Assembly: GCF_964355755.1 (NCBI RefSeq)
Contig: NC_092671.1
Coordinates: 20,956,001-21,020,000, forward strand
Direction of reading: 5' to 3'
DNA length: 64,000 bases
Source of the DNA: Antedon mediterranea
Taxonomy: Eukaryota; Animalia; Echinodermata
The notes below the pieces were generated by a model. The model was not told the origin of the DNA and did not search any database. It was given only the letters and a program-made list of their open reading frames with translations. Positions 1-64,000 of this stretch are shown here, piece after piece (within the stretch, counting starts at the first letter, position 1; each line of letters starts with the position of its first letter). Both the position numbers and the translations under genes were made by a program.

Positions 1-7
1 ATTTTAA

Positions 8-2226
8 CCTATAGCTGGTACAATCATTTTTGTGTAGAGCACACTTACATTTTTAATAACTAGCGAATGTTGTCTTTGTTTAATATCAAAATACACTCAT
101 ATTGATATCACTCTAATGAACAAGTGCCAAAAGACATATCATGACCAGTGATCAAGAAAATGACCATAGAAATATTTAGCAACCAGGTCACAAAATACTA
201 GGAATGAATATGTTTAAAAAAAAATATGACAAAGTGGAGCCTTTCTTTTCAGGTATCACATGATAAATTGAAACGCGTTGCCCACGATACACCATACGGT
301 AGGCTACTCCAGGCCCATAAACTAGTTTTTATAGAGGGGTTCGAATTTGAAAGCCTTTGATAGACCTACCAATTACGATTAATTTGTATGTGTCTATTAA
401 ATTTCAAATACACCGGCTCTGTGGATAATGGTTTTCAGAGGAAGAAGTGGCGATTAGAAGGGAGTTCTTAACCTCAGCCCCACATCGTATTCGGATTGAG
501 TAAGGATATTTTTATAATATGGACCTATAGTTGACCAGAAATTTAAATGTAAAATTTAGATGTAAACATCGTATCAAAGTTCCAGCTTGGAGTCAATTGT
601 ATAAAACCTTAAAAAGATATTTGAATCTGAAATATACACATAGGTCGGGTCAATGGTAGGGGCGGTTAAGGGAAGGGGTCTTCTGCACCACCTCAGTCCC
701 ATCATGGATGGGGCTGAGGTAAGAAAATGAAAACATAGACCTTTTAGTTGGTACAATCGTATCAAACTTCTCAATTCTTTAACAATAATGTTATTGTTTG
801 TACTGTCTACTTTTAATTTATGGATAGGGAAAGTCACGCCGTCTCCACACCCAAATCATTTTACTATAATACCAAATTTAAACTCTTGCAATATTTCACT
901 TTAAACTATACCCACTTTCTTTCTTGCTTGTGTTTAAAATTATAAAAATCTAAAGACAAATCAAATAAAACCGTTACTACAGTAGTATGACTATGTTATT
1001 ATAATCCTAAAGGACATTATTGTTATTATTATTTGTCATCCTCCTTTTTGTTGGATTTACTAATAATCTAAGAAGCAAATAAATGTATCAACATTGCATA
1101 GTAAACCATCATATTACATCAGTGCGCATTTGATTTTAATTGAAACTAGTATCTTAAATATAGGTTTAGGTGAATAAAGATTACTATGCAACTAATTTAC
1201 ATATTTCTGTTTATTTGTATTAAAAAGATTCAATATAACTAAGTATGTTGCATCAAACAGCTTATTGGAATGGAGCGAAACATTGGAACATCCTCCTTTT
1301 TGTTGGATTTACTAATATTAATAATCTAAGAAGCAAATAAATGAATGAACATTGCATAGTAAACCATCATACTACATCAATGCGCATGTGATTTTAATTA
1401 AAACTAGTATCCTAAATATAGGTTTGTGAATAAAGATTATTACAATGCAACTAATTTACATATTTTTGTTTATTTGTATTAAAAAGATTCAATATAACTA
1501 AGTATGTTGCATCAAAGAGCTTATTGGAATGGAGGGAAACATTGGAACATCTGAACAAAACAAACATAAGTTCTTAAGAATTAAATTATTAATTTTTAGT
1601 TTTAATTAAAATCACATATACTGAGAAGTATGAATGAATGTTTAAGGTTTACTGTGCAATGTCATAACAAACATGTTAAGCTTCCTAATTAGTATTAGTT
1701 ATACATTATTATAAGTTAGTGATTCCAACAAAAAGGGGGACGAGTAAATAAACAATATCTATAATATAGTCATACTACGGTTACTTTGATTTGTTTTTAT
1801 TGTTCAACTATGGTTTTAAAATATGTAACAGTATACTGTATAGCATTTGTCATTCATTTACCGGAGTTTTTTTACAATTTTTAAACAGTGATATAGTTTA
1901 GATCTCTAAATTGTAATACTAAATATTAATAATGATCTTGGTGATGAAAATTTAACTGTGATGTTATTCATTAAAATTAATAGAATTACCTACTTAGGAC
2001 TTCCGATACAAAGTATTCATAGTATGTACCATACTCACACAACAGCCACTGATACAATTCGCTATAGTTATTAACAAGGCCAACAGCCATAAGTCGCGTG
2101 ATACCGGACCGACAGACAGACCGACAGACCGACCGACCGACATAGTGAACTATAGAGTCGCGTCCACGTCGAGTCGACTAAAAATGTAAGTGTGCTCCAC
2201 GCAAAAATGTTTGTACCAGCTATAGG
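8..2226. mobile_element. Non-autonomous piggyBac-type DNA transposon (TTAA TSD, ~50 bp TIRs)
   Basis: ttaa|cctatagctggtacaa...gagcacacttacatttt at 4-53 is the reverse complement of aaaatgtaagtgtgctc...ttgtaccagctatagg|ttaa at 2180-2230. There is an internal ~255 bp tandem duplication (~1037-1550) and no transposase ORF. Confidence 0.8.
2073..2184 (-). mobile_element. Short HINE/DINE-like Helentron derivative
   Basis: (GACA/GACC)n microsatellite followed by tatagagtcgcgtccacgtcgagtcgactaaaa, an imperfect hairpin ending in an A-run. The motif agtcgcgt also recurs at ~2092. Confidence 0.5.
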
Positions 2227-4061
2227 TTAAATGTCAAAATATGGTGTTTTTTAACATTTTTGTGTATTTCTGTTGTATTAGAGCAAATATAATTATATAT
2301 ATTGCGAGTAATTTGAGACTAAATTATAACTATAAAACAGCTAATACTATATAATAGGAAATATACAATATATTAAAATATATATATAAAGTAACATTGA
2401 CATCGGCAGAAATTAAAATTTGTACTTATTAGATTAAACTTATACAATTTTTAAAAAACATAAATGGATTTTGCATTTTTAATAGTCATATATAAGTTGT
2501 TCCAGACAGGACAGTAATACTATGACTTGTAGAAACTAGTCTTCGAAGAGGAGGTCGAAGTTTACATTTTACTCTAGTATTGTACTTATGACCTTTACCA
2601 CCAGTAAAAGGTTTAAGGTTTAAAAATTGTAAATCAGGATTATTGAACATTCGGAACTTAAAAATGCCAATTTGGTAATTATGAATATCATCAATGTTTA
2701 ATACATTATGTATGTGGAAGAAATTCTGGAGTTTAACAAGTTTATCAGTGTAAGAAGCATATGAATTAAACCAAATAATGTTGTTACAATAGCTGATAGG
2801 AGGTTGCATAAGTGACCTATAGATTGAAAGGAGTGCACTTAAAGGAAGTTAGTGACGAATTTTTAAATAAACATATTTAGTTCAATTCGTCAACAAAGAC
2901 TCCTAAAAACTTATAGTAATTTGTTTGGGATATAGATTTATCAGAAATTTTAATGGATATATTATTAACATTAATTTTATTTCTTTTAGTTCTAAAAATT
3001 ATATATCTAGTCTTATCACAGTTAAGAGAAAGTTTATTACACCTAAGCCATTTATCAATTTTGATAAGTTCAGAATTAACAATATCAATAAGTGTATTCA
3101 AATTGGGGTTTCATACGAACAGATTTGTATCGTCAGCGAATAAAGTCATGTTTAAAATATTTGAAGAAATAAAAATATCATTTATATATATGATAAATAA
3201 TAATGGCCCAAGAATACTTCCTTGGGGTATTCCATAATTATTAGTTGTGTGTTCAGAAGAATTTCCGTTAAAGACTTTATATTCGCTTCTTCCATATATA
3301 TAGTTTTTAAACCAAGATACCATACTCAAGTTCCATAATAAAATCGAATGGTCAAGCGTATCGAAAGCCTTACTCAGGTCAATAAATATTCCAATAGCAG
3401 TATCTCCTCTATCTGAGGCAACTTGTACTTTTTTTCAATAAGATTAAGTATAGCCATAAAGGTTGAACTTTTTAAAAGAAACCCATATTGTTCTTTGTGG
3501 ATGTGCAAATTTATCTAAAAAGGAATACAAACGGTTATAAACAATACGCTCTAAGATTTTTGATAGAGCAGGTAAAATGGATATTTGAACGATAATTATT
3601 AAACAAGTTTTTATCACCAGATTTAAATAGAGGAAATATCCTTGCTAACTTTCAAGTGATAAATTAAAGATGTATGATAAAGGTGACGCTACATATAAAA
3701 TAATATATATTAAGTAATTTACTGCTAATTTCATCAATGCCTTCAGAGTTAGACGGTTTCATTTTATTAACAATAGAAATAATTTCTAAATCATCAGTGA
3801 GCTTAAAATAAATTGAATTTGGAAAATTGCCATTAAGGTATTGCTTGTAGTTTTCATTTGCAGGCGAGACTATATTTTTGGCAAGAGTTTCTCCTACTTC
3901 ATTGAAGTTATTAATATTATTGACAATATCTACTTTCAGAGTCAGGTAAGGCAGTAACATGTTTCTTTCTGCCGAGCACATCATTAATAATTGACCAAGT
4001 CTGCTTTGCGTCATTAAATAAAATACGAGAATAATAGTTACGTTTACTAATTCTGATGAGA

Positions 4062-4245
4062 TAAAGCTTGGTTCCCACTAGAACGTAACGCAAGGACGTA
4101 AACGCAACGCAAGCGTTTTAACCAATGACAGCGAAGTTATAGACAGTTAGCAATCACAAGCGAATAAGCCATCGCTTGTGATTGGTCAATTCACTTGCGT
4201 TGCGTTACGTCCTTGCGTTGCGTCGCTAGTGGGAACCACGCTTTA
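4062..4245. mobile_element. PIF/Harbinger-like MITE inserted in the LINE
   Basis: Near-complete foldback: taaagcttggttcccactag...gcaaggacgtaaacgcaacgcaag versus cttgcgttgcgttacgtccttgc...ctagtgggaaccacgcttta, with TWA-type flanks. Confidence 0.75.
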
Positions 4246-4614
4246 GTAAGCATATTTCTATATTTCTTAAATTTTGATAAATTTAATTGTGTTGAGGACG
4301 TTGAATGTTTTTTTATAATACATTTCTTTTATTGATTGACTTAAGAATACCTCTAGTAATCCATGGTTTTTTTATATGATGTTTTCTTGGTTTTAAGTGT
4401 TTTAGATGGAATAGTTTGTTTAATCGTATGTTGGATTTCTTTAATAAACATATTATAACTAGTATTAGTGTCATTTGAATTGTAAAGTGAATTCCAATTC
4501 ATTTTAGTAATAAGATCATTAATTGTAGTCTAATTAATGATTTTAATTTTTGTAGATGATGCCGTGTTATGTAAGGACATATTGAGATCATTCAAAATAA
4601 TATAAATGGGATAA

Positions 4615-4820
4615 TTGTTGACAGTTAAGAAGGGAAAGTGAGAATTAAGATCTAGCCATCAGGTGCTACTGGACATTCCGAGGAGCAAACATAGTTGGGG
4701 AGATCGGACTTTCAGTGTTGCTGGACCTAGGCTCTGGAACCACCTACCCTTGAACATTAAACACACATCATTATTGAGTCACTTTAAGTCACTACTCAAA
4801 ACGATTGATTGATTGATTGA
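4615..4820 (+). mobile_element. 5'-truncated L2-like LINE 3' end
   Basis: Encodes LRSSHQVLLDIPRSKHSWGDRTFSVAGPRLWNHLPLNIK...FKSLLKT, typical of an L2 C-terminus, and ends in a (GATT)n tail. Confidence 0.75.
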
Positions 4821-5716
4821 TAATGATCAGTTATTTCAGATGTGATAATACCAGATTGTAATGGTTCAGGATTCAGATTTCTATAATTAGTTAAAATATT
4901 ATCTATAAGTGTTGCAGTTGTTTCAGTTACAGTTGGATTGTTTATTAATGGAAAGTAAGATGAAGATTCAATTGTATCAATAAATGTTTTGGTGTTAGCT
5001 GTATTTTTACTAATATCAATATTGAAATCGCCTAGAATAAAGCAATGTTTATTTTCATTATTAACTGCATGGAGGACCTTTTCAAGATTATCAGTAGGCC
5101 TAAAAGTAAAAATATTTATAGATCATAATTTTATTAACAGTAGGCCTATGGACCTTTTTAGCTAATCTAGGTAATCTCATTGCTGGAGAATTTGGAGCCA
5201 GGAGAAAACGTGGGTGTCCAGCAAATTGTCGACCTCCACACACCACCACACGTGGCGAATGTCCCCACGGTGTAACTTAAAATAACTAACTTTTTCTGCG
5301 CGGCATAGCCCAGAGACGGCAAACAAAGTAAAATCTCCATGGATATTTTTTTTCCTTTATACACCTTACCAATAATAGGCTCATTGGCTTATAATTAATA
5401 TTATCAATAATATTATCACAACATTACATACAATTATCTATATATTAATGCTACTAAATTGTAGGCCTATACGTATTTTATTTATCTCTTCCAAAACCAC
5501 TGAACGGTACGTGCACACATTTGGCACACTGATGTTATCGATGGGCCGCACACGATAGGTTATGTCACTTTCCTGAATTTTAAAAATAAACACTAAAAAA
5601 AGGCAAAAAATAGCATTAATTTGACTTCGCAGCAATCATATTACGTCACTGTATAAACTACGCAACCTCCTCTGTTGTGTACCGCCATGGCCAGATATAC
5701 AAATACCTGCCGGGCC

Positions 5717-6653
5717 GCGATTTTTTTTTTCGTACATAAGTTGGGGGACCCCCTCATGAAACGTCACAAAATAAACATGAATAATTCATCAGTTAAATTT
5801 TCTTGTTCCGTGTGCACCCAAGCGTATAGCAACAAGAAGTGATTACACAAGTGCGGTACGATTCTAGGCCTATCTCCGCTGTTGTTGCGACGTGCGATTT
5901 CATAGAAGATAGCGGCGTTTTGTGTGGATTGTCAAAATAATCAGCCTTTAGTTTATGGTGTTTTTAATATAATTTATTACTAAAGAATTACGTGTTAAAA
6001 TTATAGTTTCTATTAATACTATTATGTATTAATACTAGTATGCCTAATTATTAGTCTCTAAACCCATGTCTATTCTAGTAGTAGCTGTGGGTGTGTGTGA
6101 CGTGTGTGTGTTAGGTATGACCAAAGATAGTTATCTTTGGTATGACACAATCCGAGTAATAAGTCAGCAAAATTAAACAATAAATTACACAAAAATACAT
6201 TTTTTATTCTCGTGGGTCAAATCTTCCCATCTCATGTGTTCATATACGCGCATTTTTTAAGTTCCTTTGAGTACATCATGCATATTGTTTGATAATAAAA
6301 TAGCAGAATTAAAAAAATACAGTACACAAATTATACACATTCTTTATTCTTGTGGGTCTAAGCTTTCTTTGGGCTATGTCCAATGAATTACTACTTAGTT
6401 TAATGTCTTGCCTAGCTGTCGATTAGCCTCGACTCGACACATTTTGTGTGAAGAAGAGTGCGCGAAGGCAATCACGTGAATTGACTTATTCTAGGCCTAC
6501 TGTAGAAAGTATCGTATCGCAGTTGTGTAATCACTTCTTGTTGCTATACGCTTGGGTGCACACGGAACAACAAATTTAACTGATGAATTATTCATGTTTA
6601 TTTTGTGACGTTTCATGAGGGGTCCCCAACTTATGTACGAAAAAAAAAATCGC
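5717..6653. mobile_element. Mutator-like (MULE) non-autonomous element
   Basis: ~135 bp TIRs (5717-5850 / 6523-6653) flanked by a perfect 9-bp TSD tgccgggcc (5708-5716, 6654-6662). Confidence 0.85.
6115..6146. other. Probable P-type transposon excision footprint
   Basis: gtatgac|caaagatagttatctttg|gtatgac: a 7-bp direct repeat around an 18-bp near-palindrome with CAAAGA...TCTTTG ends matching the P-like element at 19271-22523. Confidence 0.6.
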
Positions 6654-7016
6654 TGCCGGGCCGCCAAAAAAAACAGTCTTTAGTCAACCGTAGCGAATGA
6701 TCGAGTCGTTGACGTTTTAACTAATTTCACCTATTCTTTGAACAGAACGATTTTTGTAAATCACGGTTTGGGTCAGTGAGTAAAACGCCGTTGATATCAA
6801 ATCCGCGACATGTGTAATTATGAAGTATCACCGCTTAAAGCTAAAAATCAAAACTAGACCACAATGTAACATATGAAAATTCACACAAAAAATTGCAAAA
6901 TATAAAAAACCATGAAATAAAAAAAAATGTAAATGAAAAAATGGGTAGGCCTATCGTGTTTCCGCTAAATATCAAATATTAACGAAAAATACACCCCGAA
7001 ATGTAAAGTTTGTGTC

Positions 7017-7231
7017 AGTAGAAGAAAAGGCACTTCAGTCCACCCTAGCATTTCATAATTACTTAATTAATTAATTAGATTTCCTGTTATTGTAATAATT
7101 AAATTATTCTTAATTAATGAAGGTCGTTCTTTTCCTGGTTTCGTAATAATTAAATTATTCTTAATTAATGAAGGTCTTTCTTTGTTTAGGGGCGTTATTT
7201 ATTAATATATTTATTTTATATTTAGATGGTG
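7017..7231 (+). repeat. Left TIR of the Polinton-like element
   Basis: Reverse complement of 17574-17843. Contains two copies (the second partial) of a 51-bp unit taataattaaattattcttaattaatgaaggtc... Confidence 0.95.
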
Positions 7232-8718
7232 ATATATTATATATAATTATATAATAGTAGACCTATAACCACCAAAACGGTTTATTATCTATAGGAAATC
7301 ATCAATTGTAACATGCGGTAAACAATACAAATTAGTTGCGCAAATTATTAAAAAATAGCACAATTGTTACAAATGAATTTAAGAAAATAAAGGTGTACAG
7401 ATTTTATTTCGAAAAAGTGTAGACCTACAAACATAATTTTACATAAAGTGTACAGAATAAATTAACAAAAAAAAAAGGTCACACATTAAACTAATTCTTA
7501 TAAAAGCGTACAGTGTACTTTGGTTATCAGTTATATCAACTTTAGTATTTTAAGTATTAGGGCCTATTTGTGGCAAACACACGGTCCCTTTTAATTGTGG
7601 GTAGAGGCCTTTTGCCGTTCGTAATTCAAACTGTTCGTAAAATCGAAGTTAATATTCTGAGATTAGGCCTATAGCCTATGATTGTTCATTAATAAACAGT
7701 ATATTATAACGATAAAGAAACGAATGTACGATACACCAATATAACAATACAATAACTGATTAACTGAAAACTTGAAGTCTACTGTATTCCTACAATCATT
7801 CAAGTAGACATTTTTTGCTGAGTGTATGATACTTTCTCCAAAGAGAATTCGAACGATGTGTTTTCGGACGTGTTTCTACGGTTATCAGAACGGGTCAATA
7901 ATGAAAAAAAAAAAAAAAAAAAAAGAAACAAACTGCCTACTAACTCCCAAAAAATCAATACCTATAAATAAGCTGAACCTAACCCACTAAATAATCTCTT
8001 CCATACATCAAAATCGACCGAAAATGATCTGAACATTGAAAAGTGGACACGATCGTCTGTTCTTCTTTTCTGTTTCCACGGCTTGGGACATCCCTGTTAG
8101 TGATGTAGCCATGCGGTCTACACACTTATGATGATCACATCGCATAACATGTTCAGGGAACTTATTTTTCAACTCTCTGATACAATGTTTAAATACAAGT
8201 AGACTGGAAACCATTTAGGAACAGGGGTTTCTAATAATAAAAGTTGTTTAAAACTTTAGTTATGGTCAAGGGGAATTGTTCAAGACTTGGAGTAAATGGT
8301 CAAGACCGAGGGCAAATGGTCAAGACCGGAAGAAAATTAAATTTCATCATTTTATAAGTTTATAGTCACTTATTGTGTTAAAATTCATTTATTATTAGAC
8401 CTGTATACGTATTCAATAACAAAAAATAACTTTCTTACATTAATAACATATCTTTAGTGGTTAAGGTAATATATTATTTCTCTGTATACTGACGTCACAA
8501 ATATAGATAAAGAGAGACTGTAACTAAATGTTTATTACTTATTAGGGTTACAGGGAGAGTTCCATGCAACATTAAAAGATCAATTAATGAGCCACCCAAC
8601 TTAATTTGAGAGCCCCCAATAAAACGGCTGACCAGAGGTAATTGATTTTTGATGATTTCCTATAGATAATAAATTGTTTTGGTGGTTATATACTATTATA
8701 TAATTGTATATATATCAC
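7229..8718. mobile_element. ~1.5 kb element bounded by ~75 bp imperfect inverted repeats, abutting the left TIR
   Basis: gtgatatat...tataaccaccaaaac...ttattatctataggaaatcatcaa (7229-7306) versus ttgatgatttcctatagataataa...gttttggtggttata...tatatcac (8649-8718). No clear TSD. Confidence 0.55.
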
Positions 8719-10609
8719 GTTTTAAGCAGCATCACACTCTTTGAAAAACAACACATTTTAACCATGAGGTGTAGATAAAATGCAAATAAAATGTGTTGGT
8801 TTTTAAAAGTGATGATAAGTACACTTTTTACAAAATATACGAACAACCCGGAGGACTGCAAACTGTACGAGTATAAACAAATAATATAACTCTGCTAGAG
8901 AAACACTATCGATATTAACAAACGTAATTATAAACAATGAGATGGTGTACACATCGAAAAACATAGGTTACTGTATAACAATGCAAGAAAAACTTGTTAT
9001 CCCTATTATCAATTGTTTTCTCGTGTCGCTATGTTGACTTTAAAAAAAATGGTTTTATCGTAGGTCGAGTGCAAATTGGCAAGGTTTAGTTGAATGGGAC
9101 TCCCACACACCTCTCCCACACTCATTCAGAGTACTATTCTTGTTTGTTATGAGTTGTCAAGAAAAAGTAAAGATATAAAGGATTTGTGAAAAGATATTAC
9201 ACCTGATGAGTTAAATAATGTGTTGGCTAAAATGATGAGTGACCATCAAAATACATATCAGTAGACTTGTTACAGTACGGTACGGTACTTGCAGTATGTG
9301 CATGTGTTGCGACGCAATGCGAAACTGCTTTACAATTGGAAAACGCTAAACGCGTCTCCTGTGATGGACAAAATTTAAAGTTACTATAAATTCATAACGA
9401 AAATGATTTGTTTGGTGTATTTCCTTTTATTTTGTCTATTATCTATATAATAATTAATATATATTTATTAATGTGTACGTGTTTCCTTAATTTGTCATTT
9501 CCAGAAACTTCTACGCAAATCAGTAGCTCAGTTTTGTGATTGGGTAATTGTTCTTGAATGATAAACCGTTTAAAATAGTGACGTCATGTTTTTCAGCCTA
9601 ATATTGTGCCTCGATGATTCCATCAATACCGCCAAAAATAAACCATTTACTGCGGAACCCATTTTATAAAATGATGCTTGATTAAGGGATTTTTTCATCA
9701 TCTACGGTAAATTAAAACATTCAGAGAACTATTGGTAACAATCAATAAGAGGATATTTACAAAGAACCGTTAAAATGTAGGCCTATGTCGTTATAAGATT
9801 TAGCCTGCAAAGCGAAGAACAAGGCCTGTAAAAATAAAAAATGCTGCAGATTCATAAAAAGAAAAAAAAAGTCTCGGTAGATAAACGTGTAGAAAAAAAG
9901 TTACAATATTTATAAAAACCAAAGTAGTTCTAAGAATATCTAATGGCAATAACCTGCACGTAAACAAATTTCAATTTTTGGCTCCGGTTGAAGGTCTTGT
10001 TTTCTGTTAAAATGTGTGAAGTGTCAAGAAATACAATTGGTAACCAAAACGTCTTTCTGTATTCGATAATTATGATTTCTCTGAGTTTTTTTTTTTGCAA
10101 TTATGATAAAAGTAATATAAAATAATACACAGATATCGGTCATTTCTCACAATTGAATTCATAATTTTATTTACAATACCACTTACAGTAAAAATATCGT
10201 AGATCTACATGGTCTTTATTGTAATAATATTAATCACACACATTTTTAGATAAATCATTGATACATGTACGAAAATATGTGCTATTATTAGTGTTATTAT
10301 AACGGTTTTTTTTGTTTTTGTTTTGTTTAATCTACCAGTCCGTTTCAAACGTTACAAGTACCTATTACTCTTGAAATTACGATTAAAACGCTTTAAAGAA
10401 AAACTTACACACTTATTAAAAACATAAAAAATTGTATTTAACAATGAGAAATACATTACAAGTTACTTTTAAGAAATTATTCGTAAAGTTAATCATTATC
10501 CACACAATGACAAACAATCACATGATTATTAACGATCAATGGAATTAGGCCTAGATCTAAGTGAATTAACTTCAATACAATAATAAAACCATTTGTAGGA
10601 ATAGCATCA

Positions 10610-11440
10610 CTACGTTACGTTCGTTCCCCTAACGGGGTTTTATTTCCACAATATTTAGGCCTCTGGCCCTTATATCTTACATACAAATCATACAATAATA
10701 TTTTCTAGTTGGGTTGCAAAATAATATTTTCTATTTTCGTAAGCTAAATAAACAAAATTTGCTAAATCTTGGACTACTCTAGTGTTGCACATTAAAAAAT
10801 AAAACTTATTTAAACAAGGGAACGTGTGATAAAAATTAGGAATATATAAGTTTCTGAGTTCGGAATAATATGGACAGACTAACATAAAATGAAATTCGTC
10901 TTCAATAGAATTCATATTGCATAATTTACATAAACGGTTTTGAAAGTGGGATTTTGTTCCATCTTCCCTTTTCTATTTCCAAATCTAACACTCCTAAACG
11001 AAATTTTGTGAATATATTTTTACGTTTCCAATCTTTTAAGTGTAACAAATGATAACTTATTTCAATTTTCGTTTTAAAATACTTAAAATATTTTAGTTTT
11101 GAATGTAAAGAAAATTGTTCAAAATATTTTTGTTTTTCTAAATCAATCAGTCGTAATTTAAATTCATTAATAAATAATTTCTTGTCTTCAACCATTTGAT
11201 TGTACCAAACATAACCAAAGCCGGTTGAACAAAGTAAATGTTTTACCTGACTAGCCCAGCAATATTCATTTCTGTTAATTTTTCTTAACTAAAAACTGTA
11301 ACATTTAAAAATAAATCTATTTTTATCCATGTCAATAATATGCAACCAAAAACGAATAATTGAAATTAAAAAATCGACATGCAAGGAGACTCTGCCTAAT
11401 TCTGTAGTTACGGCTGAGCTAGGGGCACAAAAATAATTCA
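10610..11440 (-). mobile_element. 5'-truncated non-LTR retrotransposon 3' end (RTE-X-like ORF2 C-terminus)
   Basis: TELGRVSL..., WASQVKHLLCSTGFGYVWYNQ, KFRLGVLDLEIEKGRW and the zinc knuckle CKLC...IEDEFHFMLVCPYY. Frameshift near 10930, and a short tandem-repeat tail near 10610-10625. Confidence 0.8.
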
Positions 11441-11540
11441 ACTGGTACTACTATACTAAATGAGAACAGATCTTGAACAGTTGATATTCTTGAGATCTGC
11501 AATCACTATTAAAGACTGTAATGTTTGCGTAACATTTCTC

Positions 11541-13325
11541 TCATCTTTTAATATCTCTAAACGTGAGATTTATTCTTGGTAGCTTGATGGATTGATTTTT
11601 AGGCAGTGAATGGTACCAGTACTCATTAGTGGGATAATTCATCATTAATAATGTACCGTGTTTAAGATCAACAGTTACTGGCTCAATGATTCTTTTGGGA
11701 CTCTTACCTCGCGCATCACCATGTCGAAATCTAAACATACGTGTTTGCCCCAATGATACAGAGGCGATTGGACTAAAGTGATTCATGTCTTTCTCATCAT
11801 CTTTGTGTTCGCCAATGTAATCACTTCCACTAGCATATCTATAGAGTAACGACAAAATACAATAGAAAATAAAATATTTTAAGATGAGACTAAAAAAAAC
11901 CAATTATCCATTAAAACAATCTTATCTAGCAAATTGCAGAAATCATCCAGTATGAATACTGATAGTGTTCCTTCGTTTTAGAGGTAAACGATGGAACCTT
12001 TTAATCAATAAATAAAATAAATAAATAAAATAATAAACAAGAATATTTACCGGTTGACCAAAACAAAATTGAAGTAATGTCCTGTAACCGATTTTAAAAG
12101 ATCGCGGAGATCTTTCAGGAATGGTGGCCACGGTAAAGCTGGTATTGTATTGCCTGAATATTTGTAAGTTAAGCCCGAATCGCCAAACGAAACCTGCAGA
12201 GGGGAAACCATACCAAAAAAAAAAGTCATTTATTATTTGGCGAGATGTAAATGAACACGCCCAAATAAAATTATTTACAGTAAAAGAGTAAATTACACCT
12301 ATAGCTAAACAGCTGTAAATAAAGAAAAACAAAGGAAACGATATACAAGTAATTAACAAGTCATTAATACAAAACCACGGATAAAAACACAATGGAACTA
12401 ACCTGTTTCCTAGGAATATTAAACCACTTTCCGTACACTTTCACCTTTGCAAGATCACCGGTAAAATAGTCAATCTCTTCCTCACATTTTTTAAACAATG
12501 TATCGGCTGCTCCTTTATCAAGAAGTTGAAGGTAATCACAGTCTAAATTTTTCCCTATTATCTTTTGCACCGATAACTTATCAGGGGGTAGCAATTGATG
12601 TTCTGAATTGAATAAACGTCCTCCATTATCGTTTTTGTCAACACCCCCTTCAACAGTAGCCGCATTATCACTACCAACCTCCTCAGTCATCTTTTGTATT
12701 TCACCGTGTTTTTCAATTATCTTGAACCACTGACTCTTTGGAAGGTTTACACCTTTTTTTTACCGGGTTTAAACTTGCCTCCTTCTTCAGACTTGTAATA
12801 GCGGCGAATACACACAAATTGTTCTTCTTTCCAGTTACTAACTACCACATGATTTATGTCCGAAAGTGGGATTCTTACTGCCTCCACCATGTTAATGTCT
12901 CTTAGTAAGTCTTCCAGTGACTGGAGAATTAAATTGATATTGTTAAAAAGTTTTTGCCACAGCAGAACGGGTAAATTAATACCTAGAGGTCCAGGTTTGA
13001 AGGCATCATATTCTTCCGTTTGGTAATACTCTCTGAGACAAACATAAACATCGTCACCCCATCGTTGGGCCACTACATGGCGTTTTTCAGACAAGAAAAT
13101 CCGATTCTTTGAAGTTATGGAAATCTTTGGTACATCATCGGTCATTACGGCAAAATACCAGGCGCTCATTCCTGAGGCTTTACTCAAACCGTTACACTCA
13201 TCTGTTTGACCGTTAAAAGATTTTCTAGGATCCAATATATTCGCTGATGTAGAAGCCATCGTTGGTATTTTTAAACTGCTACACTCGTCAGCTTGACCAT
13301 TAGAACTCCCCATAACTCTTTTCAT
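11541..13325 (-). CDS. ALKBH2: Spliced PC4-PC4-ALKBH2-like fusion gene (exons 13325-12403, 12193-12051, 11838-11541), one frameshift at the A8 run 12754-12761
   Basis: Exons join through GT-AG introns with matching phases (PRKQ|VSFGDSG phase 0; VN CG|A YAS phase 2). The product contains VYGKWFNIPRKQ, FNFVLVNRY, IGEHKDDE (HxD), YWYHSLP (H) and RINLTFR, the ALKBH2 motifs. Upstream are two PC4-like domains: VCLREYY...FKPGPLGINLPVLLWQKL and VCIRRYY...FKPGKK/GVNLPKSQWFKI. Confidence 0.88.
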
Positions 13326-13473
13326 AGTCCTAGGGGTTTCTCACCAATTGCTAATTTCGGAGTAGGTAAACAGTTGAAACTCATGTTTATAGACTGTAGA
13401 GAGTTACAGAAAGTGAAACGAATGATCGTTGACAACTCTGAACGATTACGTTTGAATCAGGTCCGATATATAC

Positions 13474-14072
13474 TGTAATATAATGTTGCGTTGTTGAGGT
13501 ACTAATGAAGACTCTGACTCGCTTGACTGTCGTAACACATATATTGTTTATTCAGTATAATACTTCAGTACAATATACAACTATAAGTATAGATAAGGAA
13601 CGGACGATCAATGATGCTGTCAGTGAGGTGTGAAGTGTGTAGGTCTGCTTCTGAAGAAGTGGCTGTGAGGTGTAGATGTTCTTCTGAAGAAGTGGCTGTG
13701 AGGTGTAGATGTTCTTCTGAAACTTGGGAGTATATTGGCTCAGTTCATTTGCATAATGTCATTACATCATTTATGGAGCTAATGATTGGTCCTAAGTTGG
13801 TCCAGGGGTGTTTAAGTGGGAGTGATTAACGGTATAATAAGGTATTTCTGTGATGGATGACACTGTCAAATCTGTACTTAAATAGTGTCAGTCACTCCTG
13901 GTTTAACGATGGGAAAAGTCACAAAATTAAGCTAAGTGTTTTCTTTAGGGATTCTATTATAAACTAAATGGTCATTAAAACATCTGGACTTTCTGGGTCA
14001 AGTTTGTGCACTTATTTGAATTCCGATACAAAGGTCGATTTCTTAAATATAAAAGTATATCGTTATATTACA
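13474..14072 (-). repeat. 3' LTR (599 bp)
   Basis: Nearly identical to 16224-16838; begins tgtaatataa and ends ttatattaca. Confidence 0.95.
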
Positions 14073-16223
14073 TCCCTCTGTTTCCCTTTTTTTTTCTAAT
14101 CTATTTAAAATATAAAAATGGTTATAATAGTGGCATGCAAAATTAAAGTTATATAAAAGAAAAAAAACATTATTATACATATAAGCAAAAATTGAGTTAG
14201 CCAAAACCATTGACTCTGAAGTGTAACCTTATCACTTTCACTCTCTCTCTTCTCTCTCTTAAAAAAAATTAAATTAAAAATGAATTTGGTATAAAATTCG
14301 CGTAAATCAAACAAAAATCGGTTAAAAATAAAAATACAAAACTTAAAAATAGTATGTTACATTGAACATACGTCAAATCGTGCGACAACTCATCGCATTC
14401 TAATGGCCTTCAAATATAAATCAATCAAATCAAAACATAAAATTCAAGAAACTGTGGCTGATTAGCCTAGAATCAAAATATCAAACTCAATCACTTAAAA
14501 CTTTAAAGAAACAAATGTGTGTGTCCCGTTGACACAAACTTATCCACAATATATCATTATCATCACAACTTTGTCGATTTAAGCATTTATATTCACAGGT
14601 AATTACGATTTCAATCAATCGACAAATTCGACTTTTGTACTCAATGTCAAAAAAATTACAATTAAAAGTACTAAGAAAATCTCCTGTTTTTGTATATCAA
14701 TTAAGTAATGCTTGAGATTAACGACTCAAAGGTTAAACAAAATATTTGTTACAAAATGATTGTCGTTCTTTTCAATATCTCAATATATCGATCATCAAAA
14801 TTCAAATTTAATCTTTATCAAAAAACTCGTTACAAAATCAATACTTAAACATAAATTCAATTTTCTTTTAACTGAAATCACATCATTACTAAACAAATCT
14901 CATTAAATACGTAGACTATGCTATTATTAATTTAGCAAATGTCGTAATTTAAAAATAATCTTGCAAAAAAAAATTAAATCAGTAATTCGTTGCATTATAC
15001 AAACGTTTTATGAATCGTTTTGGCGATCCACTTATCGGTATCTGTTTATCATTAATGATCTCTTTAATTAATTTATCTGTATCGTTATATCTGTCAATAT
15101 TCCACCAAAATTTGCGATCATTAGATTCGTGTTTTGTTTTATCGGTGTTGCGTTTGGCTGAAGTCGGTTTAGAATATGAAACTAAAACTTGGAAATGTCC
15201 TGCTTTAAATCTACCTCGGTTTAATGTCATATTTGAATCATTAGGTGCTGTCATAATTAAATTAGTTTGTTCCTTAATTTGTTCCTCTTTCATTTGGAAT
15301 GGGGCTGCTAATCCCATGTTATTCTCTACACAGTCAAAGTAAGGTTGTAAGTTAAGGGGGTCTATCTTAGTTGGATGTGTAAGGGTATCTGATTGCAATT
15401 GGGCTGGTGTCCTATCATGTTCGTCGATAAATTAAACATTGTTTTCGTCATTTACTACGTTAACGGTGTTCTGAATTTTCTCATTATTATTATTGGCGGG
15501 TTTATTAAACAATTATTTTAACAATTTAAAAAACAATTTTAGTGTGTATATATGTAAACTCTCACTTTTTCAATCAAGGTTACAAATCAAAAATCAAAAT
15601 GGTTTTGACTTACCCCAAATGCTTCGGATCCAATTAAAAATGAATTAAAGGAATGCAAAAAGTGTTCAAAAATGTTTAAATGTTCAAACAACAAATTAAA
15701 GAAATGTTAAAAGTGTTCATCAATGTTCAAATTTTCAAACAACGAATTCAAAAAAATGCGAAAGGTGTTCATCAATGTTCAAAAAAGTAAATGTTAAAAA
15801 AAACGATCGAAAAAAAAAACGGCGTGAAGTTGAAAGTCTCTAAACGAAACAGTTCTTGTCCGCTTGCTTCTGTTTTGATTCTTCTTGGGTCTTCCTCGAT
15901 TATCTTCTTTGTCTTTATCCAATGGTTATAATTTGATAAAATTTCTGCTTGTCTCGATCTCATTCAAATATAATTTCAGCTTGTCTTTTGTGTCTTCCTC
16001 GATTATCTTCTTTGTCTTCATCCAATGGTAATAATTTGATAAAATTTCTGCTTGTCTCGATCTCATTCAAATACAATTTCAGCTTGTCTTTTGAGTCAAA
16101 GTAAATTTCTGGTTTTCTCCTTTCAAACAAATATGGTTATTTTTGTCTTCGTCTTCGTGTCTTGTTAAGTGTTTATTTCTTGTTTTCTCACTCTGTTCCT
16201 TATGAAATTTGGGTCTTCCACCA

Positions 16224-16838
16224 TGTAATATAATGTTGCGTTGTTGAGGTACTAATGAAGACTCTGACTCGCTTGACTGTCGTAACACATATATTGTTTA
16301 TTCAGTATAATACTTCAGTACAATATACAACTATAAGTATAGATAGGGAACGGACGATCAATGATGCTGTCAGTGAGGTGTGAAGTGTGTAGGTCTGCTT
16401 CTGAAGAAGTGGCTGTGAGGTGTAGATGTTCTTCTGAAGAAGTGGCTGTGAGGTGTAGATGTTCTTCTGAAACTTGGGAGTATATTGGCTCAGTTCATTT
16501 GCATAATGTCATTACATCATTTATGGAGCTAATGATTGGTCCTAAGTTGGTCCAGGGGTGTTTAAGTGGGAGTGATTAACGGTATAATAAGGTATTTCTG
16601 TGATGGATGACACTGTCAAATCTGTACTTAAATAGTGTCAGTCACTCCTGGTTTAACGATGGGAAAAGTCACAAAATTAAGCTAAGTGTTTTCTTTAGGG
16701 ATTCTATTATAAACTAAATGGTCATTAAAACATCTGGACAAACTCTCCTCTGGACTTTCTGGGTCAAGTTTGTGCACTTATTTGAATTCCGATACAAAGG
16801 TCGATTTCTTAAATATAAAAGTATATCGTTATATTACA
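16224..16838 (-). repeat. 5' LTR (615 bp)
   Basis: By eye differs from the other LTR by one substitution (gataagg/gataggg) and a 16-bp indel near 16740. Confidence 0.95.
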
Positions 16839-16964
16839 ATACAGTTATTAATTGATTTTTTCCTGTCAATTGTTTCCCTGCAACATGTGCTAATTAAAGC
16901 ATTATTAACTTTTTGTTTGTTTGTTTCCCTTCAATCGTTTTCCGTGACACGTGCGAAACACAAT

Positions 16965-17566
16965 TTAAATTTCCTCGCACAACAGCTTAAAAATAGTCTC
17001 TGAATTAATCAGGGTATTTACAAGAAAATAAACGAAATGTCTATACCGAGGCAATGAATATTCTCCGTGCATATTTAGTTCGTTGTAAACGGTAACGGCT
17101 GAAACATACTTCATATCCAGAACCTCCCGATAAAAATAGTCAATCTGTTCTTCTAGAGATTTCATACAACAGAAATCATGATCTTTTTTACTGCTCCTGT
17201 CAAATTCACAACCATAACAAGCCGCTTTACTTAACAACCAACACTGGGCTAACACTTGAGCAGCAAACAATTGTTTAATCAAACGCTCCATTTTCAACAA
17301 AAATTCTCTCTCTACCTCGTCTACGTACGTAAATATACAACTTGTAGGCCTGTTACTCCTCTCGATTCCTTCATCTATACCGGCGGGGATAACCTCTTCG
17401 GCCTCCATGTAACGATCATCTATATCACTGCCTGGAACAACAGTGTATAGAAACACCTGGCGGAAATAATAATTAAAATTGACCATCAAAAATAATAACA
17501 AGGACAGAACGGAAACCCGAAATAATTAGATTAATTAACCTCCTGCAAGGACGATTTATAATCCAT
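16965..17566 (-). CDS. Small Cys/His-motif protein of the Polinton-like element (predicted exons 17566-17540 and 17456-16965)
   Basis: Open frame with CYGCEFDRSSKKDHDFCC. A predicted micro-exon MDYKSSLQE|gttaat...ccag|VFLY (83-bp phase-0 intron) supplies an ATG just inside the right TIR. Confidence 0.65.
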
Positions 17567-17573
17567 TGCATAA

Positions 17574-17843
17574 CACCATCTAAATATAAAATAAATATAT
17601 TAATAAATAACGCCCCTAAACAAAGAAAGACCTTCATTAATTAAGAATAATTTAATTATTACGAAACCAGGAAAAGAACGAACTTCATTAATTAAGAATA
17701 ATTTAATTATTATGAAACCAGGAAAAGAATGACCTTCATTAATTAAGAATAATTTAATTATTACAATAACAGGAAATCTAATTAATTAATTAATTAAGTA
17801 ATTATGAAATGCTAGGGTGGACTGAAGTACCTTTTCTTCTACT
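17574..17843 (-). repeat. Right TIR of the Polinton-like element
   Basis: Reverse complement of the left TIR, with one extra 51-bp unit and one extra TAAT unit. Confidence 0.95.
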
Positions 17844-19270
17844 TGTGTCCGAGCGCATCATCTAATTTCGACTACTGTTTGTGTTGATTTTTTCATTAGA
17901 ATGTCTGCCGACTGATTGACAAACTTCAACGTGCATGTTGTCACTTTCAGAAGAGCACCCCAGATTAATATTCACACAGCACAAAGTCCCATATCCAATA
18001 TTGCATTCATGTTGTAGCTTAGTCTACAGATATTTCAAAGTAAAGGAATACTTCGTTTATTACAAAATCAATGGTCGTAAATAGTTATATTCTTGACAAT
18101 TTGTTGTTTTTTAAATAATTTGTCAGAGGCCGGGAAGATTTTTATTATACTCAATCATGCTATGCGAATTGTTATTAAGGCAGACAAACCGCGGAGCACG
18201 GGTTACTTCTAGACCACAATTTAATTACAAAAGTAACAAGTGATAGGTAACAAATCTCCCACACAAAACAAATTGCGAAAAAAACCCAGTGAAATAAAAT
18301 GTAAATGAATAAACTTAATCATTCCTTTCTCCGTTTCCGCAGCATGTGTTTTTCATTCGATTTTTGTCCATTTTTGTATGTATCACATAATTAATACACC
18401 ACTAAAAACACCCAAAATAAAATAGTTTGGGATTGGCATTTTATACTTTTATGTGTTTGCGCGCATCATTCACACAGCACAATTTGTCTTTAGCGTCATT
18501 CTAATCGTTACGTCAGAAATTTGCATATTCACTTTTGAGGAAACGAATCTAGTTTTAACCTCGCTATAAAAGAAAAAAGTTATGCGAGCTTCTGTGTTTG
18601 GGGTTCACAGATTTAAACGTCCCCCTTTCCACCGCACATAATGAGGCAATAACATCAAAGCATCTGATGCGTGGTACCCCCAAGGCTGTGTGTGAGAGAG
18701 CCTTACCGTGCTATAGGCAAGGGAGCACACCATCATTATTGTTGGCCTCTTTCCGATCTCGTAAATTATATGTTTGGCGCCCTCAATTTTAAGAACACCT
18801 AAGTTATGTCAGAAAATTAGGAACAAATAAATAGAAATGTGATGCCGATGCCTGGCCTAGCAAGTGTATTCTCTCTATTTATTTAAATACATATGCAATA
18901 TTGTAATGAATAATGTTCACAATTTGTTGTGAATTTTTTTTTCGGGGTTGGTGGTGTTTGGTGACATTTGCAATTACCATTTTCGCACCTCAGATATTGT
19001 TGGAAATTATATATTAGTTTTACACTCAAAACTAAAAATATAAATTTGTACCGACATATGGGATAACATTTTTGGCCCACTCACTTTGTGTCAGTTAGGC
19101 TTTTACAGACGTTTTTTAATTAGGGCCACATTTTGGGGGGATTTGGCATTATTTTTCCAAATCAGGCATTATTTGAGACAGGCTACGGCATAATTTAAAT
19201 TTTATTGCTGGCAACACTGTAGGCTAGTCTCTCTGTACTGTATAACCAAAGAATATATTCTTTGGTATAC

Positions 19271-22200
19271 CAAAGATCTTATATTATACTAAAGATGTGA
19301 CACTACCCGTGTTTACGCGTAACACTTTAGAAGCGTCAAATTATAGTGCGCCCCCTCGCTTAAACAAGTAACTAACTTTTGCGTGACGATCGCAGTATTC
19401 TTTAGAAAATGGGATTGAGGAGTCGCGCCAAAGTTTGTATGGTTAAGAAACAATGAATGAAAAGAGAAAAAGTGGAGGGATGTACTGTGCTGCAATTAAT
19501 TGTAAAAGCAAGTCAAAGGCCAACCCAGAACTTAAGTTTTACAATTTTCCCAAAGATAAGAACAGGTAAATTTATGTAATTAAATAAGTACGGTAGCCTA
19601 CATCTTAACATATGCTATGTAGGCCTAGGCCTAGGGACTAATCTTACTTTACTGTATTCAATTTATACATATATTAATAAACTAGGCTAGGTAGGCCTAT
19701 TATTAATAATTATTATTTAAACGTATGAAATGATTATTATTATCATTATTAGGCTACTACTAGTACATTAGTTTTATAACAGTGAAATTACACTAATTTC
19801 ACTGTTCCCTGGTTATATTACTTATCCTTTAAAATTTAATACCCTTAACAAACAATTTTTGAAACTTTCAATTCAAGAAAAATCTATTGACCAAATATAT
19901 ATCATTACAATTGTTGGCAGCGCATATAAGTAAAAATTTGGTCGAAAGACTACGAGAAGCCCAATTGGCATGTCGCTGTAGGCCTAGTCCCTCTTTTTAC
20001 ATTATAGGCCTACAAATAATAATAATAATACTTAATATAAACAAATTGTGATCTTGATTATTTCATGCTTTCCGTCTCATGGTAAATATTTGCTTTCTGT
20101 CTCATGGTTATTTTATTTCGTTTAATTTAACTAGCCGTTACATACATTACAGTATATTAACGCATGAAATGATTATTATTATCATTATTAGGTTAGGACA
20201 TTAGTTATAATAACAGTGAAATTGCACTATTTGTATTGTTCCCTGGTTATATTACTTATCCGTTGAGTAGCCCTAACAAACAATTTTTAATTGAATCTTA
20301 TACTTAATATTTATGAAATTCAACCGTTAGTTAGTTAGTGGTTTTAGGTTAGGCCTAAGTACTTGATTTTAGGCCCTAACCAATTTAAAAATCAATTAGC
20401 ATGCACGTAGACGTCCTATAATTACGTAAACGTTAATTATGATAAAGCAAAAACTCACTAGACAATTATTAATTTACAGGTGTGCAAAATGGGCCCAGAA
20501 CACACGACGCGCGGATTTGAGAACGAAACCAAGTTCCTATTTACATCGTAATTGCCACTTGTGCAATATTCATTTCGAAGAATCTCAAATATTCGATTCA
20601 TGCAATGCCAGATGCATACAGAATACAAACATCTACAAACGGGCAGCTACACCTACGTCTATTCACGTCCAGTTCTGGAAAGATTGTTGCGAATGGATAT
20701 CTTCGTGGACGGTGAGTGACGGCTCGACGAAACAGATTGAATGTATCGATGGCTGGCTACTGACGATCAACGCGATGATCGGGTTGCATGACGAATTAAT
20801 CAACAATCACGCCTTTAAGTTTATACTCACAGGCAGACTAAATCAAGATTGCCTTGAGAACTTTTCTATTGTCAGATCGCTATAACCCGATGGTAGATGA
20901 ATTTAGAGCCTCCCTGAAGGAAGTTATGTGCAACAGGATGTTAATTCCGTTAGGGAATTCGAATTGCCTAGAAGACACTGATCGACAGCTAAATGGAATT
21001 GATGCAATAATGATGGCCCAATCATCATCATCATCAACGCCACAATCGCATCATGTTGTCGATCATGAAGACAACGATGCCACCACTGACGACGACTGCT
21101 GCTGCTGCTTAGAAGACTTTGAGATGACTCAGCTAAATACTTTAGTATATGTAGCCGGTTACGTCAAGAAAGTAAGTGTAAATACACAACTGCGATATCA
21201 GTGCGATGCGAGAAACCAATCGAAAACTGGAAGACCCAAAGCAGTTCTAACACATTTTAAGTCTTATATGCCCATCAACCAGTACAACGACTTCGGGGGA
21301 TTAATTATGCCTACTGACAATGTAGTTAATGTCCTATCTATCTGTGAAAAGATTTTTGTTTCTAACTTTAACAAATACTTACATACATCAAACATCAGCA
21401 GAAAAATAAAGTAAAAAATCGCTACCATGTTACATAGATTTGGTATGAAGTTGAATCTTTGTTCACCAGCAATTGAAACATTGCTAATTGAAACGTACGT
21501 AAACCTACGCATATTCTATGCTGTTAAATTCTTCAACAGAGACATAATCAGTGATAAGAAGAAGAGTAAAAAATTAATTAAAGTATCACATTTATGAGGT
21601 ATGGTAAAGTTGTAGGAGGTCTGTACGCGCCCCGGTCTGTGCATTATCGGCTAGAAATGATGATCATTACGACGGTCTGGTATGATGATTGAATAATTGT
21701 AAATATGATGATTTTATTTCAATGTTTCTACATTTTTTATAATTCCTCTGGGTGGCCCGTGCATCATTTCGCAATAGTTATTGAGTTAATTTTAAACCGA
21801 GACTACTATAACATAACTAATTGTTATCTCAGGTTTTAAATAAATTATACTAATAAATGAATGTCATGGCGAATGATGGGTACATGTATGCCTAGTATGA
21901 ATTGTCTCAGAATTGACTATCATAATCTGTTTCATATCATGCCTGTAGGCTTAAGCCCATGATTGTTTATAAATATATTTCGAAAAATTACTGCAATAAA
22001 ATAGTCGAAGTAGTGTTTTTAAAAAGTGACTTCTTGTTCTTTTTTAATTGTTTATAACACATTATTTGACTAATATAATTTCCTAATCTGCACTGTTTTG
22101 CTGCTGGATGAAAAAGAAGAACACATCAAGAACAAAAACGGAATACGATGCGCTTAGTGTTAATACCAGAGGGACCGAATCGCATAAATAAGTAGTACTA

Positions 22201-22523
22201 GTAGTGATGTGAGTGATGATTACTCCTAGGCCTAGATGATGATTTTGAGGATGATGATAAACATTCAATAATAACAACAATATTCAGTAATTAAAACAAA
22301 TAGAGATATACAAAGTACAGGAAATAAGTCTATCATTATAATTTAATAACACATTACCGCAATTATTGTGATGAAAAAAATTTAGTATTAGTACAGTATT
22401 ACAGTAGACATATATCTGATCCATAAATCTACTTGTTTGAGCGAGAGGGCGCCCTATAAAATGAGCTCCATCCATGTGTGTGTTACATGAATTGCATACA
22501 CATGCATGCATATAAGGTCTTTG
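19271..22523 (+). mobile_element. Internally deleted P-element/THAP9-like transposon
   Basis: Ends caaagatcttatat / atataaggtctttg; internal inverted repeats tatagtgcgccccctcgcttaaacaagta (~19342) / tacttgtttgagcgagagggcgccctata (~22430). Encodes a transposase remnant. TSD is imperfect. Confidence 0.8.
19453..21597 (+). pseudogene. THAP-domain P transposase remnant (exon 19453-19565, exon from 20480)
   Basis: MYCAAINC...FYNFPKDKN R CAKW...LCNIHFEESQ (spliced C2CH THAP domain) fused directly to C-terminal motifs GWLLTINA, FILTGRLNQDCLENF and LVYVAGYV. The central catalytic region is missing and there are frameshifts near 20865 and 21414. Confidence 0.88.
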
Positions 22524-23859
22524 GTGGTATAACCCATTCATAGTATAAAATGGTGCTGTCGTCCATAAGAAGCGGTGTGTCGGTTGGAAGAAATCAGGTG
22601 CATGTTTACTTCCTTTGTCCAAAGAAGGTAAAAATAAAATAGCCGGCACTAGCTGGGAAAGGAGAGGCCTAGCTAGGCTAGCCTAGGCTTAGGCCTACTC
22701 TCCTAGGCCAGAGTACTACTACTAGGCTAGGCCTAGCTAGCTAGGCCAGTCCTAGCTAGGTAGGAGGCCTAATAATATAGCTAGGGCTAGCCTAGGCTAG
22801 TTATTTAGGCCTAGGCCAGGCCTAAATGTACAATTTACCACAGGCCTAGGCTCTAGCGGTGTCCGATAAAATCGGTCGCACTTGATACTGGGTCGCGTTT
22901 GAAATCAGTCGGGATAAAATCAATATCCTGTATATTTTGTATGTTGCACCACTTCCGTCCGGTCTGTCTAATTACCGAAAACAATCATAAACAACCATAA
23001 ACAACTAAAAACAAAACAAAATCAAATAATCTAAATACCTAAAACAAATTTGTATAATTTTTTTAAATGTCGCCCTCTCTAGTTTCTAGTGCTAACTAAG
23101 ACCATGACAGAGAGACTACTGTGTGCGCAAAAGCCAAGGAAGACCCTACGAAATGGTAGTGTGCACAAAATACAACTAAAAATCGTACAATCAATGATAA
23201 CACCGCATTTAGGTATTTATAAAAATATTTTGATATTAGTCTTTCGATTTTTGATCCAGAAACCAATGCATGTACTCCTCACATTAATTGTGAATACGTT
23301 AATCATGATAAATTTAATTATAGATTTTCAAAGATAATTAATAATACAAAAATGATATTTTAAAGTTGTATTGTCCCCCAAAACATGAAAAGTAAAGATG
23401 AAAAAAATAAAATTTTGAATAGACCATTTTGTAGTTATAAAAAAGTTATTCACTTTCGCCGAAAAAAAAACCGAAAAAAATATTGAAAAATCAAAATAAG
23501 TTGACCATTTTTTCGAACTCATCAGCCCAGAAATTCCTAAATAACTAGGGTTTGCTAATAACTCATAAATATGCATGATGTTAATGAGCATCCAAATAGA
23601 GGAGATCCGATCTCTTATCTTTGACCACAAAACAAGCATGTGCGACGAACAGAAGAAAGTGCTGGGGTTTCCCTGATCCTAAGATTTAAAAAGCTCTGCC
23701 GTTAATTTGCCGGTAAGTAGAATTTTATTTTAGATGAATGACACATCCTCCTATAATAGTTATACAGAATATCGCAATCTAGACGTTTTTAGCTTATAAA
23801 TATAGGCAATTAGCTATCTAGGCTAGGGCTATTAATATAAGCCTACTAGCGAGGGCCAG

Positions 23860-24647
23860 TGGCCGTATTCACCAATCTCACTTAGGCTAAGGGAAATACT
23901 TACCCTTAAAATTTAAGAATTCCCTTAACAAAGGGAAACACTTAAGGGGTATTCACAAATGAGTTAAGGGATTCACTTACCTAAGGAAAACACTTAATTT
24001 AAGGGTAAAACTTAAGGGTAAAAATAAACATAAATATTCATGAGTTGTCCCATTGTCCAATCACAGAGGATTTAATTCCCCTATGGTCCAATCACTTTCC
24101 TCTCTAAAACTAATTTGCATATTTAAAAAAAGAGTAAGGGGTTGGGGGACGGGGAGGATGAAGAGAAAAGTGTATGGACGATGGCAGTCAAAACAAAAAC
24201 AAGTAAATGAATATTAAACCTAGACTAATTTGTATGAGGATCAAGAAAAATAGGTCTAGCCTAGATGCTACTAACAAACCCATTCTGTGTAGGCCTAAAC
24301 CTGTCTGTATTGAGGCATATGCATCCTAGGCTGGTTACTGGGCAGACCAACAGGGGGCCTAGCATCTCTACCTAGCCTAGACTGGGGCTATCTGCAAGTA
24401 TGCATAGTACTCGCACATACAGAATCGTCAGCACAACCAAGGTACTGAATAGTTAAGGGAACTTTTAAGGGACCTCTGAGGTCCCTTAAAAGTTAAGGGG
24501 AAAATAGACCAAGTTAAGGGTTTCCCTTAACCTTAAACCCTTTGTGAATACCACTTAAGTGAAACCCTTAATATTTTCTTGATTTAAGGGAAATCCTTAG
24601 GATTTAAGGGAAATATCTCACTTAAGTGTGATTGGTGAATACGGCCA
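23860..24647. mobile_element. PIF/Harbinger-like MITE
   Basis: TIR tggccgtattcaccaatc / gattggtgaatacggcca, 3-bp TSD cag, and many ttaaggg/cccttaa subterminal repeats. Confidence 0.85.
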
Positions 24648-25402
24648 CAGGTCTAGTTAGTACTACTACTAGTTAGTAAATAGTTTACTAGTGTAGTGTA
24701 GCAGCTGTGTGTAGACGGGAACCCACTTAGAGGCCTAGCTAGGTCTATCTCTATTTATCGTACTCACCTAGCTACTGTAGGCCATCACTCCACAACTTGC
24801 TATAGAAAATAGGCCTACTATGTTGCTGTACCATTGATATACATTTGGAGCTAGAATTAATGTCTAAAAAAAGACTAACTGATGACAAAAAACCGTACAT
24901 TTGGAAAGTGATCAGGATACAGTACCAAAGATAATAAGGTAGAATAGATTGTTGTTGATATCAACCAAAACGAAAACACTAGTAATTAGATTAGGCCTTT
25001 GATGGAGGAGATGCACTTTTCAGGAATTTCTTACTGTACATTAGTAATAGTACTCAACAATTGAAAACTTCAGATTCTCATACAGAAATAATAATTATAT
25101 GTATGCTATAAATTGTCAAATATTCAACTTTTCTATTTGACTTTTATTTATATTTATACATTATTGTTTTTAAATTTATAGACATAAGCTAATGAAGACT
25201 GGAACAGAAGTTATACCCATACTGTATAAAGGCAACTGGTGGTAGACTCGGTAGTGGAACACAAGATAAATATTGGATGATTATCATAAAGCATTTGGCA
25301 AATGTGTTGGTTGTTTTCCAGCTTTTAAAATGTTGTTTAATTTTCATAATAAAAGCAATAATATTTGTATAAGTTATCTTGCAAACATAGCAACAGCATT
25401 AA

Positions 25403-26028
25403 AGACCCCTTCCCTGCAATTTTGGACGTTTTTTGGAAAATAATACATATATATCACTTTAAAAACATTAAACCATGTCATTCCTTGTCTTAAATGTACG
25501 TTTTATGGTAAATTATGATAAAAAGTGAGAAACAATGCACTACCTAAGTAGCTCGCGGCGATCGACCTCTCGTGGACGGTCTTAGGCCTAGCCTAGCTAG
25601 GCTTAGTTTTGTAGGCCTAGCTGGTAAACATTCATAACGTACGAACATCGTACGCTAGCTATATACCTAGCCTGACGTTGTATAGTTGCTGCATTAATTG
25701 TCTTTCTATTTTTGCCAGACTCCGTTGATACAAATTGGGGAAAACCCGGTATTTTCGCTGAAAAGTTAGGAGTCTTCCATTTGTTTTGGCTTCACGATCG
25801 ATCGAAAAGTGGGCAAATTACAGGTGAAAAACAAATATATCAATCCGCGCGCAATGCATTTTGGGATTTATAGCGGGCCGCTATAATTATTAGAATCGAT
25901 TTATTTTTCACATTTTTAACCGTTTAAAGACGAAAAAAGTTATCGCAATAGGACCATATAGTATTATTTTTACATTAAATATATTTTGTGATCTTAAATT
26001 AGATCTCAAAAACGTAGGGAATGGGGCT
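25403..26028. mobile_element. Kolobok-type MITE
   Basis: ttaa|agaccccttccctgc ... gtagggaatggggct|ttaa. Confidence 0.7.
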
Positions 26029-27499
26029 TTAAATAAATAAAAAAATACTACTACAGTACACAAAATAAAATCTCCATAATTTTAATGTGTGAAGATTTAC
26101 AGTAAAATACAGTATAAAATGAGTATGTACAAGTATATTTCATTGAATTTCTGCATTATTGTTGACAATTTATTTTCAACTATTAATTGATGTGTTGATT
26201 GTGGCATTACAGCAATAGCTTGTCTTCTGTGATTGTTCATCCATTTTAAAGTGTCATATAGTAAGAAACGTTCAAATAAATATTGTGAATGTTGCTACCA
26301 CATTTTGTGTTGATTTCTTCACCATTTTCCACTACTTGCGCATATATATAGTTCATTCAATTAGTGTGTTAATACCTATTAAAAGAAAGACATTTTTTTT
26401 TATTACAATATTTACATAAAAAGTTTAATTGTGTGAATGTTGGTTTGAAAGCATTTTCAACAAGTACACATTCCAAAAAAATATTTAACTTAGATTATTT
26501 GGTCATTTTCTCTACTTCTCTACTAAAATACAGTAATTACATTACTGGATGTACAGTTTAATACAATTTTCACAAATTTATATTAGCATTAAAATCTAAT
26601 TAATCATGAATGAAAAACCAAGCACCATAATCCCTCCTGGCCCTGGTGGTGACCTTACTTTTTATTTTTGGCAGCCAAAAGAGAATTAAATGTTCTGAAA
26701 TGAATGAAAAGTGATATGAATAATGATGAAGGACTATTATTATAGTATTATACTAAAAATAAGACGTGTTAAAATTCACTCTACTAAAACCTTATTCTTT
26801 ACTCCATGCTTCACAGATGAATGTAATGTTGTCTGGCCTAATCCTATTTAAAGCTAGGTGGCAATAACCATTAATAAGGCTTACAAGTCGTATTCTATTA
26901 GTATTAGCTTGGCCTACTACTACTCACTCAGACAGTGACTACTAGACTAGCTACTACTTACTAGGAGGCCTACTCTAGGCCTAGCCAATAGACACAAGCC
27001 AGTACAGCAGCTTTACTGGGCTAGCTAGGCTTCCTATAGGCCTGCTAACTAACAAAGCTGCACCATAGAAACTACAGTTCTTACTTACCAATCTGCTAAG
27101 GTCTAGCCATAGTCTTTTCTTCAAGATAGGAGTTGTTTTTTTGTTGTTGTATAACTACAGAACTAAATTAAACCGGAAGCCAGTTGGCTGCCAGCCAACC
27201 GACTTCCGGTTGATCATTTTTTACTTTAAATTACGATTTTCTCAGGTAAAAAATAATTTTTTTTCATCCCATTTAAGGTCAAAGTGAATAACTTTCATGT
27301 GACATTAAAATGGCCTATTCAATAATTTTTTTTTCAAAAAAATCTTTTTCAGGGGGACAATACATCTTCACAAGGATTCACAATAAAATGTATTCAGTAA
27401 AATTACCGTAGTTGAGTTATAAAATAACGTTTTTATCCTTAAATCACTAAATGTTAGGTAAAATCATTTTAGAATAATTACCTAATAAAAAGTGTTTAC

Positions 27500-29148
27500 C
27501 AAAGTAAATCGAATTTTACCGCGGCCACCGCGGCCAGTGCCGTCGGTGCCCTCCCAAATGAATAGCACCCACGGCCACTACTGACCTGCCCTTTTTTTTG
27601 CGTTGGCCGTGAGTGCCCTTCCCGAGTTTTACCACAATAAAAACCACTGAAGTAGATAGAAAATAATGTCAAGAATATCGGATGAGACGCAAAACTATCG
27701 CCTGTCTTCGTTGCAAGGGGATTTCCCTAAACGCATTTAGACAAAACATCGAACATATTTATGTAACCAAAACAATATCGTTCCGGCCGCTGTGCGTGGT
27801 AAATCACGGTATAGATAGTACATTAAAATACAGGGGTGTACACTTTTAATAATAAAGCTAAAAACGTTCCTCGATCGGAGGTCACTGAAAGTATTAAAGT
27901 CGCACCACCCCCGCCTCAATAATCGAGCTAGCCGCCTTCGTTGAAAAAAAATTACACAGACTCCTAGCGCGCCGCCTATCCTCCCGCCGCCGATCCGATC
28001 AAACACACGCGATTCAATACATTGGGAAAACAATTCTATTTGACGCACACGCACCCTCTGATAATAAAGAAATTTCACACGATGTCTCGTGTCCTGAGAC
28101 AAAAGTACGAAGGATCGGATCGGAAAAACAATTCCTTTTGACGTACACGCACCCTCTGATATGAAAATACCATGTGCGTTCCTGCATGGTGTAGTCCATT
28201 ATACGTGTAAAATTAGGGGTGTCCACTTTTAGTACTAAAGTTAAACCGGTACCTTAACCCGAAGATCGTTGGAAGTATATTATATTTATATTTTATCGCA
28301 CCCATCTCAATAATCCAGCCGACAGATCATCGAAAAAATTAACAAACGCCTTTTTACCGAACTCAAGGAAATGGTATAGTCCACAATACACGTGCAGAAG
28401 GCTAAACAGAGAGAGAGAGAGGGGTCGGCGTCCGTCTCCGTGTTTTGAATTCTTATAAATATGGATTATACTAACAAAAAAGCTTCAGGAATCGAAACTC
28501 GGAAAATAACAATAATTTATATTCTACAACATAATGTCATTGGCTTGATTTTTACCGTGTTTAACACTCTGTGTATGAATAGTTGTAGTTAAGGCCTACA
28601 AACAAATTGTTTTTGTACCCTGTGTTCTCCGTCCGCTGCGCCGTAGTGCTGCTAAGTGCTTGCTGTTGTTAGGTCTTTACCTGTTGGGCCTGGCTTCACA
28701 TGCCTTTTTTGATCGCATTGTTTGAAACTAAACGAAACATTCAACACAGGAAGGTAAACTGTGAACGCTAAACATCGTACCTTAACAATTATTATTTATA
28801 TGGATCGTAAATACACGTAATATTTATATGAAATACAAAAAGATGTAGGCCTAGACAGTCCTCTCCTACTACTACTACGCAATCTGATGAATAAGGGAAA
28901 TTCCCCCAAAAATGTTTGCTGGTAGAATTTTTTTTTTTTTTTAATTCCACCCGGGCGCTCAACCGGAAACAAGCTATTTTTTAAATTTTAGCCTAGTTAT
29001 TAAAATATTTTTTTATTTTGGCCTTGGTGCCCCTTCGATTTAAAACAAATGGCCTTGGTGCCCTCCCATTTGGCCTTGGTGCCCCTCAAATCAACGAAAA
29101 CCGGAGGCCAAATGGCCTTGCCCCTAAAATCCCCAAATTCGAGGCCTG
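27500..29148. mobile_element. Partial hAT-like element (one end visible)
   Basis: Repeated ggccttggtgccc subterminal motifs and the terminus aaattcgaggcctg; internal ~150 bp direct repeats (~27820 and ~28200). The left end was not found. Confidence 0.45.
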
Positions 29149-30546
29149 CGTGCGCGCTGTTTAATCTTGGTAATGAAAATGGAGTCAGCTCTCGGTATCC
29201 CTATTTATAGATTTTGTTCAGTAAATGTAGTCTATGGTGTATATCATTGAATTTGTATGATTTTGAGTTGTATTTTGAGCACACTACCATTTCGTAGAAT
29301 CTTTCTTGGCTTTTGCGCGTACAGTTTTCTCTCTGCATGGTCTTTAGAAACACCCATCAGTAGATTTCGTTTTAAATTTTTAACTTGTTTACATACTACT
29401 TTTTAAAAATGTGGATTAGATAATTTTTTTGAAGAGATATGTAACACGATGGATAACCCCAGATCTGACCAGCTTTATGTTGCCTAAGATTAAAGAACGT
29501 GCTTGTATTGATTGGAGGAGTGATCTTGCATTAAAATCTTATCTTTTAGACTTATCAAATTATCAAAGAAACTCCCTACCTAGAAAAATATTTACTTGAA
29601 CCATTAGACTTGGAAAGCGCAAGCATAAAAAAAGAGAAAGAGAAAGATATTCACACAGTTTGTAGTTAATAATTAGGTTAACAGAAATTCAGCCGATCCC
29701 GCTTCAAAAAGTTAATCAATAAGCATAATTTTAGGTGTAAACAAATTGAAATTCTCAACAAAGAAATACATAGAAATAATGCCCTCTATTTTAGTCTAGA
29801 TTTGTATGCATTTAATTTAGGAGAGAATATCTCAACTGTTATATAGGATGATTTGACCCCAAGGAACAACATGGGATATGTGCCAAATTCGCTATCCGAG
29901 GAGAACATGCTCAAAACCAGGGTCAAAGGTTAAAAATGTGTGGTTCTTATATCTCGACAACCACTTGTCGTACAGATTTGCTTTTGGTGTCAAATTGTTC
30001 AGAATATATTCGGTCTAACACAACTTTTAGCAAAAAAATGACCGGAAATGCTTTTATTGACCTTTGACTCAAAAAATCATTGTTCTTTCTTCAGATATAT
30101 TTATGATTATTTGTTAAAAAGATGTCCTTTAATCGCAAAAATACATACAAATCAAAGATAGTTCTTTAATAAAGAATCACATACCCATTTTTGCCCTAGT
30201 TAATTGTATACTATAAATACACAATTTATGGAAAATATGTTTTTGTTACCATGGAAACGTGTAACAAAATAAAATGTGTTGATTAATCGCAAAAATACAC
30301 AAAATCGAACATAGTTAAAAAATTATAAATCACATCATGCCCATTTTTTCACCAGTTAATTGTATAAGATAAATACACAATTTTCAATCAAACTGTTTAT
30401 TAAAAATATGCTTTTGTAACCATAGAAAATATGTAATAAATAAAAATATGTTGAATCGTAAACATTTTTTGCACAATGAATTTTCTTTTTCAAACTGTCA
30501 AAATTACATCATGTGTTTGAATAAGTGCATTTTGTAGGATTGTAGA

Positions 30547-31282
30547 TAATAAATAAATAATTTTGTTTGACAAATCCAAAAGAAATTACTCGCATTCTTT
30601 AGCTTTCGCCATCTTGGCTGATGGCTTGATCACAAGTGATCCGGTCCACTACTACTTCCTGGAAATCTGTTGTTATTGTTTCTAGGTGACGTCATACTTT
30701 TTCGTAGCAGTGATGTGTATACGTGATCGAGATATACAGCCCCTTCGTCGCGGTTGATTGCGTTAGTCCCCCTCTTTCTGATTTGGATTGCCTCTCTGAT
30801 TCTACGCTTGAATGGGTTAGAGTCTCTGTCAAGAATTTTTGCCCCATCCCAATCGATGATATGGTTTTCTTGCGCTGCATGGTCTGTGATGGCGGATTTG
30901 TGGATTTCGGATGTTGATTCCTTTCTTGTTGCCCGAGTGTATTTACGATCGGTGACCGTTTCAGTGTCTTTTTGGTGTTCTTTCAGTCTTACTCCAAATT
31001 GACGACCTGTTTCCCCAATATACGATTTCTTGCAACTTTTGCAAGGGATGTCGTAAACAATGTCACTTGTTTGGGTGATGTCCTTCTTGTCTTTGGGGTG
31101 GACTAAAATGCTTTTAAGAGTGTTCGTTGGACGCATGGCATGTCACCTAGAAACAATAACAACAGATTTCCAGGAAGTAGTAGTGGACCGGATCACTTGT
31201 GATCAAGCCATCAGCCAAGATGGCGAAAGCTAAAGAATGTGAGTAATTTCTTTTGGATTTGTCAAACAAAATTATTTATTTA
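30547..31282 (-). mobile_element. Penelope-like retroelement 3' fragment with inverted terminal duplication
   Basis: ORF 30630-31136 encodes a GIY-YIG endonuclease (VYDIPCKSC..SYIGETGR..RLKEH, SAITDH, RRIREAI, INRDEG). 30551-30690 is the inverted copy of 31142-31282. Confidence 0.93.
31196..31235 (+). ncRNA. Minimal type I hammerhead ribozyme, G3-C8 variant (second copy on minus strand at ~30597-30636)
   Basis: CUU GUGAUCA A GCCAUC agccaa GAUGGC GAAA GCUA AAG: core, 6-bp stem II, palindromic AGCU stem III and a 3-bp stem I. Confidence 0.6.
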
Positions 31283-31558
31283 CATCATGTGTTCATTGAA
31301 GAATTTGTTTCTGATAATTGTCTTTCATATTTTCTTCCATGAATGTAGAGATTAAATACCTGTTGATAAATAATAATTTAATTAATTAAAATAAATTAAC
31401 TTTAAAAAATAATCTGTATTAATTTAAAAAAATGTTAACTGAAGAAAATGCAAACATAGATTTTTATAGCAGTATAACAGTTTTTAAATTAATCAATTAA
31501 AACTAAAAACCTACAAAATATGATTCCTTTCATACTTTATTAAAAAACATAATCCTCA

Positions 31559-34500
31559 ACTAGAATTTAATTCGTCACTTTGACGAATTATAGGTGATCA
31601 TTTTTATCATTTTTATAAAATTAACATTTTTTAAACATGCATGTACGTTAACATACGATCGTTAAAAGTTGATGTACGCCATCCTATGACATGATTGCAT
31701 ATACACTTATAGTGCTGAGTTGTACCTATGTGTCATACAATATGTACAGTAGTGTAGCATAGGTGAAATTACGGGACTCGTATCGTGTTCTAATTTTTTG
31801 GTATGATGGAATTTTCAAAATAAACTCGAAGATGACAATTTCGAAAGATAATGAATTGAGCAAATAAATATAAGGATTGGAAGAAAATTTGACACGTAGA
31901 AGCGCAATGCGCGGTCTTTGAAATTTGTATAACTTTGACTAAATAAATTTAAAAACTACTTTTTAACTTCAACTGGCCATATGATAACATCACAACATCC
32001 GATAGGCTTAATTTTAATATGAATTCATATCTACATTTCATCAGCTTTCATAATAAGTTATAATCTTCAAGGTCACCTTTAATTCTGAAGAGCTATAAGA
32101 TATTCAAATGTATGGTGTAGCTGAAATTACACGACCTAGGTTATTCAAGTTTTTACGCGTGATGACGTCATCAAAATAAAAATGTTGACAACTCATTAGA
32201 AGAATAATTAATTGAGCAAGCACATACTAAAAGTTGTGCGAAAATCGGGCTCAAATAACGGAGATGCGCTCTATTGAATGTGATAACCCACACAAAAAGA
32301 AAAAAATTCCTAATTTTTTAATTCAAGTGGCCATTTGATGACGTCATACCATTTTGTACGTCTAATGTGTATATACATTTGTATCTACAACTTATTGGCT
32401 TCCATAATAAGTTAAAAAAATTGGGGGTCATCTGCCATTCTGAAGAGTTATATTCATTTTAAAAAGTCCTTATTTTTTACCATTTTTAGCACTTTTGTAC
32501 AATTAGTGTGCGCATTTTGTCATTTTTAACGTGCTCGTATAGCGTTATTTTAAGTCGGAATGGACTCAAAATTGGTGAATGTACTAAGGATTGTGAGTAG
32601 AATGTGATTTATACATCAAATTTGATTTTTTACGCATTTTAAGAATCGTGCGCACAAAAACACATTTTTGCGCAGTAATTTTTTGAAACGCGCAAATGGC
32701 CTAATTCATGCTCTAAATTGATCAAAACCTAATTTTGCGCGTTTTAAATTTTTAACGCGCGATTTCACGTGCATGACCTTGAAACGCGCAACTTTTTATT
32801 TGCTAATATTTTTACCCTTGACCTGAAGTTTACCTGTAGTGAATTTCATTAATATGTCATAATGAATTATGGAGATATGATTGATAATGTGATTTCACAA
32901 AATGGCGTATAAATGACGTCACGGATGAGTGATCACGCTGGAAAGCTGATTAGGATTAAGTTATATTATTTGAAAGATATTTTGGTAATCATTGACATTA
33001 AACTTTTTGAGATAATTGTTACACAAAATAGTGTACAGAAACAATAAAAAGACTAGACATGTAACTCGTCACTTTGACGAGTTAGTTATCCGCACGACAA
33101 ACGCCACGTGCACGTCATATGTTAGAATATTGCACACAGAAAAAGATTATGACCTGAACTGAAGAATATGATATGTTATTATTGCTGAATTTCTATTATT
33201 TTGATTCATATAATATAGTATACACAGTATAATCTGTATCCATATCACATACAGTGTAGAATAGCTGAAATTACGGGACCCGCTATTTATTGCAATTTTT
33301 AACATGTTGACGGTTTTAAAATGAAACGCGCAGGTAGCAATTTCGGAAGGAAGTTATCTCAGCAACAACATATTAACGTGTAGAAGAAATTTGAATACGT
33401 GAAATATTGATGCGCGCTTTTTTAAATGTAATGCATTATGACGTAAAAGATGAAAATACGACTTTTTTTATTTAACTGGTCATATGATGACGTCACAACA
33501 TCTGATTGGCAAAATGTTTACATAAATTCGTATCTACAATCCAATAGCTTCCAGAAAACGTTTTAATCATGATTATCACGTTTTATTCTGACGACCTATA
33601 ACAGATTGAAATTTACTGTAAAGACGAAAATAAGTAACCCACGTTATTTACATTTTTAGACATGATGACGTCATAAAAATTAAAATATTTTTAACTCATA
33701 CGAAATATAGTTGATTGACCTAGATAATATAAAAATCGGGGTAAAAATGGAAAACAGATAATTGGAGATGCGCTCTATTAAATGTCATGCGCTATGATAA
33801 AAGATACAAAAATCCTATATTTTATATTCGCATGGCCATACGGTGACGTCACAATGTTCGGTTAGCCATATTAATGCATGATCCAAAATCTACAACTCAT
33901 CAACTTTCAGAATATGCAAAAAAAATTACTTTCACCGTTTAGTTTAGGAACTACGACTGTTTAAAAAAGGGCACAATTTTGACAAATTTTGACGATTTTT
34001 TGAACTTTTTCATAAAAAATGCACGTAAATTATCCAATTCAACGTGCCCGTATGACGTAATTTTAAGTCGAAATTGTTCAAAAGTTGGTAAAATTACTAG
34101 AAAAGGCTGGAAAAACATAAATCACGCGAAAAAAAATTGTTTTCAACGCTACGTGCGTACCGCGCGCGTAAAAATTTGAGCGCACGTGGGAATTTTTTAC
34201 ATGCTCTAAATGACATGAAACGCGTAGAAAGTTGATTAGATATTGATTTTTCGCATTTTGAAATTTTAAACGCGCGTGCACGCGTAACTTCGTGTGAAAC
34301 ATGCCAATTTTTTTTCACATTCAGTTAGCGCAAGATATCAATTAAACTTTTGTTAAGTTTCAATTTAAATTGCTATATGGTTTTCAATCTATGTTAAATA
34401 GGCGAAACTCGTAAAAATGCGCGTAAGTCATGTTGCGCAACTCTGACGTCATTCAAAAATAGGAGGTGCACAACTTCACCTGAATGATCTCATGCTGACA

Positions 34501-37500
34501 AAGTTATAACATGTTATGTTTACACGTTTTTGAGATACGCGAGACACAAAAATAGAGGAGAAAGAAAGAAAAAAAAAAAAAAAAAGTAACAGGACAGTTA
34601 CAAGGAGTTATCCGCTGAGTGCGGATAACTAACTAGACATGTAACTCGTCACTTTGATGAGTTTGGTTATCCGCCGCGCAAGTGGTGCAACATTAACATT
34701 AAGGGGATAGGTTGAGGACAAAAGGAAGTGTTCACGTTGGCATTATGACCTGAACTGAAGAATATGATATGTTATTCGCTGAATTTTATTATTTTAATTC
34801 ATATATAGTATACACAGTATAATCTGTATCCATATCACATACAGTGTAGAATAGGTGAAATTAAGGGACCCGCTATTTATTGCAATTTTTAACATGTTGA
34901 CGGTTTTAAAATGAAACGCGAAGGTAGCAATTCCGAAAGGAAATTATCTCAGCAACAACGTATTAGCGTGTAGAAGAAATTTGAATACGTGAAATATTGA
35001 TGCGCGCTCTTTTAAATGTAATGAATTATGACGCAAAAGATGAAAATACGACCTTTTTTATTTAACTGGCCATATGATGACGTCACAACATCGATTGGCA
35101 ACATTTTTACATAATTTCGTATCTACAATCCAATAGCTTCCAGAAAAAGTTTTAATCGTGATTATCACATTTTATTCTTACGAGCTATAACAGATTAAAA
35201 TTTACTGTAAAGATGAAATTAATGCCACACGTGATTAAAATTTTTAGGCATGATGACGTCAAAAAAATTAAAATATTTTTAACTCATGCGAAAGATAGTT
35301 GATTGACCTAGACAATATCAAAATCGGGGTAAAAATGGAAAACGGATAAGTGGAGATGCGCTCTATTCAATGTGATGAGCTATGACGAAAGATACAAAAA
35401 TCCTAAATTTTATATTCGCGTGGCCATACGATGACGTCACAATGTCCGGTTAGCCATATTAATACCTGATCCGATATCTACAACTCATCTACCTCCAGAA
35501 TATGCCATCCACAAAAAGTTGACCGTCTAGTTTAGAAATTACACTGTTTAAAAAAAGGCATATTTTAAACGAATTTTTTAACCTTTTCACAAAAAACGCG
35601 CGCAAATTGTCCAATTCGACGTGCTCGTATGACGTATCTTCAAGTCGAAATTGTTTAAAATTTGGCAAAATTACTAGGAAAGGCTGGAAAAACATAAATC
35701 ACGCGAAAAAAATACGTTTTCAATGCTACGTGCGCACCGCACACGTAAAAATGTTCGCACGCGTGGGAATTTTTGAAATGCTTAAAACGACATGAAACGC
35801 GTAGAAAGTTGATTATAAATTAATTTTGCGCATTTTGAAATTTTAAATGCGCATGCGCGCGTAACTTTGTGTAAAACACGCAATTGTTTTTCAACAGAAA
35901 GTTAGCGCATGATATAAATTAAACTTTTGCAAAGTTTCACTTTAAAATGTTATTTGGTTTTCGACATATGTTAAATACGAGAAAATCGTTAAATCGCGCG
36001 TACGTCACGTTGCGCAATTGTAAACATCATGAAAAGCTTCGCTTGACGACGTTACATAAATGTCAAAATGTTAACATAGTTAACAAAATGTTATGTTTGC
36101 AAGTTTTAGAGAAAAGCATTACACAAAAATCATACAGAAAGAAAGAAGATTAAGAAAAAGACTAGACATGTAACTCGTCACTTTGACGAGTTTGGTTATC
36201 CGCCGCGCAAGTGGTGCAACATTAACATTAAGGGGATAGGTTGAGGACAAAAGGAAGTGTTTACGTTGGCATTATGACCTGAACTGAAGAATATGATATG
36301 TTGTTATTGCTGAATTTTATTATTTAAATTCATATAGTATACACAGTATAATCTGTATCCATATCACATACAGTGTAGAATAGGTGAAATTACGGGGCCC
36401 GCTATTTATTGCAATTTTTTAACATGTTGACGGTTTTAAAATGAAACGCGAAGGTAGCAATTCCGAAAGGAAATTATCTCAGCAACAACGTATTAGCGTG
36501 TAGAAGAAATTTGAATACGTGAAATATTGATGCGCGCTCTTTTAAATGTAATGAATTATGACGCAAAAGATGAAAATACGACCTTTTTTATTTAACTGGC
36601 CATATGATGACGTCACAACATCCGATTGGCAACATTTTTACATAATTTCGTATCTACAATCCAATAGCTTCCAGAAAAAGTTTTAATCGTGATTATCACA
36701 TTTTATTCTTACGAGCTATAACAGATTAAAATTTACTGTAAAGATGAAATTAATGCCACACGTGATTTAAATTTTTAGGCATGATGACGTCAAAAAAATT
36801 AAAATATTTTTAACTCATGCGAAAGACAGTTGATTGACCTAGACAATATCAAAATCGGGGTTAAAATGGAAAACGGATAAGTGGAGATGCGCTCTATTCA
36901 ATGTGATGAGCTATGACGAAAGATACAAAAATCCTAAATTTTATGTTCGCGTGGCCATACGATGACGTCACAATGTCCGGTTAGCCATATTAATACCTGA
37001 TCCGATATCTAAAACTCATCTACTTCCAGAATATGTCATCCACAAAAATTTGACCGTCTAGTTTAGAAATTACGACTGTTTAAAAAAAGGCATATTTTAA
37101 ACGAATTTTTTAACCTTTTCATAAAAAACGCGCGCAAATTGTCCAATTGGACGTGCTCGTATGACGTATCTTTAAGTCGAAATTGTTTAAAATTTGGTAA
37201 AATTACTAGAAAAGGCTTGAAAAACATAAATCACGCGAAAAAAATACGTTTTCAATGCTACGTGCGCACCGCACACGTAAAAATGTGCGCACGCGTGGGA
37301 ATTTTTTACATGCTTAAAACGAGATGAAACGCGTAGAAAGTTGATTATAAATTAATTTTGCGCATTTTGAAATTTTAAATGCGCGTGCGCGCGTAACTTT
37401 GTGTAAAACACGCAATTTTTTTTCAACAGACAGTTAGCGCATGATATAAATTAAACTTTTGCAAAGTTTCATTTTAAAATGTTATTTGGTTTTCGACATA

Positions 37501-40500
37501 TGTTAAATACGAGAAAATCGTTAAATCGCGCGTACGTCGCGTTGCGCAATTGTAAACATCATGAAAAGCTTCGCTTGACGACGTTACGTGAATGTCAAAA
37601 TGTTAACATAGTTAACAAAATGTTATGTTTGCAAGTTTTAGAGAAAAGCGTTACACAAAAATCATACAGAAAGAAAGAAGATGAAACTAGACATGTAACT
37701 CGTCACTTTGACGAGTTAGTTATCCGCACGACAAACGCCACGTGCATGTCATACGTTGGTATATGGCGCACAGAAAAAGATTATGGCATTATGACCTGAA
37801 CTGAAGACTATGATATGTTGTTATTGCTGAATTCTATTATTTTGATTCATATATAGTATACACAGTGTAATCTGTATACATATCACATACAGTGTAGAAT
37901 AGGGGAAATTACGGGACCCGCTATTTATTGCAATTTTTAACATGTTGATGGTTTTAAAATAAAACGCGAAGGTAGCAATTTTGGAAGGAAATTATCTCAG
38001 CAACAACATTTTAACGTGTAGAAAAAATTTGAATACGTGAAATATTAATGCGCGCTCTTTTAAATGTAATGAACTATGACGCAAAATATGAAAATACGAC
38101 TTTTTTTATTTAACTGGCCATATGATGACGTCACCACATCCGATTGGCAAAATTTTCACATGATTTTGTATTTACCATCCAATAGCTTCAAGAAAACGTT
38201 TTAATCGTGATTATCACATTTTATTCTTACGAGCTATAACAGATTGAAATTTACTGTAAAGATGAAATTAATGCCACACGTAATTTAAATTTTTAGGCAT
38301 GATGACGTCATAAAAATTAAAATATTTTTAACTCATGCTAAATATAGTTGATTAACCTAGACAATATCAAAATCGGGGTGAAAATGGAAAACGGATAAGT
38401 GGAGATGAGCTCTATTAAATGTGAGGAGTTATGACGAAAGATACAAAAATCCTAAATTTCATATTCGCGTGGCCATACGATGACGTCACAATGTCCGGTT
38501 AGCCATATTAATGCATGATCTGATATCTACAACTCATCAACTTCCAGAATATGTAATAAAAATAATTTTTACCGTTTAGTTTAGAAACTACGATTGTTTA
38601 AAAAAAGGCTTAATTTTGACAAATTTTTGAAGTTTTTCATAAAAAAAGCGCGCAAATTATCATATTCTACGTGCTCGTATGACGTAATTTGAAGTCGAAA
38701 TTGTTTAAAAGTTGGTAAAATTACTAGAAAAGGCTAGAAAAATATAAATCACTCGAAAAAATGACGTTTTTAACGCTACGTGTGCACCACGCGCGTACAA
38801 ATTTGCGCACGTGTGGGAATTTTTGACATGCTCAAAATGACATGAAACGCGTAGAAAGTTGATTAGAAATTGATTTTTCGCATTGTAAAATTTTAAACGC
38901 GCGTGCGCGCGTAACTTCGTGTAAATCATGCCATTTTTAGTTCACAAAAAGTTAGCGCACGATATAAATTAGACTTTTGCTAAGTTTCAATTTAAATCGT
39001 TATATGGTTTTCGATCTATGTTAAATACGCGAAATTCATAAAAACGTGCGTAAGTCATGTTGCGCAACTCTGACGTCATTCAATGATAGGAAAGCACAAC
39101 TTCACGTGATTGCCCATATGTTGACAAAGTTATAAAATGTTAACTTTACACGTTTTAGAGATACGCTCTGCACAAAAATGACAGAAAGAAAGAAGAACTA
39201 GAATTTAATTCGTCACTTTGACGAATTATAGGTGATCATTTTTATCGCTTTACTTACATTAATATTTTTTAAACATGCACGTACGTTAACATACAATAGG
39301 AAAATGTTGATGTATACCATCCTGTTATACGCTTATAGTGCTGAGTTGTGCCTATTATGTGTCATATACAATATGTACAGTATATACTGTATATCTATAT
39401 ACAGTGTAGCATAGGTGAAATTTCGGGACCCACATTATGTTCAAATTTTTTGGTATGATGGAATTATCAAAATAAACTCGAAGATGACAATTTCGAAAGA
39501 TAATGAATTGAGCAAATAAATATAAGGATTGGAAGATAATTTGACACGTAGAAGCGCAATGCGCGCTCTTTGAAATTTGTATAACTTTGACTAAAGAAAT
39601 TTAAAAACAACGTTTTAACTTCAACTGGCCATATGATAACATCACAACATCCGATAGGCTTAATTTTTATATGAATTCATATCTACATTTAATCAGCTTT
39701 CATAATAAATTATAATCTTCAAGGTCACCTTTAATTCTGAAGAGCTATAACATATTCAAATGTATGGTGTAGCTGAAATTACACGACCTTGGTTATTAAA
39801 GTTTTTACACATGATGACGTCATCAAAATAAAAATGTTGACAACTGATGAGAAAGATAATTAATTGAGCAAGCACATACTAAAATTTCGGCGAAAATCGG
39901 GCTCAAATAACGGAGATGCGCTCTATTGAATGTGATAACCCACACAAAAAGATAAAAATTACTAATTTTTAAATTGAAGTGGCCATTTGATGACGTCATA
40001 CCATTGTGTACGTCTAATGTGTACATGAATATGTATCTACAACCCAATGGCTTCCCGAATAAGTTAAAAAAATTTGGGGTCACCTGCCATTCTGAAGAGT
40101 TATATTCATTTTAAGAAGGCCTTATTTTTCACCATTTTCAGCACTTTGATGCAATTAATTTGCGCATTTTGTTATTTTTAACCTGCTCGTATAGCGTTAT
40201 TTTAAGTCGGAACTGACTCAAATTTGGTGAATGTACTAAGGATGGTGAGTAGAACGCGATTTGTATAAAAAAATTGCAATTTTTACGCTTTGTTGTAAGT
40301 ATCGCGCGCGCAAAATATTTTTTTTGCGCAGTAATTTTTTGAAACACGCAAATGGCCTAATTCATGCTCTAAATTGATTAAAACGTAATTTTGAGCTTTT
40401 TAAATTTTTAATGCGCGATTCTACGCGCATGACCCTACGTGCGCGCGCGTTTTTACTTGCTAATATTTTTACCCTTGACCTGAAGTTTACGTGTAGTGAA

Positions 40501-42643
40501 TTTCATAAATATGTGATAATGAATTATGGATATATGATTGATAATGTGATTTCACAAAATGGCGTATACGTGACGTCACGGGTGAGAGATCACGCTGAAA
40601 AGCTTATTATGGCTAAGTTAAAGTATTTGAAAGACATTGTGAAATTTTTGTGATCATTGCTATTCAACTTTTTGAGATATTTGATGAACAAAAAGTGTAC
40701 AGAAAGAAGAATAATAACACTAGACATGAAACTCGTCACTTTGACGAGTTAGTTATCCGCTCGACAAACGCCACGTGCACGTCATACGTTACAATATTGC
40801 GCACAGAAAAATATTAAGGCATTATGACCTGAACTGAAGAATATGATATGTTGTTATTTCTGAATTCTGTTATTTTGTGTCATATAGTATACACAGTACA
40901 ATCTGTATACATATCACAAACAGTGTAAAATAGGTGAAATTACGGGACCCGTATTTTATTGTAATTTTTAACATCTTGACGGTTTCAAAATGAAATGCAA
41001 AAGTAGAAATTTCAGAATGAAATTATCTCAGCAACAACATATTAACGTGTAGAAGAAATTTGAATACGTGAAATATTGATGCGCGCTCTTTTAAATGTAA
41101 TGAAATATAATGCAAAAGATGAAAATACGACTTTTTTTATTTAACTGGCCATATGATGACGTCACGACATTCAATTGGCACAATTTACACATGATTTTGT
41201 ATCTACAATACAATAGCTTCCTGAAAACGTTTTAATCGTGATTATCACATTTTATTCTTACGAGGTATAACAGATTAAAATTTACTGTAAAGATGAAATT
41301 AATGACCAACGTAATTTAAATTTTTAGGCATGATGACGTTAAAAAAATTAAAAAAATTTTAATTCATGCAAAAGATAGTTGATTGACCTAGAATATATTA
41401 AAATCGGGGTGAAAATAGACAACGAATAAGTGGAGATGCGCTCTATTAAATGTGATGAGCTATGACGAAAGAGACAAAAATCCTATATTTTATATTCGCG
41501 TGGCCATACGATGACGTCACAATGTCCGGTTACCCATATTAATGCATGATCCGATATCTACAACTCATCAACTTCCAGAATATGTAATTAAAAAAAAGTT
41601 CTCCATGTAGTTTAGAATCTATGACTGTTTAAAAATAGGCATAATTTTGACAAATTTTTGAACTTTTTCACCAAAAACGCGTGCAAATTATGTAATTCGA
41701 CGTGCTCGTATGACGTAATTTTAAGTCGAAATTGTTTAAAAGTTGGTAACATTACTAGAAAAGGCTGAAAAAACATAAATCACGCGAAAAAAATATGTTT
41801 TTAACGCTACGTGTGCACCGCGTGCGTAAAAATTTTCGCGCGCGTGGGAATTTTTGACATGCTCAAAATGACATGAAACGCATAGAAAGTTGATTAGAAG
41901 TTGATTTTTCGCATCCTAAAATTTTAAACGCACGTACGCGCGTAACTTTTTGTGAAACATGCTATTTTTAATCCATAGAAAGTTTGCGCTTGATATGACT
42001 TAAATTTTCACAAAGTGTCAAAACAAAATTATGTTTGGTTTTTAGTCTATGATCAATCATTGAAATTCATAAAATCACGCGTACGTCACGTTGCGCAACT
42101 CTGACGTCATTCAAAAATAGGAGGTGCACAAGTTCACGTAAATGTCGATGTGTTGACAAAGTTACGATATGTTCTGTTTACACGTTTTAGAGAAACGCGA
42201 CGCACAAAAATGACAGAAAGAAAGAAGTATAATACAGAAAAAAAAAAAAATTTGATGAAACAGGACGATTACAAGGAGTTATCCGCTACTAAGCGGATAA
42301 CTAAATAAAGATTTTGTACAATAACAATAGGTGATCATTTTATTCTAAATGATCACCTAATAATACAGAAAAAAAAAAAAAAAAAAAAGATGATGAAACA
42401 GGACAGTTACAAGGAGTTATCCGCCATAGTGCGGATAACTAAAAAAAGATGATGATGATTTCGTACAATCACAAGAGGTTATCCTGCAACTTCGTTGCGG
42501 ATAACCAATGATGATGATTTCGTACAATCACAAGAGGTTATCCTGCAACTTCGTTGCGGATAACCAAAAAAAAAAAGAAAAATAATAATAAAGATTTCAT
42601 ACAATTACAATAGGTGATCATTTTATTCTAAATTATCACCTAA
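31559..42643 (-). mobile_element. Nested stack of seven ~1.55 kb Helentron-associated (HINE-like) non-autonomous elements
   Basis: Left ends (actag + hairpin tcgtcactttgacga + subTIR) at 31559, 33052, 34632, 36161, 37686, 39197 and 40719. Matching hairpin/subTIR right ends at 34631, 42304, 42360, 42442, 42508, 42567 and 42643. No TSDs; insertion sites are A-runs. Confidence 0.88.
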
Positions 42644-44109
42644 TTAATAACCACAGAATATCACTTGAAAATAAGTGGACCTGTCCATAATGTATTTAAC
42701 TTTCATGGTACGGACGATTCCATTTACCATAATAGGGATGTTGAGCATTTCACACTAATATGTTTTAAAACACTTTAAAATAATAAAGTACCTAATATTA
42801 TTATTATTCGGAACTTTATGAATAGCAAATATATTAGTCATAATTATAATCAATGTTGGTTAAAATTTAATATAGATTTAACCTCCGTTAAGCCAAAATT
42901 CTACTGACAGTCTTCTGCAGGAAGTCCTAAGTTAGCCTCAGCCTGAGTAGAGACAATATAACTAAATGGACTAGCCTATATGGCTTGATTGAGAATCGAA
43001 AAACATGTGCCTACTATTTTCTTTTTCCGTTCATCAATTCTCAACCAATCATTTTAAAGGCCAGGTGCAGGCAAAAAATTTCTATTGATCATACATTCCA
43101 ATAATTATCGATCTATAGTTTCCCATATGTTTCATAATTTTTGGGATTTTATTTTTGTTACATGGGCTTGTTGAAAATAAGCACTTTCTTATCAGTGGGG
43201 GTTCAAATTACACAGTAAAATCTCTATTCTTTTGTACACAAATTTTGTAATAGAGAGGCATATTAAAAAGCTATGAAAAATAAACGGTGTGGTAAAAATG
43301 TTATCAGATGACTAAATATAGGTAATATAACTTGAATATTACATTTCTGATATTTTTATTCAACTTCAGATTTTTATTTTCATGCTATAGCAAAAATTAT
43401 CCACCGTATATCCACCATCTTTTTTCACTTTCTAGGGTGTCACCAGTCATGTTATTACATTAGGTCAACTACCTAACTACTGAAAAAAAAAGACTTCTGG
43501 TTTTTATGGAAGAATTTTGCAAAATTTTGTATTTGACCATATTAAGGGAAATTCATGTTTTTTTGTCTTGATTTCTGTTACAAATATTTGATTTATGTAC
43601 AATTAACCAACTACTATATTTAAAATTTATGCCTCTACCTGAGCTTTAATATTTCAACAATAGGTACTTCAAACATTATATTTTCATATTATTTGTGTCT
43701 TTGATTTAAAATATTGCATCAACCTACCCAAAAAACGAAGACAATTTTTGAAAGTTCACCAATTCTGTTCTAGACATCGTAATGCTTTGCCTTTGCATTT
43801 CACTTCGGAAACCAATCTAATTGTCAATCACCTCAGGTTGTCACGGAAACTCCAATCAAAAAGCATCATACTCTTAGATGATCTCCAAAAATGGGCGGTG
43901 ATAAACGGCAAACCAATCAAAGGGCGAGAATCCAAAATCGTTCAACCGTAAGCCCTCATAGACTCTTTTCCCAGACGGTTTTTGGTTTCAGCAGCTGGAA
44001 TCTATAAATTATAGTAGAGTTTACAAAGTCGCAAAACTGTCAGCCTTAGTACTATAGCTACCGCGATGAAACGATTTCTTAATGAGTTTGTCCTCCTGGG
44101 ACATAGCCG

Positions 44110-44582
44110 GCTAGAGCCGCTGCGCGAAAACATCAGTGTCAGGGCTGATTATAACATTATATTTACCACCATGGTCTGCAGCATACTTCGCATGAAGAAA
44201 CATTTTGGTGTCTGCCTCCTCTTAATTAGAACTTCTCCATTTGATTCTGAAATAGAATTGCATAATGTACCATGAGTTATGAATACATTTATTCCCATGA
44301 GGTGATCTGCTTCACACATGCTCCATATCTGAAAGAAGAACTTGATTAGCTGCTATTCCTTGTTGTAGCTATCAGATAACAATTTTTTCCACTTTTTTTT
44401 AATTTGCTGTTTGGCTTTTGATATTTTAATTGTTTGTTTGCCGGTGGCTGCTCTTCAACTTCGTTCAGCATTTTTTATGCAGTTTGTGTAATTGCTACAT
44501 GTGATCGCAGAATTCTCCTTTGTTTAGTAACAGGTTCTGCTGTTGACTCTCTTTTGTTGACTTTAATCCTTGAAATTCCTCT
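44110..44582 (-). pseudogene. Academ-like transposase fragment
   Basis: Minus-strand KWKKLLSDSYNKE*...LIKFFFQIW and SN*EEADTKMFLHAKYAADHGGKYNVIISPDTDVF, with stops. A splice acceptor (T-run + acag) lies at ~44582. Confidence 0.7.
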
Positions 44583-45579
44583 GTAAAAAAAAAAAAATTA
44601 GGTTATACTGTACAGTAGGTTATATGCATGAATGCATATAACCTCTTGATTCTGTCACGATCTTTATTTATTTCTTTATTTATTTATTCTTTCCTTAGCA
44701 CTATTTTGTCTGTCAATTATCTTGATATCAGTTTCATCTAGCTAAGTCAATTTTTCATAGTATATTCCTTATAGCCAGGAATCGATGTGGTTATGTTTTC
44801 ACGGTGCGCAAAAATAATCAAAAATTATGATCTACAGTACACACCATTTAACGAAATCACGTTTGTAATACAGTCAACTCTCCCAATACCGGACTCTCCC
44901 AAAACCGGAATTCACGAAAAACCGGACTTTTTTGGAGGGCCCAATTTGTCCCTATTCTAAATGTACTGTAATTTATTATGAAAACCGGAATACCCAATTC
45001 CGGAATCCGGACAAATTATGAAGTCCAAAACACGAAAATTAGCTTCTGAAAACCGGACTGGCAGTTAAAAAACTCCAAATATTTACGAAATAACAACGTA
45101 ACATCGTCGTCGCTGACTCAGATTCAATACATTCACAACGTACAAAAGCTTTTAACCACACCCTGATCATGCATGAAGTGCGCGACGTTTCGCGGTACGA
45201 TCAAATAATGTTGCCATGGAACGTTACACTGTGATTGACAGGTCAGTTCATTGTTAACCCACGAGGCGGCAATTGCTTTGTTGCGTATCGAACTGCGGTG
45301 GGCTTTCTCACATCGAAGCGCTATGTCTTAATGTCTATTGTTTTTAGCAGGGAGTTGTTAACAACTCCCTGGTTTTTAGCATATGAATTGTTTTTAATAA
45401 AGTTCAATTTACATTTCACTTTGTGTCTTTGTTTTGTTTAAGTTATTGTTAAATTCACAATTGCAATAGGACTTTAAAAGTTTAACTAAAAATGTGCATC
45501 ATTATAAATTTGGAAATCATCATGGCAAAACGTAAACGAAATGAACTTGACTTAACTACGAAAATTAGATTGATAGCAG

Positions 45580-47555
45580 TAGGTATCCCAATGAAAAAAT
45601 TCAGATAAATTTTTTTACTTTTTCTTTCAGTTAACCATAAAGAACTTAATGTAATTAGCATTTTGCAATTTAAATGATTGAAATCCGATTACCCGTTCTA
45701 AAGTTATGGTTATTTAAAGTGGTAAAAAATATACGATTTTTTGCCTAAAATTGTGTTTTTTGCAGTTAAAATTGGAAGCATTTTTAAAAGGTTATAACTT
45801 TTACAATAATTAGTTAAAAGTTTTGAATTTTGTTAAACCTATAGATATCACAGAGTTGTACAACTCTATTTTTTTTGGAGCCTCAACGAAACCTATTTTT
45901 AAAATTATTGGTCCGCAAAGTGGTAGGAAAGCATTTAGCGCCCATTTTTGCTGGAATTCCCTAAAAAAATGCAATTTTTCAATGATCTGTAACTTTTGAA
46001 CTACTGTACTAATTCATTTAATTTTTTTTGTACTTGTTAGAATGTAGTGTATATTTCATTAATAAATATATTTTAGATGTGTATATAAAAAAAAAAAAAT
46101 TTTTAATGGTGAAATTTAAAATGATCAAAAAAAAAAAAATGAAAAACTATGTTAAAAACTGTGTGTACTGTTTCCTTTCTTTTACACTAATTTTCGGTAA
46201 GTATAATTATTAGAATATTTTAATATACTTTATACCGTATTTATAATTTCAATCATAAATAATTTTATTTTAGGCCCGTATGATTATGACACCAAATCTA
46301 AGCCGGGCTAAGATATGCTCTTTTAAGGCAAACACACAATGGGTCAAAATAAACTCATTTAAAATAATCAATGTTAATTAAAACAATTAATTGTTTACAT
46401 GAATAGTATATATAACATTATAAAAATTGTTTTCTTTTCGTATTTCTAACCGTAAGTACGTTATTAAATTGAAATACGGAGCTAAAGTTTAGGCCAAGTC
46501 AGCAGTCGCTCCCGTTAAAGTATTTCGGTCGCAGTTAATGACTTTCGACCGCCGTATACAGAGTCAAATGTAACGTTGGTATAAAATTAGCTTAATAAAT
46601 TTCTTCGGTACATTTTAACCTAACGCATTTGCATTGTATACTTGCATAATAAATCTTCCGCACATTACATCAATTTTAAGTTGTTAAATTAATGTGTAAA
46701 ACCAGATATTCTACGACGGAATAGGACATGTCAATCTCCGACATCGCTGCTGTCACACATCTCGCGTCGAGCCGGCCGAAGTCGAGCGAGGAAAACTAAA
46801 CAACGTGTTTAAAATATGGAACGTACCATTCGCTGATAGGGTGCATTGATGTATTAAACGGAAAACGTCACAACAAACTAGCGCGTACTTTACAGTACAA
46901 TATTTTACTCACTACAATATTCACCGGATTATAATGGTTCAATCTTAGATATTCTGAACGGGATTTACGCCTCATGCACCATTTTAAAATGTAGTTCGCA
47001 CAATTACCATGCACAATACGTTTGTAATCTATGTTTTATCGATTTCAATGTAGATTTAGCTATAATTTAATACCAAAATCCATAAAAATTTTTCCATAAA
47101 CGGTGATTCAAAATTTGGGGTTTTGTCACCAAAATTGATCTTTCGTTACGAAAACCTATTTATAGAAGACGATTTTCACATCAAATTAAAGCTCATTTAA
47201 AGCCTGATAACAATTAACATACAACAAAAATTAATCCGCTAGCTTCAATGGTAATCGTGCAATCGTGTTTTGAAAACTGATGGGGATTTTCCGATGAGGT
47301 TTTCAACGCGCGGAAATCGGCTCGACAGGATTTTAGAACCGTTTTAAAATCGCATTTTCTCGGCAACTACTTCATTAATTTTAATTGTAAACACACTTAT
47401 ACATAGATTAAAACAAGTACTTTCAAACAATATAAATTTTTAAAGTATTAATTAAGAGTGAACACGATTTATTTACCATCAGTCATACTACTTATTTAAA
47501 TTTTTTTAATATTTCAAAAGTGATACCCCTCTGTACGCTTTCATTGGGATACCTA
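45580..47555. mobile_element. Non-autonomous DNA transposon with 7-bp TSD (hAT-group-like)
   Basis: atagcag|taggtatcccaatgaaa ... tttcattgggataccta|atagcag. Confidence 0.88.
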
Positions 47556-47790
47556 ATAGCAGATGTAGAAGGTGGAATGAAAGTAATGGAAGCAACGAAA
47601 AAGTATGGGCTTGGAAAATCAACGATCTATGACATTATGAAAGCTAAGGATAAATATCGGAGCAAGAAGGAAGTCAGCAAAGGTACAACATTCAGAGTGA
47701 TCAAAACTAAGTTTTTGGACATCGACCAGCTTATGTTAGTTTGGTTTAGAACTGCTAGGGATAAACATATCCCCATTAGTGGACCCTTAA

Positions 47791-49931
47791 CACTTTGACT
47801 GCCAAACACGAAGATCTTCGTTTTTGGAAACGCAACGCTTGACTGCCAAACACGAAGATCTTCGTTTTTCGCGTTTTTTTACGAAATCCGGTAGGTAGGT
47901 AAATTATTGGTATATACTATAAATATGGACACTAAATTCGGTCTGGACCGTGAATATTTTACCTTTTGAAAGTAACTAATCTGGTTACGAACGATTGTCA
48001 AAATGGTACCTGTTGAAATAACATACACCGCGCATCACAGTAGCGCGTACAACGATGGTTTGGCGCATTGTGTATCGGTCGCACGCTAGCTATGCCGCCG
48101 AAGCATTACAAAGGTTTATGTGGATTGGCATGTTTGTTTGTTATCTGAATAAAAAATAATGGATGAATTTTCAATAAGAAGTCTTTAATTTTATTATTGT
48201 ATGTATACCCTAATTGTTTTGGTGTTTCACTGTAAGTGGCAGAGTTTCACGCCACAAACTTGTTTAGAAATGGTATGAATATTATCATCAGTTTACTAGC
48301 TAGGCTAGTAGTACTAGGCTATAGCCTAGGCCTAGTCGTAAAACGGTTCCGGACCAACTTTAGGCCTAGTTAACTAGGCCTTGTGTCTTTACTAGGGTGT
48401 CACGAAACCTAAGATCACGAAAGCTCCGACCCCCTAAAACCTAAGATCACGAAAGCTAAGACCCAACACCTAAGATTACAAATACTAAGATATACAGCTT
48501 AAAAACAATACTTGTTTATCCATACATAATTTTAAACACAGTAGGTTTCATTTATTACCATAATTATAATTTAATACTACCGCAAAACATAGATAAACTC
48601 ACATTATTTTCGCCCGTTGAGTAAATGTATATTTTTTCTTTACAACAAACAAACTTGACGGGTTGTTTGTTGGTATATATTTACTCTATTGTGTTGGTTC
48701 AGAGGATGTTTTTCTTACGCACCTGCCTTTCTTGTATTTTGACTCCAAATTTGTTGACTAACTTTATCCTGAACACCACACTTTAAAATTAGGACTTATA
48801 AGTACTTTCAGAAGGAGAAACACATAATAACAAATAAATAAATCCTTTAAATTGATGATTTTACAGATGTGTTTCTGGCGTGTTTCTTTGTATACTGTAA
48901 TGTAACTCCTCGAGCTCCCCATGCTCAATGTTTTTGTTTCTATGGAGCGCCAAAAGAGCAACAATAATAGTACAAGTATAAAAACAGAAAGAAAACGAAA
49001 CAAAAAAACTTATCATGATTTTTAAATTAAAATTTATTTGCCAGTATTTATTTCTTCGTACTTGCATGATTATACTATTATCATTACAATTTTAATTTTA
49101 CATTGTTCCATCCACACTGTAGATGGACTCCACAGAGTTTTCAGCCCTCTATATAATTTTTGCTCTTTTGACGTTCCATAGAAACAAAAACATTGAACAT
49201 GGCCCATGGGGTAGGCCTACTGTACTGTAGGCTAGTCATTTTGTGTGCGAGAAAAACGTCTGTAAAATCATCAATTTAAAAATGTATTTGTTACTTTTTA
49301 TGTGATTCTTTTTCATGAAAGTGCCAATTCTAAGGTGTGGTATTCAGAATAAATGTTGGGAGTTAAAATACAAGGCAGGTGCGAAAGATAAATATTTGTA
49401 ATCTTAGGTGTTGGGTCTTAGCTTTCGTGATCTTAGGTCTTATGGGGTCTTCGCTTTCGTGGTCTTAGGTTTCGTGACACCCGTCTTTACTATGTGGATT
49501 TTGGCAAAACATTGATGTAAGATTTATGATTTATAAAATGTAATACATTTTTCGATAGTGATAACTTGTTTTTATAGGCCTACCGGTGCCGTGTAAGTAA
49601 CTTTTTCGTTGTTTGTTGATCTCACCGGGCGATATTTTCATATTGTGATGTCTTGCACAAAATCGCGAATATCTCGACTTTCTTGCACGAAACTAAGAAA
49701 AACTCAAAAAGTGCGTTACTTTCATTTTACTATTACAACTTATATATTGCGATTTGAAAATCGTTCTTGGTACCATTGTAAAGCTAAAATCTTTATGATT
49801 ATTTTAGTCTAAATTACATGTAAATCAGATCACATACATAGTTTCAATCAGCTTTAATAAAAACATCGAATTGGGCTATAAACGCTGGCGGTGGCAGTTT
49901 CTAACTGGAAAAACCTCTGGCAGTCAAAGTG
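47791..49931. mobile_element. piggyBac-type non-autonomous element
   Basis: ttaa|cactttgactgcca ... tggcagtcaaagtg|ttaa. Confidence 0.88.
48395..49482. mobile_element. MULE-like foldback element
   Basis: TIR gggtgtcacgaaacctaaga / tcttaggtttcgtgacaccc, 10-bp TSD gtctttacta, and long imperfect internal inverted arms. Confidence 0.88.
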
Positions 49932-52197
49932 TTAATAAAGGCAAAGGCAGAGCAATTTGCAGAGGAATTGAACCTTGTGGACTTCAAAGCATCTGATGGA
50001 CCAGTGATTGCTGATGATGAACCAGAAGGCGAAGAGGATGAAAACACTGATGATTTTAGAACTTTATCTTTTAGCGAAATGTTATCTATGATTGGTCAAA
50101 TTAGGCACGGTGTTCGTTCAAAGGCACATCATTTTGAAATTATCGATCAACAACTTCAGGAATTAACGGAAATTATGAAGAAAGAAATTTTAATTAAACG
50201 CAGAAACTCCAAACAGGCGTCTTTAGATGATTGGTTTAAAATCTGATAAAATGTAAATGTCTGCCATAATTTGTTAATTTTAAATTTATAGTGTTAATAA
50301 ACTTTGAAATGTTACCAATTAATTATTGTGTCATTATTGCTTGGCTCGTTTACCTAATCAATTTTCATCGTTGCTATCAAATTACTTAGCTTAAAAAACA
50401 TGTGGTCTAGGTGTGGGCGTTTTTATTTGATTATGACACCTCTGCATATGCGCATCAATCAAATCCGCGCTCTCCTATTTTTATCACACATGCTCTGCAT
50501 CAACACGGAAAAAAAAATTGTAAATGAAAAAGTAAAAAAAAAAGTTTTTAGATTAGAAACGGGGTAACTTCTTCTGTCAGTCTGTTTTATTGCCGAAATA
50601 CGATAGCTCAACAGACACGTTTAATATTTGTCTAGACAAAACCAAGCACACGTGCTGTAACAAGTTTGATTTGCTTGCTGCCTCCACCGTCGTGACACCA
50701 GTCTGCGTGACACACACTATTCATCATGTCCAAAAAACAGAAGGTGCAACATCATTTAACCTACTATTACTGTATAATAATAATATTGTATACAGGCTAT
50801 CCTGCGATATTTTTGCTATAAAATAAGAGACCCACAGATAACCGATATGAAAATTCTAGAGTAGTAGTACTCTCTATCTGGTACTAGGCCTCTAAGTAGG
50901 AAGAGGAATAGGCGCGTGCGCAATGAGCGGGAGGGATTTGAGGCCGGGAACAAAGGTGAACGATCCGAAATTATTTTCATTGCGGTTCAAGCGTCGATAT
51001 CTAGACTGTATCAAGTTACAAGGGCCAAAGCGTCTAGTTACGCACTACCCTGGCGGTGTCCCTTTGTACGAATTAATTAAAGTTACAATTCTATATTTAG
51101 AAGTTGGCCCAGCTTACGCCGCCGCGAGCGTCGATATCTGAGTCATGCTACATCCAGGGACCAATACGTAGTTACAACAAAGTGATATCCTCCCTATTTG
51201 TAAGAATCGGCAATTCATTCGGAAAGCACAGCGTACTAAAATGTTCATTCAGAAGGCGAGCGCAGAAATGCATATTCATAATAATGCTCCCCTAAAATGG
51301 GACGAAATAGGACGCCCTCACTCGGATTTTCATAGAAAGTCTTTGCGAAAAATACTTTCGCCACCCTGAAGTTCGGAACTGTGAATAAGTGAGGTGTGCA
51401 AGACCCTTAACAGATGATCGAATCAGAGTGCGTTAGCGGATCTCGAACACCATAAAATGCATTTTTTTTCTGGGCTTCGCCCAGTGTATTTAGCCTACGG
51501 TCGCGTATGCCCCCCCGCAAAAATAATCTTGGATCCGCCCCTGGCTAGAGCTCGTGAAAAACAATAAACAGACCGAAATTATGTTCACCGTACGTACGTA
51601 GGCCTAGGCCTATTTGCCGTTAAAAACACATTGAGAAACAATAATTTACTACTGTAACATGTTTTATGGGTACATAATGTAACTTTTAAAAAAGGTAAAT
51701 TAAATTAGCTTAATATTAATAAAGTAGGCCTAGGCCTATCAGTATCTATATATAAATTTACGTAAGGGCAAAATTCGGTAAATCGCGCCTTACTTCTAGA
51801 ATTTTTACTCGATGGTATATAAAGTTGGTTCGTACTTTCGGTACTGATTTTAACCACCTGATGTAACCCTGTTTACTAATTAAATTAAGTTAGATAATTA
51901 GTTATTGACGATTAAAACGAATTTAGGTTCAACGATTTGCCCCAAATAGGGGTGTTTTCCGATCGTGGTATACACTGTCTAATGGATGTCCATCTTGAAA
52001 AATACCCGCCACAAAAATGCGAGGAGGCTTCGCATTTTCCTATCTCCTCCTACGATAATTGTTTTTAATAGCTGAAAACCGGTTGAACAGTTCGAGTACA
52101 GCATCATAATGTTGAAGACAGGCCGATTTTCTTTAAAAAATACTATTTTGATACATTTAATATACGTTTTTACAAATGTATTGATTTGTGATGAATG

Positions 52198-52720
52198 GAA
52201 CATTCCAAATTATTTGGTTTAACCATATAGGTATAGATTTAGATTTATGGGCCTCCTTGGAGAATAAACATAAATAGTATTGCAATGCTGTACAATACTG
52301 TTAAGGTATTAACCACTTTTGATCGCAATTTGAATCGCAAATTTCTTACTGTGAGTGTTGGTACTGTTAGATGTAATATAAAAATATATACAAATAAACT
52401 TTATTACTGTGAGTGTGGGTAGGCCCTACTGTTAGATTATAAACATATAATATACAAATAAACATTCCAAATTATTTGGTTTAACCATAGAGGTATAGAT
52501 TTAGATTTATGGGCCCCCTTGGAGAATAAACATAAATAGTATTGCAATGCTGTACAATACTGTTAAGGTATTAACCACTTTTGATCGCAATTTGAATCGC
52601 AAATTTCTTACTGTGAGTGTTCTGTTAGATGTAATATAAAAATATATACAAATAAACTTTATTACTGTGAGTGTGGGTAGGCCCTACTGTTAGATTATAA
52701 ACATATAATATACAAATAAA
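52198..52720. repeat. Tandem duplication, 2 x ~262 bp
   Basis: aacattccaaattatttggtttaaccatat... begins at ~52199 and again at ~52461. Confidence 0.9.
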
Positions 52721-53975
52721 TAAACGTTATTACTGACAGTTGCTTCTCAACGTTTGTATTAATTAATAATTTAAAAATATATAAACGTCGTAGTGGTGTA
52801 TCGTTACATGTACTTTACAATTTCAATCGACTATGACAGTGAGAGTTTTAACAAAGTACCGTATTAAATCGTAAATGTTTTACTGTATTTAGTGGTATAT
52901 TATTTATAGGCCTATAAAACATTAAAAACAATATTTCGTTACTGAGTGGATAAGAATATATTTTAAAATGTTTCCTCTTTGTACCTATCTTCTTCCCCCA
53001 TCCCTCAACCCTTAATGTTACATACAAAACACAAATTGGGTTTGTTTAAATGAGTCCAAATAAAAAAATTTGACTCATTTTGTTTCTCTCTCGGAAGTAA
53101 TTCCCAGGGTGCTAATTTTGGTTGACTACATAAATCATTGTGTATATTTATTCGTTTCTGTAAACGACAATGTATTATAGTCCTGCGGTACGTACATTTG
53201 AAATCTCCATTTTTTTCTCGCTGGAAATACTGTGTATTCGAGAACCATCTGTGGGCACGACCTAGATGGTACGCGAGCGAAGCGAGCGTGCCATCTAGTT
53301 TATTTAATTCAAACTACAGTAGCTTGACACAATCATAGCCTAGGCCTTCCCTACGCTAGACCGCGTACCGGGCAGCATTCGGACCGGTGATTCAAGCATT
53401 TTCAGTGACAACGTGATAACTTCAAAAATATGTTTTCAGGAAACTGGAATTTCGAAAAACCGGAAAATATATGCCTGCCCTAGGGTGTCCGGTATTGGGA
53501 GAGTTGACTGTAGTATCTTCACAAGCATGAATCACTTTTAAACAAAATTTGGTACTCATAAATTTCAGGTCAAATTTCATCATATGGCAATACAATTACG
53601 TGTCAAAATTTATTTTCAATGAAATAGAGTACTTTTCAGGCAATTTTAAAGCAGAAATGTCACTAAAACATTAATAAAATCCATATAAAGTAATACACTA
53701 ATAAAAACGGCTCATCCATAGCGTTACTTTTAAGATTTCGCCGTTATCACGAAAAAGCAAATTTAAAATAGCCACTTGAGCAATTCAATTACTTCCGGTT
53801 CGTATGCAGAAATATTTCCGTGACGTCATCTCGGGTGCTTCGCTTGGTTAGTTACACACACGAGTTGTTGGACACTGTATTTCTCTATTGTATTTCGCAT
53901 TCTTTTGTTTACGTAATCAATCTCTTGAGGCACTTTTGTTAAAGTTAACTTTTGTTGGTGTTAAATCAAAACACA

Positions 53976-54352
53976 ATGCCGTATTGTGCAGCATTTAATT
54001 GTACCAATACAACAAGTGGAGGATAAAATCGCGACCGGAATATAGGATTTTTTTCCTTCCCAAAGTCTTCGGGTCTGAGAAAGGCATGGATCCACGCCGT
54101 CAGACGAAAACATTTCCAGCCTAGCAAATTTGCAACGATATGTTCGGAGCACTTCTTGGAAGAAGACTTTGCGAAATACCCACCTAAACTTCGTGAAATA
54201 TGGGATTCAAAGAAAAAGTAAATTTGAAATTGAAAGACGGGGCAATACCTTCGAAGGTTACATTGCCTTCAGAAAGCACCGCCACCGAGAAGATCCCAGG
54301 CCCAGCTGCTAGTCGTAGTAGAGGCGCCTTTCAAAAACGTAGGCGAAGAGAA
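53976..54352 (+). pseudogene. THAP-domain first exon of the Kolobok transposase
   Basis: MPYCAAFNC...FFSFPK...RKAWIHAVRRKHFQPSKFATICSEHF...LKLKDGAIPS, with an in-frame TAA near 54023 and a donor gtaagt at 54353. Confidence 0.85.
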
Positions 54353-55279
54353 GTAAGTGTTGTTTTTACTTTTTCATTATTGCACTAACTAGGCTTACCA
54401 CCACCGCCGAATTTACCTGCCTGGATCGACAGGACAGGCCCCCTATGCCTAACCTCCACAAATTCTCATTTTAATGATAATAATAATAATAATGCCTTGT
54501 CAGTTTGGATTATAATATAAATGATGTGAATGAGAGGATGGTGTGTGCTGATCAGATAATGCAACAATTTTAAGTAGGCCTAGGCCTATATTATTATTTT
54601 ATTTATTATATGTCAAACAACAATATGTTTTATATACTTACAATAAAAAATAATTCAGGAAGGTTTATTTTTTTTTATTGCTAATTCGGTTCATTCAGTT
54701 AATTTATTCATGTTTGATATTATTTGCATAATAATAGTAATACAAGTTACTTTTACTTCTACAGAACTAAAGTGGTTTATTGAAAATAATATGTCCAGTG
54801 TAAATCATTTCTTGTATATTTTTTTAATAGAATATATTGAAAAGTTGCTAACTGAAGTGTTTGAAAGAAGACGAGCGAAGTCAGTCAAGATGCTCTTATG
54901 AATTATGCAAAAGCACCACCGGCCGTTAACGCCACATACCAACCGTATGACAAAGCAGACTTGGTCAAGAAAAGATGTACTCGTTTTCCAACTAAATAAC
55001 ATTTTAATAATCAAGGTAATAAAGTCCTTATTTGCATGTCTTACAATACACATGGTGAAACATACAGTAATTATATATGTTCTTGTCAGTATAAACTTAT
55101 AAAAATAGTTTTCAAAATTTTTTTTCTTTATCCTCAATCATGAATAAACTTAACTAAATAACTCTTTTGTTTATTGTTTTAATTGTAGGAACTGAACTTT
55201 GGCGAAACTGGTCGATTTCCAATCTATGCAACTGTACAATGTGACTGTACAATGTGCTAATTAGTCATGGAATTTTGGG

Positions 55280-56721
55280 GTATTTAAAGCCTACATATTG
55301 TTGCGCAGGAAATGCATTCCTAATAGTTGACACTACGCAAGACGGAAGTATTTTTCTTTTGCCCTTCCCAAGTAGCTTCCATACCCAAGTTGTAAACCTC
55401 CAGTAGGCAACATGGCGCGATATAGTCTGAAAACATAAAGAAAATTGTGATTAGTTAACAAAATAAATTTACCATCTTTAATGTCTCATTACAAGACAAG
55501 AAGTTGCATTGTTTTTATGGAAACTTGCCGGACCTTTGGGTCGGTAGTTGGTTTATTGAATTTGTTAATTTAATGTTGTCAGTTTTGTCATTAAAAATCT
55601 TATTTCCACTACAATACTGTTATACTTACAAACTGTTTCGTAATTAATTTGAGCGTTAATTCAAATATAGTATTTTATCAAACTTACTGATTCACTGGAT
55701 GATCATCGTCAAATGGACCTTCCTGTTTAACATAATGCCAGAAGGACACTTCAAGAACATCGCGGTCCAGACAGTTGTTTTTTAACCCAGTATGCTGTGT
55801 TATGCATCCAACCGCTCCCCCATTTTCTCTACCATCTCCTCTGTCTCATAACAACATACAGACTCAACAGCAGTTGTTGCTGTACAATGTGAGCACTTGC
55901 ACCTGCATAGAATCAACATTACAGCACTCAAATATATACTATATGCTGTTACTATACTAATTAATAGATGAAAATCAATATAAGCAAGGTCCTCCCAATC
56001 CCACCAAAAAAGCCCCAAACAAAAGCTAGGCTTCTGTAGCTAGCCTAGTAGAAATAGAATAAAGCCTATTACTGTGGCTAGCCTATTAGTATTGGCCTTA
56101 GTATTATAGAGTGTAGCAGCAGGCCTATAATTACGAAAAAATAATTACATTTTATTACAGTAAATATACTCAAAAGCCTAGTAAAATCAACAAATTTGAT
56201 CCAAAACAAAATGTCTTTCCCACCACCTTCCTCGCTGGCCGCATATGTATGGCCGTGATTTGTGTTTTTTTTGTGTTGTCCGATGCAGTCGGCGGGGGTA
56301 GAATCACAATTGTGAAAAGGCTACACATAACATACTTAGCTAACTAACGAATAATAAAGTATTAAAATGATTTTATTATAAAAACAGAAATAAGGAAGAT
56401 TTAAAGACTGTTTTACGATCGGTATTTAAACACTAACAAATATAACGTAGGCCTAGGCCGCGCCTATGACGGAGCCGATGCTAGCTAATTGATAGGCTAC
56501 AGAGCCTCCCGAGCCCGCTCCTCCCGAGTAGCCTATTTAAACATACCATGTTCAATTTCCTTCTCTTTCCTCCCTTCCTTCTCTTTCCTCCCTTCCTTCT
56601 GCCTCAACATCGTCTTCTTCTTCCTCATCGTCATTTTCAAATTCCCCAGCCTTTCTCAAAGGCTCATATTGGTATGGCTGAATTTCTAACGGAAAAGTTT
56701 CTTCTTCGGAATCGGAATACA
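55280..56721 (-). pseudogene. KolX accessory protein remnant (spliced, degraded)
   Basis: MYSDSEEETFPLEIQPYQYEP..., CKCSHC...ESVCCYE...CITQHTG..NNCLDRDVL, and LGRAKRKILPSCVVSTIRNAFP...YVGFK. Confidence 0.75.
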
Positions 56722-57853
56722 TTTTGCGAGGATTGGCTTTTTCATGTACTCATCCAGCGTGATCGTTTTCAGGGAAGATAGCGAAACCCGATATGACGTC
56801 ACGACTGTAAAGTTAATGAGTTGGCTCTAAACGCTCTAAATCGTATTTTCAAACGTCGATTTTAGCGGTAAAAATTGCATAAAAAATTTCAAAAAACCTA
56901 ATATATATTTTATTATACCTAAACAATCATCACAAATACTCAAATAGGTGTTGACATTTCTGCTTTAAGGGTTTAAAAAATGTCCATGAGTGCGCAGATT
57001 TTTGCACGTGCACTGCGCGTTAAACGTTACTGCATACTCTTTTTGTCTGATTTCTGTTGTACAACCTTTCTTTAATAATATCATCATATTTTGTTCACTT
57101 TTCAATTCGAATTTGCGTTATATACGAGCACGTCAAACGTGACAGGCTACGTACATGTAAGTTAACAAAATGGTGAAAATATGCTAAATTTTAAAAATAA
57201 TATAGATCGTCAGAATGCTCGGGAACACCTATTTTTTATTTCATTTTCTTGAAGTGTATGTATCATATGTATGATTTATTATGAAATTAAGAGAACAAAA
57301 GTTGATAAAGTCATCATTTATTGCATTTTAAATTTAAATCATTTTCTTAGGCCTAAATAACAAACTTAGTAGTCGTATCCCGCTGTGTAAGGGAATCTGA
57401 TTGAACAGTTACTGTTGCACAGCTCCATGAGTTAAGAAAATTTTTTGATTGGTCAATTGTGCGACCTGTATTGACCTGCAAAAATCTTATTTTATGTTCC
57501 AAACAGCGGTAACTGTGCACCAGTTTGCGGTACCCAATTTGCGGTAATGCTTTTATTTGATACGCCGCTCGAGTTTGATCACGTGACTGAGAATTTTCAA
57601 CTTTTCAATGTAAACAAGATCGTAGTGTTTGAAAGCATAAATAAAACACAAACAATTCATAATAATATTAATTCTTGTTTATTATGTTTAAAATTAATTG
57701 AAAATATGTTTACATTTACACATTTAATGTGAAAATAATGAAAAAATATGAATTAAAAACCAACCTACCGCTAATTAGATCAGGCCACATGGCTGGTCCA
57801 ATTAGCTGTAAGTAAGAAAATCTTAAAATGGACTAGTCCATGAGGTATTTTAT

Positions 57854-58420
57854 TGGTTATCTGCACTTGGTGGATTACCCCTTGTTATTGTCAGGATCTT
57901 TTTTTTTTCTGTCTTAATCTTATCTCTTTTCTTATTTTGTTGCACGTGTGTATCTAATTCTGATCAACATAATATTGTAGAACTTTGTCATAAGATTGAC
58001 CTGTATCTGTACTGTAGATGTGCAAGAAACTTTGTTATTATGACGTCAGAGTCACGCAGTGCACAGTACGCATGATTTTATGAAATTTTATGGTTGCTCA
58101 TAAATAAATAAGAATTTATTTTTCAATGAAACTTTACGAAAGTGTATTTCATAATATGGAGCAACTTTTGGCATGATCAAAATTGGGTGCTACGCAAAAA
58201 ATTACGGAAGTACGCGTATTTGAAATTTAAAAATGCGCAAAATTAATTTCTAATCAATGTTGCGTACATTTCAGGCCATTTGCGTTTTGCGCGCGTAAAA
58301 AGCGTAGAAAAATGGTTTTTGTAATTAATTTTTGTTTTTCATACCTTCTGTAGTAGATTACATTCATTTTGATGAACTTTAAATTTAATTGAAAAATAAC
58401 AGTGCATGTTGAACTTTAAG
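57854..58420 (+). mobile_element. Diverged HINE-like 5' fragment
   Basis: Hairpin ttggttatctgcacttggtggattacc and a T-run, followed by sequence resembling the reverse complement of the stacked family. Confidence 0.55.
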
Positions 58421-59810
58421 TAGGTATCCCAATGAAATCGCACAGAGGGGTATCACTTTGGAAATATTAACAAAATTTGAATAAGTAGTATGACTTTGAT
58501 GGTAAATAAATCGTATTTACTTTTAATTAATACTTATAAAATTTATATTGTTTGAAAGTACTTCTTGTTTTAATCTATGTATAAATGTGTTTACAATTAA
58601 AATTAATGAAGTAGTTGCCGAGAAAATGCGATTTTAAAACGGTTCTAAAATCCCAGCGAGCAGATTTACGAGCGTTGAAAACCTCATTGGAAAATCCCCA
58701 TCAGTTTTCAAAACACCATTGAAGCTAGCGGATTAATTTTTGTTGTATGTTATCAGGCTTTAAATGAGCTTTAATTTGATATGAAAATCGTCTTGTATTA
58801 ATAGGTTTTTCGTAACGAAAAGTCAATTTTTTTGACAAAAATACAATTTTGAATCACCCTTTACGGAAAAATATTATGGATTTTGGTATTAAATTATAGC
58901 TAAATCTACATTGAAATGAAATCGATAAAATATAGATTACAAACGTATTGTGCATGGTAATTGTGCGAACTACATTTTAAAATGGGGCATAAGGCGTAAA
59001 TCCCGTTCGGAATTTTTAAAGATTCAACCGCACGCGTTTGTTGTGGTGTTTTCCGTTAAATAAATTAATGCACCCTATCAGCGAATGGTACGTTCCATAT
59101 TTTGAACACATTGTTTAGTTTTCCTCGCTGAGTTCGGCTCGGCCGGCTCGACGCGAGATGTGTGACAGCAGCTAGCAATGTGATCAGCGGAGCTTGACAT
59201 GTCCCTTTCCGTTGTAGAATATCTGTTTTTAGATATTAATAACAGCTTAAAATTGGTGTATTGTGCAGAAGATTTATTATGCAAGTATACAATCCAAATG
59301 CGTTGGGTTTAAATGTACCGAAGACATTTATTAAGCTAATTTACCAACGTTACATTCGACTCTGTATACGGCGGTCGAAAGTAATTAACTGGGACCGAAA
59401 TACTTTGACGGGAGCTACTGCTGATCGTGAGTAAGCCGTTACTTGGTCTAAACTTTAGCTCCGTATTTAAATTTAATAACGTACTTACGGTTAGAAATAC
59501 GAAAAGAAAACCATTTTTATAATGTTATATACTATTCAGGTAAACAATTAATTGTTTTAATTAACATTGATTATTTTAAATGAGTTTATTTTGACCCATT
59601 GTGTGTTTGTCATAGAGCATATCTTAGCCCGGCTTAGATTTGGTTTCATAATCATTCGGGCCTAAAATCTTGTTTATGTATTCAAAATTTATATATAATA
59701 GTATTTATGATTGAAATTATGAATATAAAGTATATTAAAATAATATAATAATCATACTTACCAAAAATTTGTGTGAAATAAAGGAAACAGTACACAAAGT
59801 TTTTAAAAAT
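58421..59810 (-). mobile_element. Second, truncated copy of the 45580-47555 element in inverted orientation
   Basis: Starts taggtatcccaatgaaatcgcacagaggggtatcac and is collinear with the reverse complement of ~46160-47555. Confidence 0.88.
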
Positions 59811-59870
59811 CAAACTTGAAATATTGTATAAAAAAAGCTAAACAGAAATTTAAGAAAAAAATTTAGCGAA

Positions 59871-61320
59871 AATTAGATTTGAACTCGTCACTCTTGACGA
59901 GTTATTTATCCGCACGACAAATGCCGCGTTCACCTTACGAATTTTGCATACAGAAAAAAGATTACTTTGCATTATGACCTAAACTGAAGAATATGATATG
60001 TTGTTAGTGTTGAATTCTGTCAATTTTATGTCATGTAGTATATACGGTATAAACAGTATATTAAATCTGTATACATATTACATACAGTGTAGAATAGGTG
60101 AAATTACGGAACTCGCCATTTATTTCAATTTTTAATATGGCCAAGGTATCAAACTGAAACACTAAGATAGCAAATTCGAAAGGACATTATCTCAGCAACA
60201 ACATATTAACGTGTAGAAGAAATTTGAATACGTAAAATATAGATGCTCGCTCTTTTAAATGTGATGAACTATGACGCAAAACATGAAAATACAACTTTTT
60301 TTATTCAAATGTCCATATGATGACGTCACAACATCTGATTGGCAAAATGTTCACATGAATTCGTATCTACAATCTAATAGCTTCCAGAAAACGTTTTAAT
60401 CATGATTTGCTATAACAGATTGAAATTTACTGTAAAGATGAAAATACGTGACCCACATTATTTACATTTTTAGACATGATGACGTCATAAAAATTAAAAG
60501 ATAGTTGATTGACCTAGACAATATCAAAATCGAGGTGAAAATGGAAAAAGAATAAGTGGAGATGCGCTCTATTAAATGTGAGGAGCTACTGTATGACGAA
60601 AGATGCAAAAATCCTGTATTTTATATTCGCGTGGCCATACGATGACGTCACAATGTCTGGTTAGCCATATTGATGCATGATTCGATATCTACAACTCATC
60701 AACTTCCAGAATATGTAATTAAAAAAAAGTTCACCTCGTAGTTTAGAATCTATGACTGTTTAAATAAAGGCATAATTTTGACGAATCTTTAATTTTTTTC
60801 ATCAAAAACGCGCGCAAATTGTCCAATTCTACGTGCTCGTATGACGTCATTTTAAGTCGAAATTGTTTAAAAGTTTGTAAAATTACTAGAAAAGGCTGGA
60901 AAAACATAAATAACTCCAAAAAATAATGTTTTTAACGCTACGTGCACACCGCGCGTAAAAATTTTGGCGCTCATGGGAATTTTTGACATGCTCAAAATGA
61001 CATGAAACTTGTAGAAAATTGATTAGAATTTTTTTTTTTTCATTTTTAAATTTTTAATGCACGTGCGCGCATAACTCTGTGTAAAACACGCAATTTTTTT
61101 CCACAGAAAGTTAGCGCATGATATAAATTAAACTTTTGCAAAAGTTTCAATTTAAAATGTTATTTGGTTTTTTACCTATGTTAAATACGCGAAATTCATA
61201 AAATCGCGCGTAAGTCACGTTGCACAATTGTAAACAAGCTGAAAAGGTTCGCTGCACAACTTTATATGAATGACGATATGTTGAGAAAGTTACGAAATGT
61301 TACTGTATGTTTGCAAGTTT
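59871..61320 (-). mobile_element. Additional HINE-family copy, truncated
   Basis: aattagatttgaactcgtcactcttgacgagttatttatccgcacgac followed by body sequence collinear with the stacked units. Confidence 0.85.
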
Positions 61321-61399
61321 TTTTTTTATCTTTTATGTGTCTCTCCCATCTTTATTCATTCAATATTTATTCATTCAATAAAGTATATACAAAATTCAT

Positions 61400-62745
61400 T
61401 ATTATAAATGAGGGTACGTTTATTTTAAATACATAATATAAAAATAACGCTTAAAAAAGAACGACGTTTCGACTCCATCATGGGGTCATTATCAAGTCCA
61501 ATGAATAAAATATAAAACAACAACTAATTAAGTAGCACAAGCCAAGGGTCAAAGTTTAATAACAAAAGACCTATTGTCTAACATCCTGTCAAATGAAAAG
61601 CTTAAGCTTTTACAGAGTCACTTTTTTTATTCAGACTAGGTTTTAATTGTCTGATATACAACATTTCATAGATAAGACAGTCAAATTTGTTTTTGCATTT
61701 CGTAAGTATACTAAAACATGAATTAATTTTACTTGGATTAACAATCACGTTATGATCCTTCAAATGCTGTCCTATTAAGCATCTACTATGTTCAACAATG
61801 CGTTGGTAGAGGTGTCGGCATGTATATCCAACATAACTTGCATCGCACAAGTCACATTTAAATTTATACACAACACATTGTTGACTTAGTAGGTTTCTTT
61901 TCGACTTTCCTAATGTTATCTTTAACTTTTTTACTTATGAATACAGGGACAATGCTTTTGTTTATCTTGTGACTTAGTTGGCATAGCTGTCGCTTGACGG
62001 AGTTCGCAGATTTCTGGTCTTTGAATGGCAGGATGATTCGCACTGGTATTTCGGATAAATCTGTTTCACCTTCTGCAGTGTTGTTATTGCTCTCTGCTGG
62101 TTTAAAGTTCTGTATGGTTGTTGTTATTAGTTCATCTGGATATTTCAGACGCTTAAAAATCTTCCTTAGAATTTCACATTCATCATTAAAAAGCTGGTGG
62201 GTCGACGATAGTTTGTAAGCCCGATTTAACATAGTTATAATAAGTGACCTTTTATACTTGTCAACGTGACTATTGTAGTGTAGCAATAAGCCTGTGTCTG
62301 TTGGCTTTCTATAAACCCGTGTGTGCAATTTTTCCAAATCTTTGGTTATCAGCATTCCTAGGAAAGGGATTGAATTGTTCACGGCAGTTTCCATTGTGAA
62401 CAAATGTTCCTTTAACCGAGACAATTCAAGTTATTGCTGATAAAGCATTTACTAACAACTGGTTCAACGATAATTATGGACTAAACTTAGATAAGGACGA
62501 TTTAATTGTACTCCTCAATATAGCAACGAAAGATCAGCTATTCCAATTTAATGGTAACTTGTATGAACAGGTTGATGGAGTTGCAATGGGATCACCTCTA
62601 GGGCCCCTTATGGCAAATGTATTTATGTGCCACATCGAGGAACGCCTTGAATCTACGAACCACATTCCCAAATACTACAAACAGTATGTTGATGACGCAC
62701 TAGTATTCATGCCAAATCTAGAAGCAGCCAATGAATTTTTAGCTT
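61400..62745 (-). mobile_element. Penelope-like retroelement with 5' inversion (RT + GIY-YIG)
   Basis: Minus strand 61602-62400: FTME..IPFLG..VYRKPTDTG and YKFKCDLC.ASYVGYT.RHL..RI.EH. Plus strand 62400-62742: TNVP, YEQVDGVAMGSPLGPLMANVFM, YVDD. Confidence 0.92.
61459..61499 (-). ncRNA. Minimal type I hammerhead ribozyme, U3-A8 variant
   Basis: Minus strand GGAC UUGAUAA U GACCCCA uga UGGAGUC GAAA CGUC GUUC: stem I GGAC/GUUC, stem II, palindromic ACGU stem III and a GUC cleavage triplet. Confidence 0.72.
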
Positions 62746-63094
62746 TTTATTTCCACTTTGAAGGTTCGTCGTTAAAGAGACGTTTAGCCCGGTGCCTTTA
62801 TTCCACCATGACAATATTCATTTACAAGTGTTGACCTTTTTATTTTTTCTCCTTTTTTATCCCATAGAAAGTCATACATACTATGTTATCAACTTGTTTT
62901 ATGACATGTTCAGGTGTTGTTAAAATACTTGTCATGTAAATCAGTTTTGCTAAAGCTAGTTTTTTTTTTTTCTCTTTTGTGGCGTTAACCACTATTTATT
63001 CATTTCATTTCATCAACAGATTAATACAATTATTTCTAATAATAATAATAACTATTCATTGTTATTCTTACTTTTGTTTGGTTTGGTGTATTTA

Positions 63095-63128
<34 letters not shown>

Positions 63129-63530
63129 TTTTTATTTTATCAACGTTACTGTTCTTGGAATCAGAGCATTATTTCTTTTCTGTTATCCACCTTTTTTCAT
63201 AATTTTCTAGTATTTTTTTGTTCTATAATTCTCAACATCTAACATTGTGAACACTTAACTAATAAATGTACTGTAGGAGATACATTTACTAATGTTGTAT
63301 AGTTATTTTCGGTAGTATTTTTGACATACAATTCATTTATACCCTATATACAGATTATATACATTATTTTAAAATACGAATAAAAAAAACAAAAACAAAA
63401 ATATTAAAAATGCTTTTCTTACTCCTGTGTCTAGTTTTATGTCTCATGGTTATATTTGTTTGCTTATCTTCTCGTGCGTTACTTATGTTGCGTTACGTTT
63501 CTTTTTTGTTTTCAATATTAATTTATACAA

Positions 63531-64000
63531 TTTTTTTTTTTTTTTTTTATTTATATTTCATATAAGATAAAATGAAACTGCCTATGTGTATTATACAACA
63601 TTTTTATGTAATATATTTTAAATAATCAGATTCACATCAATATAAATTATAATAGGTGGTTAAGGTAAGATCTTTTGTTTTTTTCCGCCATAAAAAGACG
63701 AGACAATGATCCGGTCCATTTGTTTACATTTTTCAAAGTATGTGCCTTGTAAACGCTGAAGCATCCAATAGAGAACATGTGGTCTACATATTTGTTTCCT
63801 GTACCTAGTACAATGTTTCGATAATTTGCCTCGATCCCAAATTTGTGCATGGTGTAAACGTTAATATATTCCCATAAGGGTTTTACTTCAGTGCATTCAT
63901 AAAAGAAATGGGCATCATCCTCTACTACGTTGCATTGTAGGCAAGTATCTGTGTTGCTTATTTTCCATTTTAACAGCCTTCTTTTGGTAGGTGTTATACA
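63531..64000 (-). mobile_element. L1/Tx1-like LINE 3' end running off the window
   Basis: PTKRRLLKWKISNTDTCLQCNVVEDDAHFFYECTEVKPLW (zf-RVT-like), then a 3' UTR and poly(A) tail (T-run 63531-63548). Confidence 0.8.

Follow-up and report, generated by a model that had tools for sequence, protein, structure and literature searches.

A PC4–PC4–ALKBH2 gene inside a mobile element

The window, by which we mean the whole stretch of 64,000 nucleotides of Antedon mediterranea DNA that was analysed, carries a gene on its minus strand (13325 to 11541) in which two PC4 repeats are followed by an AlkB-family dioxygenase domain (PF13532; Table 1). Pfam PF02229 matched the first part of this gene in two stretches (E 1.9e-17; 62.9 bits, with a cut-off of 25) and PF13532 matched downstream, in agreement with the original prediction, made from the letters alone, of two tandem PC4 domains joined to an ALKBH2-like enzyme. 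Continuous relatives of the gene reach about 82 bits for PC4. Removing both introns leaves an open frame of 263 codons downstream of the A8 run, with its stop at 11541. We also found that the RefSeq model P0009 equals the spliced AlkB part of the window letter for letter from the methionine at 12690. An independent annotation therefore uses the same introns, and the proposed structure of three exons with phase-compatible GT–AG introns stands. The HxD...H...RxxxxxR signature is intact, as had been read: all five catalytic residues, namely the HxD...H iron triad and the R...R residues for 2-oxoglutarate, are in place.

The second PC4 repeat had been taken to be completed across the A8 run. The frame does break there, but related models read through this position in one frame, which rules out programmed frameshifting and makes the break a defect of the window copy. 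The proposed gene start at 13325 was not upheld, as relatives start at about 13384 and a second break lies near 13335. The gene is broken twice in the window. This copy is decayed and non-autonomous, a passenger from which nothing more than the AlkB part, started at the internal methionine, could be made.

Table 1. Features of the fusion gene and its carrier element, in order of position in the window
Feature	Positions	Strand	Remarks
Left target-site duplication, TGTGTC	7011-7016		same six letters at 17844-17849
Left terminal inverted repeat	7017-7235	+	219 bp; starts AGTAG; two 51-bp subrepeats
Nested LINE-like fragment	~10608-11425	-	missing from other copies; loose contig ends at 11426 in 4 of 4 runs
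Exon 3, catalytic half of ALKBH2 with stop codon	11541-11838	-	H 11807, D 11801, H 11612, R 11576, R 11558
Intron 2	11839-12050	-	212 nt; GT-AG; phase 2; same splice in RefSeq model P0009
Exon 2, middle part of ALKBH2	12051-12193	-	profile match and spliced frame
Intron 1	12194-12402	-	209 nt; GT-AG; phase 0; acceptor position common to host ALKBH2
Exon 1, N-terminal part of ALKBH2	12403-12618	-	core starts at 12576
Approximate fusion point, PC4-gene tail to host-like ALKBH2	12612-12625	-	unfused crinoid PC4 proteins align to here, then diverge
PC4 repeat 2	12676-12875	-	frame broken at A8 run 12754-12761 (T run on + strand)
PC4 repeat 1	12906-13103	-	Pfam PF02229
N-terminal region	13104-13384	-	disorder predicted for relatives; gene begins at ~13384; the second break in the frame is near 13335
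Nested non-autonomous LTR retroelement	13474-16838	-	TG..CA LTRs 13474-14072 and 16224-16838; ATAC duplication; primer site; purine tract
Orphan ORF with CYGC motif	16965-17408	-	co-oriented neighbour of the fusion gene if the LTR insert is discounted
Right terminal inverted repeat	17570-17843	-	274 bp; ends CTACT; three 51-bp subrepeats
Right target-site duplication, TGTGTC	17844-17849		matches left copy at 7011-7016

A Polinton-like carrier with nested insertions

As predicted, the gene lies between the terminal inverted repeats of a mobile element, which spans 7017–17843 (10.8 kb), has the ends AGTAG ... CTACT and is flanked by TGTGTC on both sides. The two arms are 95–98% complementary in ungapped pieces and differ in length by one 51-bp subrepeat, and the chance that the six flanking letters match is about 5e-4. 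AG...CT ends are a hallmark of Polintons, and the element has such ends on long inverted repeats as well as a 6-bp duplication. Duplications of this size and long inverted repeats are typical of Polintons (PMC3014272, excerpt). Scans of the element's ORFs of at least 45 codons (9 in one scan, 30 in another) gave no Pfam match to the Polinton core genes for a protein-primed PolB or a retroviral-like integrase, and no packaging ATPase, cysteine protease or capsid family. Because neither PolB nor integrase was matched in these ORFs, we file the element as a non-autonomous Polinton-like derivative and not as a member of the Polintons. The original prediction of a Polinton-like carrier is supported by the ends, the duplication and the PC4 gene; the scanned ORFs added no core gene to it. 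The terminus pattern had no match in metagenome contigs.

One alternative is that the carrier is another kind of inverted-repeat transposon that makes 6-bp duplications, to which the argument from single-strand replication would not apply. The absence of a core gene from the scanned ORFs would fit such an element, as would inverted repeats of 219 and 274 bp, which fall below the 584 bp of a lizard Polinton (PMC3014272, excerpt). We consider this very unlikely, as the 6-bp duplication, the AG...CT ends and a tandem PC4 gene with its best viral match in an adintovirus all agree with a Polinton.

Later insertions make up about 4.2 of the 10.8 kb of the element, leaving about 6.6 kb once they are removed. 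The two LTRs of the nested retroelement are near-identical. This young insert shares the strand of the fusion gene and sits 90 bp upstream of where the gene starts, so that transcription of the copy could be either driven or disrupted by its 3′ LTR. An ORF within the insert (14979–15431) has no Pfam family. At the LINE-like piece, Pfam zf-RVT matched weakly (E 0.043), and the tested motif matched 10589–10607 with one mismatch. Contigs of other copies skip this piece and join the downstream flank of the gene to sequence near 10600, so that some, if not all, of the element interior is common to these copies.

The ORF with the CYGC motif adjoins the right inverted repeat and is possibly a second Polinton accessory gene. 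It had no Pfam family; a set of 18 candidates yielded no homolog, viral contigs yielded no related locus, and phmmer gave no match among 138 PC4 relatives. Its Atlas scores were at most 0.85. Compared with the CxGC segment that follows the tandem PC4 in P0219, it gave a weak match (E 0.009), in a single comparison picked after the motif had been seen. At the other end of the element, sequence beside the left inverted repeat (7238–7305) recurs inverted at 8649–8712, about 1.4 kb inside, which suggests that part of the interior has been inverted or that a small element is nested there.

Repetitive DNA also occurs elsewhere in the window. At 19450–21600 we observed THAP-domain (P-element-like) transposase fragments (Pfam THAP E 2.3e-5 at 20430–20882). 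A tandem array of about seven 1.5-kb units, 60–99% alike, occupies approximately 31750–42100, with a further copy 19 kb away at 60000–61300. A second long inverted pair (46150–47555 and 58420–59810; more than 1 kb, 90–97% alike in pieces, 11–13 kb apart) is present, and a CENP-B-type HTH fragment at 47439–47798 adjoins its first segment. Two GIY-YIG endonuclease ORFs (30550–31282 and 61602–62834), the first of this pair or the second being flanked by 141-bp inverted repeats and the other lying close to a reverse transcriptase fragment, are presumably Penelope-like.

A family of fusion genes in Antedon mediterranea

Searching the PC4 frame among longer proteins gave 5 matches from 385 candidates, all of them from A. 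mediterranea. The clusters of these matches comprise 17 models, some of them probably isoforms of one locus, on contigs of seven different lengths, and RefSeq labels the proteins as uncharacterized or ALKBH2-like. Two PC4 stretches and PF13532 occur in one chain in 9 of the 17 models, and at least one PC4 stretch in 10. The fusion is therefore independent of reading through the break in the window, and the continuous natural gene models speak against the possibility, raised with the original prediction, that all copies keep PC4 and AlkB as separate genes. In the profile searches and gene models examined, none of the three outcomes named as refuting that prediction was seen. Three models (P0006, P0009 and P0010) start at an internal methionine and contain AlkB alone, and many models of the family are truncated. 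Terminal inverted repeats were established for the window copy alone among these copies.

Four public runs with two organism labels each held 62 to 339 matching contigs, across all identity classes, and listed contigs bridged the fusion point in three of the four (none recorded as RNA). One contig, from run X5, passes from exon 2 directly into exon 1 (19 letters with one mismatch; the run is not recorded as RNA), which shows that the animal splices intron 1 out of at least one ALKBH2, be it that of the host or that of the element. Outside Antedon we found no PC4–AlkB fusion: a PC4 search of 1.84 billion representatives gave 140 matches, and PF13532 was present in 0 of the 138 that were not from Antedon. 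Similarly, in a whole-protein search both domains occurred together in Antedon only, among the 120 listed of 213 matches with precomputed Pfam assignments.

The AlkB part is related to crinoid ALKBH2

Exon 3 matched human ALKBH2 chains with E values of 8e-34 to 3e-33 and ALKBH3 with 1e-13, which places the predicted domain nearer ALKBH2 than ALKBH3 or any other AlkB protein. Consistent with this, the predicted structure of the AlkB domain of P0011, a full-length relative, superposed on human ALKBH2 with a TM score of 0.97 and an rmsd of 1.1 at 53% identity. Of the 79 columns conserved in 112 non-crinoid ALKBH2 relatives, 72 are kept in the AlkB domain of the fusion, and only one of the seven departures falls at a column where all four crinoid host rows keep the conserved residue. 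The basic R-K-K loop of most of the 112 relatives, whose role we take to be duplex binding, is absent from both the element copies and the crinoid host genes. All of the crinoid stand-alone rows (P0018, P0279 and P0280) were without this loop, and Antedon has two such paralogs. The finger residue is tyrosine in 13 of 13 element models, phenylalanine in crinoid hosts and tyrosine in 16 of the 112 others.

A separate host ALKBH2 had been named as a check on the prediction, and stand-alone genes were found in both Antedon and Anneissia. Core identity to the element copies was 83% for Antedon P0018, 81% for Antedon P0279 and 73% for Anneissia. In the tree, the element copies form one clade (97/98) within a crinoid clade (100/98), among the crinoid stand-alone ALKBH2 genes. 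An alternative topology that grouped the crinoid with other deuterostome genes, and the element copies with three protostome rows, was rejected (p-AU 3.7e-7), and the trees rule out a viral or non-deuterostome source of the AlkB part. P0018 appeared as sister of the element copies in a first tree (90/71), a placement that lost its support once the full host isoform was added, leaving no settled order within the crinoid clade. These phylogenies show a host (crinoid) ancestry for the putative dioxygenase.

The comparison of intron positions proposed earlier points the same way. A stretch of 12 residues that ends exactly at the acceptor of intron 1 distinguishes P0279 from P0020, both of them isoforms of the host gene. 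Since this acceptor position is shared with the host gene, capture was likely at the DNA level. Retroposition of ALKBH2 is unlikely, because the introns are kept and one position is common to the host.

The PC4 part and its predicted fold

The closest relatives of the PC4 part include five unfused Anneissia genes on five contigs and three unnamed proteins. They share N-terminal and post-repeat motifs with the fusion up to about 12618 and then diverge. The PC4 part is a member of a crinoid gene family with dispersed copies. A tree of the individual repeats, built on few columns, supported only a 13-row group of crinoid-type repeats and two unnamed rows (96/92). The PC4 protein had no related loci in viral contigs and the PC4 alignment none in metagenome contigs; Atlas feature matches to mollusc and Preplasmiviricota PC4 clusters scored below 0.9 and serve as leads only. 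Among the PC4-search matches we also noted other tandem-PC4 fusions, with a Viral_Rep domain in P0248 and with Z-alpha domains in P0200, P0236 and P0240.

We then considered the predicted structure of the tandem. The model of the relative P0003 has a pLDDT of 90–98 per ten-residue block over residues 101–250 and gives each repeat four strands and a kinked helix, with the two repeats paired as a dimer-like unit. Each modelled repeat fits PC4/MoSub1 (TM score by target of about 0.9), and the best match of the modelled pair was to Pur-alpha repeats I–II (Z 11.7, rmsd 3.5, 130 aligned residues), an example of the single-chain PC4-like arrangement (reviewed in PMC7549692, excerpt). The tandem is thus predicted to form a single-chain, Pur-alpha-like pseudo-dimer on a flexible linker, in keeping with the pseudo-dimer proposed originally. 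The full-length model of P0011 has a low-confidence N terminus and linker, and predicts no fixed orientation between the domains (pTM 0.51). The best viral structure match of the tandem was MOSUB of a lancelet adintovirus (E 1.8e-7 over 177 columns), which the adintovirus map places beside the ITR (PMC8502044 supplement, excerpt).

The residues through which PC4 contacts single-stranded DNA are R70, F77, R86, W/Y89, R100 and K101 (PMC4350104, excerpt). In an alignment read by eye, both repeats keep the aromatic residues at 77 and 89 as well as R86; repeat 1 has proline and leucine at the positions of R100 and K101, and repeat 2 has isoleucine at R70. Binding of single-stranded DNA by the tandem is plausible, and it may be weaker or asymmetric because neither repeat retains the full set of basic contacts to the DNA backbone.

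Constraint on the two parts

To compare constraint across the AlkB domain, we kept those columns at which two of three hosts agreed and 90 relatives gave coverage, and dropped the rest. Columns at which all 12 tested element models depart from the crinoid host state number 2 of the 73 conserved and 20 of the 116 variable ones (Fisher p 0.002). Between the subfamilies represented by P0011 and P0017, identity is 198/204 in AlkB, 130/151 in PC4 and 42/75 in the linker and N terminus, the last two differing with p 2e-6. Substitutions among contigs numbered 8 synonymous and 4 non-synonymous in the AlkB core, and 1 synonymous and 6 non-synonymous in PC4; these counts come from a selected few rows, 36 of the 40 listed from a total of 248, with four upstream rows left out. 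The pattern in AlkB shows what appears to be purifying selection on this part, and the PC4 ratio of 6 to 1 counts against constraint on PC4. In one contig from run X3, both flanking exons are 90–95% identical, whereas 163 letters that do not align stand in place of intron 1. Long selection on the exons would fit this pattern, although the contig could be a host paralog.

These data bear on whether the element is a mere vehicle, in which extra ALKBH2 copies raise the repair capacity of the host and PC4 is a leftover of the capture site. That the constraint is strongest on the AlkB part would suit this idea, as would the three models with AlkB alone and the two further stand-alone ALKBH2 paralogs of Antedon. 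We judge it unlikely, since PC4 is better conserved between subfamilies than the linker and N terminus, and since a dispersed family with many truncated models, and with young nested inserts in the window copy, looks mobile rather than like a set of fixed host genes.

The fusion could also be a neutral chimera. A non-autonomous element would then have picked up ALKBH2 DNA, in the manner of Pack-MULEs or Helitrons, and hitchhiking would have spread it; the high identity of the AlkB parts would reflect recency or recombination between subfamilies. The window copy is twice broken and has no core genes, and the restriction of the fusion to Antedon-labelled proteins, among those searched, implies that it is young. 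By contrast, the changes shared on the stem of the element copies avoid conserved columns, the join is in frame, the whole catalytic domain is kept, and the unalignable intron of the run-X3 contig, if not from a host paralog, is in keeping with long selection on exons. A neutral origin of this kind therefore seems to us quite improbable.

Proposed origin and function

We propose that a host ALKBH2 was captured onto the PC4 gene for a single-stranded-DNA-binding accessory protein of a Polinton, and that the product likely repairs 1-methyladenine (1mA) and 3-methylcytosine (3mC) on single-stranded element DNA; we put the chances of this reading at about even. The PC4 accessory gene of a crinoid Polinton would have captured the host ALKBH2 gene, introns included. 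The single-chain PC4 unit would then keep the enzyme bound to element DNA that is single-stranded or melted. In the replication model for Polintons, strand displacement proceeds through single strands. Polintons encode a protein-primed polymerase (PMC6431247, excerpt), and one review treats their replication mechanism as not settled (PMC9406493, excerpt). If replication exposes single strands, 1mA and 3mC there would block the polymerase, and such strands would have no intact partner strand at hand. The PC4 tether would point a normally duplex-preferring enzyme at these strands, and the fusion is predicted to remove both lesions from element DNA. 3mC stalls replication, ALKB2 repairs it, and DNMTs make it as a by-product (PMC9246332, excerpt).

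The original prediction also suggested that the fusion counters host methylation. This is the weaker half of its functional proposal, because the established substrate of ALKBH2 is 3mC damage and not the 5mC mark. A corresponding alternative is anti-silencing or methylation tolerance, in which the fusion clears DNMT-made 3mC from the integrated element, or oxidizes 5mC at melted promoters held by PC4. ALKBH2 shows weak oxidation of 5mC in vitro. Moreover, ALKB2 co-evolves with DNMT1/3, whose by-product is 3mC (PMC9246332, excerpt), and PC4 has a higher affinity for melted DNA than for plain single-stranded DNA (PMC7549692, excerpt). The active site, however, is that of a conventional ALKBH2, as judged by the conserved columns kept, and the host has its own ALKBH2 genes for integrated DNA, so that we think anti-silencing improbable.

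Returning to repair on element DNA, we suggest more tentatively a wider reading that is possible but doubtful: that a Polinton-type virus of feather stars recently took a host ALKBH2 and joined it to its own PC4 module, gaining a dedicated demethylase that would clear replication-blocking methyl lesions from single-stranded or melted viral DNA and may also blunt the methylation defence of the host. If true, this would be a first example, among the endogenous DNA viruses of animals, of a methyl eraser built for the purpose.

Relation to known systems

The AlkB part of the fusion has the fold, the HxD...H...R...R residues and most of the conserved columns of human and other animal ALKBH2, and its intron 1 position is shared with the Antedon host gene. 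Unlike these proteins, it is joined to two PC4 repeats, is present in many copies and lies within a mobile element. The PC4 tandem resembles, across its whole length, the PC4/Sub1-like accessory protein MOSUB of the lancelet adintovirus (A0A5H3CIS2), but is only 21% identical to it, and MOSUB, with 203 residues, has no room for an AlkB domain. The term 'alkb' had no occurrence in the part of the adintovirus supplement (PMC8502044) that was covered. Each repeat of the fusion fits PC4/Sub1, and the tandem fits the intramolecular pair of Pur-alpha I–II. Whereas PC4 is an intermolecular dimer, the fusion has both halves in one chain, each missing some basic contacts, with an enzyme after them.

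The 6-bp duplication and long inverted repeats are like those of Polintons or Mavericks that carry cargo or nested transposons (PMC3014272, excerpt), and Polinton cargo genes and nested elements have been reported (bioRxiv 10.1101/2025.02.07.637071, excerpt). By contrast with such elements, the window copy is without core genes, and its cargo, a repair gene of the host, has kept its introns and is joined in frame to a gene of the element. Viral AlkB proteins offer a further likeness, a mobile genome with its own alkylation-repair dioxygenase, as in plant RNA viruses, whose replicases carry AlkB domains. Clusters of PF13532 occur in Marseille-, Mimi- and Phycodnaviridae (PMC10598087, excerpt). 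Unlike the fusion, these viral genes were not taken recently, introns included, from an animal ALKBH2, and we found no report of a PC4 fusion among them. In PMC11662393, whose excerpt names Polinton/Maverick and PC4, PC4 is a table label.

The architecture had been thought undescribed, and no description of it was found in the literature searched, with subscription papers, Repbase reports and bioRxiv supplements lying outside that search. Both domains and the capture of cargo by Polintons were already known; the PC4–PC4–ALKBH2 join is apparently undescribed and apparently selected, and we offer its function and viral context as proposals drawn from sequence data. The fusion is young and datable, as each component is still in view: the donor genes of the host, the PC4 relatives that stand unfused in another crinoid, the junction itself and the introns that were retained. 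It is predicted to be a natural ALKBH2 tethered to single-stranded DNA, whose substrate preference could be compared with that of the host enzyme. If active, it would allow two questions to be tested: whether Polintons replicate through single strands so exposed that alkylation repair is worthwhile, and whether mobile elements are under selection from the 3mC burden that comes with DNA methylation by the host.
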